From an uncultured Chloroflexia bacterium (GTDB taxonomy: Bacteria; Chloroflexota; Limnocylindria; QHBO01): a DNA stretch of 64,000 bases. A model generated the notes under the pieces. That model worked only from the letters and a program-made list of their open reading frames with translations, ran no database searches and had not been told where the DNA came from. Location: NCBI GenBank assembly GCA_963825525.1, contig CAWGTN010000002.1, forward strand, positions 1,440,001 to 1,504,000, in the 5' to 3' direction. The position numbers were made by a program, and so were the translations under genes. Positions 1 through 64,000 of this stretch are shown one piece after another (positions within the stretch are counted from its first letter, which is position 1; each line of letters opens with the position of its first letter).

Positions 1-50
1 CGGTCGTGCTCCACGTTCCCGCCGAGGCCGCCGAGGACACCGGCGCCTGA
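1..50 (+). CDS. 3' end of an unidentified ORF entering the window
   Basis: Frame from position 3 reads VVLHVPAEAAEDTGA-stop (TGA 48-50) and is followed by a hairpin. Confidence 0.35.
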   Translation, partial: VVLHVPAEAAEDTGA

Positions 51-57
51 ACACGGA

Positions 58-88
58 ACGAGGGCGGTGCTCCGTGCACCGCCCTCGT
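58..88. terminator. Perfect 13-bp hairpin between convergent genes, likely bidirectional terminator
   Basis: ACGAGGGCGGTGC-tccgt-GCACCGCCCTCGT. Confidence 0.65.
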
Positions 89-109
89 CTCGGTTGATCT
101 CCGGTTGAG

Positions 110-1115
110 CTACCTGGTGAGGCCGATGAAGTTCGTCCTCGAGTAGCAGTCGGATCGGTCCGGTTGCACGGCGGCGTGCCGTATCCGGCCGGGACCCCCG
201 GCAGCGCGTAGAACTCCACGAAGTGGCCCTGGATCTTCGACGCGTGGATGTCGTACGACGTGAGCGAGAACGCGGCCAGGGTAATGACCTCGTAGTTCAG
301 GCCGGACCCTCCATGCCCGCCGGTCTGCGTCCAGACCGGGATGAGCACGGTCTCGCCGATCAGCGCATCGAGGCACGCCCGCACTTCACTCTTGTTCATG
401 TTGCCGGGCGCACCCTCCAGCCACAATGGGAACTCCATGGCGGGGTTGTCCGGGGTGCACATGCTGTTCGCAAGGGTGCCGGCGTCAGTTCGCCCCGCTC
501 CAGGTCAGGAAACCGAAGTTGCCCGGTCCATGGGTGCCCTCGGTCAGCTCGTACTCGATTCCAGCCTGGTAGTCGGAATCGAACGTGGTGATCGGGAGGA
601 GGATCCCGGACGGGGCTTCATTGAGGATGCCGGAGGTCATCGCCGTCGCGTCGGTCGCGACATCGACCTTCGAGATGCCGACGACCCGCATGAAGAACGT
701 GTCGGCCGGAGCTCGAGGTATCCACCCGGATCCCCTGCGCGCCGGCCGGGATCGAGCCCGCATTCGTCACCGCACCGAGGTCGATCTCGATTCCGGGGTT
801 GGCTCCCGGCTTGACGTACTCGGCCGACCAGTCGCAGCCATCGGCGGCTACGCAGCCATTGTTGACCGTGCTGGCCGCGGTCGCCGTGTAGACGTCCGCG
901 CCGGTGCGCCCGCCATCCAGGTAATGGTCCGCGATGACCTTGGTCCCTGCCATGGAGGCAAGGTCCGCGACGTTCTGCATCGAGCGCCGCTCGCGATAGC
1001 CGACACCCGTGTCGATCACGAGCCCTGCGATGAGGAGGAAAACGATCATTCCGCCGGCCACCATCACCAGGATCTGGCCGGTCTCGTCGTCTCGGTGACG
1101 AAGTCGATTCCACAT
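110..1115 (-). CDS. tadG: TadG-like minor pilin (cassette A), interrupted by about 3 frameshifts (~705, ~487, ~170)
   Basis: N-terminus MWNRLRHRDDETGQILVMVAGGMIVFLLIAGLVIDTG...QNVADLASMAG is the Tad N-terminal motif; the protein continues in other frames (TFFMRVVG...GNFGFLTW; ...DCYSRTNFIGLTR). Confidence 0.75.
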
Positions 1116-1174
1116 GGAAGTGATTCCTTTCAGGGTTGAGACCGGCCAAAGAGTCCGGAGGTTGTTGCTGTCCA

Positions 1175-1591
1175 TCAGTTGTTCACGATCGCTTCGGATC
1201 GCGCCTCGAGGTGAAGGGTGCCCACGATCTGGCCGATGATCGGCGTGATCATCGAGAGGTCGGCCTTGGCCTCGACGACCAGGATGTCGTCGACCGTGCA
1301 GCCGTAGGCACCCGCCGCGGTGCAGCTCGCGGTGACGGTTGGATTGCGCACCGCCTCGAGGAGGCTGATGACGTGCGCCTCGACCCCGGCGCGGGTCGTG
1401 TCATCGAAGGCACGCGCCTGGACCGATCCGTACCGAGCGCCTTCGCGTGCCCCCTCGGAGAGGGTGTTGTAGGTGTAGACGGCACGGCCCAGGTCGATCA
1501 GGCCGAAGATGATGAGGAAGAAGATCGGGAGAGCGAGGGCAAGCTCGACCATCGCCTGGCCGCGCCGCCCCTCCTTGCGCTTGCGAATCAT
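1175..1591 (-). CDS. tadE: TadE-family minor pilin (cassette A)
   Basis: RRGQAMVELALALP...DLGRAVYTYNTLSEGAREGARYG; start overlaps the upstream stop (TGATG). Confidence 0.88.
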   Translation of the reverse strand: MIRKRKEGRRGQAMVELALALPIFFLIIFGLIDLGRAVYTYNTLSEGAREGARYGSVQARAFDDTTRAGVEAHVISLLEAVRNPTVTASCTAAGAYGCTVDDILVVEAKADLSMITPIIGQIVGTLHLEARSEAIVNN

Positions 1592-2664
1592 CAGTTGTCC
1601 ACCGTGATCGTTGTGGTGAGGCACGGGCGCAACAGCCCCGCGGTAATGCTCTGCGAGACGACCGTGTAGTCATTGCCCGGCGGTCGCACGGGCGTGAAGT
1701 TCACGGCTGAGAAGCCCGCGCTCGACCATCTTCCCTGGGCTGCGGTGATCGGCACACCCGTGAGTACCGGGACCGTGCACTGGGCGGCCGGCGTGGCAGT
1801 CGGTGACGCGCTCGGCGACGGAGAAGGGGAGGGAGAGCCCGGGCTGGGCGTCGGCGTCGCGGTGGGCACCGGCGTCGGGCTGGGAGTCGGGCTGGGAGTC
1901 GGCGTCGACATCACCGTGCTGGAGACCAGGATCGACTGGGTCAGACACGACCCAACCGTCCCGGCCGGTACGCTCTGCCACACGATGTTCTGCCCGTTGC
2001 CACCATTCGTCGAGAGATTCGCCGCAGAGAATCCCGCGATGGTCGCCCAGACATTCTCGGCGCCGCTGATCTTGGTGGGTCCGGTCGTGAAGTTCGGGAC
2101 CGTACAACTCGACGGTGCCGGCGTTGACGTCGGCGCGGTTGTCGGAATCGGGACCGTGCCGGAACCGGTCTCGAACGAGGTGACGACCACGGCCGTCGAG
2201 GACGAGCTCAGTGTCAGGGTCCCGCCCACCAGTGAACTGATCAGCGGGGTGACGAGCGTGAACGGCGTCTTGCTGGCGACGTAATACAGGTCGCCGTCCT
2301 CGCAGTCCGCAAGCGTCTTGCCCGCACCAGTGAAGACGGTGGTGCCGGGTGCGAAGCACTTGGCAACGAAGCTCTGAAGGGTCAGGCCGTTCAGCTCGAC
2401 CTCGACCCGCGACTCGACGTTATGCGGGTCGACACAGTCAGCCGTGGTCGTTGCACACTCGGGCTCGCGCGCACCGAAGAAGGCCCCTTCCTTGACGGCA
2501 TTCTCGAGGGCCACCGAGGAGAAATAGGCCCTGCCGAGGTCCACGGTGCCGAGCACCAGGACCAGCATGACCGGGAGCAGAAGTGCGAACTCGACGAAGC
2601 TCTGGCCCCGTGCGGATCGCACCCTGGCCGTGAGCTGGGTCAGCGTCGTTCGGATCGAATTCAA
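1591..2664 (-). CDS. tadE: TadE-family minor pilin with two PASTA-like domains and a Pro/Ser/Thr linker (cassette A)
   Basis: ARGQSFVEFALLLP...DLGRAYF...NAVKEGA; two CTVP...A..W..AGF...V.QS..AG...C repeats; TTG start at 2664 is uncertain. Confidence 0.82.
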   Translation of the reverse strand: MNSIRTTLTQLTARVRSARGQSFVEFALLLPVMLVLVLGTVDLGRAYFSSVALENAVKEGAFFGAREPECATTTADCVDPHNVESRVEVELNGLTLQSFVAKCFAPGTTVFTGAGKTLADCEDGDLYYVASKTPFTLVTPLISSLVGGTLTLSSSSTAVVVTSFETGSGTVPIPTTAPTSTPAPSSCTVPNFTTGPTKISGAENVWATIAGFSAANLSTNGGNGQNIVWQSVPAGTVGSCLTQSILVSSTVMSTPTPSPTPSPTPVPTATPTPSPGSPSPSPSPSASPTATPAAQCTVPVLTGVPITAAQGRWSSAGFSAVNFTPVRPPGNDYTVVSQSITAGLLRPCLTTTITVDN

Positions 2665-2694
2665 GGGGAACCTGCAAATGCGTGATCGATCCCC

Positions 2695-2727
2695 AACGTA
2701 TGGGGCCGACCTTGCGGGGTGCCTTGC
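2695..2727 (-). promoter_or_regulatory. Conserved pilin-cassette promoter A
   Basis: Minus strand GCAAGGCACCCCGCAAGGT-cggcccca-TACGTT; same architecture upstream of all four cassettes. Confidence 0.75.
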
Positions 2728-2895
2728 GAAGGTCGGAACGATCGGCGTCTGCTGGCAGTACGAAGGTCCCGGCGGTCCGCACCGGACCGACCCGCATGCC
2801 ATCGGAGGCCACAACAGGCCCCGATCACGTGGTGACGCGGCGCACCGGGGCGGACGAGACGCCGGGTCGGCGGACCCGGGACTTCGGTACTGCCT

Positions 2896-2928
2896 GTAAG
2901 CAGTACGGCAAGGTCAATCCGGTAGGTT
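2896..2928 (+). promoter_or_regulatory. Conserved pilin-cassette promoter B
   Basis: GTAAGCAGTACGGCAAGGT-caatccgg-TAGGTT. Confidence 0.75.
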
Positions 2929-2959
2929 GCGAACTGAGACCCGAGATTGAGATTCCGCC

Positions 2960-3943
2960 GTGCACGCCCTACGCAACCTCGCGCGACGCAGCTCGCGCGC
3001 CCAGGCCCTTGCCGAATTCGCCCTCGTCCTGCCCATCATCATCCTGCTTCTCGCGATGGCGATCGACCTTGGCCGCGTGTTCTACGGATGGGTGTCCATC
3101 CAGAACGCGGCCCGCGTCGGCGCGTCCTACGCGGCGTCAAACGCTGATGCGTGGGAGTCGCCGGCGGACGCGACACGGCAGGCCCGCTACGCGACCCTGA
3201 TCCAGAATGACCTCCAGGCACTGAACTGCGCGCTCGGGGCCGTCCCGCCACCGGCCTTCGATGACCTCGACGCCGATGGAACCTACGACACCGGCGAACC
3301 GGTCGCCGTCGCGCTGGACTGCGAGTTCAGCCTCATCACGCCGATCGGCCAGACAATCCTCGGGCCAGTGAACCTCGGAGGGGAGGCGACGTACCCCGTT
3401 CACTACACGGTCGTCACCGCGCTTCCGTCGCCACCTCCACCGCCGCCACCACCGACGTGCACGGTTCCCGGCACCGTCGGCCAGTCCCGGAACACCGCGC
3501 GAAGCCTGTGGACCGGAGCGAGCTTCCAGTCCGGCAATTTGATCGAGACCACGAACGGCAACTTCACAGTCGCCACCCAGAGCCAGACGGCGGGGGCGTC
3601 GATCCCGTGCACGTCATCCATGACGATTTCCCCGGCGGCCGGACCGACGCCGACTCCGGCGGGATGCACCAAGCCGGTGGCCCAGTTCACCGGCACGCCG
3701 ACAGTCGGTAAGTCGACGCTGAACGTTCAGTTCACGGATCAGTCGACGAGCGCAGGTTGCCCGATCCTGTCGTGGAGCTGGAACTTCGACCCAGGGTCCT
3801 CCAGCCTTCAGAGCCCGAGCCACGGGTTCGTCTGGGACGGCAATGGACAGTCGACGAAATTCAAGGTCACCCTCACCGTCACGAACGCCGCCGGGTCTGA
3901 TGTGGAAACAAAGAACAACTACATCCAGGCAAACAAGCCATGA
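2960..3943 (+). CDS. tadE: TadE-family minor pilin with PASTA-like and PKD domains (cassette B)
   Basis: SRAQALAEFALVLP...NAARVGA; poly-Pro linker; CTVPGTVG...QSQTAG; PKD signature PVAQFT...VQFTDQS...WSWNFD...VTLTVTNAAG. Confidence 0.87.
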   Translation: MHALRNLARRSSRAQALAEFALVLPIIILLLAMAIDLGRVFYGWVSIQNAARVGASYAASNADAWESPADATRQARYATLIQNDLQALNCALGAVPPPAFDDLDADGTYDTGEPVAVALDCEFSLITPIGQTILGPVNLGGEATYPVHYTVVTALPSPPPPPPPPTCTVPGTVGQSRNTARSLWTGASFQSGNLIETTNGNFTVATQSQTAGASIPCTSSMTISPAAGPTPTPAGCTKPVAQFTGTPTVGKSTLNVQFTDQSTSAGCPILSWSWNFDPGSSSLQSPSHGFVWDGNGQSTKFKVTLTVTNAAGSDVETKNNYIQANKP

Positions 3944-4386
3944 CGCTGATGCGCGGCCGTGATCGCGGTCAGACGATGGTCGAGCTGGCCCTCGTGCTGC
4001 CGCTCCTCATCCTGCTCATCGCCGGGATCTTCGACTTCGGCCGTGCGATTTACGGCTACAACACCGTCATCAATGCGTCGCGCGAGGCCGCACGCGTGGC
4101 CATCGTTCACCAGACGGCCGGCACCATCGAGCAGCGGGCAGTGGACCACGCCGTAGCCCTCGGACTCAGCGCGACCGATGTCTCCATCGACTACCGCACC
4201 GCCGCCGCTCCGGAAACACCGGGCTCATGCGACTCGAGGCTCGGAACCCCCCAGATCGTGGGATGCACCGCCGTTGTTCGTGTCGACTACACCTATGAAG
4301 CCTCGATTCCGATCATCACCGCCCTGGTCGGGTCGATCGACCTGGCCGGCGAAACACGATTCCCCGTGGAGCACAACGCTCCATGA
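3940..4386 (+). CDS. tadE: TadE-family minor pilin (cassette B)
   Basis: DRGQTMVELALVLP...DFGRAIYGYNTVINASREAAR. Confidence 0.88.
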   Translation: MTLMRGRDRGQTMVELALVLPLLILLIAGIFDFGRAIYGYNTVINASREAARVAIVHQTAGTIEQRAVDHAVALGLSATDVSIDYRTAAAPETPGSCDSRLGTPQIVGCTAVVRVDYTYEASIPIITALVGSIDLAGETRFPVEHNAP

Positions 4387-5585
4387 CACCCAGGAGACTG
4401 AACCCGATGGACCGATACTTCCGCTCAGGCACCGGCTCGCGATCGCGTGAGGGGCAGGTGCTCGTCATCGTGGCCGCGGGCATGTTCGTGCTCATCGCCA
4501 TGGTCGGGCTGATCATCGACGGCGGCAATGCCCTGGCTCAGCAGCGCCGCGCGCAGAACGCGGCCGATGGGATTGCCATGGCTGGCACCGCGGTCATCCA
4601 GGACTACCTCAGCGACGCGGCAACGCCGCCGACTGCGGGCGACGTGGGGTGCGCCGTTGAGACCGCAGCAGACGCACACGAGATCGACCTCGAGAAGGCC
4701 GAGTTCACGGACTTCAACGGCACCATCGTCGGCCTCGTGCCCGCGTGCGGGTCCGGTGCGGGGATTCCGGCGGGGAGCCAGGGCGTCAAGGGCTCGAGCA
4801 CCGAGGACTTCGAGACGTTCCTCATGCGTGCGGTCGGTTTCGGCACCATGACGACGAAGGCGAATGCCACCGCTGTTGTGGGAACACCGTCCGGCGTGTG
4901 CCCGGCCAGTGCCGGGTGCGGCGTGCTCCCGGTCACCTTCCCGCGCACGATCGACACCTGCGACGGGACGAACACCGGGATCGTCGGCGAGGACGAGTGG
5001 GAGATACTGGACGAGGACGCGGTGCTGGATAGCAGCAATCTCGCCATCGTTCCGCTCTGCAAGAAGGCACCGGGCGCCACCGGCTGGCTGGACTTCGGAT
5101 GCGGCAACCTCGCAGACCACATCACGAACCCGTGCAACCAGTACATCAACATCCCGGCATGGCTTCACACCAGCCCGGGCAACCCGAACTGCTGCGAGAA
5201 CCAGCTGAATGCGTACGCGGGCTCGTCGCCCGGCGTTGCCGAAACGGCCGACCAGGTCCTCTACGTCCCGATCCACGACAACACGTGCGGCACCAAGCCG
5301 GCGGACTCCGACCCCGTCTGCCCGGGCGGCAATTGGACCGGTGGAGGTGACCTCCTCCATTACCACATCCCGTATTGGGTCGGATTCAAGCTCGATGGCG
5401 CATTCACCCAGGGGAGTGACGTCGAGTGCAACGAACTCCCGGGCACGCCGTTTTCGGGTGGCAACGGGGCCACCGGCTGCCTGAAGGGATGGTTCGTCTC
5501 GAAGGTCACCGCCCCCGGACCAATCAGTACCGTGGTGATCAACCCCGGAGATCCGGTGGCCCTGGCCATCGCCCTGATCGACTAG
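4383..5585 (+). CDS. tadG: TadG-like minor pilin with Cys-rich C-terminal domain (cassette B)
   Basis: REGQVLVIVAAGMFVLIAMVGLIIDGG...QRRAQNAADGIAMAG; start may be ATG 4407. Confidence 0.85.
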   Translation: MTPRRLNPMDRYFRSGTGSRSREGQVLVIVAAGMFVLIAMVGLIIDGGNALAQQRRAQNAADGIAMAGTAVIQDYLSDAATPPTAGDVGCAVETAADAHEIDLEKAEFTDFNGTIVGLVPACGSGAGIPAGSQGVKGSSTEDFETFLMRAVGFGTMTTKANATAVVGTPSGVCPASAGCGVLPVTFPRTIDTCDGTNTGIVGEDEWEILDEDAVLDSSNLAIVPLCKKAPGATGWLDFGCGNLADHITNPCNQYINIPAWLHTSPGNPNCCENQLNAYAGSSPGVAETADQVLYVPIHDNTCGTKPADSDPVCPGGNWTGGGDLLHYHIPYWVGFKLDGAFTQGSDVECNELPGTPFSGGNGATGCLKGWFVSKVTAPGPISTVVINPGDPVALAIALID

Positions 5586-5845
5586 CCGCGCCGGGCCGGG
5601 CCAAAATCCGCCCGGCCACTCGGCAGCCCAGTCTCTCCGTGCGCCGCGCAACCCATTTTGGGTGGCGCGGCGTTCTGGCGTCCCGCGGCGATTCGCCACC
5701 GCTAACCCTGCGAGACACCTCAGATCGCCAGGTCCCCTAACAAGATTCAGTGTTGTGCGTTGTCGCAGAGCGTGTACTGTCACAACGGATACCGCCGAAC
5801 TTCGTTAGGGTCCGTGTTGCCACAATGCACCGAGATTCGTGGTTT

Positions 5846-5878
5846 GCAAGGTCAGCTGCAAGGTTGAATGCCTACATT
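5846..5878 (+). promoter_or_regulatory. Conserved pilin-cassette promoter C
   Basis: GCAAGGTCAGCTGCAAGGT-tgaatgcc-TACATT, 8 nt before ATG 5887 (near-leaderless). Confidence 0.75.
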
Positions 5879-5886
5879 CGCGAGCG

Positions 5887-6774
5887 ATGACACGAGAATC
5901 TGAACCCGGCGCGACATCGGCCGCCCGCCGCGGCCAGGCCCTGGTCGAGCTTGCCCTGATCGCCCCTGTCCTGCTGCTCCTGCTCATCGGAGCGATTGAC
6001 CTGGGCCGCGTCTGGCAGTCACAGATCACCATCAACAATGCCGCCCGCGAAGGCGCGATGGAAGGGATCTTCCAGCCGAACTCATTCATCGCCGGTACGG
6101 CGTGCACCTCGGCCAACCAGGACTCGAACCGGATCATGTGCCGGGTCGTGAACGAGGTACGCGACTCGAGCATCACCGTGACCCCGGCAGACGTGGCGAA
6201 GTCCTGCAGCCCGTCGTGCACGCCGGGCAGCGTGGGCGCCCCGAGCACGTTGACGGTGACCGTTACGGGCCACTTCTCCCTGCTCACGCCGCTCATGGCC
6301 GTCTTCACCGGTGGCCAGGACATCACCCTCACGGCGGCCGCAGACGCGACGATTGCCATGACCCCGACCGGCGGCCCGGTCGCGACCCCCAGCCCGAGTC
6401 CGAGTCCGACGCCGACGCCGACGCCGACGCCGACTCCGACAGGCAGCCCGGGCCCGTCACCGACGCCAACCGCAACGGCAAGCCCAACGCCCCCACCGCA
6501 ACCGTGTGTGGCCCCGGTTGCGAATTTCAGCGTCAGTCCGGCCACGGGCAAGAAGAAGAAGACCGACTTCGCATTCACCGATTCTTCGACGAACATGGCG
6601 AACCCGGCCTGCAACCGGATCTGGTCGTGGAACTTCGGCGACGGAACCGGTGCTTCCTCGTCGCAGAACACCGTCCATCAGTACGACTCGGCGGGCACCT
6701 ACACGATCACCCTGTCGGTATCCAACAGCGCCGGCACCTCGACGTTCCAGCGGTCGGTCATTGTCACGCAGTAA
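5887..6774 (+). CDS. tadE: TadE-family minor pilin with PKD domain (cassette C)
   Basis: RRGQALVELALIAP...NAAREGA; PT/PS linker; PKD motif WSWNFGDG...H.Y..AGTYTITLSVSN. Confidence 0.87.
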   Translation: MTRESEPGATSAARRGQALVELALIAPVLLLLLIGAIDLGRVWQSQITINNAAREGAMEGIFQPNSFIAGTACTSANQDSNRIMCRVVNEVRDSSITVTPADVAKSCSPSCTPGSVGAPSTLTVTVTGHFSLLTPLMAVFTGGQDITLTAAADATIAMTPTGGPVATPSPSPSPTPTPTPTPTPTGSPGPSPTPTATASPTPPPQPCVAPVANFSVSPATGKKKKTDFAFTDSSTNMANPACNRIWSWNFGDGTGASSSQNTVHQYDSAGTYTITLSVSNSAGTSTFQRSVIVTQ

Positions 6775-6778
6775 GTCG

Positions 6779-7210
6779 TTGCGCGCCAAGCCAGCGCACA
6801 GCGAGAAGGGCCAGGCGATGGTCGAGTTCGCCCTCACGGTCGTCATCTTCATCGGCCTCCTGCTGGGCGTGCTCGATTTCGGCCGAGCGATCTTCATGTC
6901 GAACGGCGTCGCCGAGGCGGCGCGCGAGATCGCCCGCGTTGCGAGCGTGCATCCGGGGAACCCGATCTCGAACCCATCAGCCGATACCCAGCAGGTGATC
7001 GCGGGGCAGCGCAGCATCATCTTCGATCTCGCGAACCCGACGATGACGTGCGTCGACATCACCGGCCAGCCAGCTGCCACCCCGACCGGTGCCTGCCTTC
7101 CCGGCAATTGGGTGAAGGTCGAGATCCACGCTCCCTACAGCCCGGTGACACCAATCTTCAACCTGATGGCCATCGACCTCGAGTCGACCAGCAGCGTGCA
7201 AATACCGTGA
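6779..7210 (+). CDS. tadE: TadE-family minor pilin (cassette C)
   Basis: EKGQAMVEFALTVVIF...DFGRAIFMSNGVAEAAREIAR; TTG start is inferred. Confidence 0.85.
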   Translation: MRAKPAHSEKGQAMVEFALTVVIFIGLLLGVLDFGRAIFMSNGVAEAAREIARVASVHPGNPISNPSADTQQVIAGQRSIIFDLANPTMTCVDITGQPAATPTGACLPGNWVKVEIHAPYSPVTPIFNLMAIDLESTSSVQIP

Positions 7211-7230
7211 AGTCAGAGGTACGCCCAGCC

Positions 7231-8170
7231 ATGCATCCCGAATTTGCCGATGGAGACCGAGAGCGCGGGCAGATCCTCGTCATCTTTGCTCTCGCGCTCG
7301 TCGCGATCGTCGCCATGGTGGGCCTGGTGATCGACGGCGGTTCGGCCTTCGCCCAGCGCCGTTCACAGCAGAACGGTTCGGACCTTGCGGCCATGGCCGG
7401 CGCGAACACCTACCTGCTTACGAACAGCAACGCGTCGACGATCAGTGCGGCCCGAGAGGTTGCCCGCCAGAACGGGTGGGAGCACGGCGTCGGCGGTGTC
7501 GTCGTCAATGTGAGCATCGACACGTCCAACGGGGCGGCCGTCACGGTCGAGGTCGACGCCCCACACGACAACTACTTCGGCGGCATCGTCGGGTTCGACA
7601 CGATGGATGTTGGCACCACTGCCACCGCGGTTGGTGGTTTCCCCGATACCGTGGAGGGCGCGGCGCCGATGATCTTCAGCATCGACGCATTCAACGCCGA
7701 TGGTTCGCCGAAAGCAGCCTACGGGAACTCCGGCGCCCCATTTGCGTTCGGCGAGACGAACGGAGACGTGCCCACAGGACCTGGTGATCTTGCGTGGACG
7801 AACTACGGGACCGGCAATGTCAATACGAACGACGTCCGACAGATCATCCGAGGCAACCTCGTCATCAATAAGACGCTCGACATTCGGTGAGTACATCGGT
7901 CAGCACAACAACGGCAATCACACCGCGCTGTTCGGCGAGGTGAACTCCTACCTGGCGGGCATGGACGTCCCGGTCCCCGTCGTTGATCACAACGGCAATT
8001 TCCAGGGGTGGGCTACGTTCCACATCGTCTCGGCGTCGGGTGGCAGCGCGAAGGATGTCGTCGGGTATTTCAAGAGCTCGTTCGTGAGCCAGCGGCTGTC
8101 GATCGGCGGCTGCGCGGCAAATGACTGCCCGCGCTACCTGGGTTCGTACGTCCTCAAGCTCACCGACTGA
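7231..8170 (+). CDS. tadG: TadG-like minor pilin (cassette C), frameshift near 7882
   Basis: ERGQILVIFALALVAIVAMVGLVIDGG...QNGSDLAAMAG; C-terminus FGEYIGQHNNG...GSYVLKLTD lies in another frame. Confidence 0.8.
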
Positions 8171-8197
8171 CGCCAAGGGAACAGTCCCGACAACGCC

Positions 8198-8225
8198 AAA
8201 GCCGGTCGAGGAATCGACCGGCTTT
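8198..8225 (+). terminator. Rho-independent terminator after cassette C
   Basis: AAAGCCGGTCGA-ggaa-TCGACCGGCTTT. Confidence 0.75.
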
Positions 8226-8432
8226 CGCTTGCGTCCGTCTTGCTCAGGGAGCACGCAAGCCAACGCACGCCGCACCAGGTTTGTTACTGGCAGCGACGTG
8301 CGCCACAAGTACTGCGACGGACCCCACGCGACCCGACCGCCGCGCCACAGACCCCACGCGTCGCGAGCTCGTTTGGCCGTCGATTTTCCTATCGCTTGCT
8401 CGGTACAGGCTGCCTACGGTGCACCTCAGATG

Positions 8433-8465
8433 GCAAGCAAGACCGCAAGGTGGCGGGCATAGCCT
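8433..8465 (+). promoter_or_regulatory. Conserved pilin-cassette promoter D
   Basis: GCAAGCAAGACCGCAAGGT-ggcgggca-TAGCCT; AGGAG RBS downstream before GTG 8495. Confidence 0.75.
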
Positions 8466-8494
8466 CAGGGCATCTACCTTTTCAGGAGCCAGGC

Positions 8495-9118
8495 GTGCAG
8501 ACGATCGTTCGATTTCGGAGCCAGCGAACCCGGGACGGTGTCCGGTCCGAGCGTGGACAGTCCGCCGTCGAGTTCATCCTGGTCTTCCCGATCTTCATCC
8601 TGATCATCATCGGCCTCATGGAGTTCAGCCTGGCGTTCAACGCGCTCATCGGCGTGAACTTCGCCAGCCGCGACGCGGCACTCCTGGCCGCCGAGGCCGC
8701 CGCCGACGCGGGCGCCGATTGCGTGATCCTGAAGAGCGTGGAGTCGGACATCAACGCGCCGGCCGACCGCGACCGAATCACCGAGGTCCGCGTCTACTGG
8801 GCCACCGACACCGGGGCCATGATGCCCGGCAACCCGGTCAACGTGTACCGCCGGACGGGCAGCACCACCTGCACGACGCCCGGCGGATCGATCATCACGG
8901 TTCCGTACTCCCTGGTCGGTGTGGCCGGCTACCCGGTGAGCATCCGCTGCGACGTCATCGGCGGCTGCGGCGGCTCCCATGACACGGTCGACACGATTGC
9001 CGTCCAGGTCCGGTACACCCACGTCTGGGCCACGCCGCTGGCCCGGCTCGTGTCGCTGGGCGGCACAGGGTTCTCGTTCGAGCACACCAACGCCATGCGC
9101 ATGGAGCCATCGCTGTGA
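8495..9118 (+). CDS. tadE: TadE-family minor pilin (cassette D)
   Basis: ERGQSAVEFILVFP...ASRDAA; C-terminal MRMEP. Confidence 0.86.
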   Translation: MQTIVRFRSQRTRDGVRSERGQSAVEFILVFPIFILIIIGLMEFSLAFNALIGVNFASRDAALLAAEAAADAGADCVILKSVESDINAPADRDRITEVRVYWATDTGAMMPGNPVNVYRRTGSTTCTTPGGSIITVPYSLVGVAGYPVSIRCDVIGGCGGSHDTVDTIAVQVRYTHVWATPLARLVSLGGTGFSFEHTNAMRMEPSL

Positions 9119-9705
9119 GAGCCCTTCTCGCGCACCGCTACCGGCGCGACGCTCGCGGCCAGTCGCTGGTCGAGATGATCCTCATCCTCCCCGTGCTGCT
9201 CATGCTCACCATGGGCACGCTCGAGTTCGGCTTCGCGTTCGATCATCACATCACCCTCGAGTACGCGAGCCGCGAGGGCGCCCGCACCGGAGCTGCCCTC
9301 TCGAACGGTGCCGGCGACGCAACCCGCTGCGCAGCCATCGATCCGCAGATCATTGCTGCGGTCCAGCGCGTCCTCGACAGCCCGAGCTCATCGGTCGACC
9401 TGGCGGAGGTCCCCGAGGTTCGGATCTTCCGTGCCGGAACCAACGGGCAGGAGCTGGGACCCGTGAACCGATGGCGGTACGCCCCCGGCGCCGGCCCGAC
9501 CGTTGACGGGCAGCGACTCGACTTCGTCGAGGTCTCTGCCAGCTGGCCGGCGTGCTCGCGCCTCAGCCAGCCCAACCCGGATTCGATCGGGGTCAGCCTG
9601 ACCTACACCTACCGCTTCCAGACGCCGATGACCGGCCTGCTCGGAATGGCATCTATCAACATGGGCGACAAGACGGTCATGCCGCTCGCGCCCACGGACT
9701 ATTGA
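9115..9705 (+). CDS. tadE: TadE-family minor pilin (cassette D)
   Basis: ARGQSLVEMILILP...EFGFAF...YASREGARTG. Confidence 0.88.
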   Translation: MRALLAHRYRRDARGQSLVEMILILPVLLMLTMGTLEFGFAFDHHITLEYASREGARTGAALSNGAGDATRCAAIDPQIIAAVQRVLDSPSSSVDLAEVPEVRIFRAGTNGQELGPVNRWRYAPGAGPTVDGQRLDFVEVSASWPACSRLSQPNPDSIGVSLTYTYRFQTPMTGLLGMASINMGDKTVMPLAPTDY

Positions 9706-9715
9706 GGTCCCGCAC

Positions 9716-11869
9716 ATGACCCCGTCCGCCATCGCGCGCTTCATCCGCCGTCGTCAGCCACCGGTTGTCGAGGGAGGTGCTGAGCGCGCGAGCCGCGGCC
9801 AGATCCTGGTCCTGTTCGCGCTCCTGCTCACCATCCTCATCGGCTTCTCGGCCTTCGTGGTCGACATTGCCTGGATCTGGAGCAACCAGCTCAAGGTCCA
9901 GCGTGCGGCGGACGCAGCGGCACTTGCCGGCGTGGTCAACCTTCCCGGCCAGGTCACGGTGGCATTCAACGACGCGTGGGCCGAGTCGCGAAAGAACGGA
10001 TATCGCAATGGCGTGGGCGGGGTGGTCGTGACCCCGTCGCAGGATCCCGACAACCCTCGGCGCATGCGCGTTCGCGTGTCCGCGCCGGTGAGGACGTTCT
10101 TCATGGGCCTGTTCGGCTGGAGCCAGGTGACCGTCACCCGCGACGCAAGCGCCGACTTCGTGCTCCCGGTGCCGATGGGCAGCCCGCTGAACTACTACGG
10201 CGTCGGCGACTTCCGCACCCTCGTCACCGGATCAGTGACCGATACCGGCGAGCGGGCGGCCACGACGGCGGTCACCCCGAACGGTTGGACGACACCGAAC
10301 GGCGCGCATGCGTCCGGGGGGAGCACCCACGCCAACAACGCGACGGGCGCCAGCCAGGGATACGGGAACTTCGGCATCACGCTGCCCGCCGGCTCCGTGG
10401 TCCGAGGCATCGAGGTGCGGGTCGATGGCCGCTCGACCGACACGGCCGGATGCGCCATCGGCGTTTCGCTATCGGCCAATGGTGGGACGAGCTGGACCGC
10501 TCAGAAGACCCAGAGCCTGACGGGCGCGTTCGCCGTGAGGCGTCTTGGGGGCGCCACCGACATGTGGGGCGGTGTCTGGCTGCCGGCAGGAGTCACGAAC
10601 GGCTCGCTGGTGGTCCGCGTGACCGACGTCGATCCTGGGGCCGCCTGTGTCGACAGCGCTCGCACCGACCTTGATTACCTGAGCGTGAAGGTCTTCTACA
10701 CGGGTCCGCCCACCCAGCAGAACCGGGTGATCACCGCGCCGGACGGCACGGTGCTCGCGAGCCAGGGCTTCTGGGGTGCGATCGAGGGCCAGGGCAGCAA
10801 CCGATCGACCGGCGATGCCTACGCCACCGGCTACAACCCGAATCCCACCTTGAACGCCGACTACGACGCGCGAGGGTACGACTACACCCTGGAGCTGCCG
10901 GCAGGCGGCAAGGTGTCCATCTTCGACCCCACCTTCTGCGCGACGTCCGACGGACCGGGCGGCGGCCACTACGGGTCCGGCGACCACTGGCTGGGCGCAG
11001 CGACGCCCGTGTCCACCTACTTCCAGCTGTGGAACTCGAACGGCACCACGTTCCGGAGCGATGACACGCTGGTGGCCGCGAGTGGCTCCCTGTTCCAGAA
11101 CGAGTACCAGGCCGACCTCATCACCGGCGCGAACTTCAGCGACGGTGCAGAGCCGACGAACCCGACGGACTGCGGCGAGGGCCTGATCACGAACCCGGGC
11201 CAGGGCGGCGCGTACCACAACAAGTGGTGGCAGATGGCCAGCGGACTGGCCGCCGGCGAGTATCGGCTCCAGGTGACGACCACCAATCCCAGTAATCCGA
11301 ACGACAACTGGGACGAGAGCTTCGAGAACATGTGGTCGATCCTGGTCGAGGGCGGCGGCAAGCCGCACATCTTCGGCTCCGGGAAGATGGTGTCCTACGC
11401 CAACATCGAGGCCGGACAGCAGACGTTCTATCTCGCCCAGATCGACCGACAGGCGGGAGCCGGCAAGACGGTCGAGATCAAGCTCTTCGATCCGGGCGAC
11501 GTCGGTCAGAAGGCGTGGATGCAGATCCTTTCGCCGGACGGCAACGCGTACAACCCGGTGACGTTCAGCTACACCGCAGATAACGGGCGATCCGGCACCA
11601 ACGTCACGTGCATCCAGACGTATGGCGGTGGCGGGCCGTCGGCGCCATCCGGCTGCACCAACCTCACGAGCGGTGGATCCCTCTACCAGAACTCGTGGAT
11701 CACGGTCCAGGTGCCACTCTCGTCGAACTACGGGGCGAGCGGCCTCCAGCCGGCGGGCGAGACCGAATCCGGCTGGTGGAAGATCCGGTACACCGTGAAC
11801 AGTGGCAACGACACCACGACCTGGGAGGTCACGATCCGCGGCAACCCGGTCCGCCTGGTCGTTCCCTGA
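9716..11869 (+). CDS. tadG: Large TadG-like minor pilin / putative tip adhesin, 717 aa (cassette D)
   Basis: SRGQILVLFALLLTILIGFSAFVVD...QRAADAAALAG followed by about 550 aa of Gly/Thr/Trp-rich extracellular-type sequence. Confidence 0.85.
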   Translation: MTPSAIARFIRRRQPPVVEGGAERASRGQILVLFALLLTILIGFSAFVVDIAWIWSNQLKVQRAADAAALAGVVNLPGQVTVAFNDAWAESRKNGYRNGVGGVVVTPSQDPDNPRRMRVRVSAPVRTFFMGLFGWSQVTVTRDASADFVLPVPMGSPLNYYGVGDFRTLVTGSVTDTGERAATTAVTPNGWTTPNGAHASGGSTHANNATGASQGYGNFGITLPAGSVVRGIEVRVDGRSTDTAGCAIGVSLSANGGTSWTAQKTQSLTGAFAVRRLGGATDMWGGVWLPAGVTNGSLVVRVTDVDPGAACVDSARTDLDYLSVKVFYTGPPTQQNRVITAPDGTVLASQGFWGAIEGQGSNRSTGDAYATGYNPNPTLNADYDARGYDYTLELPAGGKVSIFDPTFCATSDGPGGGHYGSGDHWLGAATPVSTYFQLWNSNGTTFRSDDTLVAASGSLFQNEYQADLITGANFSDGAEPTNPTDCGEGLITNPGQGGAYHNKWWQMASGLAAGEYRLQVTTTNPSNPNDNWDESFENMWSILVEGGGKPHIFGSGKMVSYANIEAGQQTFYLAQIDRQAGAGKTVEIKLFDPGDVGQKAWMQILSPDGNAYNPVTFSYTADNGRSGTNVTCIQTYGGGGPSAPSGCTNLTSGGSLYQNSWITVQVPLSSNYGASGLQPAGETESGWWKIRYTVNSGNDTTTWEVTIRGNPVRLVVP

Positions 11870-11909
11870 TTTGTCGCCGCGAGTCGCGTGACTCGGGGAT
11901 GATGTCGCG

Positions 11910-12305
11910 GTGAACGAGCAGGCACGCCTGGTACGCGTCGAGAACGTCACCCGTGGCACGACCGTCGCCGACCGTGTGCGGGTCGCCTCGTCGAGTGTCG
12001 ATCGGACCGTTGGGCTGCTACACACTCCGGGCCTCGCGCCGGACGAGGGACTGTGGATCGAGCGAGCCCCGTCCATCCACATGTTCTTCATGCGCTACGC
12101 GATCGACGCGATCTTCGTCGACCGCGCTGGCCGGGTGACCAAGGTCGTGCCGAATCTCCGGCCCTGGAGGGTCGTGCTCTGGGCGCGGGGCGCCCGGGAT
12201 TGCCTGGAGCTCGGCGCCGGCGCCGCGGCCGTCAGCGGGACGGAGCGCGGAGACCAGCTGACCCTGGTGGACGTGGACCGGGACATGGACGAGGGCTCCC
12301 GGTAA
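11910..12305 (+). CDS. DUF192 family protein
   Basis: VA.S..DRTVGLL...SIHMFFMRYAIDAIFVD...LEL pattern. Confidence 0.8.
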   Translation: MNEQARLVRVENVTRGTTVADRVRVASSSVDRTVGLLHTPGLAPDEGLWIERAPSIHMFFMRYAIDAIFVDRAGRVTKVVPNLRPWRVVLWARGARDCLELGAGAAAVSGTERGDQLTLVDVDRDMDEGSR

Positions 12306-12350
12306 GCAAGCGGTAATCCCGCGGTACACGCGCCTGGGTCAGCATTCGGC

Positions 12351-13004
12351 ATGGAGTGGCTGCTGGACGTGCTGATGCCGCCGGCGTGCACGGGTTGCGG
12401 ACGTGCCGGCTCGATCATGTGCCAACGCTGCCGCGCGGACATGCGGCCGTTCACGGACCATGCCCCGACCTTCGTGGCGCCGGACGCCGGCGTCGTGGTG
12501 GGTGAGGCGCTGGCGCTGGCCGTCGCGGCGTTCCCGTACGAGGGAGCGCTCCGCCGCGTGCTGGCAGCGCTGAAGTATCGGGGCGCCGCCCGCGTTGCGC
12601 GGCCGCTTGCCGATGCGGCCTTTCCCTCCCTCCGCCATCTCCTCGCGGTCTCCGGGCCCGCCGTGCTCGTGCCGGTGCCCATTCACCCAGGCCGGCAACG
12701 CCAACGCGGTTACAACCAGGCGTCGCTCATCGCCACGCGCCTCGCGGCCCGCGCCGAGATTCCGATGGCCGACCTGCTGACGCGGGCGCACCTCACCGAG
12801 CAGCAGCACCGCCTGACGCGCGCGGAACGAATGAGGAACATGCGTGGCGCCATCACTCCCCGGAAGGGAGCATCGGCTCCGGCCTGCGCGGTCGTGGTCG
12901 ACGACATCCTGACGACCTCGGCCACGCTCGAGGTCTGCGCCGATGCACTCCTCCGCATGGGCGTCCAGCACGTCTACGGGTTCGCCATAGCCCGCGAAGT
13001 CTGA
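12351..13004 (+). CDS. comF: ComF family protein (Zn ribbon + phosphoribosyltransferase-like)
   Basis: PPACTGC...CQRC; VPVP...RQRGYNQA; VVDDILTTSATL. Confidence 0.9.
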   Translation: MEWLLDVLMPPACTGCGRAGSIMCQRCRADMRPFTDHAPTFVAPDAGVVVGEALALAVAAFPYEGALRRVLAALKYRGAARVARPLADAAFPSLRHLLAVSGPAVLVPVPIHPGRQRQRGYNQASLIATRLAARAEIPMADLLTRAHLTEQQHRLTRAERMRNMRGAITPRKGASAPACAVVVDDILTTSATLEVCADALLRMGVQHVYGFAIAREV

Positions 13005-13059
13005 CCTGGTGCTAGCCTAGGAGGCCACCTCGAGACACGCGCAGCGGAGGATTCGGTAC

Positions 13060-13644
13060 GTGAAGACGAACCTGACCGCCCGGAACCTGGAGCTGGATGA
13101 TGAGCTCCGCAGCCAGGTCGAGCGTAAGCTCAAGCGCCTCGACAGGATCACCCACGAGTCCGCGGAGGCCGATGTCGAGCTCATCGCCAACGCCTCACAC
13201 GCCAACGACGCATCCCAGGTCGCCGAGGTGACGCTGCGCAACAACGGAGACCTCCTGCGCTCGACGGCCGCCGGCGCGTCCCCCATCGCCGCCCTCGACG
13301 TGGTGCTGGACAAGCTCGAGCGGCAGGTCGTGCGCATGAAGGAGCGGCCGCGGCGCGTCCGGGAGCGTCATGCCGACGAGGTGGACACTGTCCTCGAGCG
13401 CGAGGCGATCGGCACCGTCGACGGAGACGACGGCGCAGGCGATCGTCCGCTCATCGTGAAGACCAAACGGTTCGCCATGCGGCCGATGTTCGAAGAGGAT
13501 GCCATGGCTCAGATGGAGGAGCTCGGCCACGCTTTCTTCGTCTTCCTGAACGCCGAGAGCGAGAGCGTGGCCGTCCTCTATCGGCGTCGGGATGGATCGT
13601 TCGGGCTCATCGAGCCGGTACTGGATAACGGGAGACCGCGCTGA
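13060..13644 (+). CDS. hpf: Ribosome hibernation promoting factor, long HPF/RaiA
   Basis: ARNLELDDELRSQVERKL...DKLERQV; C-terminal PMFEEDAMAQMEELGHAFFVF...YRRRDGSFGLIEP. Confidence 0.9.
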   Translation: MKTNLTARNLELDDELRSQVERKLKRLDRITHESAEADVELIANASHANDASQVAEVTLRNNGDLLRSTAAGASPIAALDVVLDKLERQVVRMKERPRRVRERHADEVDTVLEREAIGTVDGDDGAGDRPLIVKTKRFAMRPMFEEDAMAQMEELGHAFFVFLNAESESVAVLYRRRDGSFGLIEPVLDNGRPR

Positions 13645-13659
13645 GCCTCGCCGACCTGG

Positions 13660-13779
13660 TCAGAGGATGGCCGGCAGGATCAGCAGCGCTCCGACGATCA
13701 CGATCAGCGACACGAAGAAGACGAGCAGCGCGATGCCCAGGAGATCGGTCTCGGGCGTCGTCGCCGGTTCGGGTGCCAT
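13660..13779 (-). CDS. Small single-TM membrane protein (39 aa)
   Basis: MAPEPATTPETDLLGIALLVFFVSLIVIVGALLILPAIL. Confidence 0.5.
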   Translation of the reverse strand: MAPEPATTPETDLLGIALLVFFVSLIVIVGALLILPAIL

Positions 13780-14764
13780 GCGCGGCACCGTAGCACGCCG
13801 GGAGCCACGGCGGCGCCTCACGTGGCCCCATGAAGCACCGCCGGTGGGCCTCCATCTCGGCGTCGGCCAGGGCCTGATGAAGGCCGCCCGGCGGTCGCGC
13901 CAGATCGGCGCCCGGGCGCTCCAGATCTTCAGCGACAACCCGACCGCGTGGCGTCGACGGCCGGAACCGCTGGACGACGCACCAGAGTTCGTCAGCTACT
14001 GCGCACGAGAGGGAATTGAGTGCATCGCAATCCACGCGTCGTACCTCATCAACCTCGCCGGCTCGTCCGAGCCGTTCGCCAGCCAATCCCGCGCCGGGCT
14101 GATCCACGAGGTTCAGCAGGCCCCGTACTACGGGGCTCGATTCGTGAACGTGCACATCGGGTCACATCGCGGGTCGGGTGCGGGCGGAGGGACGCGGCGG
14201 ATCGTGGAGAACGTGCGGGCCGTCCTGGACAGCACGCCACCGGACGTTCGGCTGGTGCTCGAGAACTCTGCCGGCGGCGGCGACCTCATGGGATCGACGA
14301 TCGAAGAGCTGGCGGAGATCCTGGACGGCGTTGGCGACACCCGGAACTCGGAGCGGCTGGCGTTCTGCCTGGACACCGCGCATCTGTGGGGAGCAGGCCA
14401 CGACATCTCGACCGATGCCGGGGCGATGCAGGTGGTGGATCGCTTCGGGGCGCTGATCGGGCTCGGTCGCCTGGCTCTCGTGCACCTCAACGACTCGCGC
14501 TCGGAGCTCGGATCTCTGACCGATCGCCACGAGCACGTGGGCGGCGGGCGGATCGGGCCGCTCGGGCTGGGATCACTCCTCCGCGATCCCCGGCTGGCGC
14601 GCACCGCCTTCATCATGGAGACGCCGGGTGCCGATGAGGGCTGGGACGCCGTCAACCTTCGAAGGGCGTACGCCCTGTGGCGTGGTGCACTTCAGCTGCC
14701 CGAGCTGCCGCCGAAGGCCTATCGCACGAACCGGCGTTCGACCCGGGTGTCAGCCGCTCGCTGA
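13778..14764 (+). CDS. nfo: Endonuclease IV (AP endonuclease family 2)
   Basis: LQIFSDNP, IHASYLINLA, VHIGSH, LENSAG, CLDTAHLW, HLNDS, DRHEH, IMETP; start uncertain. Confidence 0.9.
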   Translation: MRGTVARREPRRRLTWPHEAPPVGLHLGVGQGLMKAARRSRQIGARALQIFSDNPTAWRRRPEPLDDAPEFVSYCAREGIECIAIHASYLINLAGSSEPFASQSRAGLIHEVQQAPYYGARFVNVHIGSHRGSGAGGGTRRIVENVRAVLDSTPPDVRLVLENSAGGGDLMGSTIEELAEILDGVGDTRNSERLAFCLDTAHLWGAGHDISTDAGAMQVVDRFGALIGLGRLALVHLNDSRSELGSLTDRHEHVGGGRIGPLGLGSLLRDPRLARTAFIMETPGADEGWDAVNLRRAYALWRGALQLPELPPKAYRTNRRSTRVSAAR

Positions 14765-14882
14765 GCCGACGCCATGGCATGACGAAGGGGCTGGATGCCG
14801 ACTCGGTCGTCGTAATCCAGCCCCTTTGGGTGTGGCGGGGTGATCCGGAATCGCGTCCGGCCACCCCATGGGTCCAAGCCGC

Positions 14883-15782
14883 CTACCGACGGCGAAGCAG
14901 GTTCACCGCCATCACCAGCAGCGAGCCGGCGAGGAGCAGGATCGGGAGAATGATCGTCAGCAGGCCGGTCGTCACCTGCGGTCCGGTCGCCGTGTTGGGC
15001 AGCTCCGGAACCGGCGGGGTGGGATTGCCCGGAAGCTCACTCTCGCGGGCCGTCGGCGTTGACGACTCCTCGGGGGTCTCCGACGGAGATTCGCTCTCGC
15101 TGGGCGACTCGCTCGGGGACTCGCTCGGGGTTTCCGAAGGAGACTCCGAAGGAGACTCGCTCTGGCTGGGCGACTCGGTCGGGGTTGCCGAAGGAGACTC
15201 GGTCGGGGTTGCCGAAGGAGACTCGGTCGGGGTTGCCGAAGGAGACTCGGTCGGGGTTGCCGAAGGAGACTCGGTCGGGGTTGCCGAAGGAGACTCGGTC
15301 GGGGTTGCCGAAGGAGACTCGGTCGGGGTTGCCGAAGGAGACTCGGTCGGCGTTGCGCTCGGCGACTCGCTCGGGCTGGCCGAGGGCGACTCCGAAGGTG
15401 ACTCGCTCTGGCTCGGCTGCACGCAGAGCTGCGCATCGGCAAGGGCACTCGTGCTCTTGCGCTTGTCGTTCTTCCATCGGGCGTAGAGCGTCGAGCCGCC
15501 ACGCGACGTCTCGAACGCGTGCTCTCCCGACTTCCCGAAATTGACGTTCCAGTAGTTGCTGAAGTTGGAGTTCCAGCTGAACTGGATCTTGTAGTCGGGC
15601 TCGCGGCTCAGGTTGAGGATCCACGAGTAGTGCGCTTCGTCACTTGCGCACTGAGGTGCCAGGCTGGGTCGAGCCCAGGCCAGCGCGGATCCCACCGAGA
15701 CCGTCAGCACGAGTGCCGAGACGGATGCGACCGTGATCATGACCTGCGCCATGCGGCCCCGTCGGGTGTTGAAGGTGGCCAT
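14883..15782 (-). CDS. Secreted, sortase-type anchored surface protein with Ser/Pro/Thr/Glu stalk
   Basis: Signal peptide, Trp-rich domain, (SATPTESP)n stalk, LPNTA motif + hydrophobic helix + RRR tail. Confidence 0.8.
   Translation of the reverse strand: MATFNTRRGRMAQVMITVASVSALVLTVSVGSALAWARPSLAPQCASDEAHYSWILNLSREPDYKIQFSWNSNFSNYWNVNFGKSGEHAFETSRGGSTLYARWKNDKRKSTSALADAQLCVQPSQSESPSESPSASPSESPSATPTESPSATPTESPSATPTESPSATPTESPSATPTESPSATPTESPSATPTESPSATPTESPSQSESPSESPSETPSESPSESPSESESPSETPEESSTPTARESELPGNPTPPVPELPNTATGPQVTTGLLTIILPILLLAGSLLVMAVNLLRRR
15172..15356. repeat. Coding 24-bp tandem repeat, 7 perfect copies plus a partial copy
   Basis: GACTCGGTCGGGGTTGCCGAAGGA head-to-tail, no spacers. 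Confidence 0.95.
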
Positions 15783-16022
15783 TGTTCGTTGCTCCCCTGG
15801 CTGATGATTCAGCTGGCCGTCCGATGAGCGGACATGACCGTCATCGCAGGCTAGGGGGTCCTGGTACCTTCGTCACCCTCGGCCGCCCGAGGCGTGATGG
15901 GCTCCAGCCCAATGCGGGGGGATCGGGTGTGGAAAGCGGTGGTGACTCACCGCAACGGGGGTACCACCCTGGGCTCCACCAGCGGTACTGGCGATGGCTT
16001 CGAGGGACAGTACCGCCGGAGG

Positions 16023-16430
16023 TTAGCTGCCGTTCGTGTACCCGTTCGGGCCGTGATGTGAGCCGTTCGAGTCGCCTCGCGATCGGCGCAGTCGAAGGGC
16101 GATGTACGCCTGCATGAGCTCGCGGACATCGGATTCGGTCAGGGCGTCATCGCCGCGCAGGGCGTATTCGACGCGGGTGGTGGGCAGGACGTGGCGATTG
16201 TTGAGCGAGGCGAAGTAGGCCGGTCCATCGGCCTCCTCGCGGATCTCGCGCAGTCCGCGGGCGAGCTTGGTGGCGGTCCCGAGCGACGGCATGCGATCGC
16301 CCTTGATCAGCCGCGAGATGGTGGAGTGATCCACGCCCGACTGGAGCGCCAGCTGCCGCTGGCTCATCTTCTTTTCCTTCAGCTGGCCGCGAAGCCAGCT
16401 GTTGAACGATCGTGGTGTCTCGAGGGCCAT
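16023..16430 (-). CDS. XRE-family HTH transcriptional regulator
   Basis: KMSQRQLALQSGVDHSTISRLIKGDRMPSLGTATKLARGL. Confidence 0.87.
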   Translation of the reverse strand: MALETPRSFNSWLRGQLKEKKMSQRQLALQSGVDHSTISRLIKGDRMPSLGTATKLARGLREIREEADGPAYFASLNNRHVLPTTRVEYALRGDDALTESDVRELMQAYIALRLRRSRGDSNGSHHGPNGYTNGS

Positions 16431-16568
16431 GTGCGACCTGTATGACGCTGTACGCCACCGGTACGGAACGCGCCGGTGGTGCGTACGAGCAACCGCAGCA
16501 TCCCAGCGCCGCGGGGTCGCCTCAATAGGAGGAAGGTACCGCGTGCATGGAGGCCGATTCAGCCGGGT

Positions 16569-17657
16569 TCAGCCCGCCGAAGCCATCCTGGCGGCCCCGT
16601 GGGCGATGCGGACCTTTCGGCTGAAGGCGTACAGGATGCCGCCAAGCACGATCACGGTCAGGATGCTGATTGCACGGTCGGTGAACGCGACCGCCGCCGC
16701 CGGGTCCTGCCCAACCCCGTAGAAGCCGAGAGCAACGGCGATCGCCAGCTCCACGAAGCCGACGCCGGCCGGCGTGAGTGGAATTGCCGTCAGCAGGGCC
16801 GCGGCCAGTGCCACGAACACGGATGCGCTGATGCCGAGCCCGACCTCAGGCAGTGCGAGCGCCTGGATGACGAAGTACAGCCGGGCCCCCTCGAGCAGCC
16901 AGATCGCCCCGGTCAGCACCAGGATCGTCGGCAGAGCGCGGAGCGAGAGGGCGCCGGTGCTTCCCTCGCGGAAGCGAGCGTAGAGGTCGGCGAAACGGGC
17001 CGGCAGTCGCACGGTCAGGCGATCCCCCAGGAACCGAAGAGACGCCACCATCAGGATCAGGAGCACGACCACGATGGCGCCGATCATGAAGATGAAGTCG
17101 ATCTCTGGACGCGATCGGCCGCGGAAGCTCCAGAAGCCGGCGGCCAGGGCCAGGATGAAGATGACGATGATGTCGGCAATGCGCTCGATGAAGATCGTGC
17201 CCACCGTCCGCGACGACGACGCCCCGAAGTTCCCCTTGAGAAGGAACGCCCGATACAGGTCTCCCAGCTTGGCGGGCACCAGGCAGTTCACGAACCACGA
17301 AAGGAACAGGATCTCCGACGCGTCCTTGAACGGGACCTGGACCCCGCTGCGCGCCAGCACGTAGCGCCAGCGGAAGCCGCGGAGCGGGAAGGTCAGGTAG
17401 TAGGCGAGGGTGGCGACCACCAGGAGGAGAAGGTCGGCCCCGGTGATCAGGCGCCAGGTGCGCCCGAAATCGACATTCAGTGCGAACCGGAAGAGCAGGA
17501 ACAGCATGAGCCCGGCGAACACGATGGAGCCGATGGTTCGCAGATTGAGGAATCGGCGAGCCAGGCTGACCTCGCGCTCGGGGATCGGCGCGTCGGCGGC
17601 TGCGTCCAGGAAGTCGGCCGGCTCGTAGACGCCATGCCGATCGTGCGAATCGGTCAT
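16569..17657 (-). CDS. Lysylphosphatidylglycerol synthase TM / UPF0104 flippase-like membrane protein
   Basis: LRGFRWR, FVNCLVPAKLGDLYR, TIFIERIAD, IPLTPAGVGFVE motifs. Confidence 0.85.
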   Translation of the reverse strand: MTDSHDRHGVYEPADFLDAAADAPIPEREVSLARRFLNLRTIGSIVFAGLMLFLLFRFALNVDFGRTWRLITGADLLLLVVATLAYYLTFPLRGFRWRYVLARSGVQVPFKDASEILFLSWFVNCLVPAKLGDLYRAFLLKGNFGASSSRTVGTIFIERIADIIVIFILALAAGFWSFRGRSRPEIDFIFMIGAIVVVLLILMVASLRFLGDRLTVRLPARFADLYARFREGSTGALSLRALPTILVLTGAIWLLEGARLYFVIQALALPEVGLGISASVFVALAAALLTAIPLTPAGVGFVELAIAVALGFYGVGQDPAAAVAFTDRAISILTVIVLGGILYAFSRKVRIAHGAARMASAG

Positions 17658-18544
17658 CCTTCGTTCTCGTTTTCGGGCTCGGCCGATGGGAGCTCTGCGG
17701 GCGACGGTCTCTTGATCGGCTCCCGACGGACTTCGGCCGGGTCCTGCGGTCCGAGGATCGGCCCGGTGGCCGTACGCTTCCCGCGCCATCGGTCGAAGGT
17801 GTTCTTCCAGACCGCCCAACGGGTGGTGGCGTGGATGAAGACCGAGGACCGGCTCGCGTGCCACTCGTTGTCCGGGAGGACCGCCCTGAGCTCGGCGGCG
17901 GTCTCGAAGGCGGGCAACGCGTTGAACGCCATCGCCACCTCGAAGCTCGAGTGCGAGTCGCTGGCGGCAATGCCCGGGATGCCGTAGTGAGCGGCGAACT
18001 CCGCCGCCTCGATGTTGTGCCGCTGGAACGTGACCCGGCAGTTGAAGATCTCGACGGCGTCGACCTTCCCCATCTCCGCCAGGTTGCGGAGCGGTCCCTC
18101 CTTGATGTGCGAGCCACGGAAGGGATCGAACGGATGCGGAATGCTGACCAGGCCGCCCTGCCGATGGATCTCGTCCGCGGTCTCGTTGGCGGACAGGCCG
18201 CGCGGGATGGTCTTGGTGAGGAAGAGGCCCACGACCTCGCCGTCCGCCGTGCTGACCTCCTCGCCCAGGATCACGGTCAGCCGATCGTCGAGTCCGAGCT
18301 CCGTGACCTTGTCGCGCACCGCGACGGCGCCCTCGACGTTGTTGTGGTTGGTGATCGCGACGTGGGTCAGGCCGCGCTCGATGGCCTTCTCGATGAAGCG
18401 CTCCTCGGTGAGGATCGAGTCACGGCTGAACCGGGTGTGGATGTGAAAGTCGGCGAAGACAGGCCGGGTGGGTGGCTTGCCGGTCGTCTCGCGCTGTTTC
18501 TGGAGCGTCGTTCGCAGCTCCGTCGCCGAGCTGGCGATGGTCAC
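17654..18544 (-). CDS. PHP-domain metal-dependent phosphoesterase
   Basis: DFHIHTRFSRDS, AITNHN, GEEV, IPHPF, SDSH. Confidence 0.87.
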   Translation of the reverse strand: MTIASSATELRTTLQKQRETTGKPPTRPVFADFHIHTRFSRDSILTEERFIEKAIERGLTHVAITNHNNVEGAVAVRDKVTELGLDDRLTVILGEEVSTADGEVVGLFLTKTIPRGLSANETADEIHRQGGLVSIPHPFDPFRGSHIKEGPLRNLAEMGKVDAVEIFNCRVTFQRHNIEAAEFAAHYGIPGIAASDSHSSFEVAMAFNALPAFETAAELRAVLPDNEWHASRSSVFIHATTRWAVWKNTFDRWRGKRTATGPILGPQDPAEVRREPIKRPSPAELPSAEPENENEG

Positions 18545-18551
18545 ATCGGCC

Positions 18552-19547
18552 TCACGAGTGGCTGACCAGGCTCTTGCGGAACGTCCCGAAGTGCTCGAGC
18601 GCCATGCCGGTGCCGACCGCGACGCTGTTGAGCGCGTTCTCGGCCACGTGGCACGGGATGCCGGTCACCTGGGTCAGGAGCTTGTCCAGGTTGCGCAGGA
18701 GCGATCCACCGCCGGTCATGACCATTCCCTTGTCGATGATGTCGGAGCTGAGCTCGGGTGGTGTCTGCTCAAGCACGTTCCGGACCGCGGTGATGATGGC
18801 CTGCAGTGGCTGCTCGATCGCCTCGGTGATCTCGGTGCTCGTGATCGGGATGGTGCGCGGAAGGCCGGCGATCATGTCGCGCCCCTTGACCTCCATGCGC
18901 AGCGGCTCGTCCATGGGCAGGGCTGAGCCGATCTGGATCTTCACGTCCTCGGCCGTGCGGTCACCGATCATGAGGTTGTACTTGCGTCGGATGTAGTTCG
19001 CGATGCTCTCGTCGAAGCGATTGCCGCCGACGCGCAGGGAGTCACTGACCACGATCCCGCCGAGCGCGATGACGGCGATCTCGCTCGTCCCGCCGCCGAT
19101 GTCGATGATGAGGTTGCCACTCGGCCCGGAGATCGGGACGTTGGCGCCGATGGCGGCGGCGAGCGGCTCCTCGATGAGGTACGCGTCCTTGGCCCCGGCC
19201 TTGAGGGCGGCGTCCCTGACGGCGCGCTTCTCGACGCTCGTCACGCCGGAGGGGACGGAGATCATGACGTCGGGCTTGAAGAGGCGGACGCGGGCCACCT
19301 TGTTGATGACGTAGCGGAGCATGGCCTCGGTGATGAGGTAATCGGCGATGACGCCGTCGCGCATCGGTCGAATGGCTCGGACGTTGCCCGGGGTGCGGCC
19401 GATCATCTCGCGCGCCTCCTCGCCCACCGCGACGAGGCGGTTGTCGTCCTCACTGATCGCCACCACGCTCGGTTCGTTGAGGACGACACCCTTGCCTTTG
19501 ACGTACACGAGAATGTTGGCCGTGCCGAGGTCGATGCCGATCTTCAT
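18552..19547 (-). CDS. mreB: Rod shape-determining actin MreB
   Basis: [50 protein letters not shown]. Confidence 0.95.
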
Positions 19548-19683
19548 GAAGGTGCGCGCGGTCCCTCGTACTGGACTGGGTGGGGCGCTCGAAGTATACC
19601 GACGCACGGCCGGACGTCCGCCCACCGATGGTCCTGTCGGTCCCGGGGGTTGGGTGGGTGGCGGCGGGCGTGGGCGCGCGGTT

Positions 19684-19879
19684 GTGTTGACATACGCGCG
19701 CCAGGTGGGCGTATGTCCGGAAGGGCGCGCTCGGCCGGACAACTGCGTTCCTGGTTCGCATTAGCCGATGCGGAGGCTTGGTGAGCCGTCGCGGGGCCCG
19801 CCGTCACGCTCAGCCCGCGCTCGACGACCGCCGGATCCGCACTCGTTGCCCGCTAATGCGAACCACGCGTGCAGTTGGC
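19684..19879. repeat. Inverted-repeat element family 1, copy 1 (overlaps the 3' end of the nuclease gene)
   Basis: Arm GGACAACTGCGTTCCTGGTTCGCATTAGC 19737-19765; inverted arm GCTAATGCGAACCACGCGTGCAGTTG from 19852; GACATACGC/GCGTATGTC hairpin 19689-19717. Confidence 0.75.
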
Positions 19880-20533
19880 AGGGAGACGAACCAGAGAAGC
19901 CCGGTCGGAGCGGGTGAAGCGGGCCGGCGCACCCAGGTGACCGCAGCCCGGCCGCGCACCGCGTATTGATCGAAGAGGATCGCGACCTGCTCGAGACGCC
20001 GGCGCGTGGTTCGGTCCTCCACGAAGATGATGGCCGGCACGACGGACCCGACCCGGCGGTCCGGCCACAGGCGGCGCGCGATTCGGGCCTTGACGTCCAT
20101 GCTGCCGAGCAACTGCTGCACGTCCACGAGATCGGTCTTGAGCTCGATCACGAGGACGGTGGCTGTCACCGGGTGCCAGGCGAGGAGGTCGATGCGGCCG
20201 CGCTCGCCGAAATGGTTGAAGCTGACTTCGGCGCGCACGGTCCAGCCCCAGCGCGTCAGCCGTGCCTTCACGTCCGCCCCCAGTGCCGCGTGGCCAGCGT
20301 CAAGGAGGCGATCCAGGTCCGTGCCCCGCCACGAGATGCGTGGCTCGAACCGAGCGCCCAGCGCAGCCAGGACGCTCTCGACGGAGCCGATGCTGAGGCG
20401 CGCCGCGTGGCCGCGTTCGAGGAGGGAGACCGCGCCACGGCTGACGTTCGCGCGCCGCGCGACATCCAGCTTGGCGCAGGCCGTTCCGGAGCCTGATGGC
20501 GCGGACGTGGCGCCCAACCTGCACGGCATTCAT
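19810..20533 (-). CDS. XRE-HTH fused to a PD-(D/E)XK (restriction endonuclease-like) domain; frameshift near 20470
   Basis: MNAVQVGRHVRAIRLRNGLRQ then, after the frameshift, DVARRANVSRGAVSLLERG (HTH); catalytic-like EVSF...GRIDLLAWH...VIELKT. Confidence 0.75.
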
Positions 20534-20588
20534 CGGTCAAGGGTCGGGCTCGGCACTTATCGGCGGCTTACGGCGCACAATCCACCCC

Positions 20589-21398
20589 ATGCCCGAAGGC
20601 GACACCATCTTCCGCACCGCCAGCGTCCTGCGTCAGGCGCTGCGTGACCGACGCGTCACGGCCGCCCGCGCGCAGGCTCGCCCGGGCATGCGAACGGTCC
20701 CCGACCTTTCCCGCCTGGTCGGTGCAACGATCGACCTGGTCGAGGCCCGCGGCAAGCACCTGATCATCGGCTTCGACAACGGGTTGACGCTCAGGACGCA
20801 CCTGCGCATGAGCGGGTCGTGGCATCGGTATCGGCCGGGTGAGCCGTGGCGGCGGCCCCAGCGTGAGGCCAGTGCCGTGATCGAGACGGCTGAATCGGTG
20901 GCCGTCGCCTTCAACACGCCGACAGTCGAGCTCCTGACGGACGCGGACCTGCGACGCTCGCGAGTTCTCACCGAGCTCGGTCCGGACCTGCTGAGCGGCA
21001 CATTCGACGCGGTTGAAGCGCTGAGCCGGCTCCGCGCACGGGACGGCGAAGAGCTCGGGAACGCGCTGCTGGACCAGCGCGCGGTGGCCGGCATCGGCAA
21101 TGTCTACAAGAGCGAGGTGGCGTTCATCGAGGGCCTCGATCCGTGGAGCCCGGTCACCAGCTTCGATGACGCGGAGATCGAGCGAACGCTGCGGACTGCG
21201 CGACGGCTCCTGCAGGCGAATACGCGAGGTGGCGCGCGCGTCACCACGGCGAGCCCGCGACGCGGGAACGAGCTATGGGTCTACGGGCGGGCCGGCCGCC
21301 CATGCCGGCGTTGCGGGACGCTGATCGAGATGCGACGGCAGGGCGAGCTGGCCCGACAGACGTTCTGGTGCCCGCGCTGCCAGCCGCCTCGGGGCTAG
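20589..21398 (+). CDS. nei: Fpg/Nei family DNA glycosylase
   Basis: MPEGDT N-terminus, RGKHL, HLRMSG, LLDQRAVAGIGNVYKSE, CRRC...CPRCQ zinc finger. Confidence 0.9.
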   Translation: MPEGDTIFRTASVLRQALRDRRVTAARAQARPGMRTVPDLSRLVGATIDLVEARGKHLIIGFDNGLTLRTHLRMSGSWHRYRPGEPWRRPQREASAVIETAESVAVAFNTPTVELLTDADLRRSRVLTELGPDLLSGTFDAVEALSRLRARDGEELGNALLDQRAVAGIGNVYKSEVAFIEGLDPWSPVTSFDDAEIERTLRTARRLLQANTRGGARVTTASPRRGNELWVYGRAGRPCRRCGTLIEMRRQGELARQTFWCPRCQPPRG

Positions 21399-22672
21399 GC
21401 CTCGATCCGGTTGATCCGCGCCCCGAGTGCCACGAGCTTTGCCTCGATCTGCTCGTATCCGCGGTCGACATGCTCGATGCCGGAGATGACACTCGTGCCC
21501 TCGGCGGACAGCGCGGCCAGGATGAGCGTGGCGCCGGCGCGCAGGTCGGCGATCCCGACTTCGGCCCCGTGAAGGCGAGTTGGTCCGGTGATCCGCGCCC
21601 GCCGCTCGTCGACAAGCTCGACGTCCGCTCCCATCCGAACCAGCTCGAGCAGGTGGTCCAGGCGATCCTCGAAGATGGTCTCGTGGATGGTGGAGACCCC
21701 GCGGGACTGGGTCATCAGGACCGAGAGCGGTGCCTGGAAGTCGGTCGCGAATCCGGGATAGGGGTCGGTCTGGACGTCGACGGCGCGCAGCTCCGCATCC
21801 CGGTTGCCGTGGACGGTGAGCGCGGCCCCGTCCGGATCGGCCTCGTACGCGATGCCCATCTGGTCGCACACGGCCAGGAAGGCGCCCAGGTGCGCAGGGT
21901 CCACGCCGGTCGCTCGCACGCTTCCACCGGTGACGGCCGCCGCAATCGCGAAGGTCTCCGCCTCGAGCCGATCACCAAGGACGCGGTGCTCAGTCCCGTG
22001 AAGGGCGGAAACTCCCTCGATCTCGATCCGCCGCTCCGCCGTCCGCTCGATCTGCGCCCCCATGCCACGGAGCATGGTGATGAGGTCGTCGATCTCGGGT
22101 TCGAGGGCCGTGTTGTCGAGGACCGTTGTCCCGCGAGCCAGGGTGGCCGCCATCATCGCGTTCTCGGTGCCCATGACCGTCACCGTCGGAAACTCGAACG
22201 TGGCGCCGTGGAGCCCCTCAGCCGGCGCCGATGCGAAGTAATAGCCATTGCGGTAGACGATGGTGGCCCCCATCCGCTCCAGCGCGGCAACGTGAAGGTC
22301 CACTGGTCGCCGGCCGATGCGATCGCCGCCGGGGTTGGGCAGGATCACTCGTCCGAATCGGGCCAGCATCGGCCCCAGCAGGATGAAGCTGGCGCGCATC
22401 TTGATCCCGGCTTCGAGCGGGACGAAGGGCCAGGTGGCCTCGACCGCGCGCAGCTCCAGGGCGTCGCCGTTGACGCGGCGGACCTCGAATCCGATGTCGG
22501 AGAGCAGCTCCCGGAGGATGGCGACATCGCTGATCTTCGGGACATTGCGAAGAAGGCAGGTCTCACCCGTCAGGACGGCCGCCGCCATTTCCTTCAGGAC
22601 CGCGTTCTTGGCGCCGGCGATGCGCACCTCTCCGGACAGCGGCACGCCGCCGGTGATGACGAACTTCTGCAT
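21395..22672 (-). CDS. murA: UDP-N-acetylglucosamine 1-carboxyvinyltransferase
   Basis: GAKNA, MRAS, PGGDRIGRRPVDLH, TVMGTEN, YPGFATDFQ, DLRAGA, DRGYE. Confidence 0.95.
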   Translation of the reverse strand: MQKFVITGGVPLSGEVRIAGAKNAVLKEMAAAVLTGETCLLRNVPKISDVAILRELLSDIGFEVRRVNGDALELRAVEATWPFVPLEAGIKMRASFILLGPMLARFGRVILPNPGGDRIGRRPVDLHVAALERMGATIVYRNGYYFASAPAEGLHGATFEFPTVTVMGTENAMMAATLARGTTVLDNTALEPEIDDLITMLRGMGAQIERTAERRIEIEGVSALHGTEHRVLGDRLEAETFAIAAAVTGGSVRATGVDPAHLGAFLAVCDQMGIAYEADPDGAALTVHGNRDAELRAVDVQTDPYPGFATDFQAPLSVLMTQSRGVSTIHETIFEDRLDHLLELVRMGADVELVDERRARITGPTRLHGAEVGIADLRAGATLILAALSAEGTSVISGIEHVDRGYEQIEAKLVALGARINRIEA

Positions 22673-22765
22673 GGAACGGTGCAGTCTAGTGCGCGAGGGT
22701 GCGGCGTGCGGACCCGGGAGCTGTGCCGGGAGCGGTGCCGAGGGCGTTGCTGGGAGCCGCCACGC

Positions 22766-23092
22766 TCAGGACGGGTAGGCTTCCTTCCACTCGTGGCCGC
22801 CGAGATGGTGGCCATCACACAGCCCGACCCGACCGCCCATGTGACGTGACGGCAGGTACGGCTGCATCCCCTCCTCGAACGCCGTGGGTTCCCGGTTGCA
22901 GATCATCATGCGCGACTCCCGGGCCCACTCGTAGAGGTGGTCGGACGAGCAGAATCGATACGGCTTGGTGAAGTTCACCGTCTCGCCGTGGGCAGGAGAG
23001 GACGGAAGGCCGATGGGACCCGTCTCGCGCACCACCTCGATCCGGACCGGCAGCTGCGGCATCCGGGTGCCGCACTGGTCGCAGCTCAGCAT
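22766..23092 (-). CDS. Small putative metal-binding protein
   Basis: CDQC...FCSSDH (TRASH-like) and C...C..HH..GH; GC-typical codon usage. Confidence 0.6.
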   Translation of the reverse strand: MLSCDQCGTRMPQLPVRIEVVRETGPIGLPSSPAHGETVNFTKPYRFCSSDHLYEWARESRMMICNREPTAFEEGMQPYLPSRHMGGRVGLCDGHHLGGHEWKEAYPS

Positions 23093-23104
23093 CTCAGCAT
23101 CTGC

Positions 23105-23350
23105 TCAGTCCAGGTAGTGGGCGCCGTCATCCTCGCGATGGTTCGCGACGAAGTCCGGATCCTGGTTCGGGTCCGCGCCGATCGGCGAGCCCTTGTGTGG
23201 CTTGAAATCGACCGGGCAGATGAACGGGTACTCGCGGCCGATCTTTCGGAGCTCCTGCATGCGCCGATGACCGGCATCGGGCTGGCCTTCCGGTCCGCGC
23301 AGGTGCGCGCGCTCGGCTTCCTCGGGGGTCATCGGCGTGTCGTCCGTCAC
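23105..23350 (-). CDS. Hypothetical protein (81 aa)
   Basis: Co-oriented ORF filling the gap; possible -10 TAGCAT just upstream of the GTG. Confidence 0.55.
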   Translation of the reverse strand: MTDDTPMTPEEAERAHLRGPEGQPDAGHRRMQELRKIGREYPFICPVDFKPHKGSPIGADPNQDPDFVANHREDDGAHYLD

Positions 23351-23439
23351 GGGTCGATGCTAGCGCAGGTGCCGATGAGGGGCCAGATGTGGCTTCGGGG
23401 GTGGTGGTGCGGGCGTGCGGGGCGTGCGAGCCGTCCAAT

Positions 23440-23735
23440 GGACAACCGCGCGTGTGATTCGCATTAGCCGGGGTGCGGGCGCCTGGGGGTCGTCGCCCAC
23501 GCTCAGCGGGTCGTGATTTCGGCCGTTTCGGGGCTCCCCAGACCGCTAATGCGAACCAGGACGGCAGTTGTCCGAACGAGGCGGCCGTGTTGACATACGC
23601 GAACCAGGCGAGCGGTTGGCGGGAAGCAGCCAGTCGCGCGAGACGCGATTTCAGCTTGGCGGGAAGCGGCTGGGCCGCGCGAGACGCGGCTTCAGCTTGG
23701 CGCGAACCAGGCTAGCGGTTGGCGAGAGCCGGCCG
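23440..23735. repeat. Inverted-repeat element family 1, copy 2, plus adjacent direct repeats
   Basis: GGACAACCGCGCGTGTGATTCGCATTAGC 23440-23468; GCTAATGCGAACCAGGACGGCAGTTGTCC 23545-23573; GTGTTGACATACGCG from 23587; repeated CGCGAACCAGGC.AGCGGTTGGCG and CGCGCGAGACGCG..TTCAGCTTGGCG. Confidence 0.78.
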
Positions 23736-23739
23736 AGGC

Positions 23740-24150
23740 TCAGCCGCGGGAACGGCGGCGGGTCGCGATCCGTTCACGCATGAGCGCGGTCTGCAGCGAC
23801 GCCCGCACCCGCGCGATGTCCACCGGGTCCTTCGTCTGCTCGAGCTCCGCCTCGGCGTGCCGGCGAGCCTCGACGGCCTTCGCCTCGTCGATCTCGTCGG
23901 AATGCTCCGCCAGATCGGCCATGACGATGACCTTGTCCGAGCGCACCTCGACGAAGCCGCCGCTGATCAGCAAGGACTGCTCGGTGCCGCCCTTCTTGAT
24001 CCGCAGCTCGCCGACGCCCAGGGCGCTGATGAGCCGCGTGTGGTGCGGCAGGATGCCGAGCTGGCCATCGATGCCGGGCACGATGACCATGTCCACCTCA
24101 TCGGTGAACGCGCGCCGCTCGGGACTGACGATCTCCAGCTGCAGGGGCAT
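23740..24150 (-). CDS. atpC: ATP synthase F1 epsilon
   Basis: LEIVSPER...GQLGILPHH...SGGFVEV. Confidence 0.95.
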   Translation of the reverse strand: MPLQLEIVSPERRAFTDEVDMVIVPGIDGQLGILPHHTRLISALGVGELRIKKGGTEQSLLISGGFVEVRSDKVIVMADLAEHSDEIDEAKAVEARRHAEAELEQTKDPVDIARVRASLQTALMRERIATRRRSRG

Positions 24151-25584
<1,434 letters not shown>

Positions 25585-26475
25585 CTATCCGAGCGCTTCC
25601 GCGCCGGAGGCAATCTCGATCATTTCGCGGGTAATGGTCGCCTGGCGAGTCTTGTTGTAGACCAGCGTCAGGTCGTCGATGAGCTCGTTCGCATTGTCGG
25701 TCGAGTTGCGCATGGCGATCATGCGTGCCGATTGCTCCGAGGCGTTGTTCTCGAGCACGGCCCGATAGATGCCGATGGCCACGTAGTGCGGCAGCAGCCG
25801 GCTGAGCACCGCCTCCGGCGATGGCTCGAACAGGTACTCGTCGTTCGTCCGCTCGCTCTCCTCCGCCATCTCGGGTCGCACGACCGGGAGCAGCGTGTCG
25901 ACCTCCGGCTTCTGGGCCAGCGTCGACACGAAGGTGCTGTAGGCGATGTCGATCTCGTCGTACTTGCCCGACAGGAAGTCCTCGGTCACCAGCCGCGCGA
26001 TGGGCGTGACGTCGCTGAATGCCGGCCTGTCACCCAGCGGCGGGAAGTGCGCAGCGATCGGGACGCCGGCACGCCGCAGGGCATCACGGCCCTTGCGTCC
26101 CACGGTGATGGCCTCGATCTCCACCGACCCGTTGCCGGTGTCCGTCGTCGCCCGCCGGGTGACCCAGCGAAGCACCGACCGCGTGGCGTTCGCGTTGAGG
26201 GAGCCGGCGAGTCCGCGGTCGGTGGTGATCACGATGATCGCCGCGCGCTTCACGGGACGGCTGGCGAGCAGCGGGTCAATCTCCGCATCGAGTCCCGCGG
26301 CTCCACCAACGCGCTCGAGAACCGCCTCGATCTCGTCGGCATAGGGTCGCGCGGCCAGGATGGAGTCCTGCGCGCGCTTCATGCGCGACGCGGCCACCAT
26401 CTCCATCGCCCGGGTGATCTGGGCGATGTTCCGGACCGATCCGATCCGGCCGCGAATGTCCTTCAGGCTCGGCAT
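25585..26475 (-). CDS. atpG: ATP synthase F1 gamma
   Basis: QITRAMEMVAAS, TDRGLAG, SEQSARMIAM, RQATITRE. Confidence 0.96.
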   Translation of the reverse strand: MPSLKDIRGRIGSVRNIAQITRAMEMVAASRMKRAQDSILAARPYADEIEAVLERVGGAAGLDAEIDPLLASRPVKRAAIIVITTDRGLAGSLNANATRSVLRWVTRRATTDTGNGSVEIEAITVGRKGRDALRRAGVPIAAHFPPLGDRPAFSDVTPIARLVTEDFLSGKYDEIDIAYSTFVSTLAQKPEVDTLLPVVRPEMAEESERTNDEYLFEPSPEAVLSRLLPHYVAIGIYRAVLENNASEQSARMIAMRNSTDNANELIDDLTLVYNKTRQATITREMIEIASGAEALG

Positions 26476-26507
26476 CTAGCTGGACTTCTCCATGCGCTGC
26501 CCCTGCT

Positions 26508-26684
26508 GCTCGATAGTTCGCGGGATTCGCACATGAGCAGCGTTCGGCGTGCGATTTCCGCGATCAATCGAGCGTGTCGACGCTGGAACTGCACGCCGGC
26601 GGGCCACTCGTGCGGCCGGTCCATCGATAGATCGCGGGGATCGCACCTGAACAGCCGGTAATGTGAAATTCCCTCGATCTATCG

Positions 26685-26686
<2 letters not shown>
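26508..26686. repeat. Four-arm REP/BIME-like element family 2, copy 1 (between atpA and atpG)
   Basis: Arms 26508-26532, 26549-26573 (inverted), 26625-26646, 26663-26684 (inverted); consensus about CGATAGATCGCGGGRATCGCAC; 16-nt loops. Confidence 0.8.
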
Positions 26687-28439
<1,753 letters not shown>

Positions 28440-28453
28440 GGAGTTCCTTCCTA

Positions 28454-28990
28454 CTAGACGGCGGTGAGCCGGGCGCGAAGCCGCTCGAGGCGACTCCGCA
28501 CGCTTGCGTCGTACAGTCGATCACCGATGCGGACACTCAGCCCGCCGATCAGCGATTCGTCGACCACTTCCTTCATCTCGATCGTGTCGCCGGTCAGCTC
28601 CCCGAGCCGAGCCGTGACGGCCGCACGCTGCTCATCGTCGAGCGGCAGCGCGGTCCGCACCTCCGCCAGTGAGATTCCCCGCTCCCTGCGCACGAGCTCG
28701 GCGAAGCGATCCACCATGGCGTCGATGGCTCCGGGGCGTCCGCGGCGAACCATGAGCAGCGCCAGGCTGAGCGACTCCTGGGAGACGCCCTCGACCACCC
28801 GACGCAGGACCTTCTCCTTCTCGGCGAAGGGAACCGCGGGATGCTCGACCAGCCGGCGAAGCTCCTTGTCGGCCAGGGCGTCGCGCAGCGTCGCCAGGTC
28901 ACGCTCCCAGGCGTCGAGCGTCTCATCGGCCTTTCCGATCTCGAACGCAGCGTCGGCGTAGCGACGGGCGGCCGTCTCGCGTCGTGCCAT
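28454..28990 (-). CDS. atpH: ATP synthase F1 delta
   Basis: ARRYADA...VDESLIGG...[10 protein letters not shown]. Confidence 0.94.
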
Positions 28991-28994
28991 CAGA

Positions 28995-29522
28995 TCAGCT
29001 GCGGGCCGACTTCGATGGTTTGGTCGGCTGGACCTCGGCGAGGAACTCCTCGACGAGTCGCCGCTGCGCCTTGTCGTCCATCTCGTGTCGGATCAGCTTG
29101 CCGGCGGCCGCCAGCGCGAGCTCGGCAACCTGGCCGCGGATCTCGGCCATGGCGCGATCCTTCTCGGCCACGATCTCCTCCCGTGCGCGGGCGGTGACCT
29201 TCTCGGCCTCCGCGCGTGCCTCGGTCAGGATCTCGTTGCGGGTGTCGTCGGCGATCTTGTTGGCGCGAGCGATCATCTCGTTCGCCTCCTTGCGCGCCTC
29301 GACCACGGCGGCCTCGCGCTCGGCGCGGGCTAGCTCGCGATCACGTGCCGCGACCTCCGCGTCCTCCAGCCCCTTCTCGATCTTCGATCCGCGCTCGTCC
29401 ATGCGCGCCAGCAGCGGCTTGAACAGGAAGCGGTTGAGGATGTAGAGGAGCAGCAGGAAGTTGACGACCTGGAAGAACAGGCCGACGACGTTGACATCGA
29501 ACGCCTCGATGAGGGCTTCCAC
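28995..29522 (-). CDS. atpF: ATP synthase F0 b
   Basis: QVVNFLLLLYILNRFLFKPL followed by coiled coil. Confidence 0.94.
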   Translation of the reverse strand: MEALIEAFDVNVVGLFFQVVNFLLLLYILNRFLFKPLLARMDERGSKIEKGLEDAEVAARDRELARAEREAAVVEARKEANEMIARANKIADDTRNEILTEARAEAEKVTARAREEIVAEKDRAMAEIRGQVAELALAAAGKLIRHEMDDKAQRRLVEEFLAEVQPTKPSKSARS

Positions 29523-29533
29523 CTACCGGGGTC

Positions 29534-30680
<1,147 letters not shown>

Positions 30681-30699
30681 GCAGGATCCTCTTCGTGTG

Positions 30700-30951
30700 C
30701 TAGCGCGAGTTCATCTGGTGTCGGGCCACGTCCCAGATGGAGTACATCGCGGCGCCGATGCCGACCGCCACCCCGATCAGGGTGAACAGCGGCGAGGTGT
30801 TCGCCCAATTGTCGAGCAGCACGCCTGCCACGACACCGATGACGACCGAAAGGCCGAGCCGCATCCCCAGGTCGAGCACCATCCCCCACTGCGGGGGACG
30901 TGCGACCGGACCGGGTTTGCCCTCACGTCCGTTCGGTTGTCGACTGCTCAT
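30700..30951 (-). CDS. AtpZ/AtpI-family small membrane protein
   Basis: GVVAGVLLDNWANTSPLFTLIG motif; position at the head of the atp operon. Confidence 0.8.
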   Translation of the reverse strand: MSSRQPNGREGKPGPVARPPQWGMVLDLGMRLGLSVVIGVVAGVLLDNWANTSPLFTLIGVAVGIGAAMYSIWDVARHQMNSR

Positions 30952-31207
30952 GTTGCTCCGCTCCGGGTCCACCCGCGACATCCTCGCCGCGCAGTCGGGC
31001 CATGTTGGTCGTGATGAACCGACGAAGCCAGAGTGCGGTGACGAGCGTGCCGATCGCGAGGCCACTCAACACGAAGAGGGGCGCAGTCCCCAGATTCCCG
31101 TCGACGACGAGACCGGCGATCACGCCTCCCACCAGCGGCAGGGCCACGATGAGCGTCACCTGGGCCAGCACTCTGCCAGGCCCGAAGCTCTGCCGTTGTT
31201 GTGTCAT
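30923..31207 (-). CDS. Second AtpZ/AtpI-family small membrane protein
   Basis: GVIAGLVVDGNLGTAPLFVLSG motif. Confidence 0.75.
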   Translation of the reverse strand: MTQQRQSFGPGRVLAQVTLIVALPLVGGVIAGLVVDGNLGTAPLFVLSGLAIGTLVTALWLRRFITTNMARLRGEDVAGGPGAEQHEQSTTERT

Positions 31208-31291
31208 GTTCGAGTTCGACTCACAGCGGTCGGACGCCGGGAGTATAGCCGAGGCTCCCTGATCGTGCCCATCGCGGGCAGGTACGACGTG

Positions 31292-32573
31292 TCAGGCGGG
31301 CACGTCAGCGGTCGAGCGGGTCCCGGGCAGGCCGGGGACCGGGAAGCGGTCGGTGATGGCGGCCACGCGCTGGCGAATGGCCCCCTGCGCATCCTCGTCT
31401 CCGCGTGCCGCGACGCCGTCGACGATCAGCTGCGCGATCGAGCGCATCTCGGCCTCGCGCATGCCACGCGACGTGACCGCCGGGGTGCCGACCCGGACCC
31501 CCGAGCCGATCATCGGCTTCTCGGGGTCGTAGGGAATCGTGTTCTTGTTCACCGTGATGCGGACCTGGCCGAGGGCCGCATCGGCCTCTTTGCCGTTCAC
31601 GCCCAGGGGTCGCACGTCCACCAGCATGAGGTGATTGTCCGTGCCGCCCGAGACGATCGAGGCCCCGGCCTCGGCCAGCGAGGCGGCAAGGACGCGGGCG
31701 TTGTCCACCGTGGCCTGCTGGTCGGCGCGGAATTCGGGGCTCATCGCCTCGCGGAAGGCGACCGCCTTGGCCGCGATGATGTGCATGAGCGGCCCGCCCT
31801 GGAGGCCGGGGAAGACGCTCTTGTCGATCGCCTTGGCGTGCACCTCACGGCTCAGGATCAGTCCCCCGCGAGGGCCCCGGAGCGTCTTGTGGGTCGTGGT
31901 GGTGACGACGTCGGCGTGCGGCACCGGCGAGGGATGGACCCCGGCGGCAACGAGACCCGCGAAGTGGGCCATGTCGCACATGTGGAGCGCGCCAACCTCG
32001 TCGGCGATGGCGCGGAACGCCTCGAAGTCCCACAGGCGCGAATAGGCCGTGGCGCCGGTCAGGATCATCTTCGGCTTGTGCTCGTAGGGCCAGCGCGCGG
32101 ACCTCGTCCATGTCGATGCGGTGCGTCTCGCGGTCGACGTGGTACGGCACGAAGTTGTAGTACTGCCCGCTGAAGTTGACGGGGCTTCCATGAGTCAGGT
32201 GGCCTCCCTGGTCGAGGCTCAGCCCCAGCACCGTGTCGCCGCGCTCGAGCAGGGCGTGGAAGACGGCCATGTTGGCCTGCGCACCGGCGTGAGGCTGGAC
32301 GTTGACATGCTCGGCGCCGAAGAGCTCCTTCGCGCGGTCACGCGCCAGGTTCTCCGCCACGTCGACCACCTCGCAGCCACCGTAGTAGCGGCGTCCCGGA
32401 TAGCCCTCGGCGTACTTGCCGGTGAGGATCGTCCCCATGGCCTGCAGCACGGCGAGCGACGGATAGTTCTCCGAGGCGATCAGCTCGAGGTGTGAGGTGG
32501 TTCGCGCTTCCTCGTCGCGCACGACCTGCGCGATCTCGGGATCGGCGACGTCGAGAGGGGCCCACAGATCCAT
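31292..32573 (-). CDS. glyA: Serine hydroxymethyltransferase, frameshift near 32088
   Basis: [28 protein letters not shown] in one frame; [22 protein letters not shown] in another. Confidence 0.9.
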
Positions 32574-32626
32574 GCCCGAAGTGTAGCCGGGGAGCGGCCG
32601 GCCGGGATCGTCCGAGCGCCCCTGTG

Positions 32627-35600
32627 TCAGGGGACGACGAGCGGCTTCAGAGCCGATTCGACCGCGGCGCTGACCACGGTCGTCCCGCCCAGCACGACGA
32701 TCCGCTTCAGGTTGAGCCGATCGAGCTCGGCGCGCACGTTGGACGGCAGGTAGGTGCCGGGCACGAGAAGCAGCGGGCCGTTGGCATGGCCGGCGGCCGC
32801 GGCGCCCGCGAGGGCATCGGCGAAGCCATGCCCGGTGGAGACGTATCCGACCGGCACGCCCGCTGTGGGGTATGAGTCCTTGCTGACCGCGACGGCAGTG
32901 GCGTACCGATCAGCCCCGCCCAGCCGAACGACGCCGCCCGACCCGGCCAGTGGCTGGACCGCGCTCTGCACCGAGGAGCTCACCACGGTGGTGCCGCCGA
33001 GGATCACGATCCGCTGCGGGTTGAGCCGATCCAGCTCGGCGCGCACGTTGGACGGCAGGTAGGTGCCAGGGACGAGAAGCAACGGGCCGTTGGCATGCCC
33101 GGCGGCCGCGGCGCCGGCCAGGGCATCGGGGAATCCGAGCCCGGTGGCAACGTAGGCGACCGGCACGCCCGGTGTCGGGTAGGTGTCCTTGCTGATCGCG
33201 ACCGCGGTCGCATAGCGGTTCGACCCGGACAGGCGGTCAACGCCGCCGGAGCCGGCGAGCGGCTGGAGCGCCGTCGCGACGCCGCTGCTGATGACGTTGG
33301 TACCACCCAGGACCACGATCCGCTGCGGGTTGAGCCGATCCAGCTCGGCGCGCACGTTGGACGGCAGGTAGGTGCCGGGCACGAGAAGCAGCGGGCCGTT
33401 GGCATGTCCCGCGGCCGCGGCGCCGGCCAGGGCATCGGGAACCCAGCCCGGTGGCCACGTAGGCGACCGGCACGCCCGGTGTCGGGTAGGTGTCCTTGCT
33501 GATCGCGACGGCGGTCGCATAGCGATCAGTCCCGCTCAACCGAACGACCGCGGAGGTGTAGCGCGCGACCAGGGACACGTTCCCCGTCGGCACCGTGAAG
33601 TTCCGGGTGCGCGACGTGTTGCCGTCGGACCACGACGAGAAGCGGTGCAGGACCCCGTTCAACGTTGCCGTGCTCGGCGCGCTGAGAGCGGCCGTGTGGC
33701 CGACGATGCTCGTCAGGCTGGCCGACGTGCCATCGACCAGGACGGCGGCGCCCGCCGGCTGGCTGGTCAGCGAGACGGTCGCCGACTTCGGGTACAGGTA
33801 CACCGAACGCGAGGCGGAGAGGCCGCCGCTGTCGGTGGCGGTCAGCGTGAGACGCAGGTAGGACGGCCATTCGTGATCGGGTCCGCTGAACGAGATGTTC
33901 GACCCGGTCCCGGTCTGGACCTGGTGGGCGTGGCAGTTCACGCCACCCGGGCAGTGATTCATGACCAGCGTCCAGGACAGGTCACCGCCGGACAGGGTGC
34001 CGTCCTGCGCATCACTTCCCGACCCTGCCACGACCATGCTCGAACCGTTCGACCAGACCCGAGATCCCGTCGGGGCGATCCCGCTCGACGGTGGACTGGC
34101 GGTCATGAACGACGGCGGCGGGTTCCAGGTCGTGGCGCCGACCTTGACCGACGAGATCGCGACCGACGGTGGCGAGTTGCCTGGCGAGATGACGATCGGC
34201 GCGCTGACCGACGAGGCGCCCAGCGCGTTCGTCACCCGCAGCCTGACGGTGATCGACCCGGCGGACGAGTACGTGCGAGAGGGCTGGGATGCGGTCGAGT
34301 CGTCGTACTGCCCGTCGCCATCGAGGTCCCACGCGTAGGTCAGTGAGGGACTCGACGTCCCCGACGTGGATGCCGTGCCGTCGAAGTTGACGGTCAGCGG
34401 CACCGCGCCCGATGTTGGGTTGGCCGTGGCAATCGCGCTCGGCTCTTCATAGGCGATGCGGTGGATGCTGCCGGTCCCGATGTCGGCGTAGAAGAGGTCA
34501 CCGCCCGGACCGATGGCGAGGTCGGCGGGGAAGGACGAGGGCGATTCGAAGACCTCGACGTTCGCCGGATCGGGGACCCCCGATCCGTTCGGCAGCATGG
34601 CCCAGATGCAGTTCCTGGCGTAATCGGCGAAGAAGAGGGCACCGTCGAAGCGATCGGGGTAGGCGCCCCCGTTGTAGAACGCCATGCCGCTGAGCGCCGA
34701 GCTGCCCGACGGGCAGCCGTCACCAGACACCACCGCGCCGGAATGGGAGTACGTGAAGTGCGGACCCACGCGTGGACGCCTGGTCGAGCGAGGAGCACAG
34801 GGTCAGCCCGCCGAAGCCGCTCTTGACCCCGTTTCCCTCATAGCAGGGCCAGCCGAAGTTCCGTGCCGTGGAGCTGACGGGAAGGATGTTGATCTCCTCC
34901 CAGTTGGACTGGCCGACGTCGCCGATCCATAGGTCTGACGTCCCGGGCCGAAACGCCATTCGAAATGGGTTACGAAAGCCGTATCCCAGAATGCGACGCG
35001 CGTTGACATCGGTGCTGGCTGCGAACGGGTTGCCCGCAACGCCCAGCCCGGTGGCCGGATCGATGCGCAGGATGGCGCCATCGAGACTCCGCACGACGCC
35101 GGTTCCGCGGCGCGCCGACTGCGAGCGGAGTGAGCCCGCCGGTCGCGTCGGGCTCGGACAGGGCGGTGCCGGCCGGGCTCGGCGGATCGCCACATGGGTT
35201 CGCCGGGGTCGGCGTGCTCGGAAGTGATCCGCCGAACTGGCCCCAGTCCGGCTGGTTGAAGTTCGCCCCGTCGCCGGCGCTGACGTAGAGGTGGCCATCG
35301 GGGCCGAACTCGATGTCGTCGACGCTGTGGGACGGGAACTGCTGGCACCACTCGTTGACGATGAGGTTGGTCCGTGCGGTCACGGTATTCGACCCGTTCA
35401 CGCTGATTCGGATCAGGCGCCCGGTCACGACACACCCGTCGGTCTGCGACCGCGGCGGATCGGGACAGGTGTCATTCCAGACCGGCGCCGTTCCGCCGGG
35501 CGGGGCGTCGTAGGTGTAGAGCAGGTAGATCCACGGATCGGCGGGGAAGTTGGGCGACAGCTCGAGGCCCGTCAGGCCACGGTCCCAGTGGTTGCTGACC

Positions 35601-35953
35601 TCGGTCCGCAGGTCAATGACGACGGACGCCGTCGTGTCAGCCAGGCTGGAATAGACCAGCAGACGGCCGTCCTTCTCGGCGACGAAGACACGACCATCAG
35701 ACGAGAACGCCACGGCGGTGGGTTGTGTCAATCCGCTGAACACGACCTTGTCAACGAATCCGGGGAGCGCGGGATCCTCGCCGGCAAGCGTGCGGATGCC
35801 GCCGCCGCCGGTCTCCTCGCCGGTCAGGAACCCGTGCTCGGGATCGGCCGCGGCCGTTCGCTCGGCAGGCTGCACCGCGATGGTCGAGGCGAGAACCAGG
35901 CTGAGCGCAATGAGCGAATGGGCAGCGCGTCGCATTATCGAGACCGTGGGCAT
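32627..35953 (-). CDS. Secreted PQQ-dependent glucose/sorbosone dehydrogenase-type beta-propeller + PKD + 3x cell-wall-binding repeat 2; frameshifts near 35135, 34770 and 33445
   Basis: Signal peptide; [49 protein letters not shown] (PKD), DRYATA...PDALAG...PLLLV x3. Confidence 0.78.
32640..33545 (-). repeat. Three near-identical ~300-bp coding repeats (CWB2 domains)
   Basis: The block GCTCGGCGCGCACGTTGGACGGCAGGTAGGTGCC and its flanks recur three times. Confidence 0.85.
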
Positions 35954-36011
35954 GTGTCCCCCATGAGTTCCAGCCCCAACCCTAGCATCCGATCCGTCGC
36001 GCCGCCCAATC

Positions 36012-36395
36012 TCACGCCGGCTGGACCGATCCTCGCGGCCCGACGCGCAGCCGCGCGCCGCTCTGGATGGCCACCAGCCGATCCCATGGCAGGACGACGA
36101 TCGGAACCAGGACCCCGTACAGCTCCTCCGCAACCGCCGATCCGATCTCCAGGATGAGATCCGGCTCGCCGAGCACGATCGCCGCGGGCGCGGTCGTGGC
36201 GCGCACCGACTCGGCCAGGACCGACGCCGATGACGACGATCCGCGGCCGGATGGCATGACGACGATGCGCCCGGTGATCGACACCCCGTGCTGAGGGTGG
36301 TGGGGATCGATGATCAGGCCGGTGGCTGGGTCGACACCACCCCACAGGCTCAGGCCGTCGTCGAGCACCAGCGCCTCGGCGATGACCTCGTTCAC
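36012..36395 (-). CDS. Aconitase X swivel (small) subunit, DUF126
   Basis: LSLWGGVDPATG.IID.HHP..G.SITGRIVVMPSGRGSS. Confidence 0.85.
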   Translation of the reverse strand: MNEVIAEALVLDDGLSLWGGVDPATGLIIDPHHPQHGVSITGRIVVMPSGRGSSSSASVLAESVRATTAPAAIVLGEPDLILEIGSAVAEELYGVLVPIVVLPWDRLVAIQSGARLRVGPRGSVQPA

Positions 36396-37660
36396 GAGCC
36401 GCCCCACGGGGCGAGGTCGCGCATGACCCGCCCTGCAACGGCGGATCGGATGCACTCCGCGGCGGACCCGTAGATCACCGCAGCACCGATGTTGCCCGGA
36501 GCGTAGTAGGCCCACTTTCCCGAGTCGGTCATGACCGGTCCGGCAGCGTGGCGCAGGACGGGTGCCACGTAGCTGCAGGTATCCACCAGGATCTCGACGC
36601 CAGCCTCCCGCAGCCGATCCACGATGCCCCGCTCGGACGCGGCGGCCAGGACGTCGCGGCCGGTCGAGACCAGGCACTCGACGTCGACATGGACGCGGCG
36701 GCCGCCGAGCATGGCCGCGTACCGGTCGAGCTCGGCCAGCGACGCGTGGGGCGTCCCGAGCGAGACCGCGGCCAGCCGCTCGCCCTCGGCGGTGGTCAGC
36801 TCGTCGCGCGCCGAGCGCAGATCATCCATGCGAATCGTTTCGACGCGCTCGGGCATGCCGCGCTGGAGTGCCTGGTCCAGCGTGGCGGCCTCGGGAGTCG
36901 AGCCGACGACATGGAACATGGCAACCGATCCCGAGGATGCCGCGGCCGCGCCGAGCGCCTTGAGCCGATCCTCCGACTGACTTCGTGGCAGACCGTCGAT
37001 CGCGGCGACGGTCGATCCCGCACGGCGGCCGAGCACGATTCCGAGGACGGGAAAGAGCACATCGTCGTCGCGAAGCGCCGCCGGCACGTCGTCCGCCATG
37101 CGCAGGACCAGCGTCGCGCGTCTCGCCTCGGTCCGATGCAGCCCGGCATCGGGGACCCGTCCGGTGATGGCGGCCGCGATGTCGAGGAAGTCACCGTAGC
37201 GATTGGTCCGTGCCCCGAGGACGCTGTTGCAGAACGCGATGGCGTTGGACTCGCCCCAGGCCACCTGTTCGCCGAAGGCGGGACGGGCATCGGCCAGCTG
37301 GTAGGGGGCGCAGGTATAGGTCGCCCTCGCGCCGAGCTTTCGGTACCGGTCCATCAGCATCCGCCCGCGACGAGCCACGCGCTCATCGCCCCGGTACAGC
37401 TCCGGATGCAGCAGGTCCAGCGCGCCGACGTTGAGGGTGGTCGGGACGCGCACGTGCGCCTTGCCTTCGGCGAGGCGCCGCACGAAGTCCAGGGTCGCCT
37501 CCCCGTGGTAGAGGCACGAGTCGACGTGGGCCCGAGTGATATCGATCAGTCGGGTGGCACCGGTGGCCCGCGCCGCGTGAACCACCAGGCGCATCGCGAA
37601 CGCGGCACCGTCACCCAGCGACCCGTTGAGCAGCTCGCGATCATGCGAGCTCAGCGACAC
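36392..37660 (-). CDS. Aconitase X catalytic (large) subunit, DUF521
   Basis: AHVDSC, VPTTLN, YTCAPY, WGESNA, NSVLGARTNRY, LGTPHAS, DTC, TDSGKWAYY. Confidence 0.87.
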   Translation of the reverse strand: MSLSSHDRELLNGSLGDGAAFAMRLVVHAARATGATRLIDITRAHVDSCLYHGEATLDFVRRLAEGKAHVRVPTTLNVGALDLLHPELYRGDERVARRGRMLMDRYRKLGARATYTCAPYQLADARPAFGEQVAWGESNAIAFCNSVLGARTNRYGDFLDIAAAITGRVPDAGLHRTEARRATLVLRMADDVPAALRDDDVLFPVLGIVLGRRAGSTVAAIDGLPRSQSEDRLKALGAAAASSGSVAMFHVVGSTPEAATLDQALQRGMPERVETIRMDDLRSARDELTTAEGERLAAVSLGTPHASLAELDRYAAMLGGRRVHVDVECLVSTGRDVLAAASERGIVDRLREAGVEILVDTCSYVAPVLRHAAGPVMTDSGKWAYYAPGNIGAAVIYGSAAECIRSAVAGRVMRDLAPWGGS

Positions 37661-37662
37661 GC

Positions 37663-38115
37663 TCAGCCGCGCGCCTCCTCTGCCTCGATCGTCGCGATCT
37701 TCGCGACGCGCGGTGCGTGGCGGCCTCCGGCGAAATCCGCGTCGAGAAAGGCGCGAACGCAGTCCCGGGCCACGGCGGTGCCGATGATCCGCGCGCCCAT
37801 GCTCAGGACGTTCGCGTCGTTATGCTCACGGCCGAGTCGTGCCGTCACCGGGTCCGCGGCCTCGACGCAGCGGATGCCGCGCACCTTGTTGGCAACGATG
37901 GCCTCGCCGGTGCCACTTCCTCCGAGCACGATTCCGCGCTCGAAGTCGCCGCGAGCGACGGCGCGAGCGACCGGCGCGATGAGATCGGGGTAGTCGACCG
38001 GCTCCGAGCTGAAGGTCCCGAAGTCGCGGTACTCGATGCGGAGCTCATCGAGGAGCGTGCACAGGTCGCCCTTCAGGTGGAAGCCGGCGTGGTCTGACCC
38101 GATGGCGACGCGCAT
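37663..38115 (-). CDS. rpiB: Ribose-5-phosphate isomerase B
   Basis: GSDHAG, DYPD, GGSGTG, ANKVRGIR, HNDANVL, GGRH. Confidence 0.93.
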   Translation of the reverse strand: MRVAIGSDHAGFHLKGDLCTLLDELRIEYRDFGTFSSEPVDYPDLIAPVARAVARGDFERGIVLGGSGTGEAIVANKVRGIRCVEAADPVTARLGREHNDANVLSMGARIIGTAVARDCVRAFLDADFAGGRHAPRVAKIATIEAEEARG

Positions 38116-38137
38116 GCCGAGAGTGTAGCCGCGGCTC

Positions 38138-38752
38138 TCATCCCGACGTCGGCTCGAGGGGGATCACCGCGGCGAGCTCCTCCCGCGACACCGGACCGAC
38201 ACGGTGGACCCTTGCCGGCGTCACGGACAGGTCGACGACCGTCGATGGCACACCGCCGGGGACGCTGCCGCCGTCGAGGACGGCCGCGAGCTCGTCCTGC
38301 TGGCCGGCGAACGCGATGAGCACGTCATCGGCGGCCATGGTATCGGGCTCGGATGACCGGTTGGCCGACGTCGCATAGATCGGTCCGCTGCGGCGGATGA
38401 GCTCGATCGCCAGCTCGTGGTCCGGGACCCGAAACCCCTGGGTCGTGGCATCCGGCGCGCCGATGACCAGCGTGAGCCCACCCGGCCAGAAGCGCTCGGC
38501 GAGCGCCCGCGCGCGATCGTCCGGTATCCAACCGGCCGCCAGGACCTGCTCCAGGTCGGCGACCAGCATGGCGATGCGCTTGTCAACAGGCCGAGCCTTC
38601 AGCGCATACAGCGCCTCGATCCGATCCGGGTGGCTCGACGCGACGCCGACGCCGTACACCGTGTCGGTCGGGAACGCGATGACCGCGCCATCGGCGAGCA
38701 GCTCGGCGGCGCGGTGCAGCCCATCGGGCGTGGGAGGCAGCACGTCGGTCAC
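38138..38752 (-). CDS. tsaC: L-threonylcarbamoyladenylate synthase (Sua5/YrdC)
   Basis: AFPTDTVYG, K.RP, FWPGGLTL, TSANRS, PSTVVDL. Confidence 0.9.
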   Translation of the reverse strand: MTDVLPPTPDGLHRAAELLADGAVIAFPTDTVYGVGVASSHPDRIEALYALKARPVDKRIAMLVADLEQVLAAGWIPDDRARALAERFWPGGLTLVIGAPDATTQGFRVPDHELAIELIRRSGPIYATSANRSSEPDTMAADDVLIAFAGQQDELAAVLDGGSVPGGVPSTVVDLSVTPARVHRVGPVSREELAAVIPLEPTSG

Positions 38753-38756
38753 GGCA

Positions 38757-39647
38757 TCAGGCTCCGAGCTCGATCCGCACGACGCGGTCGAGACCTGCGA
38801 GATCGGGGACGATCGACGTCCGGGCGCCGGCCGGGCTCAGCGAGGCGATATCCGCCGCCTGTCCGACGCCGATCTCGAGCAGCACGGTGGCCCGCGGGGC
38901 GGCGCTCTCCGGCAGGCTGGCCATGAGCCGACGGACCACCGTCAGGCCATCCTCGCCGCCGTCCAGCGCGATCCGTGGCTCGTGCCCCAGGCTGCCGAGT
39001 CGCCGATCGACTTCGTCGGAGGCGACGTATGGCAGGTTGGCCACCACCAGGTCCGGGTGAGGAAGCGTATCCCCGGCAGGATCGAGGAGGTCGGCGCAGG
39101 CCAGCGTCACGACGTCCTGGCAACCGTGGTCCGCCAGGTTCTCGGCGGCGAGCTCGAGTGCCTCCGGGGAGAGGTCGCTGGCGATCAGGCGGAGCCTTCC
39201 GACACGCGCCTCCGACGCGAACCGGCGCGCCAGGGCCACGGTCACGGCGCCGCTGCCGGTGGCCACCTCCCACGCCACGACCGGTGAGCCACCATCGACC
39301 AGGCGCGCCTCGAGATCAGCCATCGCCGCATCGGCCAACAGCTCGGTCTCCGGTCGCGGGATGAGCGCACGGCGGTCGGTCCTGATGCGGAGCGACTGCC
39401 ATTCCTTGTACCCACGGATGTACGCGATCGGCTCACCGGCAGAGCGACGAGCCACGGCGTCCTCGAGCTGCCGGAGCTCGGGAGGATCCAGCCGCTGCTC
39501 CGGGTGGGCGATCACCCAGGACCGATCACGTCCGCTGACGTGGGCCACCAGCAACTCGGCATCGAGGCGGGGGCTCGGCGACCCGGAAGCCCTGAGGCGA
39601 TCGGTCGCGGCCGCGACCGCCGGTCCGATCGGGTCACCCTGCGGCAT
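38757..39647 (-). CDS. prmC: Release factor glutamine methyltransferase
   Basis: GEPIAYI, LIPRPETE, TGSG, ANLPYV, ALDGGEDG. Confidence 0.92.
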   Translation of the reverse strand: MPQGDPIGPAVAAATDRLRASGSPSPRLDAELLVAHVSGRDRSWVIAHPEQRLDPPELRQLEDAVARRSAGEPIAYIRGYKEWQSLRIRTDRRALIPRPETELLADAAMADLEARLVDGGSPVVAWEVATGSGAVTVALARRFASEARVGRLRLIASDLSPEALELAAENLADHGCQDVVTLACADLLDPAGDTLPHPDLVVANLPYVASDEVDRRLGSLGHEPRIALDGGEDGLTVVRRLMASLPESAAPRATVLLEIGVGQAADIASLSPAGARTSIVPDLAGLDRVVRIELGA

Positions 39648-40713
39648 CGGCGCCGATCTCCGCCAGCCGTCGCGCCTGGTCCGCCTCGATGAGGGGCTCG
39701 ATGATCCGGTCGAGGTCGCCCTCGAGCAGACCGGGCAGGTTGTGCACGGTGAGGCCGATGCGGTGGTCGGTCACCCGATCATCGGGAACGTTGTAGGTCC
39801 GAATCTTCTCGCTCCGCTCACCGGAGCCAACCTGGGATCGCCGCTCGTCGCCGCGCTCCGCGGCCAGGCGGTCCTGCTCCATCTCCAGCAGGCGGGCGCG
39901 CAGCACGCTCATGGCCTTGGCTCGGTTCTTGTGCTGGCTCTTCTCGTCCTGAATCGCGACCATCATCCCGGTCGGCAGGTGCGTGACGCGGACGGCGGAA
40001 TCGGTGGTGTTCACGCTCTGTCCGCCGGGGCCGCTCGACCGGTAGACGTCGATCCGCAGGTCCTTCTCGTCGATCTGGACCTCGACCTCATCGGCCTCGG
40101 GCAGGACGGACACCGTCGCGGTGGACGTGTGGATCCTGCCGGATGCCTCGGTCACCGGGACCCGCTGGACGCGATGCACGCCGGACTCGAACTTGAGCCG
40201 CGAGTAGGCGCCGTCACCGCGGACCTCGGCAATGACCTCCTTGAACCCACCCGATCCGCTCTCCGAGGTCGACAGCACCTCCACCTTCCATCGCCGGCGC
40301 TCGGCGAATCGCGCGTACATGCGATACAGGTCGGCGGCGAACAGCGATGCCTCGTCACCCCCGGCTCCGGCCCGCACCTCGACGATGACGTTGCGGTCGT
40401 CGTTCGGATCGCGCGGGACCAGTTGCATGTGGAGGTCCGCCTCGAGCTCGGCGGCGCGCGCCGTCAGACGCGCCATCTCCTCGCGCGCCATGCCGCGCAT
40501 CTCCTCGTCCGGGTCATCGGCCATGGCCTTCGCCCCGGCGAGCTCGTCCCGTACCGAACGCCATTCGCGGAGAGTCGCCACCACGGGCTCGAGCCGGGAG
40601 AGCTCGCGGCCAAGGTCCGCGAGGCCCGCCGGATTCGTCGCCGCCTCGGGCGTCGACATCTGGCGACCGATCTCCTCGTATCGGGCCTCGAGCTCGGCGA
40701 GCCGGTCGATCAT
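39634..40713 (-). CDS. prfA: Peptide chain release factor 1
   Basis: VHRVQRVPVTE (PVT motif), GPGGQSVN, RSEKIRTYN. Confidence 0.96.
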   Translation of the reverse strand: MIDRLAELEARYEEIGRQMSTPEAATNPAGLADLGRELSRLEPVVATLREWRSVRDELAGAKAMADDPDEEMRGMAREEMARLTARAAELEADLHMQLVPRDPNDDRNVIVEVRAGAGGDEASLFAADLYRMYARFAERRRWKVEVLSTSESGSGGFKEVIAEVRGDGAYSRLKFESGVHRVQRVPVTEASGRIHTSTATVSVLPEADEVEVQIDEKDLRIDVYRSSGPGGQSVNTTDSAVRVTHLPTGMMVAIQDEKSQHKNRAKAMSVLRARLLEMEQDRLAAERGDERRSQVGSGERSEKIRTYNVPDDRVTDHRIGLTVHNLPGLLEGDLDRIIEPLIEADQARRLAEIGADAAG

Positions 40714-41606
40714 GCCTGGCTGGCGGCCGCCTCGCGGTCCGATGCCAGGCACGATTCGAGGCTTGCAATGCTGACCTCCAGCATCGCGCGGTCCGGTGGG
40801 CGGGTGGTGAGCGACTGCAGCCAGAGCCCGGGGGCATAGAAGGCACGAACGAGCGGGTTGCCGTAGTGACGGGCGCCGAACCGCACGAGCTCGTAGGCGA
40901 AGCCGGCGATGATCGGCACGAGCACGATGCGCGACAGGAACAGCAGCGGCAGCGGGACACCGGAGCGGGGCACGAGGCTGAAGAAGAAGATGCTGATGAC
41001 CACCACGATGAGGATGAAGGTCGTCCCGCAGCGCGTGTGGGCGGTGCCGAACGCGTCGACCTCTTCCGGCGTGAGGGGTCGGTCGGCCTCGTAGGCGCTG
41101 ATCGCCTTGTGCTCGGCGCCGTGGTAGGCGAACACGCGCTTGATGTCGCTCATCATTCCGATGGCGGCGATGTAGGCGATGAAGATGACGAGCCGGATGA
41201 TGCCCTCGACGGCATTCGCCAGGATGTCGTTGTTGGTGGCTCCCTCGGCGAACGTCGACAGGAAGAGCGGCAGAAGGAAGAAGAGCCCGATGGCGAAGCT
41301 CAGGCTGACGACGACGGTCAGCACGATCGTGCCCTTGCCGAGCTCGATGTCCTCGCCCTCGGCAGCGATCGCCGCCGACCGCATGAGCATGCGGGTGCCG
41401 ATCACGAGCGTCTCGTAGAGCACGAACATGCCGCGCAGGATCGGGATCCGGATCAGTCGCCGATCAGCCGACAGCGCGGCGGGGAGCGCCTCCGACATCG
41501 TCTGGATCTCGCCCGAGGGCGGACGAACGGACATGGCGACCGTGGTTCGGCCGCGCATCATGACGCCCTCGATCAGGGCCTGTCCGCCGTAGAAGAAGTC
41601 CGGCAT
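40710..41606 (-). CDS. DUF1385 membrane protein
   Basis: YGGQALIEGVMMR, YHGAEHK, HTRCGTTF; possible in-frame upstream start at 41741. Confidence 0.88.
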   Translation of the reverse strand: MPDFFYGGQALIEGVMMRGRTTVAMSVRPPSGEIQTMSEALPAALSADRRLIRIPILRGMFVLYETLVIGTRMLMRSAAIAAEGEDIELGKGTIVLTVVVSLSFAIGLFFLLPLFLSTFAEGATNNDILANAVEGIIRLVIFIAYIAAIGMMSDIKRVFAYHGAEHKAISAYEADRPLTPEEVDAFGTAHTRCGTTFILIVVVISIFFFSLVPRSGVPLPLLFLSRIVLVPIIAGFAYELVRFGARHYGNPLVRAFYAPGLWLQSLTTRPPDRAMLEVSIASLESCLASDREAAASQA

Positions 41607-41749
41607 CCTGAACTTGCGACGCCCGGCGGGGTCGGTGACCGCCGCGATGACGAGCGGCCCGGCCGCCATCAACAGCTCCGGGACGAGGAACAGGAGGTGG
41701 GGCGCAAGATGCGCCGGCCACCGGACCGGTCGCCGACGCATCAGCCGGA

Positions 41750-41956
41750 TCAGCGCAGAGAGCGCTCCAGGCGCTTCTGGAATCGCTCGACCTGGCCGGC
41801 GGTGTCGACGATGTTCTGCGTGCCGGTGTAGAACGGGTGGCAGTTGCTGCACACCTCGACCCGGATCGACTCCGCGGTCGACCCTACCGTGAACGTGTTG
41901 CCACAGACGCACTTGACGGCGGCCTGGTGGAACTGGGGATGAATGTCGGTCTTCAT
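41750..41956 (-). CDS. rpmE: 50S ribosomal protein L31 (zinc-binding type)
   Basis: MKTDIHP...CVCG...[10 protein letters not shown]. Confidence 0.96.
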
Positions 41957-41979
41957 GGGATCGTGCTCCGTGCCCGCGG

Positions 41980-42249
41980 TCAGGCGGACTGGTACTCGCC
42001 AGCTTCGATGCTGACGCGCTTCTTGTGTCGTGTGGCGTAGGTGAATCGGACGAGGCCGTCAGAGGTCGCGAAGAGGGTGTAGTCACGGCCCATGCCGACA
42101 TTGTCGCCGGGGTGGAACGTGCTGCCACGCTGGCGGACGATGATCGTTCCGGCGAGGACGTACTGGCCGTCACCGCGCTTCACGCCGAGTCGTTTGCCGG
42201 CGCTGTCACGTCCGTTCCTGCTGGACGAGCCGGCCTTCTTGTGTGCCAT
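41980..42249 (-). CDS. rpmA: 50S ribosomal protein L27
   Basis: [16 protein letters not shown]...RQRG. Confidence 0.97.
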
Positions 42250-42252
42250 GGG

Positions 42253-42838
42253 TTACTCCTTCGACTCGGCCTTCTTGGATGGACTGCGTCGGCGCGGCGC
42301 GGCCTTCGGCGCATCATCGGCCTCCGCCGGGGAGGCCTTCTTGGCGCGTGCCGGCTTCTTGGCCGGGGCGCTCTTCGCGGCCGGCGACTTGGTGGCGGCC
42401 TTCGCTGCCGGCTTCGTCCGCCTTGGCCGGCTTGTCCGCCGTCTCCGCCTTGGCCGACTTGCGCGCCTTTGACGGAGCCGCTGGCGCCGCCTCGGGAGCT
42501 GCCTCGGCCTTCACGGAGCGCTTGCCGCCCGCACTGATCTCGTCGATCCGAACGCGCATGAGGTGCTGCCGATGGCCGCGCGTGCGGCGATACGTGGCCT
42601 TCTGCTTGAACTTGAAGATGATGAGCTTCGGTCCCGCCACGTCGCCGAGCACGGTGCCGCTCACCACGGCGCCCTCGACGGTCGGGGTGCCGACGGTGAC
42701 CGATTCGCCGTCGCCGACCAGCAGAACGCGGTCAAAGGTGACGGAAGCACCGGTATCGACCGGCAGCCGCTCGATCACGAGCTCGCCGCCGGCCTCGACG
42801 CGGTACTGCTTCCCGCCGGTCGTCACGACGGCGTACAT
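42253..42838 (-). CDS. rplU: 50S ribosomal protein L21 with Ala/Lys-rich tail; frameshift near 42420
   Basis: MYAVVTTGGKQYRV...GHRQ; tail ends ...KKAESKE-TAA in the shifted frame. Confidence 0.9.
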
Positions 42839-42942
42839 GTTCAATCTCCTGGATCTCGTGAGTGGGTGCCGATCGGGACGACTCGCCCCGTGCCAGCGCA
42901 CACCAAAACGGGCCGAGTGATCAGCCCGCGGGACTCGGAATT

Positions 42943-43659
42943 CTACCGGGCGATGGGAGGAGTGTCAACGAAGAGGAGCCGCGTTCGGACCGCCTTGCGC
43001 ACGCTCAGTGGAAGATCGAGGGCTTGCACCACGTCCTCCGGCCGGCCCGCGCCACTGGCATCGAGCTGGAGGACGGTGCGAAGGCGCGCCGTGCGCGCCG
43101 CCTCGTCGACCTCGAGAATCTCGACATCCTCGATCAACGGCCGGAGGTCCCGGCTCCCGGCATCACTCCGCCGCTCGCTCTCGCCGCGTCGTCGTTTGCC
43201 GCTGAGCTCGTCGGCGGCGAGCAATCGCACGACCGCACCGCGAAGGGCGTCCGAGCTCAGATCGTCGCGAGAGGAGACGTCGATCTCGTACTCGGCCCCA
43301 CGCAGCTGAGAGGCGGCGGATGGGAAGCCATGCCAGACCTCCTTGGCGTCGCGCATCGTGATGCCGTCCGGAAAATTGTCGCCGGCGGCCTGGATCTGAT
43401 CGATCGGCACCAGCTCGTCGAAGTAGGCCTCGACCACTTCGCCGCGCAGCTCCAGCCCGACCGGCAGGTTCGCGGCCAGCTTGATGCGCGGCCTCGGCTT
43501 GACCGCATGGGTGTAAGAGAGGGGCAGGTTCGCCTCGTTGAAAGCACGCTCAAGCTCGCCGACGAGGTCGGCTTGCCGCATTCGGAGTGCCGGATCGCTG
43601 CGGCTGAACAGGATCTGCCACCGCTGGCGTGGCGTGGCGTCGGTTGATGAGGTCGTCAT
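42943..43659 (-). CDS. TIGR03936/DUF2344 radical SAM-linked protein
   Basis: ERAF..A.LPLSY....PRPRIKLAANLPVG.E..GE. Confidence 0.78.
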   Translation of the reverse strand: MTTSSTDATPRQRWQILFSRSDPALRMRQADLVGELERAFNEANLPLSYTHAVKPRPRIKLAANLPVGLELRGEVVEAYFDELVPIDQIQAAGDNFPDGITMRDAKEVWHGFPSAASQLRGAEYEIDVSSRDDLSSDALRGAVVRLLAADELSGKRRRGESERRSDAGSRDLRPLIEDVEILEVDEAARTARLRTVLQLDASGAGRPEDVVQALDLPLSVRKAVRTRLLFVDTPPIAR

Positions 43660-43716
43660 GGGCCACGATCGTACCCGCGATCCGGATCCGCGGCCAGTGC
43701 GGGCGCAAGCGGCAGG

Positions 43717-44853
43717 TCAGAGGGTCGGCTTGTGGGCCCGCATTCGAATCGACTGCAGGATCCCCATCCCGAACATGAGGCTGATGAGGCTCGAGCCGCC
43801 GTAGGTGACGAACGGAAGCGGGATCCCGGTGACCGGCATGACGCCGATGACCATGCCGATGTTCACCAGCACCTGGAACATGATCATGCTGGCCAGCCCG
43901 GCGGCGATCATCATTCCGAACGCGTCGCGCGCACGCCAGCCGATGAGCAGGATCCGCCACACCAGCAGACCGAACAGGGTGAGCACCACCGCGCCACCGA
44001 GGAAGCCGAGGTCCTCGGCGACCACGGTGAAGATGAAGTCCGTGGACTGGACCGGAATGTAGCCACGCTGGCCCTCCCCGCCGACCGTCAACCCCCGGCC
44101 CAGCCATCCGCCCGAGCCCACCGCGTTGAGGGCCTGGACCAGCTGGAAGCACGCACCCTGCGGATCGGCCAGCGGGTCCAGGAAGCAGAACAGCCGTTGC
44201 CGCTGATAGTCATGCAGCATGCCGACGGCGATTGGTGCGACGGCAACGATTCCGCCTGCCATGAGGCCCATCCACCCCAGGCTCGCGCCACTCAGGAAGA
44301 GCATGCCGGCCAGGATGCCGATGAAGACCAGCGCGGTGCCGAGATCGGGCTGGCGGAACACGAGGAAAGCGGGGATGGCCATGAGGGTCGCCCCGATGAG
44401 GATCGTCGACAGCCTTCCGATCCGTTCCCGACGTCCGGCGAGGAAGGCGGCCAGAACCGAGATCATGAGGACCTTGCTGACCTCGCTGAACTGGAAGTCC
44501 AGCCCGGCGACCGTCACCGACATCTGCGCCCCAAAGAGGTTGGTGCCGACCAGCATGGTGAGCGCCAACAGCCCGAGAACCACCAGGTAGATCGGCATGG
44601 CGAGCGTGCGCAGCCAGTGGTAGTCGACGCTGGCGACCACGAAGAAGAGCGTGAGCCCGATGGCGGCCCAGATGAGCGTCTTGACCGTCTCGCTGATCCC
44701 CGCCCCGCTCGACCCGTCGTTGAAGCCGGCCGAGAACCCCATCACGACGCCGAACCCGATGAGCAGGACGACGTAGAGGAGCAGCTGGAGGTCGAAGTGC
44801 CGCCAGTCCCGGCCCCGGAACGACTCGACCAGCGTGGCGGTTGCGACACCCAT
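43717..44853 (-). CDS. rodA: Rod shape-determining protein RodA (SEDS)
   Basis: FQFSEVSK, QPDLGT, YQRQR, TDFIF..AEDLG, PVTGIPLPFVTYGGSS; adjacent to PBP2. Confidence 0.93.
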   Translation of the reverse strand: MGVATATLVESFRGRDWRHFDLQLLLYVVLLIGFGVVMGFSAGFNDGSSGAGISETVKTLIWAAIGLTLFFVVASVDYHWLRTLAMPIYLVVLGLLALTMLVGTNLFGAQMSVTVAGLDFQFSEVSKVLMISVLAAFLAGRRERIGRLSTILIGATLMAIPAFLVFRQPDLGTALVFIGILAGMLFLSGASLGWMGLMAGGIVAVAPIAVGMLHDYQRQRLFCFLDPLADPQGACFQLVQALNAVGSGGWLGRGLTVGGEGQRGYIPVQSTDFIFTVVAEDLGFLGGAVVLTLFGLLVWRILLIGWRARDAFGMMIAAGLASMIMFQVLVNIGMVIGVMPVTGIPLPFVTYGGSSLISLMFGMGILQSIRMRAHKPTL

Positions 44854-44855
44854 GA

Positions 44856-46769
44856 TCAGTTCGCCGTCACGAGGCTGAAGTCATTCGGGTCCAGGCGAAG
44901 ATCCTGGTCCAGGTCGTACTGGAGCTGGAGGAAGTACTTCACGACCTCGGCGGAGACGTTGCCTGGCACAACGGCCGAGTAGTTGAAGCTGACGATCGCC
45001 AGGTCGGCGTCCGTCGCACCGGCCTGGCTGGGCAGGTAGGCAACGAACCAGGAGTGGAACGGGAGCGTCCCCTCCTCGGTCAGCTCGCCGAATTCGGCCG
45101 TGCCGGTCTTGCCGGACAGGGCCCCGGGGAGGTCCAGGTCCCGGATGTTGTACGCGTGGCCGGTCGTGATCACCTCGCGGGCGCCGATGCGCATGGTCTG
45201 CAGGGTTTCGTCCGAGGCGGCGACCTCGTGAAGCACATCGGGCTCGTACTCGCGGACCAGGTCGCCGTGCTCATCGGTCTCGCCACGGACGATCTGCGGG
45301 CGCATGAGGTGGCCGCCGTTCGCCACCGCCGCATAGGCGTTCAGGACCTGCAGCGGCGTCACGGCGATCACGTTCTGCCCGATTCCGGCCTGTGCGACCT
45401 CGCCGGTGAACACGCCTGAGCGCCCCTGTCGCCGCGCCCATTCCGTGCTGGCGATGATTCCCTCCTCCTCGCCGGGGAGGCGGATGCCGGACAGCGCGCC
45501 GAAGCCGAGCTCGCTCGCCCAGTCGGCAAGCGGATCGATCCCGGTCTCGACCGCCATCTGGTAGAAGAACGTGTCGGAGCTCTTGGCGAAGGCGCCGACC
45601 ATGTCGAGCGGGCCGAAGCCCTGGCGGTTCCAGTCGTAGAGGCATTCGCCCTCCGGCGCGCCGGGGATCTGGTAGCAGCCGTAGGTCGGCCACTCTCTGG
45701 CGGGCGTGGTCACGCCCTCCTCCATGGCCGCGATGCCGGTGACGAGCTTGTACGTGGAGCCGGGCGGATAGATGTCGCTGATCGCGTGGTTGCGGAGGGG
45801 ACGCGCGGCATCGGCGAGGTAGACGTTGAAGTCGTCGGTGCTGATCCCGCGTGCGAACTTGTTGTTGTCATAGGCGGGCAGCGAGACCATGGCCAGGATC
45901 TCGCCGGTCTGTGGGTTCATGACCACCGTCACGCCCTGGCTGACGCCGGCGACCTCCATGCCCCACGTCAACGCCTGGGTTGCCCGGCGCTGGATGTCGG
46001 CGTCGATGGTCAGCATGAGGTTGGCGCCGGGCACCGGCTCGGTGAGCGTGCGGATGACCTTGAGCTGCCGGCCCGAGGCGTCCCGCTCCACGAGCTGCGA
46101 CCCGTACCGGCCGCGCAGCTCCTCCTCGAACGAGGCCTCGACCCCGGCCCGACCGATGATGTCGTCCGGCAGATAGCCCTCGTCCCTCAGGGCCGCGAGC
46201 TCGTCCCGGTTCACCGGTCCGGTGTAGCCGACGACGTGCGCCAGGAGCTGGCCGTTCTCGGCACCGGTCTCGTCCAGGTACTGGCGGATGGGGTCGACCG
46301 CCACGACCACTCCCGGGAGCGTTGCCGCTTCCTCACCGATGATGAGCGCCGCCTCCCGGCTCACGCCGCGGGCGACGGGTACAAGGTCGAACGGCGAGCC
46401 GACGAACGCATCGAGACGATCGGCGATGGCGCTGCGATCGACGCCGGCAATGCGGGCGATGCGATTGAGAACACGGTGGCGCTCGATCTCCGGCAGGTCG
46501 GCCGGGCGAATCTTGACGGTCCACGACGGGATGCTCACGGCGACCGGGCGGCCGTTGCGGTCGAAGATCAGGCCCCGCGGAGCGGGGATCGCCACCTCCA
46601 CCGTCCGGTCGGCTGCCGCCCGACCCGCGTAGACGTCGCCGTTCACGATCTGAAGCTGGAACAGCCTTCCACCGAGGGCCAGGAGCAACAGGGCCGCGAT
46701 GACCGAGAAGGCGGTGAATCGTGCCCGCGAGCGCGGCAGATCCACGCGGCCGTCGTTCAGGTCCGCCAT
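44856..46769 (-). CDS. mrdA: Penicillin-binding protein 2
   Basis: APRGLIFDRNG, YPPGSTYK (SxxK), SSD, KTGTAE. Confidence 0.92.
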   Translation of the reverse strand: MADLNDGRVDLPRSRARFTAFSVIAALLLLALGGRLFQLQIVNGDVYAGRAAADRTVEVAIPAPRGLIFDRNGRPVAVSIPSWTVKIRPADLPEIERHRVLNRIARIAGVDRSAIADRLDAFVGSPFDLVPVARGVSREAALIIGEEAATLPGVVVAVDPIRQYLDETGAENGQLLAHVVGYTGPVNRDELAALRDEGYLPDDIIGRAGVEASFEEELRGRYGSQLVERDASGRQLKVIRTLTEPVPGANLMLTIDADIQRRATQALTWGMEVAGVSQGVTVVMNPQTGEILAMVSLPAYDNNKFARGISTDDFNVYLADAARPLRNHAISDIYPPGSTYKLVTGIAAMEEGVTTPAREWPTYGCYQIPGAPEGECLYDWNRQGFGPLDMVGAFAKSSDTFFYQMAVETGIDPLADWASELGFGALSGIRLPGEEEGIIASTEWARRQGRSGVFTGEVAQAGIGQNVIAVTPLQVLNAYAAVANGGHLMRPQIVRGETDEHGDLVREYEPDVLHEVAASDETLQTMRIGAREVITTGHAYNIRDLDLPGALSGKTGTAEFGELTEEGTLPFHSWFVAYLPSQAGATDADLAIVSFNYSAVVPGNVSAEVVKYFLQLQYDLDQDLRLDPNDFSLVTAN

Positions 46770-46776
46770 GAGGGCC

Positions 46777-47274
46777 TCACCAGGCGGGCGCTTCCTCCGG
46801 CGCCCAGCGCAGGACCAGCGCGCGTGCCGGGTAGATCAGGATGGCGACGACGACGGCGTTGAGGGCGGCCGCCCGCAGCAACAGATCAAGAGGCGGTGCG
46901 GCCGGAACGGCGTCGGTGACCATCTGCGAGATGAGCAGCGAGCCGACATCAGCCACGACGGACCCTGTGAATGCAGCGAGCACCGGATAGATCCATACGA
47001 GCCGACCGAAGGCGCGCGCACCGCCCGAGACCAGGACGGCCACGGTGAGCATGATCAAGGGCACCGATCCGAGGGGCTCGCCGACCAGCAGGTTCGCCGT
47101 CAGGCCCGCCACGAATGCCCACACCACTCCGGGCATGAAGCCGGCGATGCAAGTCACCAGGACGACCGACACCAGGACCAGGTTGGGCTTGACCCCGGCG
47201 ACCACGATGACCGGGGCCAGCGAGGCATGGAGGATGCCTGCGACGACGGCGAGGAGTGGGCTGATGTAGGTGAT
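46777..47274 (-). CDS. mreD: Rod shape-determining protein MreD (start uncertain)
   Basis: GVKPNLVLVSVV...WAFVAGL; the hydrophobic in-frame sequence extends to ATC 47274; lies upstream of mrdA. Confidence 0.78.
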   Translation of the reverse strand: MTYISPLLAVVAGILHASLAPVIVVAGVKPNLVLVSVVLVTCIAGFMPGVVWAFVAGLTANLLVGEPLGSVPLIMLTVAVLVSGGARAFGRLVWIYPVLAAFTGSVVADVGSLLISQMVTDAVPAAPPLDLLLRAAALNAVVVAILIYPARALVLRWAPEEAPAW

Positions 47275-47356
47275 CGCTGGGGTCCCCGGTGATGGCTGCT
47301 GCGGTCTCGTTGGCGTCGCAAAGTATACGGCGGGTGGTCTGCCGGCAGTCCCTCGA

Positions 47357-47365
47357 TGTGGATAA
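47357..47365 (-). promoter_or_regulatory. DnaA box
   Basis: TGTGGATAA = perfect TTATCCACA on the minus strand. Confidence 0.6.
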
Positions 47366-47366
47366 G

Positions 47367-47382
47367 TGATTCACGTGAAACA
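47367..47382. promoter_or_regulatory. parS: parS centromere site
   Basis: TGATTCACGTGAAACA, 15/16 to TGTTTCACGTGAAACA, upstream of parAB. Confidence 0.85.
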
Positions 47383-47421
47383 CCCGCGGGAGCCAGCTAA
47401 GAGGGGTGTCGAAAGACCGCC

Positions 47422-47437
47422 TGTCCCACGTGAAACT
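47422..47437. promoter_or_regulatory. parS: Second, degenerate parS site
   Basis: TGTCCCACGTGAAACT, 13/16 match; abuts -10 TAGAAT at 47440. Confidence 0.7.
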
Positions 47438-47476
47438 GGTAGAATTGGGCTCAATAGAACTCGCAGCGGAGCACTC

Positions 47477-48230
47477 GTGGTCCGGGTCACGGCCTGTACG
47501 AACCAAAAGGGCGGCGTCGGAAAGACGACCACGGTCATCAACCTCGCAGCCTTCCTCGCGCTCTCCGGCACACGAACGCTCGTCATCGACCTCGATCCCC
47601 AGGGAAATGCGACCAGCGGCCTGGGTATCGATCGGCGATCGGTTAGCGGCTCCACCTACAACGCGCTGGTGGATCGCGTTCCGATCTCCGAGCTGGTGGT
47701 GCGAACCTCGGTGGAGGGTCTGGACCTCGTTCCGTCCGCGCCGGCGCTCTCGGGAGCCGAAGTCGAGCTGGTTGGCGCTACAGCGCGCGAGCGGCGACTG
47801 ACCGCGAGCCTGGCGGAGCTCAACGGGAATTACGAACGGGTGCTCATCGACTGTCCGCCATCGCTGGGACTCCTGACGCTCAACGCGCTGACGGCGGCCG
47901 ATGGAGTGCTGATCCCAATCCAGACCGAGTACTACGCCCTGGAGGGCCTGAGCCAGCTGGTGAACACCATCCGACGCGTCCGCGAAGGGCTGAACCCGCG
48001 CCTCGAGATCGAGGGCGTTCTGCTCACCATGTACGACGCACGAACGAATCTGTCGGCGCAGGTTGCGCGCGAGGTCCGAAGACACATGAACGGCAGCGTG
48101 TACGAGACCGTCGTTCCGCGCAGCGTCCGGCTGTCCGAGGCACCGAGCCATGGCGTCCCGATCGCGATCTACGACCCATCGTCTCGCGGCGCCAACGCGT
48201 ATCGCGACCTGGCAGGTGAGGTGACCGCCC

Positions 48231-48238
<8 letters not shown>
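47477..48238 (+). CDS. parA: Chromosome partitioning ATPase ParA/Soj
   Basis: NQKGGVGKTTT, DLDPQGNAT, DCPPSLGLLT, EYYALEG, EAPSHG. Confidence 0.95.
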
Positions 48239-51133
<2,895 letters not shown>

Positions 51134-51150
51134 AAGGCAGTCAGGGACCG

Positions 51151-51405
51151 ATGCCATCACGACACGCGGCCGACCTCAGGCAGGTCGCGAACAAGACGGG
51201 ACGCTCGCTCGACGAATGGTGCGAGCTGCTCGAGGCCAATGGGGTTGGCGACCGCCGCGAGGCGGTCAACATGCTCCGGGACTCGTATGCGGTGAGCCAC
51301 GCGTTCGCGCTGGCCATCGCCGACCAGTGTCTGCGCCGCTCGGACGACGCGGACGAGTGGGGCAGCGATCAGTACGACGAAGAGGAAGGCTCGGACCGCT
51401 GGTAG
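51151..51405 (+). CDS. DUF4287-like small protein
   Basis: KTGRSLDEW...L...Y.VSHAFA pattern. Confidence 0.6.
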
Positions 51406-51407
51406 TC

Positions 51408-51920
51408 ATGGAGGACAATGCGCGAAGCATCGGAGACAGCCGCTCGATCGTGGCAGCGGATGGGCGGCGCTACGCGTTCGCCGATCACAACTGCTTCGCG
51501 TGCGGCGGCGAAAATCCGATCGGCATGCGCCTGCACATCGAGCTCGGCGAAGGCAGCGCCCGCGCCACCTGGACCGCCGGCGACAACTACGTCGGCTGGA
51601 GCGACAAGGTCCACGGCGGAATCATCGCCACGCTCCTCGATGAGGTGATGGCCTGGGCGCCCTCGAGCTACGACTCGTGGGCGGTGACGGCCGAGATGTC
51701 AGTCCGCTACCGATCGTCGGCGCTGCCGGGCGAGGAGTTGGCGGCAACCGGACGCGTGACGGAGCGACGGCGACGGATCTACACGGTCGCCGGCGAGGTT
51801 CGCGGTGCGGATGGCCGCCTCATCGCCGAAGGCCGAGGCCGCTACCTGGGAGCATCTCCATCGCAGAAGGCGGAGCTCAAGCAGCGATACGGCCAGGCGC
51901 CGGGTACGGCCGGCGAATGA
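51408..51920 (+). CDS. PaaI-family hot-dog thioesterase
   Basis: CFACGGENPIG, VHGGIIATLLDE. Confidence 0.85.
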   Translation: MEDNARSIGDSRSIVAADGRRYAFADHNCFACGGENPIGMRLHIELGEGSARATWTAGDNYVGWSDKVHGGIIATLLDEVMAWAPSSYDSWAVTAEMSVRYRSSALPGEELAATGRVTERRRRIYTVAGEVRGADGRLIAEGRGRYLGASPSQKAELKQRYGQAPGTAGE

Positions 51921-51977
51921 GCACGAACATGACAGGCGCGACATTCGCGACATTCGCGACAATGAGGACATAGACCG

Positions 51978-54488
51978 ATGGAAATGGAACGGATCGGCAA
52001 CGTGCGGCCGGTCGCGATCGAAGACGAGATGCGGACCGCGTACATCGACTACGCGATGAGCGTCATCGTCTCGCGCGCGTTGCCCGACGTGCGCGACGGA
52101 CTCAAGCCCGTCCATCGGCGAATTCTCTACACGATGCACGAGATGGGCCTTCGCTCGAACGCCGCCTATCGGAAGTGCGCGGGCGTGGTCGGCGAGACGA
52201 TGGCCAAGTACCACCCCCATGGTGACCTGGCGCTGTACGAGACGCTGGTGCGCATGGCCCAGGACTTCAGCCTGCGTTACCCGCTGGTCGACGGCCAGGG
52301 CAACTTCGGCTCGGTGGACGGCGACCCGCCCGCCGCCATGCGGTACACCGAGGCGCGGATGAGCGCCATCACCGACGAGATGCTGGCGGACATCGAGAAG
52401 GAGACCGTCGACTTCGTCGAGAACTACGACGGCCGCCTGCGCCAGCCGACCGTCCTGCCGTCGAGGTTGCCGAACCTGCTGGTCAACGGCTCCTCCGGGA
52501 TCGCCGTCGGGATGGCCACGAACATTCCGCCGCACCACCTCAACGAGATCTGCGACGCCATCGCCGCCCTCATCGACAACCCCGACATGAGCGTCGACGA
52601 CCTGTGCGAGATCGTCACCGGGCCCGACTTCCCGACCGGCGGCACGATCTTCCGCTACGAAGAGAACCGGAACCCGATGACGGGCGAGAAGGAACGCGTC
52701 GACGCCATCCGTCACCTCTATGCGACCGGCCGTGGCCGAATCGTCGTCCGCGGACAGGTTGCCTTCGAGGAGGCCCGAGGCGGCATGGCCGTCGTCATCA
52801 CCGAGCTGCCGTACCAGGTCAACAAGACCACCCTGATCGAGAAGATGGCGGATCTCGTGGCGTCGAAGAAGATCACCGACGTACGCGACCTTCGCGACGA
52901 AAGCGACAGGGACGGCATGCGGATCGTGGTGGAGGTCAAGCGCGACGGTTCGCCGCACACCGTCATGCAGCAGCTCTTCAAGCACACGCCGCTCCAGACC
53001 ACCTTCAGCGCCAACATGCTCGCGCTCGTCGACGGCCAGCCGCAGACGCTGGGCCTCAAGAAGATGCTTGAGCACTACATCACGCACCGCCGCGACATCG
53101 TGCGGCGTCGGACCGAGTTCGACCTGGCGCGTGCCAAGGAGCGTGCCCACGTCCTCGAGGGGCTGAAGATCGCCCTCGACAACCTCGACGAGGTCATCGC
53201 CACCATTCGGGCCGCTGCCGACGTCGACACCGCGCGTGCAGCGCTCATGAAGCGCTTCGGACTGTCCGACGTCCAGGCCAATGCCATCCTTGAGATGCAG
53301 CTGCGGCGGCTGGCGGCACTCGAGCGCAAGAAGATCGAGGACGAGTACAAGGCCATCATCCAGCTCATCAGCGAGCTCGAGGATCTCCTTGCCAACCCCC
53401 GCAAGATCCTGCTCGTCATCAAGGAGGAGCTTGCGGCGCTCGCGAAGCGCTACGGCGACGAACGGAAGACGCGGATCCAGGCCGATGCCAACCGCGAGCT
53501 GACCGCCGAGGACCTCGTGCAGGCCGAGGACGTGGTCGTCACCCTCAGCCAGCGCGGCTACATCAAGCGCCAGCCGATCAGCACGTTCCGCTCTCAGCGT
53601 CGCGGAGGGCGCGGCAAGCTCGCCATGCTGACGCGCGAGGAGGACGCGGTCCGCCACCTGCTGGTGGCGAACACGCACGACAACATCCTCTTCTTCACGA
53701 ATCGCGGCCGCGTGTTCATCACCAAGGTGCACACGCTGCCCGATGCGTCACGACAGGCGAAGGGCCTGCCGATCATCAACCTGCCGGGCGTGCAGGTGGA
53801 GCAGCGCGAGTACGTGAGCGCCATCATCAGCCTCCCGCAGTTCGAGCCGGGCAACTACCTCGTCATGGCCACGCGGCGCGGCATGATCAAGAAGACGTCG
53901 CTCGAGGACTACGCCAAGATCCGCGCCAACGGGCTCATCGCCATCAACCTCCTCGACGGCGACGAGCTCCAGTGGGTCGGCCTGTCCGATGGCCAGAACG
54001 ACATCATCGTCGCCACCCGGAAGGGACAGGCCGCGCGCTTCAAGGAGTCCGAGGTCCGGCCGCTGGGTCGCGGGACACAGGGCGTGACGGCAATCCGGCT
54101 CAAGAAGGACGACGAGGTCATCGGCATGGAGGTCGTCGAGCACCTCGAGGAGCAGCTCCTGGTCGTGACCGAGCAGGGCTTCGGGAAGCGGACCGACGTC
54201 TCCGACTTCCCCGTGAAGCATCGGGCCACCGGCGGCGTCATCGCCAACTCGCTGAACAAGGAGACCGGCGACGTGGCCGCGATCCGGCTGGTCGGCAAGG
54301 AGGACGAGGAGCTCATGCTGATCACCGAGTTCGGCACGATCCTGCGGACCGAGGTCGGCGGCATCAACCGCTACCGACGAGCGTCGCGCGGGGTCACCGT
54401 CATGAAGCCGCAGGACGGTGACCACATCGTCAGCATCACGGTCTTCGTCGACGATCGCGTGCCGGAAGAGGTACCGGAGGGGGAGTAG
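51978..54488 (+). CDS. gyrA: DNA gyrase subunit A
   Basis: [23 protein letters not shown], GyrA-box QRRGGRG. Confidence 0.97.
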
Positions 54489-54524
54489 GTCGAGGCTTCG
54501 GCCCACCGAGCAGCGGTCGGGACT

Positions 54525-54881
54525 CTACCGCGACTTCGGCGACTTCGGCGCCTTGACGGGGAGCGAGGCCGCGTAGGCCACGCCACGCTGGACCCACTCC
54601 GCCAGTGCCTCATCGGTGCGGACCGCATCGGCGTCGATGTGCAGCCACCCCGGCATGGGACGCCCACGCATCTCCATCGGCTTGGCGACCCCCTCGCCGG
54701 CGCGCTGCGGCGATTGGCTCGGATCCGTCCGCACCATGATGCCGCCCTGACCGTTTGCGGCCACCGCCATGTTGCCGCCGATGAGAAATGCCAGCCCGCC
54801 GAACATCCTCTGCTCGCGCAGGTCCTGCTGCTCGCGGATCAGCTCGCGAATCCGGGCAGCAAGGCTCTCGTCGTATGCCAT
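54525..54881 (-). CDS. TfoX N-terminal domain protein
   Basis: MAYDESLAARIR...EQRMFGGLAFLIGGNM...MRGRPMPGW. Confidence 0.82.
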   Translation of the reverse strand: MAYDESLAARIRELIREQQDLREQRMFGGLAFLIGGNMAVAANGQGGIMVRTDPSQSPQRAGEGVAKPMEMRGRPMPGWLHIDADAVRTDEALAEWVQRGVAYAASLPVKAPKSPKSR

Positions 54882-54921
54882 GTGCTCATCGTAGTGCGCG
54901 GGCGTGCCACCGACCAACTCA

Positions 54922-54990
54922 ATCCGGGCTGAGCTCGAAGTACTCATCCGGGTTGGCCCCTCGAGTACCCGATCCGGGTTGCCCCTCGAA
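54922..54990. repeat. Three imperfect ~25-bp direct repeats abutting the REP-like element
   Basis: ATCCGGGCTGAGCTCGAAGTAC / ATCCGGGTTGGCCCCTCGAGTAC / ATCCGGGTTGCCCCTCGAA. Confidence 0.65.
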
Positions 54991-55163
54991 AGATCGAGTG
55001 GGGTTTCACCCAGGCCCCCGTTGGCGTGCGGATCCCTCGGTATATCGAGCGCTGACACGCGTGAACGGCGCGCGGCGGAGCACCCCATGCGTGTGGGCAC
55101 TCGATATATCGAGCATTTGACGCCCAACTGCCCCCTCCCGTGAAGATCCCGCGAAATATCGAG
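54985..55163. repeat. Four-arm REP/BIME-like element family 2, copy 2
   Basis: Arms 54985-55009, 55026-55049 (inverted), 55100-55123, 55140-55163 (inverted); 16/50/16-nt spacers as in copy 1. Confidence 0.78.
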
Positions 55164-55309
55164 GCCGGCGCGCGGCGTCCAGGGCAGCGGCGAACTGGGA
55201 GTGAACCGGCCGAGGCTCAAGCGCCTCGTGGACAACAATGCGCGAGCGGGGACGCCGACGTCCGGTAGAATCAACCGAGCCTGACCCCAGCGCCGCAGGA
55301 GACGACGCC

Positions 55310-56344
55310 GTGTACGCCGACGAGTTCAGTATCTACGCCGGCAACGCGAATCGGCCGCTCGCCGAGCGCATCACGCGCTACCTCAAGACCCAGCTCGGCG
55401 AGGTCGAGGTGTTCCAGTTCGCGAACGAGAACATCTTCGTCCGGGTCATGGAGAACGTCCGCGAGCAGGATGTCTTCCTGGTCCAGCCCACCAGCCGGCC
55501 CGTGAACCAGTCGATCATGGAGCTCCTGATCATGATCGACGCGTTCAAGCGCGCATCGGCCGGGCGCATCACGGCCGTCATCCCGCACTACAGCTACGGT
55601 CGCTCCGACAAGAAGGACCAGCCGCGGGTGCCGATCACGGCGCGCCTCATCGCCGACATGCTGACCGTCGCCGGAGCTGACCGCGTCCTCACCATGGACC
55701 TGCACCAGGGTCAGATCCAGGGCTTCTTCAGCATCCCGGTGGACGAGCTGACCGCGGTCAACCTCATCTGCGCCCACATCAAGTCGAAGCAGCTCGACGA
55801 CATCGTGGTCGTCTCCGAGCTGGGATTCGCGAAGAAGGCTCGAAACTTCGCCGAGCTCCTGTCCGCGCCCCTGGCCATCGTCGAGAAGCGCCGGCTGGGC
55901 AACGAGGATCGAACCGAGGTGATGAACATCATCGGCGAGGTCGGCGGCAAGACGGCGGTGATCATCGATGACGAGGTCGACACCGCGGGATCGCTGATGG
56001 AGGCGGTCGGCGCGCTCCAGGCGGCCGGCGCGCGCGCGATCTACAGCTGCGCGACGCACGGTGTCTTCTCCGGCTCCGCACTCGAGCGCATCGCCAACTC
56101 GCCCCTCACCGAGGTCATCGTCACCGACACGATTCCATTGCCGCCGGAAGCCGACGATCCGCGCATCACGGTGCTCAGTGTGGCGCCACTCTTCGGCGAG
56201 GCGATCCGCCGCATCCACCGCGGCGAAAGCGTCGGCGCGCTCTTCAGCTCCGAGGTCCAGCTCGTGGAGGAGATGACGTTCTGGGACGAGGACGCCGACG
56301 ACGAGCCGATCGTCGAACCCTTCCAGGTGAGCGCGGGCGCCTGA
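55310..56344 (+). CDS. prs: Ribose-phosphate pyrophosphokinase
   Basis: FANENI.V, YGRSDKK, MDLHQGQIQGFF, IIDDEVDTAGS, ATHGVFSG; AGGAG RBS. Confidence 0.93.
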   Translation: MYADEFSIYAGNANRPLAERITRYLKTQLGEVEVFQFANENIFVRVMENVREQDVFLVQPTSRPVNQSIMELLIMIDAFKRASAGRITAVIPHYSYGRSDKKDQPRVPITARLIADMLTVAGADRVLTMDLHQGQIQGFFSIPVDELTAVNLICAHIKSKQLDDIVVVSELGFAKKARNFAELLSAPLAIVEKRRLGNEDRTEVMNIIGEVGGKTAVIIDDEVDTAGSLMEAVGALQAAGARAIYSCATHGVFSGSALERIANSPLTEVIVTDTIPLPPEADDPRITVLSVAPLFGEAIRRIHRGESVGALFSSEVQLVEEMTFWDEDADDEPIVEPFQVSAGA

Positions 56345-56370
56345 AACCGGGATCAGCCTAGACTGGGAGC

Positions 56371-57333
56371 ATGACGAATCCCACCAATGGCGTGACCCTC
56401 GGCGTCCTGCTCTGGAGCCAGGCCACGACCTGGCCCGATTTCGAACGCGCGGCCATCCGGGTCGACGAGCTCGGCTATGACTCGCTCTGGACGTGGGACC
56501 ACCTCCACGCCATCTTCGGAGACCCGCACCAGCCGATCTTCGAGGGCTACACGACCCTGGCGGCGTGGGCGAAGATCACGGAGCGGGTGCGGCTGGGCCT
56601 GCTGGTCGGCGCGAATACGTTCCGCAACCCGGGACTGGTGGCAAAGTCGGTCACGACCATCGATCACCTGAGCGGCGGGCGGGCGATCATGGGCATCGGC
56701 GGGGCATGGTTCGAGCTCGAGCACCAGGAGCATGGGATCGACTTCGGTGCGAGCCCCGGCCAGCGGCTCACCTGGATGGACGAGTCGGTCGGGGCGCTGC
56801 GAGCGATGCTGGACGGCACGCCGGTGACTTCGCCGGCCGACGGCCGCTACGACTTCGACAAGCTGCGCCAGCATCCGCTGCCCCTGCAGGAGCACCTCCC
56901 GATCATGATCGGCGGCTCAGGCGAGAAGAAGACGCTGCGGACAGTGGCGAAGTACGCCGACATGTGGAACGCCATGGGGAGCATCGAGAAGCTCACGCGC
57001 AAGGACGCGATCCTGCGCGAGCACTGCGAGGCGGTCGGGCGCAACAGCGACGAGATCCTGCGGACGGTCGGGTGCAAGCCGATCATCCGCAACACGGAGG
57101 CCGAGGCTCGGAGCGTGTGGGAGGCCCAGATGGCCCACAATCGCACGCCGATGGAGGACGTGATCGACGACAACACGTTCTGGGTCGGCACGCCGGAGCA
57201 GATCGCCGAGCGCATGATCGGCTGCCGCGACATCGGCTTCTCGACCTTCCTTGCCGAGCTCGCGGCTCCGTTCGACGACGAGACGCTCGAGCGCTGGATC
57301 GGCGAGGTCAAGCCGATGGTCGATCGAGCCTGA
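56371..57333 (+). CDS. LLM-class flavin/F420-dependent oxidoreductase
   Basis: GYDSLWTWDH, FRNPGLVAK, DHLSGGR, IMIGGSGEKKTL. Confidence 0.88.
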   Translation: MTNPTNGVTLGVLLWSQATTWPDFERAAIRVDELGYDSLWTWDHLHAIFGDPHQPIFEGYTTLAAWAKITERVRLGLLVGANTFRNPGLVAKSVTTIDHLSGGRAIMGIGGAWFELEHQEHGIDFGASPGQRLTWMDESVGALRAMLDGTPVTSPADGRYDFDKLRQHPLPLQEHLPIMIGGSGEKKTLRTVAKYADMWNAMGSIEKLTRKDAILREHCEAVGRNSDEILRTVGCKPIIRNTEAEARSVWEAQMAHNRTPMEDVIDDNTFWVGTPEQIAERMIGCRDIGFSTFLAELAAPFDDETLERWIGEVKPMVDRA

Positions 57334-57340
57334 GTCGACC

Positions 57341-58186
57341 TCAGTGAGCGTGGGCTGACGGCTGTCGGCCCACGACCGCGCCCCAGCGATCGTCCCACCA
57401 TGACGGCAGCAGCCCCGCCGACCGAACGGCGGCGAGCATCTGGCGGATATCCGCGTAGGCGTCCGAGTCGATCGGCACAAAGCCGTCGATGCCCGCGGCG
57501 TGGAGGATCGGCCGCGCCAGCGGCTCGCGGTTGAGAGCGATCAATCCGTCACGCACGACCGCCCGCTGATCGTCGCTCAGCCGGCGACGCGAGGCGACCA
57601 CCGGCTGAATGGTCGACGGCCCGAGCGTGTCCACGATCCGGATCCGGCGCCGCAGCGACGGCACCGTGCGGAGCCAGATGGCCAGCACCTGCGAGTCGAT
57701 CGCCGTCCAGTCGGCCCGGCCGTCGATCACCATCCTGAGCGCCTCGTCGTGGAACCCGGCCTCGATCCACTCGCCCAGGAACGACGCCGATTCGCCGCGC
57801 GTGGCGAGGTGGTGGAGCACGACCATGAATCCGGAGTGGCTGAACGGCTCGTTGAAGGCCCATCGGAGCCCCCGGAGGTCACCGAAGTCGTCGACCGGGC
57901 TGCTGGCACGCACCACCACGTCCGAGAAGTAGACCGGACGACCGGCATAGCGCTGACCGCGAAGGATCGGCGCGGCCACGACCTCCATCTGGATGGCTCC
58001 CGATGCCTCGAGCAGCAGGAAGGGGATGCTGCACACGAAGCAGACATCGTCGATGTCCGCAGCGCACCTGCGGTAATCGGCCGCAACCACCAGCTCCGAC
58101 GGCCGAGCCAGCCATTCGCCCATCCTCCGAGCGGCAAACGCGTAGGCCGGCAGCACGCCCGGAGCGAGGTGAGTGGCGATGCGCAT
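57341..58186 (-). CDS. PhnD/SsuA-family substrate-binding protein (no signal peptide seen)
   Basis: PVYFSDVVVR, DLRG.RWAFNEPFSHSG, GRADWTAIDS. Confidence 0.75.
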   Translation of the reverse strand: MRIATHLAPGVLPAYAFAARRMGEWLARPSELVVAADYRRCAADIDDVCFVCSIPFLLLEASGAIQMEVVAAPILRGQRYAGRPVYFSDVVVRASSPVDDFGDLRGLRWAFNEPFSHSGFMVVLHHLATRGESASFLGEWIEAGFHDEALRMVIDGRADWTAIDSQVLAIWLRTVPSLRRRIRIVDTLGPSTIQPVVASRRRLSDDQRAVVRDGLIALNREPLARPILHAAGIDGFVPIDSDAYADIRQMLAAVRSAGLLPSWWDDRWGAVVGRQPSAHAH

Positions 58187-58325
58187 CGGTCGTCGGGGCA
58201 AAGCTTGACTCTCCGCATGCGAAACGGACATCAGCATCGGACTTGCTCGATTGGCGGTCAAGCGCTTTCGACCTCGGCCGCCCTCCGGGGGCACAACCCC
58301 ACATCGGGCTATACTCGGCCTCCCG

Positions 58326-61196
58326 ATGTTCAAGTTCCTGTCCCGTCTTGGGGACTCCAACGAGCGCGAGGTCCGCGCCCTCCAGCCGCTCATCGAACGG
58401 ATCAACGCGCTCGAGCCGGAGATCCAGGCCCTCAGTGATGCGGAGCTCGCCGGCAAGACCGATGCCCTGCGCGCGCGCCTGCGCGATTCGATCGGCGACA
58501 TCATGCTTCCGATCGAGGCCCGCGACACGGACCCCGACGAGGACGCGGCGGACTCGGCGCTGGCCGGCGCGGATGCTGCCGTACTCGCGGATCGGCTGAA
58601 GCGCCAGCGCGAGGCCGAGCTCAGCCAGATCAACGCGGCGCTCGACGAGATCCTTCCCGAGGCCTTCGCCTCGGTCCGCGAGGCGATGGTGCGAGCGCTC
58701 GGAAAGCGCCACTACGACGTTCAGCTCATGGGCGGCGTCGTCCTCCACCGAGGAGCGATCGCCGAACAACGGACCGGTGAGGGCAAGACCTTCGTGGCAC
58801 CCCTGGCCGCGTTCCTCAACGCGCTGGTCGGCCGGGGCGTCCACGTCGTCACCACCAACGACTACCTGGCCAAGCGTGACGCGCAGTGGATCGGCGCGGT
58901 GTTCCATCGGCTGGGAATGAGCGCCGGGAGCGTTCAGAACGCGGGCGCATATCTCTTCGACCCGGACTTTCCGGCCACCGACGAGCGCCTTCGCGACCTG
59001 CGTCCGGTGAGCCGCCAGGAGGCGTACGGCGCGGACGTCACGTATGGCACGAACAACGAGTTCGGCTTCGACTTCCTGCGCGACAACCTCGTCGTCGACC
59101 TCACGGCCCGCGCACAGCGTGGCCACTTCTTCGCCATCGTGGACGAGGTCGACAACATCCTCATCGACGAGGCGCGCACGCCGCTCATCATCAGCGGCAA
59201 CGCCGAGGAGTCGGCCGACAAGTATCTCCAGTTCGCACGCCTCGTCCCTCGGCTGACGGCCGAGGAGGACTACGTCGTCGACGAGAAGTTCAAGCAGGTC
59301 GCGATCAGCGAGGCCGGCACCGACAAGATGGAGAAGTGGCTGGGCGTCGAGAACATGTTCGCCGACGACTTCAGCCTCGCCCGCCACCTCGAGCAGGCCC
59401 TCAAGGCCCAGGTCCTCTACCAGAAGGATCGCGACTACGTGGTGAAGGACGGGGAGGTGATCATCGTCGACGAGTTCACCGGTCGGCTGATGCCCGGCCG
59501 GCGCTGGTCGGAGGGGTTGCACCAGGCGGTCGAGGCCAAGGAGGGGGTCGCCGTCCGCAACGAGCAGCGGACGCTCGCCACCGTGACGTTCCAGAACTAC
59601 TTCCGCATGTACGACAAGCTGTCCGGCATGACCGGTACCGCCGAGACCGAGGCGGAGGAGTTCGCAAAGATCTACGGGCTCGAAGTCGTCGTCATCCCGA
59701 CCCACCGCGACATGATCCGGGCCGACTACGCCGATCTCATCTATGCCAAGCAGAGCGGCAAGTGGAACGCGGTCGTCGACGAGATTGCGGAAGAGCACGA
59801 GAAGGGTCGCCCGGTCCTGGTCGGGACGATCAGCGTCGAGATCAGCGAGATGCTGGGCGATCTCCTGAAACGTCGAGGAATCAAGCACAACGTCCTGAAC
59901 GCGAAGCTCCACGAGCGCGAAGCCGAGGTCATCGCCCAGGCGGGACGATCCGGCGCCGTGACGATCGCGACGAACATGGCTGGCCGCGGCACCGACATCC
60001 TGCTGGGCGGCAACCCGGAGGTGCTCGCCACCGAGATGCTGCACAAGCAGGGGACGAACGTCCTCGAGGCGACGCCGCAGCAGTACGCAGAAGCACTCGC
60101 TGAGGCCGAGCGCGTGTGCGCCGCCGACAAGGAGAAGGTGATCGCCGCCGGCGGCCTGCACATCCTGGGAACCGAGCGCCACGACGCGCGACGCATCGAT
60201 AACCAGCTCCGCGGCCGCGCCGGCCGGCAGGGCGACCCGGGCAGCTCGCGCTTCTACCTGTCGCTCGAGGACGACCTCATGCGCCGATTCGCCAACGACC
60301 GCGTGCAGGGGATCATGCGCACCCTCGGCTTCACCGACGACACGGCGCTCGAGTCGAAGATGGTGAGCAAGACCATCGAGAATGCGCAGACCCGGGTCGA
60401 GGGCTACAACTTCGACACCCGCAAGCACGTCGTCGAGTACGACGACGTGATCAACCGTCAGCGCGAGACGATCTACCGCGAGCGGGACCGGATCCTGCGT
60501 TCCGCGAGCAATGGGCCGACCATCGAGGCCATGCTCGAGGACGAGATCGCCTCGCTGGTTGCCGGGCACACCGCCGCCGAGTACGCGAGCGAATGGAACC
60601 GCGACGGGCTGAGGACGCAGCTGCAGACGATGATCCCGTCCCTCACCGACGCGGACCTGCGGATGATCGAGGATGCCGGCGATCCCGCAACGCTCGTCGA
60701 ATCAATCACCGCGCTGGCCCGGGAGCGGTACGAGAACAAGCGGCGCGAGGTCGGCGAGGAGGGCATCGGTGTCCTGGAGCGGCTGGTCCTGCTGCGCGTC
60801 ATCGACTCGTTGTGGGTCGAGCACCTGACCGCGGTGGACGACATGCGCCGGGGCATCGGGCTGCGGGCCTATTCGCAGCGTGACCCGCTGAACGAGTTCA
60901 AGATCGAGGCGTATCGGATGTTCGACGAGCTGAAGTCGACCATCCGCCACGACGTGACGCACACGATCTTCCGGGTGACCGTCCAGCCCCAGCAGGCAGC
61001 GGCCCGCCCGATGGCACGCAACGTCGTCGAAGGGCGAGCGGCGGTCGGCGCGGGAGCCGCGGGAGCGGGCGCGGCCACCGCCGTCGCAACGGGTGGCAAC
61101 GGCGCGGCAGCGGCACGCAGCGGCCCGAAGATCGGGCGCAACGATCCGTGCTACTGCGGTTCCGGCAAGAAATTCAAGAAATGCCACGGGGCGTGA
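58326..61196 (+). CDS. secA: Preprotein translocase ATPase SecA
   Basis: [52 protein letters not shown]. Confidence 0.97.
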
Positions 61197-61708
61197 GCTC
61201 GCCCGACGCCGCAATCGAGCCGATCGTCATCACCCTCGACCTGCCCGTCGAACCATCGGATGCGTTCGCCGGCTTCACCGAGCAATTCAGGACGTGGTGG
61301 CCGAGCTCGGCCACCTGGTCAGGCGCCAGCCTCGAGTCCATCGGCATCGAGCCGTTCGTCGGCGGATTCTGCTCCGAGCGCGGACCGCATGGGCTGCGGC
61401 TCGACTGGGGACGCGTGACGGCCTGGGAGCCCCCTCGGCACCTGGCGTTCGCATGGCTCATCGGCGCCGATCGAACGCCCGAGCCGAACCCCGCGCACGC
61501 CAGCGTCGTCGATGTGACATTCGAGCCAGCCGACAGAGGATCACGATTGACCCTGACCCATGCCGGCTTCGATCGGCATCGGGGAGACGCGCGTCGCTAT
61601 CGCGAGGCAATGGCATCGGCCGCTGATGGCTGGCCGATGCTGCTCGAGCACTACCGGGCCATCCTTGCGCGTCGCGCGGAAGCCCCGTGGGAGGGGCTCA
61701 CGACCTGA
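61193..61708 (+). CDS. SRPBCC/AHSA1 domain protein
   Basis: F..FT...[16 protein letters not shown]...[14 protein letters not shown]. Confidence 0.82.
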
Positions 61709-61844
61709 CGTTCGGCTCGTCGTCGCCGGCGTCTCCGGGCTCGTTCCCATACCGACGCCGGCGACGCTGCCAGGCCCGGATCGGGAACAGGATGACGGTG
61801 GCCAGGGCAATGAGTCCGACGATGAACAGGAACGGATCGGGCAT
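61698..61844 (-). CDS. Small single-TM protein (48 aa)
   Basis: [48 protein letters not shown]. Confidence 0.55.
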   Translation of the reverse strand: MPDPFLFIVGLIALATVILFPIRAWQRRRRRYGNEPGDAGDDEPNVRS

Positions 61845-61974
61845 GCCACATCATGGCCGATGGATGGGAAGATCGTGCGGGGTTGCGATATCTGAACGAG
61901 TCGCTACGATGAGCACAACGATCGTCGCGAGGTCAATCCGGGCCCCCTCGCGACGCCCATAGGTGGAGGGATTC

Positions 61975-62274
61975 GTGAAGCAACTGACCGCACCACCGAG
62001 AGCCTCTGTTCCGCTCCCCGTCAGCACGGCGGCTCACCTTCCACCGGTCACCCGCTTCCGAGATCCAGAGCTCCCCTACGAAGACCTCATCATGTGTGAG
62101 CGCGACTGCATGCGCTGCACGTATGCGGCAACCCTGAACTGCGACGGCAACTGTGGCGTCTGCCCCCGCCAGAGCTACTGCCCGTGCGTCAACCCGGCCA
62201 AGGTCCGCGCCAAGGGCAACCGCCTGGCAGAGATGGCCGAGCTTCCGATGGCGGTGTCGATTGGACGCAATTAG
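61975..62274 (+). CDS. Small Cys-rich protein with two CxxxCxxC motifs
   Basis: GGAGG RBS before GTG 61975; CERDCMRC...CDGNCGVC...YCPC. Confidence 0.65.
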   Translation: MKQLTAPPRASVPLPVSTAAHLPPVTRFRDPELPYEDLIMCERDCMRCTYAATLNCDGNCGVCPRQSYCPCVNPAKVRAKGNRLAEMAELPMAVSIGRN

Positions 62275-63389
62275 GGACGAGGCGCGGCGGCTCGCTCGCC
62301 TCGTGACCGAGACGTCGGTGCGCCTTTGACCACTCCAGCAAAGAGGCCGAGCTCGCCGACCTGACCGAGCGCTCCGCCGATCCGAACCTCTGGGACGATC
62401 CCGCCGCCGCGCAGTCGCTCATGCGTCGTGCCGAAGAGCTGCGGTCCGAGATCTTGATCTGGCAGACGCTCGGAGAGCGTGCCAGCGGACTCGCCGAGAT
62501 CGCCGAGATGGCCGCCGCCGATCCGGACGAGGCCGAGTCCCTCCGTCCCGATCTCGAGCGCGACCTGGCCGCACTGACCGCCGACTGGGGCCGGCTCGAG
62601 CAGCAGCTCATGCTGGGCGAGCCCTTCGACGAGCGCGGGGCCATCGTCTCGATCCATGCCGGCGCGGGGGGCACCGAGGGCCAGGACTGGACGGAGATGC
62701 TGCTGCGCATGTACCTGCGCTGGGCCGAGCGTCACGGGTTCAAGACGGAGATCCTCGAGGCCACCGAGGGCGAGGGGGCGGGCCTCAAGAGCGTCAGCTT
62801 CAGCATCGACGGCCGCTGGGTCTACGGACAGCTGCGCAGCGAGCGCGGCGTGCATCGGCTGGTCCGGATCAGTCCCTTCGACTCACAGAAGCGACGCCAC
62901 ACGACGTTCGCGCTCGTCGAGATCATGCCCGAGGTTCCCGAGGACGCGGCCATCGAGATCGATGACAAGGACCTGCGCGTCGACACCTACCGCGCCAGCG
63001 GCGCGGGCGGACAGCACGTCAACAAGACGGACAGCGCGGTTCGGCTCACGCACGAGCCCACCGGCATCGTGGTCGCCGTCCAGAGCGAACGGAGCCAGCA
63101 TCAGAATCGCGAGCGGGCGATGGCCGTCCTCCGCGCCCGGCTGATCGAGCGCCAGGAGCAGGAGCGCGAGGCCGAGATGGCCCGGCTCCGCGGCGAGCAC
63201 GTCGAGGCCGGCTGGGGCAACCAGATCCGCTCGTACGTCCTCCAGCCATACACCATGGTGAAGGACCTGCGGACCGGCGTGGAAACCTCGAACCCGACCG
63301 CCGTGCTCGACGGCGAGCTCGACGCGTTCATCGATGGCTACCTGCGCTCCCGCGTCGGCCAGGCCGAGGGCTCGGCATCGGCCGGGTGA
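62261..63389 (+). CDS. prfB: Peptide chain release factor 2 with programmed +1 frameshift
   Basis: TTG 62261 MDAIRDEARRLARLVTETSVRL, then CTT-TGA-C at 62324-62330; +1 frame DHSSKE...LWDDP; SPF and GGQ motifs. Confidence 0.93.
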
Positions 63390-63414
63390 TCTCCGCTACC
63401 ATCGCGCCGAGCCG

Positions 63415-64000
63415 ATGACATCCCTTCTGCGCCGCCGGACACGCCCCGAGCCAGCCGAGGCGTCGGTCATCCACATGGTCGATGTCGGCATGACCTACCC
63501 GAACGGGAAGGTCGCACTCGCCGACGTCAACGTCCTCATCCCCCGGGGAGACTTCGTCTTCCTGGTCGGCCCGTCAGGCGCCGGGAAGAGCACGTTCATC
63601 CGCCTCCTCATCCGGGAGCAGGTTCCGACCACGGGCACGGTGCGGGTCGCGGGGCGTGATCTCGTCCGCATGCGCCGCCGTCACGTGCCGGCGCTGCGCC
63701 GCCGAATCGGGATCGTGTTCCAGGACTTCCGCCTGCTTCCCAACAAGACGGTGGGCGAGAACGTCGCCTTCGCGCTCGACGTGACGGGCGCGCCGGGCTC
63801 GATCATCCGGAAGCGCGTCCCGCAGCTGCTCAGCCTCGTCGGTCTCCAGGATCACGCCCACCACCTGCCCACCCAGCTGTCGGGTGGAGAGCAGCAGCGC
63901 ACGGCCATCGCGCGGGCGCTGGTCCACGATCCGGCCATCCTCATCGCCGACGAGCCGACCGGCAACCTCGATCCGGTGACCAGCTGGGAGATCATCCAGC
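63415..64000 (+). CDS. ftsE: Cell division ABC ATPase FtsE (truncated by the window end)
   Basis: [52 protein letters not shown]; follows prfB. Confidence 0.92.

Follow-up and report, generated by a model that had tools for sequence, protein, structure and literature searches.

We favor, with moderate confidence, the hypothesis that four tandem sets of prepilin-like genes in an uncultured soil Chloroflexota bacterium (Ca. Limnocylindria) provide a single Tad (type IVc, Flp) pilus with alternative complexes of minor pilins that prime it or form its tip. The sets lie in the window, by which we mean the whole analyzed stretch of 64,000 nt of contig CAWGTN010000002.1, where 12 prepilin-like genes between positions 110 and 11869 form four cassettes (A, B, C, and D), each ordered TadE-TadE-TadG. 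The motor genes are adjacent, only a single motor was found, each cassette type is conserved, and the array turns over between species.

Gene families, motifs, and cargo of the cassettes

The initial annotation had proposed these 12 genes, their places, and their order, and the family assignments bear it out. Each of the eight genes proposed as TadE matches Pfam TadE (PF07811; 42.8-65.5 bits, cut-off 22.9; E 6e-11 to 5e-18), and each of the four proposed as TadG matches Pfam Tad (PF13400, the TadG N-terminus; 32.8-40.2 bits, cut-off 22.3; E 9e-8 to 4e-10). The predicted cleavage motifs are likewise present in the translations: seven of eight TadE proteins carry G-Q-x-x-x-E and the eighth, B1, carries A-Q-x-x-x-E, whereas all four TadG proteins carry G-Q-x-L-V with a hydrophobic residue at the fifth position and no E5. 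The lack of E5 in TadG agrees with expectation for a tip subunit. The presumed cleavage site of B1 is preceded by Ala, not Gly, which counts against the alternative-tip hypothesis. Pfam searches yielded no vWA domain.

Genes within a cassette overlap by 1-4 nt or are separated by a 10-nt gap, an operon-like build, and the cassettes themselves lie 295-324 bp apart. Cassettes A and B diverge from a spacer of 295 bp (2665..2959), the presumed promoter region for both; a sigma-70-like site was looked for in this spacer and none was found.

Cassette A lies on the minus strand. Its first gene, A1 (1591..2664, PF07811 E 6e-13), encodes a TadE-like minor pilin in which a Pro/Thr-rich linker is followed by two Cys-bounded PASTA-like domains, and it is 57% identical to its ortholog in a related genome, G002. 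The short TadE-like A2 (G-Q-A-M-V-E; 1175..1624, minus strand, PF07811 E 6e-18) likely starts at ATG 1591, overlapping the A1 stop. The TadG-like A3 without E5 (110..1175, minus strand, PF13400 E 7e-10) is interrupted in this assembly at ~705 and ~495, and probably also near 148-110, so that it falls into three or four reading frames; its unbroken 397-aa ortholog in G002 aligns to window positions 1301-711, 703-494, and 495-148 in three frames.

Cassette B, like C and D, lies on the plus strand. B1 (A-Q-A-L-A-E; 2960..3943, PF07811 E 6e-12, PKD_4 E 8e-9) is a TadE-like minor pilin whose poly-Pro linker is accompanied by a single PASTA-like and a single PKD domain; the latter (residues 237-327, 35.9 bits) resembles thousands of PKD repeats. 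The short TadE-like B2 (3940..4386, PF07811 E 5e-18) shares 4-nt overlaps with both neighbors; 69 homologs were found, and E15 is invariant across 33 aligned B2-type proteins. B3 (4383..5585, PF13400 E 9e-8), a TadG-like minor pilin without E5, has a Cys-rich globular part with 14 Cys and at least 492 homologs. When 30 such sequences were aligned, G16, Q17, I21, and 11 Cys were invariant or nearly so, and I21, which is invariant in all 30, stands at the position of the TadE Glu.

In cassette C, the TadE-like C1 (5887..6774, PF07811 E 6e-16, PKD_4 E 9e-15) has a Pro/Thr linker and one PKD domain (54.9 bits) and is 65% identical to its G002 ortholog; the short TadE-like C2 (6779..7210, PF07811 E 5e-12) starts at TTG 6779 or 6761. 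The TadG-like C3 without E5 (7207..8170, PF13400 E 4e-10) has one frame break, at 7883, and an unbroken 375-aa G002 ortholog covers 7084-7884 in one frame and 7883-8167 in another. Two contigs cover position 7882, of which one (related, from soil) is short by one base and the other is not.

Cassette D consists of two TadE-like minor pilins, D1 (8495..9118, 207 aa, PF07811 E 6e-11) and D2 (9115..9705, 196 aa, PF07811 E 6e-15), and the TadG-like D3 (9716..11869, 717 aa, PF13400 E 5e-9). D1 carries no added domain and is 28% identical to D2 across 200 aa. The AF2 model of D3 (pLDDT 82, pTM 0.68) has a helix at residues 27-73 followed by the pilin sheet and is beta-rich beyond residue 100, with a large beta-rich C-terminal part at 347-717. 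In this model, residues 172-330 appear as an inserted CBM-like jelly roll with a galactose-binding-like fold (VIA-align Z 10.8 to the CBM32 of 5xnr, rmsd 3.5 A, 127 aligned residues, 10% identity), a likeness of fold only; the jelly roll has no match to any Pfam family, and relatives of D3 of ~575 aa lack the insert.

Of the cargo that the initial annotation had assigned, the PKD domains of B1 and C1 (PF18911/PF00801, both above the Pfam gathering cut-off of 27 bits) and the beta-rich region of D3 stand, and the PASTA-like domains fall below the Pfam threshold. The last A1 domain, one of three candidates, matches Pfam PASTA (PF03793) with E 0.0027 and 18.1 bits, under the gathering cut-off of 23.2, and the PASTA-like domain of B1 has no Pfam PASTA match and lies in a part of the structure model with pLDDT <56. 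The best three named Atlas matches are all PASTA, with scores of only 0.83-0.86, and the top PDB match of a six-sequence profile is the PonA2 PASTA domain (E 0.11). We treat the PASTA label of the A1 and B1 domains as only a lead.

One motor, six cassettes, and their turnover

As previously noted, the window holds no Flp or TadA/B/C gene; those genes sit directly upstream of it. Genes for Flp, CpaB, TadZ (encoded as a response-regulator::TadZ fusion), TadA, TadB, and TadC adjoin it on that side, so that a TadA-type ATPase, a TadB/TadC platform, CpaB, TadZ, and Flp occur together in one locus, as in a Tad (type IVc) system. Because tadC ends ~2.15 kb before window base 1, machine and cassettes form one 23-kb tad locus, and the earlier supposition of a single Tad machine encoded elsewhere is right as to the single motor and wrong as to its place. 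A single genome-wide match exceeds the cut-off for the T2SSE ATPase family (PF00437; C2:1434878-1435711, ~4 kb before the window). TadA is thus the sole type IV filament ATPase found in this assembly, to which all our genome-wide counts refer and which is only 92% complete, so there may be room for a second motor. A Flp-like gene with a G/XXXXEY motif lies at ~9868-10050 of L003 (Pfam Flp 26.6, below the cut-off of 32.2), a single A24 prepilin peptidase gene lies at C2:670691, and a search of the genome for a secretin found none.

Against this one ATPase stand 11 TadE and six TadG matches over the cut-off, in support of many complete, divergent, and conserved cassettes on one motor. They make up six cassettes, one of them with a single TadE and two outside the window, so the four alternative sets of the initial annotation must be revised upward. 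One of them, cassette F, adjoins a second cpaB-like gene and could be a remnant of a lost second machine, a point against alternative tips.

To the left of the cassettes, the window begins with the 3' end (1..97, plus strand) of a GAF/HisKA/HATPase sensor kinase gene that starts upstream, after tadC and a response regulator gene; it shows a single frame break in this assembly, and its L012 and G002 orthologs are unbroken (518 and 509 aa). To their right follow, on the plus strand, a DUF192 gene (11910..12305, PF02643 E 1e-16) and a comF-family gene (12351..13004), assigned by TIGR00201 (E 5e-26, below its cut-off) and by synteny, and comF is followed by hpf (13060-13644). These last two genes bound the cassette island on its right and are conserved there; in relatives without cassettes at this site, synteny places the DUF192 gene directly 3' of tadC.

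Related Ca. Limnocylindria genomes retain the backbone tadC-DUF192-comF-hpf, and the cassettes are inserted within that stretch; how many there are (0 to 4), of which type, in what order, and in which orientation differs from species to species. We examined seven of 80 related loci: in six, tadC-DUF192-comF has no intervening cassette, and in one it has a single cassette. Elsewhere, G002 has A, an unrelated cassette, and C, interspersed with DUF192 and comF; G008 has three cassettes, all B-type; and in G009 the DUF192 gene is flanked on both sides by D-type cassettes. The array of G030 contains a 100% identical TadE pair beside TadG genes that are only 45% identical.

Between cassettes, identity is 28-54% and mainly confined to the N-terminal helix; orthologs in other species are 52-85% identical across their full length. 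A tree built from 17 TadG N-termini groups A (100/100), C (95/95), and D (100/99) by type across genomes rather than by genome, which indicates that they are old paralogs. Full-length relatives number in the hundreds for each type, and invariant residues occur from one end of these proteins to the other. Good genomes of this genus have TadG/ATPase matches of 6/1 (our genome), 6/1 (G002), 4/1 (G017), and 7/2 (G009). The class's other families stay close to 1:1 (3/3 in G025, 7/6 in G029, and 4/4 in G033, for instance), so many tips on one motor is not a general arrangement, and this too weighs against alternative tips.

Proposed alternative tips and competing readings

Under the hypothesis that we favor, each cassette would supply two TadE-type subunits with Glu5 and one TadG-type subunit without it; after processing by prepilin peptidase, the three might form a membrane trimer, by analogy with KilL/KilM/KilN and CpaJ/CpaK/CpaL, and come to lie at the pilus tip. 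Cassettes A, B, and C would expose PASTA-like or PKD domains through flexible Pro/Thr linkers on the first TadE, B in addition a Cys-rich globular TadG, and D a CBM-like jelly roll and a large beta-rich domain on TadG. Since the exposed parts differ by set, one motor could build pili with different binding ends, each perhaps separately regulated and with its own bound targets.

The sets may instead be basal or wall-spanning assembly scaffolds, that is, short pseudopili that lead the Flp filament across a thick envelope in a cell lacking an outer membrane, with their PASTA-like, PKD, and CBM-like domains binding the cell's own wall polymers and not outside targets. We hold this to be unlikely. 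PASTA domains are peptidoglycan-related modules and CBM-like folds bind glycans (here a fold match only), and these properties, like the absence of a detectable secretin in the genome, are consistent with such scaffolds. A large E5-less subunit, however, suits a terminal position, which is where GspK/PilX stand in other type IV filaments, and scaffolds leave unexplained both the need for six different ones per motor and the species-to-species differences in how many there are and of which type. The literature, as far as the portions drawn on here extend, points both ways: Micrococcus luteus TadE and TadF are essential yet undetected in sheared pili, and the authors favored a basal structure (PMC4322843), which counts against tips, whereas TadG of A. 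actinomycetemcomitans is said to occur in pilus preparations (PMC12607857).

A more far-reaching version of the tip hypothesis, which we consider distinctly unlikely, is that in this Limnocylindria genus the tadC-hpf stretch serves as a dedicated and rapidly reshuffled repository of complete tip modules for the only type IV filament of the cell, a filament that would double as the pilus for DNA uptake. Recombination at the conserved 5' ends, where the N-terminal helix is encoded, would exchange the modules, and the G030 array would capture this exchange at one moment. Which tip is used would then determine the targets that the cell binds or the sources of the DNA that it takes up. The role in DNA uptake would rest on comF, which lies within the conserved tad-side gene string, and on comEA-comEC, present at other genome positions.

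We think it very unlikely that the Tad machine is instead a display or secretion device whose short filaments, comparable to the type II secretion pseudopilus, present adhesin or glycan-binding domains independently of long Flp pili. The cargo on pilin-like anchors with long flexible linkers would suit such a device, as would the finding of only one Flp gene against 17 minor-pilin-like genes. On the other hand, no precedent for Tad systems was found in the literature searched, and Flp adjoins the machine in 7/7 related loci examined, often in 3-5 copies.

Six genes of the locus (A3, C3, cpaB, tadZ, tadC, and the kinase gene) are frame-broken in this assembly, which tells against functional tips and, if the breaks are real, would mean that the locus is decaying. 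It is nevertheless highly improbable that the array consists mostly of redundant or decaying duplicates, with one set priming the pilus and the others relics, given that the housekeeping genes uvrB and dnaB are split likewise and the assembly is thus error-prone, that the G002 orthologs of A3 and C3 are unbroken, that the additional base at 7882 is missing from one soil contig, and that relatives of every type are full-length with invariant residues throughout; the breaks in A3 and C3 are probably assembly errors.

Comparison with known Tad systems

A literature search found no paper combining Limnocylindria with pili and none joining TadE, PKD domain, and minor pilin. The idea of adaptable tips is not new, having been published for the Myxococcus Kil pilus (PMC12075869). 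If alternative tips are indeed encoded here, adaptable Tad tips are not confined to predatory Myxococcota, and abundant uncultured soil Chloroflexota apparently without an outer-membrane secretin use the same principle. With one motor, 1 to 4 neighboring sets, and flanks that are known, these Limnocylindria genomes offer a compact natural series for asking about tip specificity. PKD and PASTA-like domains borne by TadE, together with a removable CBM-like TadG insert, show that more than one subunit per set can carry cargo.

The cassettes resemble Aggregatibacter TadE/TadF/TadG and Caulobacter CpaJ/CpaK/CpaL in their Pfam families, prepilin-type N-termini, and possession of a single large pilin of TadG type that bears an additional domain, to judge from the part of a study drawn on here (PMC12607857). 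According to the same account, the small minor pilins of such systems are required for piliation, Caulobacter crescentus loses its pili without cpaJ or cpaK, and a CpaJ/K/L trimer is predicted at the pilus tip. Those systems are described there (PMC12607857) as having one set per machine and a vWA domain on TadG/CpaL, unlike the six sets here. Micrococcus luteus tad-1/tad-2 (Angelov et al. 2015, PMC4322843), in the sections of that paper considered, shares with our bacterium a monoderm-type host and competence genes in the genome, but it has two machines with one set each, and its link to DNA uptake comes from genetics, compared with gene neighborhood only here.

The closest parallel is the Kil system of Myxococcus xanthus, in which four interchangeable KilLMN tips serve one Tad-like machine, and the same work predicts TadEFG trimers for other bacteria (Herrou et al. 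2025, Nat Commun 16:4425, PMC12075869). The HMMs of that paper (PMC12075869) matched tip1-4 only in Myxococcota, so the sets described here are not orthologs. The two also differ in host phylum (here Chloroflexota, with no secretin found) and in arrangement, since four sets stand in tandem beside the motor here while each of the three additional Kil sets occupies a gene cluster of its own. Furthermore, extra domains (PKD, PASTA-like) are borne here not by TadG alone but also by the first TadE, and there is neither a T3SS* partner nor evidence of predation. What the two systems have in common is a plurality of paralogous sets per machine, each made up of three genes for TadE-, TadF-, and TadG-like members (here six sets and one ATPase, counted from genes alone), Cys-rich globular parts, a set adjoining the machine genes (one set in Kil), and a large TadG-like member that bears a variable distal domain.

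Four prepilin cassettes and their cargo

The window has a G+C content of 65-70% and therefore many spurious ORFs, and the 12 genes within 110-11869 were picked by third-position G+C together with Pfam. As the initial annotation had proposed, they are prepilin-like and form four units of the order TadE-TadE-TadG: all eight proposed TadE genes match Pfam TadE (PF07811; E 6e-11 to 5e-18) and all four proposed TadG genes match Pfam Tad (PF13400; E 9e-8 to 4e-10), in every case above the curated cut-off. An NCBIfam profile search placed no pilin of the cassettes above its cut-offs. Cassette A lies on the minus strand (A1, 1591-2664; A2, 1175-1624; A3, 110-1175) and is followed by cassettes B (B1, 2960-3943; B2, 3940-4386; B3, 4383-5585), C (C1, 5887-6774; gene C2, about 6779-7210; C3, 7207-8170) and D (D1, 8495-9118; D2, 9115-9705; D3, 9716-11869), the digits 1 and 2 denoting the TadE genes and 3 the TadG gene. 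Genes within units overlap by 1-4 nt or are separated by 10 nt, and the gaps between units A-B, B-C and C-D are 295, 301 and 324 bp.

The translations also agree with the motifs first proposed, namely G/A-Q-x-x-x-E in TadE and G-Q-x-L-V in TadG, which lacks E5, the Glu at the fifth residue after the prepilin cleavage site. Seven of the eight TadE copies carry G-Q-x-x-x-E and B1 carries A-Q-x-x-x-E, and the TadG copies (4/4) carry G-Q-x-L-V with a hydrophobic fifth residue. In homologue alignments, E15 is invariant across 33 B2-type proteins, and the fifth residue is always Ile in B3-type proteins (30 aligned), with Leu as the consensus in D3-type proteins (34 aligned); judged from these sequences, the motif pattern is not peculiar to one genome. 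The start of A1 is unsure because three runs carry one additional A directly after 2662, where its start codon is proposed. In four soil runs contig depth over the C1 Pro/Thr linker (6211-6624) rises to 66-103; such low-complexity DNA is probably common to many organisms. A scan of the DNA returned 0 promoter-like sites and 1 terminator-like site, not above shuffled sequences.

The predicted cargo stood in part. PKD domains in B1 and C1 score above the Pfam threshold, and D3 is beta-rich in its structure model, whereas the PASTA-like label on A and B is weak, drawing on three signals: a Pfam PASTA match to the last A1 domain only (E 0.0027; 18.1 bits, below the 23.2 cut-off), Atlas feature matches that are all PASTA at lead-level scores of 0.83-0.86, and a six-domain profile for which the PonA2 PASTA domain, matched over its full length, ranks first in the PDB at E 0.11. 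Residues 237-327 of B1 match thousands of PKD repeats, and such repeats dominate a search of B1 against 1.8 billion representatives, with two true orthologues among the 150 matches listed. The B1 model reaches pLDDT 62 from an alignment of 4 sequences and stays below 56 in the PASTA-like part, a quality too low to inform on that label. A phmmer search of the A1 cargo against the PDB matched the Pro/Thr linker only, and B3 had no match among 50,697 phage records.

The D3 model (pLDDT 82, pTM 0.68) begins with a pilin-like part, a long helix (residues 27-73) and a small sheet. It continues with a predicted jelly roll (172-330) resembling carbohydrate-binding modules and with a large beta-rich part (347-717). 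The jelly roll superposes on the CBM32 of 5xnr with Z 10.8 and an rmsd of 3.5 A over 127 residues at 10% identity, a resemblance of fold only. Relatives of D3 of about 575 aa keep both ends and lack the jelly roll, which is therefore an insert. Whole-model Foldseek searches against the PDB and BFVD gave no global relative (TMq 0.19 or less) and point to no clear relative for the 347-717 part; the low-TM matches are multi-beta-sandwich proteins, among them Cry toxins, phage tail proteins, reelin, BcsB and AftD.

A single Tad machine and a frame-shifted assembly

The initial annotation had placed the Tad machine elsewhere in the genome, which was not borne out, as Flp, cpaB, tadZ and tadA/B/C lie directly upstream of the window. 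That stretch (L003) encodes, in order, a histidine kinase and LuxR-type regulator, a Flp-like pilin bearing G/XXXXEY, cpaB, a response regulator-tadZ fusion (a fusion seen in relatives), the tadA, tadB and tadC genes, an OmpR-type regulator and, extending as far as window base 97, a GAF sensor kinase. Ahead of the histidine kinase and LuxR-type regulator, three GT87-family glycosyltransferase paralogues stand in a row (L003 640-6019). That the genome has one motor beside several cassettes held up: the sole T2SSE ATPase over the cut-off in this genome (2.58 Mb, 92% complete) is at contig C2:1434878-1435711, upstream of the window (C2:1440001-1504000), against 11 TadE and 6 TadG Pfam matches over the cut-off genome-wide. 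Since only one ATPase was found, we reject a separate machine for each cassette. Outside the window, the same contig carries a fifth TadE-TadE-TadG unit (C2:490463-493337) and, far from the tad locus, a TadE-TadG pair on the minus strand (C2:170813-174374, equal to 3813-7374 of locus L007) beside a second cpaB-like gene with SAF and RcpC domains; pair and gene may be what is left of a second machine. The one prepilin peptidase gene is far from the tad locus, and no secretin was found in the genome. The sequencing runs containing this sequence come from soil metagenomes, in which its share is at most 0.32, and no RNA run is listed.

Many genes in this assembly are frame-shifted, and gene calls on it need care. 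The intact 397-aa orthologue of A3 from G002, a genome of the same genus, aligns across three frames, the breaks falling near 705 and 495, and the A3 stop at 110 requires one more shift; the intact 375-aa G002 orthologue of C3 aligns in two frames, with the break at 7883. The upstream cpaB, tadZ, tadC (three breaks) and kinase gene are likewise broken, at a rate in the tad locus of about 1 per 2 kb, whereas tadA and the ten other cassette genes are whole; tadB aligns in a single frame, although the ORF calls suggest that it may be broken close to its end. We think that these breaks are assembly errors, because uvrB and dnaB are split likewise in the stretches around the two further units, because polA and ftsH appear by eye to be split, and because one related soil contig has exactly one base fewer at 7882. 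Against this reading, a second contig over 7882 shows no gap, in a comparison that took in short contigs of related strains only. The frame-shifted stretches are L006 9939-11025 and L007 7400-10175 (around the further units) and L003 10275-18097, with uvrB, dnaB, cpaB, tadZ, tadC and the sensor kinase among the split genes.

Divergent units in a variable tadC-hpf interval

The A-D units share 28-54% identity, mostly over the first 50-150 residues. A recent tandem duplication within this genome is rejected, as DNA self-comparison finds just 68-86% identity over 37-144 nt. Full-length orthologues of each type are 52-85% identical, and a tree built from 17 TadG N-termini resolves A, C and D as cross-genome clades (support 95 or more) and pairs B with a copy from the congeneric G008 (88/88); the TadG of locus L012 was left out, as it is without the motif. 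Among genomes with a completeness of 90% or more and a contamination of 5% or less, the genus has 4-7 TadG per 1-2 ATPases (own genome 6/1, G002 6/1, G017 4/1, G009 7/2), counted as Pfam matches and not as exact copy numbers. Other families are nearer 1:1 (for example G025 3/3, G029 7/6, G033 4/4, G031 4/7), and G028 and G030 have 5/2 each. B3-type genes occur, at E 1e-20 or better and a best identity of 71%, in 16 of 41 genus genomes, many of them incomplete, a tally that includes the unpublished G006 and G050.

The best match to TadA, at 90% identity, comes from a MAG titled Candidatus Limnocylindria bacterium, and the next matches are Chloroflexota MAGs. We examined seven of 80 returned loci, the closest with long flanks plus L026 and L066. 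In six, DUF192 and comF come straight after tadC, with hpf behind them in loci that extend that far; in L012 a regulator-kinase pair and a single unit stand between tadC and DUF192. The G002 order is A, DUF192, a unit unlike any in the window, comF, C and hpf; in G008 three units of type B are placed around DUF192 and comF; and in G009 DUF192 is flanked on either side by D-type units with additional TadG genes. Thus the tadC-hpf interval is where units come, go, duplicate and invert, and the cross-genome comparison suggested by the initial annotation shows that cassette number and type vary there.

The DUF192 gene (window 11910-12305; relatives in L012-L018, L026 and L066) is directly 3' of tadC in the six cassette-free loci and stays inside the island in cassette-bearing ones, behaving as an unrecognised tad operon member in the class. 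The OmpR-type regulator and GAF sensor kinase separate tadC from the first cassette, both here (-2147 to 97 relative to the window) and in L012, L008, L009 and L011; found only where cassettes are present and absent from the six cassette-free loci, they may control the cassettes. In L010 (G030:C9, another family), a TadE-TadE pair is duplicated (9141-10432 and 12865-14156; 100% identical over 1292 nt), and the adjacent TadG genes share only 45% identity at the protein level but about 86% at the DNA level over the first 415 nt; this could reflect gene conversion, an assembly artefact, or a recent duplication in which the TadG body was swapped.

The string of comF after tadC and DUF192 is conserved in all seven related loci examined, comEA and comEC are present elsewhere in the genome, and Tad is the only type IV filament motor found there. 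A competence role for the Tad pilus, as in M. luteus, might be entertained; the comF/comEC context is weak evidence for it, because the comEC profile also matches in 10 of 14 control genomes and comF adjoining hpf is an old neighbourhood in other phyla. Also in the window, 14883-15782 on the minus strand encodes a 299-aa protein with about eight tandem Ser/Pro/Thr-rich repeats; given its C-terminal LPxTG-like motif, hydrophobic stretch and basic residues, the product looks like a sortase-anchored surface protein.

Candidate tip complexes of one pilus

We consider it most likely, by analogy, that the cassettes encode priming or tip trimers of one Tad pilus. Each unit would give one priming trimer that remains at the distal pilus end, with the E5-less TadG as its terminal subunit, parallel to GspK and PilX. 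In Caulobacter, a tip trimer of CpaJ, CpaK and CpaL has been modelled, and cells that lose cpaJ or cpaK make no pili (PMC12607857). The main rival is that the cassette products are basal or wall-spanning, a role favoured in M. luteus on the grounds that neither TadE nor TadF was detected in sheared pili (PMC4322843).

The alternative-tip interpretation of the initial annotation appears right in kind and wrong on the location of the machine and on novelty. Interchangeable tip sets on one Tad-like machine are already known from the Kil system of M. xanthus, in which one machine uses four KilL/KilM/KilN sets, paralogous to one another and homologous to TadE, TadF and TadG; the sets are modelled as spearhead trimers with the KilN domain as tip and give different prey ranges by genetics, and TadEFG trimers are modelled in other bacteria too (PMC12075869). 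The main text of that paper makes no mention of Chloroflexota, PKD or PASTA. What is new here is that Ca. Limnocylindria has Tad tip-type cassettes, arrayed in tandem next to a single motor and in a variable island with fixed flanks, and that cargo is carried by TadE as well as TadG. Among relatives of other genera, L014, L015, L016 and L018 have 3-5 tandem Flp genes before cpaB, where the window genome and L012 have one, and these tandem genes recall the Flp 'adapter' pilins of Kil. The Kil system of Myxococcus is a close published parallel, with several paralogous sets and one machine, as in the window genome.

Follow-up and report, generated by a model that had tools for sequence, protein, structure and literature searches.

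Operators of the OmpR/PhoB family (pho-box type) consist of tandem 7-bp repeats that keep a constant spacing to the -10 element of promoters that have no -35 sequence; the regulators join a receiver domain to a Trans_reg_C domain and are encoded alongside a HisKA kinase. The usual repeat period for OmpR/PhoB dimers is 10-11 bp. TcrA, an orphan response regulator, has a regulon that includes pili. Its box in Actinoplanes missouriensis, 5'-nnGCA(A/C)CCG-n4-GCA(A/C)CCGn-3', is described as lying upstream of start sites and activating a developmental/surface regulon (PMC12691653). The boxes of SARP regulators (the AfsR afs box and the ActII-ORF4/DnrI type) are presented in PMC10936776 as heptameric direct repeats with a period of 11 or 22 bp, a 3' repeat set off from the -10 element by 8 bp and a centre near -29.5, and they are bound by winged-helix activators. 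For Tad pili, a precedent exists in Pectobacterium, in which the flp/tad cluster is activated by a neighbouring two-component system of the OmpR type; the measured targets are flp, rcpA, rcpB, and tadA, and an operator was not defined (PMC3767616). In addition, the Kil pilus of Myxococcus xanthus is reported to use interchangeable 'Tip' clusters of TadE/TadF/TadG-like proteins (PMC12075869).

At the locus described here, the element repeats a word of 7-9 bp in direct orientation, GYAAGGT-N5-GCAAGGT, and ends 8 nt before a TANNNT -10 hexamer; the repeat consensus is yTGCAAGGT twice, with 12 bp from start to start. Four copies lie in the window, which is the whole stretch of 64,000 nucleotides that was analysed (Table 1). 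These had been listed in an initial annotation, and their sequences, coordinates, and strands are all as given there. Boxes A and B diverge from a single 296-bp intergenic region. The upstream repeat (R1) reads GYAAGCA in B and D and GYAAGGT/C in A, C, and E. GYAAG had been proposed as the first repeat; R1 is indeed present, but in relatives it is usually GYAAGGT, and the repeat unit is therefore a heptamer or longer. The reported lack of TTGACA at the -35 position also holds: at 16-18 nt from the -10 element, the best match reaches at most 3 of 6 positions in all five promoters.

Table 1. Coordinates of the boxes, the minor-pilin cassettes, and the two-component genes (positions in the window, or on contig C2 of genome G000 where so marked).
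Feature	Position	Strand	Remarks
Box A	2695-2727	(-)	R1 2727-2721; R2 GCAAGGT 2715-2709; 8-nt gap; -10 TACGTT 2700-2695; serves cassette A
Box B	2896-2928	(+)	R1 GTAAGCA 2896-2902; R2 GCAAGGT 2908-2914; -10 TAGGTT 2923-2928; serves cassette B
Box C	5846-5878	(+)	R1 GCAAGGT 5846-5852; R2 GCAAGGT 5858-5864; -10 TACATT 5873-5878
Box D	8433-8465	(+)	R1 GCAAGCA 8433-8439; R2 GCAAGGT 8445-8451; -10 TAGCCT 8460-8465
Box E (fifth box)	G000:C2:490215-490247	(+)	exact pattern match; upstream of fifth TadE-TadE-TadG cassette (Pfam)
Response regulator (RR), OmpR/PhoB-type	C2:1437853-1438567		just upstream of window, directly after tadC; Pfam Response_reg + Trans_reg_C
Histidine kinase (HK)	~G000:C2:1438600-1440026	(+)	last codons are window 1..26; HisKA + HATPase_c, GAF-like
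Cassette A gene 1, TadE-family minor pilin	1591..2664	(-)	357 aa; TTG start 30 nt past -10; Pfam TadE 5.6e-13
Cassette A gene 2, TadE-family	1175..1624	(-)	149 aa; Pfam TadE 6.3e-18
Cassette A gene 3, TadG-like	618..1175	(-)	185 aa; Pfam Tad PF13400 7.2e-10; may be shortened by an assembly indel
Cassette B gene 1, TadE + C-terminal PKD domain	2960..3943	(+)	327 aa; Pfam
Cassette B gene 2, TadE	3940..4386	(+)	148 aa; Pfam
Cassette B gene 3, TadG-like	4383..5585	(+)	400 aa; Pfam
Cassette C gene 1, TadE + PKD domain	5887..6774	(+)	295 aa; Pfam
Cassette C gene 2, TadE	6761..7210	(+)	start TTG 6761 or 6779; Pfam
Cassette C gene 3, TadG-like	7207..7890	(+)	start GTG 7207 or ATG 7231; Pfam
Cassette D gene 1, TadE	8495..9118	(+)	207 aa; GTG start, preceded by AGGAG after box D; Pfam
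Cassette D gene 2, TadE	9115..9705	(+)	196 aa; Pfam
Cassette D gene 3, large TadG-like	9716..11869	(+)	717 aa; Pfam

The element stands far above background. Even when up to 2 mismatches are allowed, the window holds the same 4 matches, where 0.01 are expected (100 dinucleotide shuffles, largest 1), and a scan of the whole 2.58-Mb genome gives 5 exact matches, each before a TadE cassette; this is the signature of a dedicated regulon, as had been suggested. With a position weight matrix the five boxes score 35.7-39.2 and the next best genome site 20.6. (It should be noted that the matrix was built from these same five sites, so that their high scores arise by construction; the informative part is the gap beneath them.) Each box faces the leading TadE gene of its three-gene cassette, as claimed, and all 15 genes of the five cassettes match Pfam TadE (PF07811) or Tad (PF13400) above the cut-off and encode a prepilin-like N-terminus. 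The term 'pilin cassettes' needs narrowing, since the products are of the TadE/TadG pilin type but are minor pilins (TadE, TadE, TadG-like) and not the Flp major pilin. Genes for competence, Flp, and the Tad machinery had also been expected to carry the motif, yet every copy in this genome stands before a TadE cassette. The box is absent before flp (a gene upstream of the window), before the tad machinery operon, and at a sixth TadE/TadG locus (C2:~173.5-174.3 kb).

The geometry of the box is rigid in relatives. When the repeat and -10 gaps were left free (N4-8 and N6-10), 77 of 78 matches in 61 genomes of the genus had exactly N6 and N8, and with them the 12-bp period, and a reversed-pattern control gave 1 match; the box is thus fixed relative to the -10 element, standing in for a -35 sequence. 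A set of 73 sites reveals conservation at positions that the search left unconstrained, namely position 6 (G in 70), 7 (T in 49), and 11 (pyrimidine in 70), while the 30 nt on each side of the box carry about 0 bits. The motif also has a phyletic range: the pattern exactly as first written is found in 26 of 36 other genus genomes, and a relaxed pattern, applied to genomes at least 85% complete (control matches, 4 in 301 genomes), is present in 63/78 other genomes of its own family, f1, 19/165 of f3, 1/38 of f2, 0/18 of f4, and 0/1 of f5. In relatives the same box also precedes unrelated genes, P160 and a hairpin RNA. The promoter element is genuine and strongly conserved.

Downstream of the -10 hexamer, an A is enriched at 7 nt (29 of 73 sites), and the first start codon lies within 12 nt in 11 of 65 classified sites, six of these at 6-8 nt, cassette C included. 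This pattern fits leaderless mRNAs that would start about 7 nt past the -10 element. The mRNA of cassette C is probably leaderless, because the ATG of its first gene begins 8 nt past the -10 hexamer.

Insight into the likely binder comes from the genes beside the boxes. An OmpR/PhoB-type response regulator gene follows tadC, and its histidine kinase gene lies between it and the cassettes. Both reading frames are broken in this assembly, but public DNA contigs are one base shorter at exactly those places, which points to assembly indels (these contigs are 90-99% alike and not necessarily from the same strain). In a relative of the same gene order, tadC-RR-HK-box-TadE (genome G017), both genes are intact, as they are in genome G009 (locus L067). 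The solved structures nearest to the regulator by sequence are RegX3, MtrA, KdpE, and PhoP of M. tuberculosis (E 1e-39 to 1e-36); since no NCBIfam equivalog model reaches its cut-off against it, the protein belongs to an unnamed lineage.

Box and regulator co-occur imperfectly. Among the 36 other genus genomes, which are all incomplete MAG-like assemblies (56-96% complete), 17 have both the box and an orthologue of the regulator, 9 the box only, 2 the regulator only, and 8 neither. For 12 of those 17 genomes with both, the regulator gene is followed within 6 kb by a box on its own contig and strand; in 3 of these 12 the nearest such box has one mismatch. Absence of the regulator from box-only genomes may be an assembly effect, because the genomes are incomplete, tadA was not found with the query used in three of them (G016, G024, and G029), and in G018, also box-only, contig ends interrupt the tad locus. 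One genome that is 94% complete (G035) has a one-mismatch box, yet neither tadA nor an orthologue of the regulator was found in it.

The linkage extends beyond the genus. In three genomes of the sister family f3, the order is pdxST-RR-box-TadE: a regulator homologue that is 45-47% identical is followed, after about 240 nt, by a variant box, GTAATGG-N5-GCAAGGA-N8-TACCCT, and then by TadE; tad machinery was not found in the stretches read. In f2 (genome G039), a different OmpR-family regulator and kinase occupy the same place before a TadE-TadE-TadG cassette, and the box there is GTTCAG-N5-GTTCAG, with an 11-bp period. The recognition-helix region is nearly identical in the f1 and f3 regulators and different in that of f2, so that recognition helix and box appear to change together in the three lineages that the comparison covers.

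Taken together, these observations argue, with moderate confidence, that the adjacent response regulator, bound between about -39 and -21, activates the housekeeping-sigma promoters of five interchangeable minor-pilin cassettes. A factor binding the direct repeat at this position had been one of two options offered at the outset, and it fits the rigid spacing, the position-specific conservation, and the presence of an adjacent OmpR/PhoB-type regulator in three families. The motif would then be the operator of a two-component system of the pilus locus, with the tandem repeat as a substitute for the -35 element and a TANNNT hexamer of the housekeeping type following after exactly 8 nt. The GAF-like/HisKA kinase would be the cognate sensor; the phosphorylated regulator would bind the repeats head to tail as a dimer and recruit or adapt the RNA polymerase holoenzyme at promoters without a usable -35 sequence. 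Consequently, the five paralogous TadE-TadE-TadG cassettes would be switched on together, probably as alternative pilus tip or priming complexes, and in relatives a small hairpin RNA and a membrane-anchored protein of 160 aa would come under the same activation.

Such a system would share with the pho-box type its tandem 7-bp repeats, its fixed distance to the -10 element, its lack of a -35 sequence, and its REC + Trans_reg_C regulator with a HisKA kinase encoded alongside; it differs in a period of 12 bp rather than 10-11 bp and in the 8-nt gap to the -10 element. The SARP boxes resemble it in their heptamer repeats, 8-bp gap, and centre near -30 over the spacer/-35 region, and SARP binders have an OmpR-type winged helix like that of the linked regulator, but their period is 11 or 22 bp (PMC10936776). 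SARP regulators also have a BTAD domain and control antibiotic clusters, whereas the regulator here has a receiver domain without BTAD and the targets are pilus genes. The TcrA box is alike as a heptamer direct repeat that starts with GCA, and unlike in its 11-bp period, its word, and its phylum (PMC12691653). In Pectobacterium a two-component system likewise adjoins the tad genes and controls them positively, but flp and the machinery are controlled there, and only minor-pilin cassettes carry the box here (PMC3767616). The Kil pilus similarly has several paralogous three-gene minor-pilin clusters that serve a single Tad machine, with variable C-terminal domains in the large TadG-like member (PMC12075869); here one operator is shared by five clusters (the TadE loci number six), and four of these clusters form a single array next to the machinery. 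By this analogy the cassettes may function as pilus tips.

An alternative reading concerns the sign of regulation. The site overlaps the region that RNA polymerase must contact, and a repressor, either the same response regulator or another factor, might occupy -39 to -21 to block the polymerase and permit expression upon release; the sequence itself holds nothing on sign, and such a site could equally serve a repressor. We consider this unlikely. The five promoters have no -35-like hexamer, so that their unaided activity should be poor, and a fixed 8-nt distance is what activators that touch sigma or polymerase require, whereas repressors tolerate varied positions; moreover, the Pectobacterium and SARP precedents are activators.

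Less probable again is that the box is bound, in the SARP manner, by a large SARP-like protein, a 1148-aa frame with C-terminal Trans_reg_C + BTAD (G000:C2:~1390.4-1391.1 kb). This is the genome's one protein with that domain pair and lies about 50 kb from the cassettes, and the box has the hallmark geometry of SARP sites as set out in PMC10936776, direct repeats of a heptamer whose 3' copy stands 8 nt away from the -10 element. However, it never adjoins a box in the loci read, and its co-occurrence with the box is weaker than that of the response regulator (36 genus genomes: both in 12, box only in 14, protein only in 3, neither in 7). Its sequence also changes quickly within the genus (43-64% identity), in contrast to an almost constant box; its DNA-binding part is C-terminal in an atypical domain order, and the box has a 12-bp period where SARP sites have one of 11 or 22 bp.

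A NarL/LuxR-type response regulator with a HisKA_3 kinase, whose genes immediately precede flp (L002 3433-5419), also lies within the tad neighbourhood of this genome. GerE-type HTH regulators usually bind inverted repeats, and it is the OmpR-type regulator or its kinase that directly precedes the box in the f3 loci, G017, and G009; binding by the NarL/LuxR-type pair is accordingly improbable. The XRE protein at 16023-16430, put forward earlier as one candidate, is only an HTH_3 protein (Pfam) 7.5 kb away and was set aside, as a far better candidate, the response regulator, adjoins the cassettes.

The other option raised at the outset, a promoter for an alternative (ECF-type) sigma factor, is very improbable. 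In its favour, canonical -35 sequences are absent, and of 24 genomic matches to sigma-70 region 2, 23 exceed the Pfam cut-off. The spacer of sigma-70-family promoters is about 15-19 nt, but here two copies of the conserved word precede the hexamer, R2 by 8 nt and R1 by 20 nt, and neither distance is such a spacer. In addition, the hexamer is an ordinary TANNNT, the nearest Sigma70_r2 match (C2:1513707) is about 65 kb from the boxes with none in the locus, and the boxes of relatives are linked to the response regulator rather than to a sigma gene. That the motif is a functionless remnant of cassette duplication can practically be dismissed: the cassettes are paralogues, but flanks and spacers are uninformative against 16-18 positions fixed over 73 sites from dozens of species, and relatives have the box before unrelated genes.

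To return to the response regulator, a bolder proposal is possible but tentative: a classical REC + winged-helix regulator would act from a SARP-like position, with its box centred near -30, an 8-nt gap to the -10 element, and an unusual 12-bp period, in a 'sigma adaptation' geometry undescribed for OmpR/PhoB regulators. Throughout an uncultivated soil Chloroflexota family, one kinase would thereby deploy interchangeable Tad tips together with a small RNA and a protein that is either secreted or in the membrane, and the cassettes would differ in affinity, in an order set by their upstream repeats.

A response-regulator box that defines a small regulon is an ordinary kind of finding, and the present one is a solid prediction of a familiar type. 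The 12-bp box of two families and the 11-bp box of a third, within the same gene order, offer a natural series on how winged-helix regulators read repeat spacing. For the biology of the pilus, the minor-pilin 'tip' cassettes would be regulated as a unit of their own, to which neither the major pilin nor the assembly machine belongs, and the Tad pilus genes of a widespread uncultivated soil lineage now have a precise operator and a named candidate regulator.

Upstream of each of the four three-gene cassettes in the window (TadE, TadE, TadG-like by Pfam) lies a box, a direct repeat of the form GYAAG-N7-GCAAGGT (R1 and R2, with a 12-bp period) placed 8 nt before a -10 element of the form TANNNT. 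The four sites quoted in the initial annotation are present in the sequence exactly as given, and they are the only matches in the window when up to two mismatches are allowed. On 100 dinucleotide-preserving shuffles, 0.01 matches are expected. Genome-wide (G000; 2.58 Mb in 4 contigs, 68.7% G+C), the exact pattern has five matches, the fifth of which, box E, is located elsewhere on the same contig (C2), 5' of a fifth TadE-TadE-TadG-like cassette. With a position weight matrix derived from the five sites, these score 35.7-39.2 by construction; the highest score anywhere else in G000 is 20.6. (A half-site at C2:459727, GCAAGGT-N8-TACGTT without R1, scores 19.9 and was set aside as chance; the sole long ORF found there is on the opposite strand.) The box is absent at a sixth TadE/TadG locus at about 174 kb of C2, and it is also absent at the G000 flp gene, where the initial annotation had predicted it.

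Features of the boxes, cassettes and associated loci (window, contig C2 or fetched stretches, L)
Feature	Position	Strand	Remark
Cassette A genes	window 1591-2664, 1175-1624, 618-1175	minus	Pfam
Cassette B genes	window 2960-3943, 3940-4386, 4383-5585		Pfam
Cassette C genes	window 5887-6774, about 6761-7210, about 7207-7890		Pfam
Cassette D genes	window 8495-9118, 9115-9705, 9716-11869		Pfam
Box E	C2:490215-490247		exact scan
Cassette E			TadE 210 aa, TadE 243 aa, TadG-like 542 aa
E-type 5' leader	C2:490248-490463 (L026 1534-1749)		about 215 nt
Inverted repeat at box B	window 2887-2907		GTACTGC ... GCAGTAC
DUF192 gene, comFC-like gene, hpf	window 11910-13644	as cassette D	3' of cassette D
Frameshifted stretches	L002 6275-8465, 11853-14030; L003 65-1583		G000 assembly
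TadG-like protein of a relative	L064 4718-7384		VWA domains
Intergenic box of G039	L063 5957-6095	minus	GTTCAG-N5-GTTCAG
160-aa protein sites	L005, L006, L008, L014, L015, L017, L021, L025, L027, L029		and five more
Hairpin sites in relatives	L007, L020, L024, L030, L031, L148, L177		just 3' of box

When the five promoters are aligned, identity is confined to the two repeats and the TANNNT. Among 73 sites from G000 and related genomes, three positions that the search pattern leaves free show conservation (position 6 is G in 70 sites, position 7 is T in 49, and position 11 is a pyrimidine in 70), so that the repeat unit approximates yTGCAAGGT, and the information content of the 30 nt on either side of the element is near zero. 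At the position 7 nt beyond the -10 element, A is over-represented (29/73 sites); if this base represents +1, R1 occupies -39 to -33, R2 occupies -27 to -21, and the -10 element occupies -12 to -7. As had been remarked, there is no TTGACA at the -35 position: any hexamer 16-18 nt from the -10 element matches it at no more than 3 of 6 positions. The spacing is rigid. When 61 genomes of the genus were searched with the gap between the repeats free from 4 to 8 nt and the gap to the -10 element free from 6 to 10 nt, 78 matches were obtained in 41 genomes, 77 of them with exactly N6 and N8 and one with N9; a reversed-pattern control gave 1 match. At box B, an inverted repeat spans R1, and a word that resembles it, CGTACTGCC, is found on the opposite strand, upstream of box A; this could be coincidental or could mark a second site in the control region that A and B share.

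The element is also present upstream of genes in relatives, with the exact pattern of the initial annotation recurring in 26 of the 36 other genomes of the genus and, among 24 more distant genomes, in a single one (1 control match in all). A survey of the class with a slightly relaxed form of this pattern (301 genomes at least 85% complete; G000 is not included in the counts) finds it in 63/78 genomes of the family to which G000 belongs (f1), in 19/165 of family f3, in 1/38 of f2, in 0/18 of f4 and in 0/1 of f5, with 4 matches in the control. (The genus and class counts, and the stretches L011 and L019, include the unpublished genomes G006, G034, G083, G146 and G206; no conclusion rests on these alone.)

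To identify the genes that follow the box, 900 nt were searched downstream of each of 74 sites, comprising 70 of the 78 spacing-search matches, boxes B and D of the window, and a single site each from G008 and G042. Two home-made HMMs were used, one built from nine TadE N-termini of G000 and the other from eight copies of a 160-aa protein of relatives, whose own rows match by construction. A TadE-family gene follows the box at 50/74 sites. The second commonest target (15/74) is the gene for the 160-aa protein, which is conserved, has an N-terminal membrane segment, belongs to no Pfam or NCBIfam family and is absent from G000 with the query used. Neither gene is found at 9/74 sites, and at 7 of these a long conserved hairpin follows some 10-15 nt past the predicted start; of the other two sites, one stands 88 nt from the end of a contig and the last is unexplained. 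The hairpin has a perfect stem of 15-17 bp (GCCGACCGCA...TGCGGTCGGC) and a G-rich loop (GGGGGA.CAA), and in L024 both stem arms are altered. From its sequence it looks like a small RNA; it has no Rfam family, and a stem/loop pattern search did not find it in G000. The distance from the -10 element to the first start codon, taken at 65 classified sites, is at most 12 nt in 11 (6-8 nt in 6 of them, cassette C included), 13-45 nt in 32, and more than 45 nt in 22, among them the E-type cassettes. The leader of the E-type cassettes is highly conserved in 10 genomes, with invariant blocks such as GGTACTAAGGTACCGCCTC and with the TadE start codon inside a predicted hairpin. It may be a cis-regulatory RNA; RNAalifold reports compensatory changes in only 4/35 pairs, and the leader has no Rfam family.

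A candidate for the protein that reads the element is found in the core tad locus, which adjoins the window on its upstream side. Its genes are ordered HisKA_3 kinase, NarL-type regulator, flp, cpaB-like gene, tadZ (a receiver plus a ParA-like part), tadA, tadB, tadC, a regulator of the OmpR/PhoB family (REC plus Trans_reg_C), and a histidine kinase whose last codons extend to window position 26. In the G000 assembly, single-base frameshifts split the regulator, the kinase, cpaB, tadZ and, elsewhere, polA. Public DNA contigs 90-99% alike have one base fewer at L002 12479, in all of the covering depth, and also at 13362/13363 and 13902/13906, which are exactly the three places where tblastn puts frameshifts in the regulator-kinase stretch. 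Consequently, the breaks in these two genes seem to be assembly indel errors, although the public contigs may be from another strain. (A 645-aa minus-strand ORF after the regulator was rejected as the shadow of the frameshifted kinase gene.) In the related genome G017, the regulator is intact (237 aa), the kinase has 447 aa with HisKA, HATPase_c and a weak GAF match, and the order is tadC, regulator, kinase, box, TadE; a second tad locus in G009 has the same order.

An orthologue of this regulator is present in 19 of the 36 other genomes of the genus (at least 72% identity; 66% for one partial). Box and regulator occur together in 17 genomes, the box without the regulator in 9, the regulator without the box in 2, and neither in 8. 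In 12 of these 17 genomes, the regulator gene has a box no more than 6 kb downstream of it, on its own contig and strand; for 3 of the 12, the nearest such box carries one mismatch. Four box-only genomes were checked: tadA was not found with the query used in three, and in the fourth the tad locus is broken at contig ends. In G035 (94% complete), a one-mismatch box lies at a contig end, and both tadA and the regulator were not found. Three f3 genomes of one genus encode a regulator homologue 45-47% identical, and about 240 nt past it a box variant, GTAATGG-N5-GCAAGGA-N8-TACCCT, precedes TadE and TadG; these loci adjoin pdxS/pdxT, and tad machinery was not found in the stretches read. In G042, of another f3 genus, an exact box occurs, and two degenerate boxes precede D-like cassettes arranged in tandem. 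Family f2 is rich in TadE pairs (five genomes with 4-15 Pfam matches each); its genomes lack a regulator orthologue (best E 1e-30 to 1e-42) and are practically free of the box. At the equivalent place in G039 (f2), another OmpR-family regulator, of a different kind, and its kinase precede a TadE-TadE-TadG cassette, and the intergenic box there has an 11-bp period and lies 10 nt before TAGGGT; a similar box precedes a cassette in G041 (L058), and the hexamer after the f2 box has the general form TAGNNT. In the regulator alignment, the f1 and f3 proteins are almost alike in the presumed DNA-reading helix segment (SYLWVTVRRLRRK vs AYVWVTVRRLRQK), which differs in the f2 protein (SNVTEVLVARLRHK).

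A role of the box as a repressor site is conceivable on the sequence. The binder could instead be one of the seven Trans_reg_C proteins of G000, a large one that has a winged helix at its C-terminal end together with a BTAD, but its co-occurrence with the box is weaker than that of the tadC-linked regulator (both in 12 genomes, box only in 14, protein only in 3, neither in 7), and in the loci read it never adjoins a box. The initial annotation had proposed a dedicated regulon served by either a repeat-binding factor or an alternative sigma factor. The regulon is supported, as a set of minor-pilin cassettes with a conserved putative operator, whereas a sigma factor is unlikely, because the repeat word is duplicated and at the wrong distances from the -10 element, that element is of the ordinary type, and, of the 23 sigma-70 region-2 matches above the cut-off, the nearest lies about 65 kb away from the boxes. 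The candidate binder put forward earlier, the XRE protein at 16023-16430, is no more than an HTH_3 protein and is unlinked to the boxes.

The most probable reader of the element is the two-component regulator whose gene follows tadC. Several known systems invite comparison. In Pectobacterium, the flp/tad genes have an OmpR-type two-component system next to them that activates them (PMC3767616). SARP boxes, like this element, lie 8 nt from the -10 element and are centered near -30; unlike them, the element has its own period and a linked regulator with a receiver domain and no BTAD (PMC10936776). The TcrA box of Actinoplanes is likewise a repeat of GCA-initial heptamers, but with an 11-bp period (PMC12691653). 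A 12-bp period and a SARP-like register with a receiver-domain regulator are two mildly unusual traits. The open-access literature yielded no description of the motif and no report on pili of Limnocylindria.

In cassettes B and C, the first TadE carries a PKD domain at its C-terminal end, and VWA domains are seen in a TadG-like protein of a relative; such domains fit exposed, variable adhesive modules on minor pilins. The Kil pilus of Myxococcus is described as having several interchangeable tip clusters of the TadE/F/G-like kind (PMC12075869). On the strand of cassette D, a DUF192 gene, a comFC-like gene (double zinc ribbon plus phosphoribosyltransferase) and hpf follow it. Taken together, these analyses confirm the original four-site observation and extend it with a fifth site, sites in relatives and a candidate regulator: the element is a putative conserved operator of an OmpR/PhoB or SARP-like architectural class, under whose predicted control the minor-pilin cassettes are placed.
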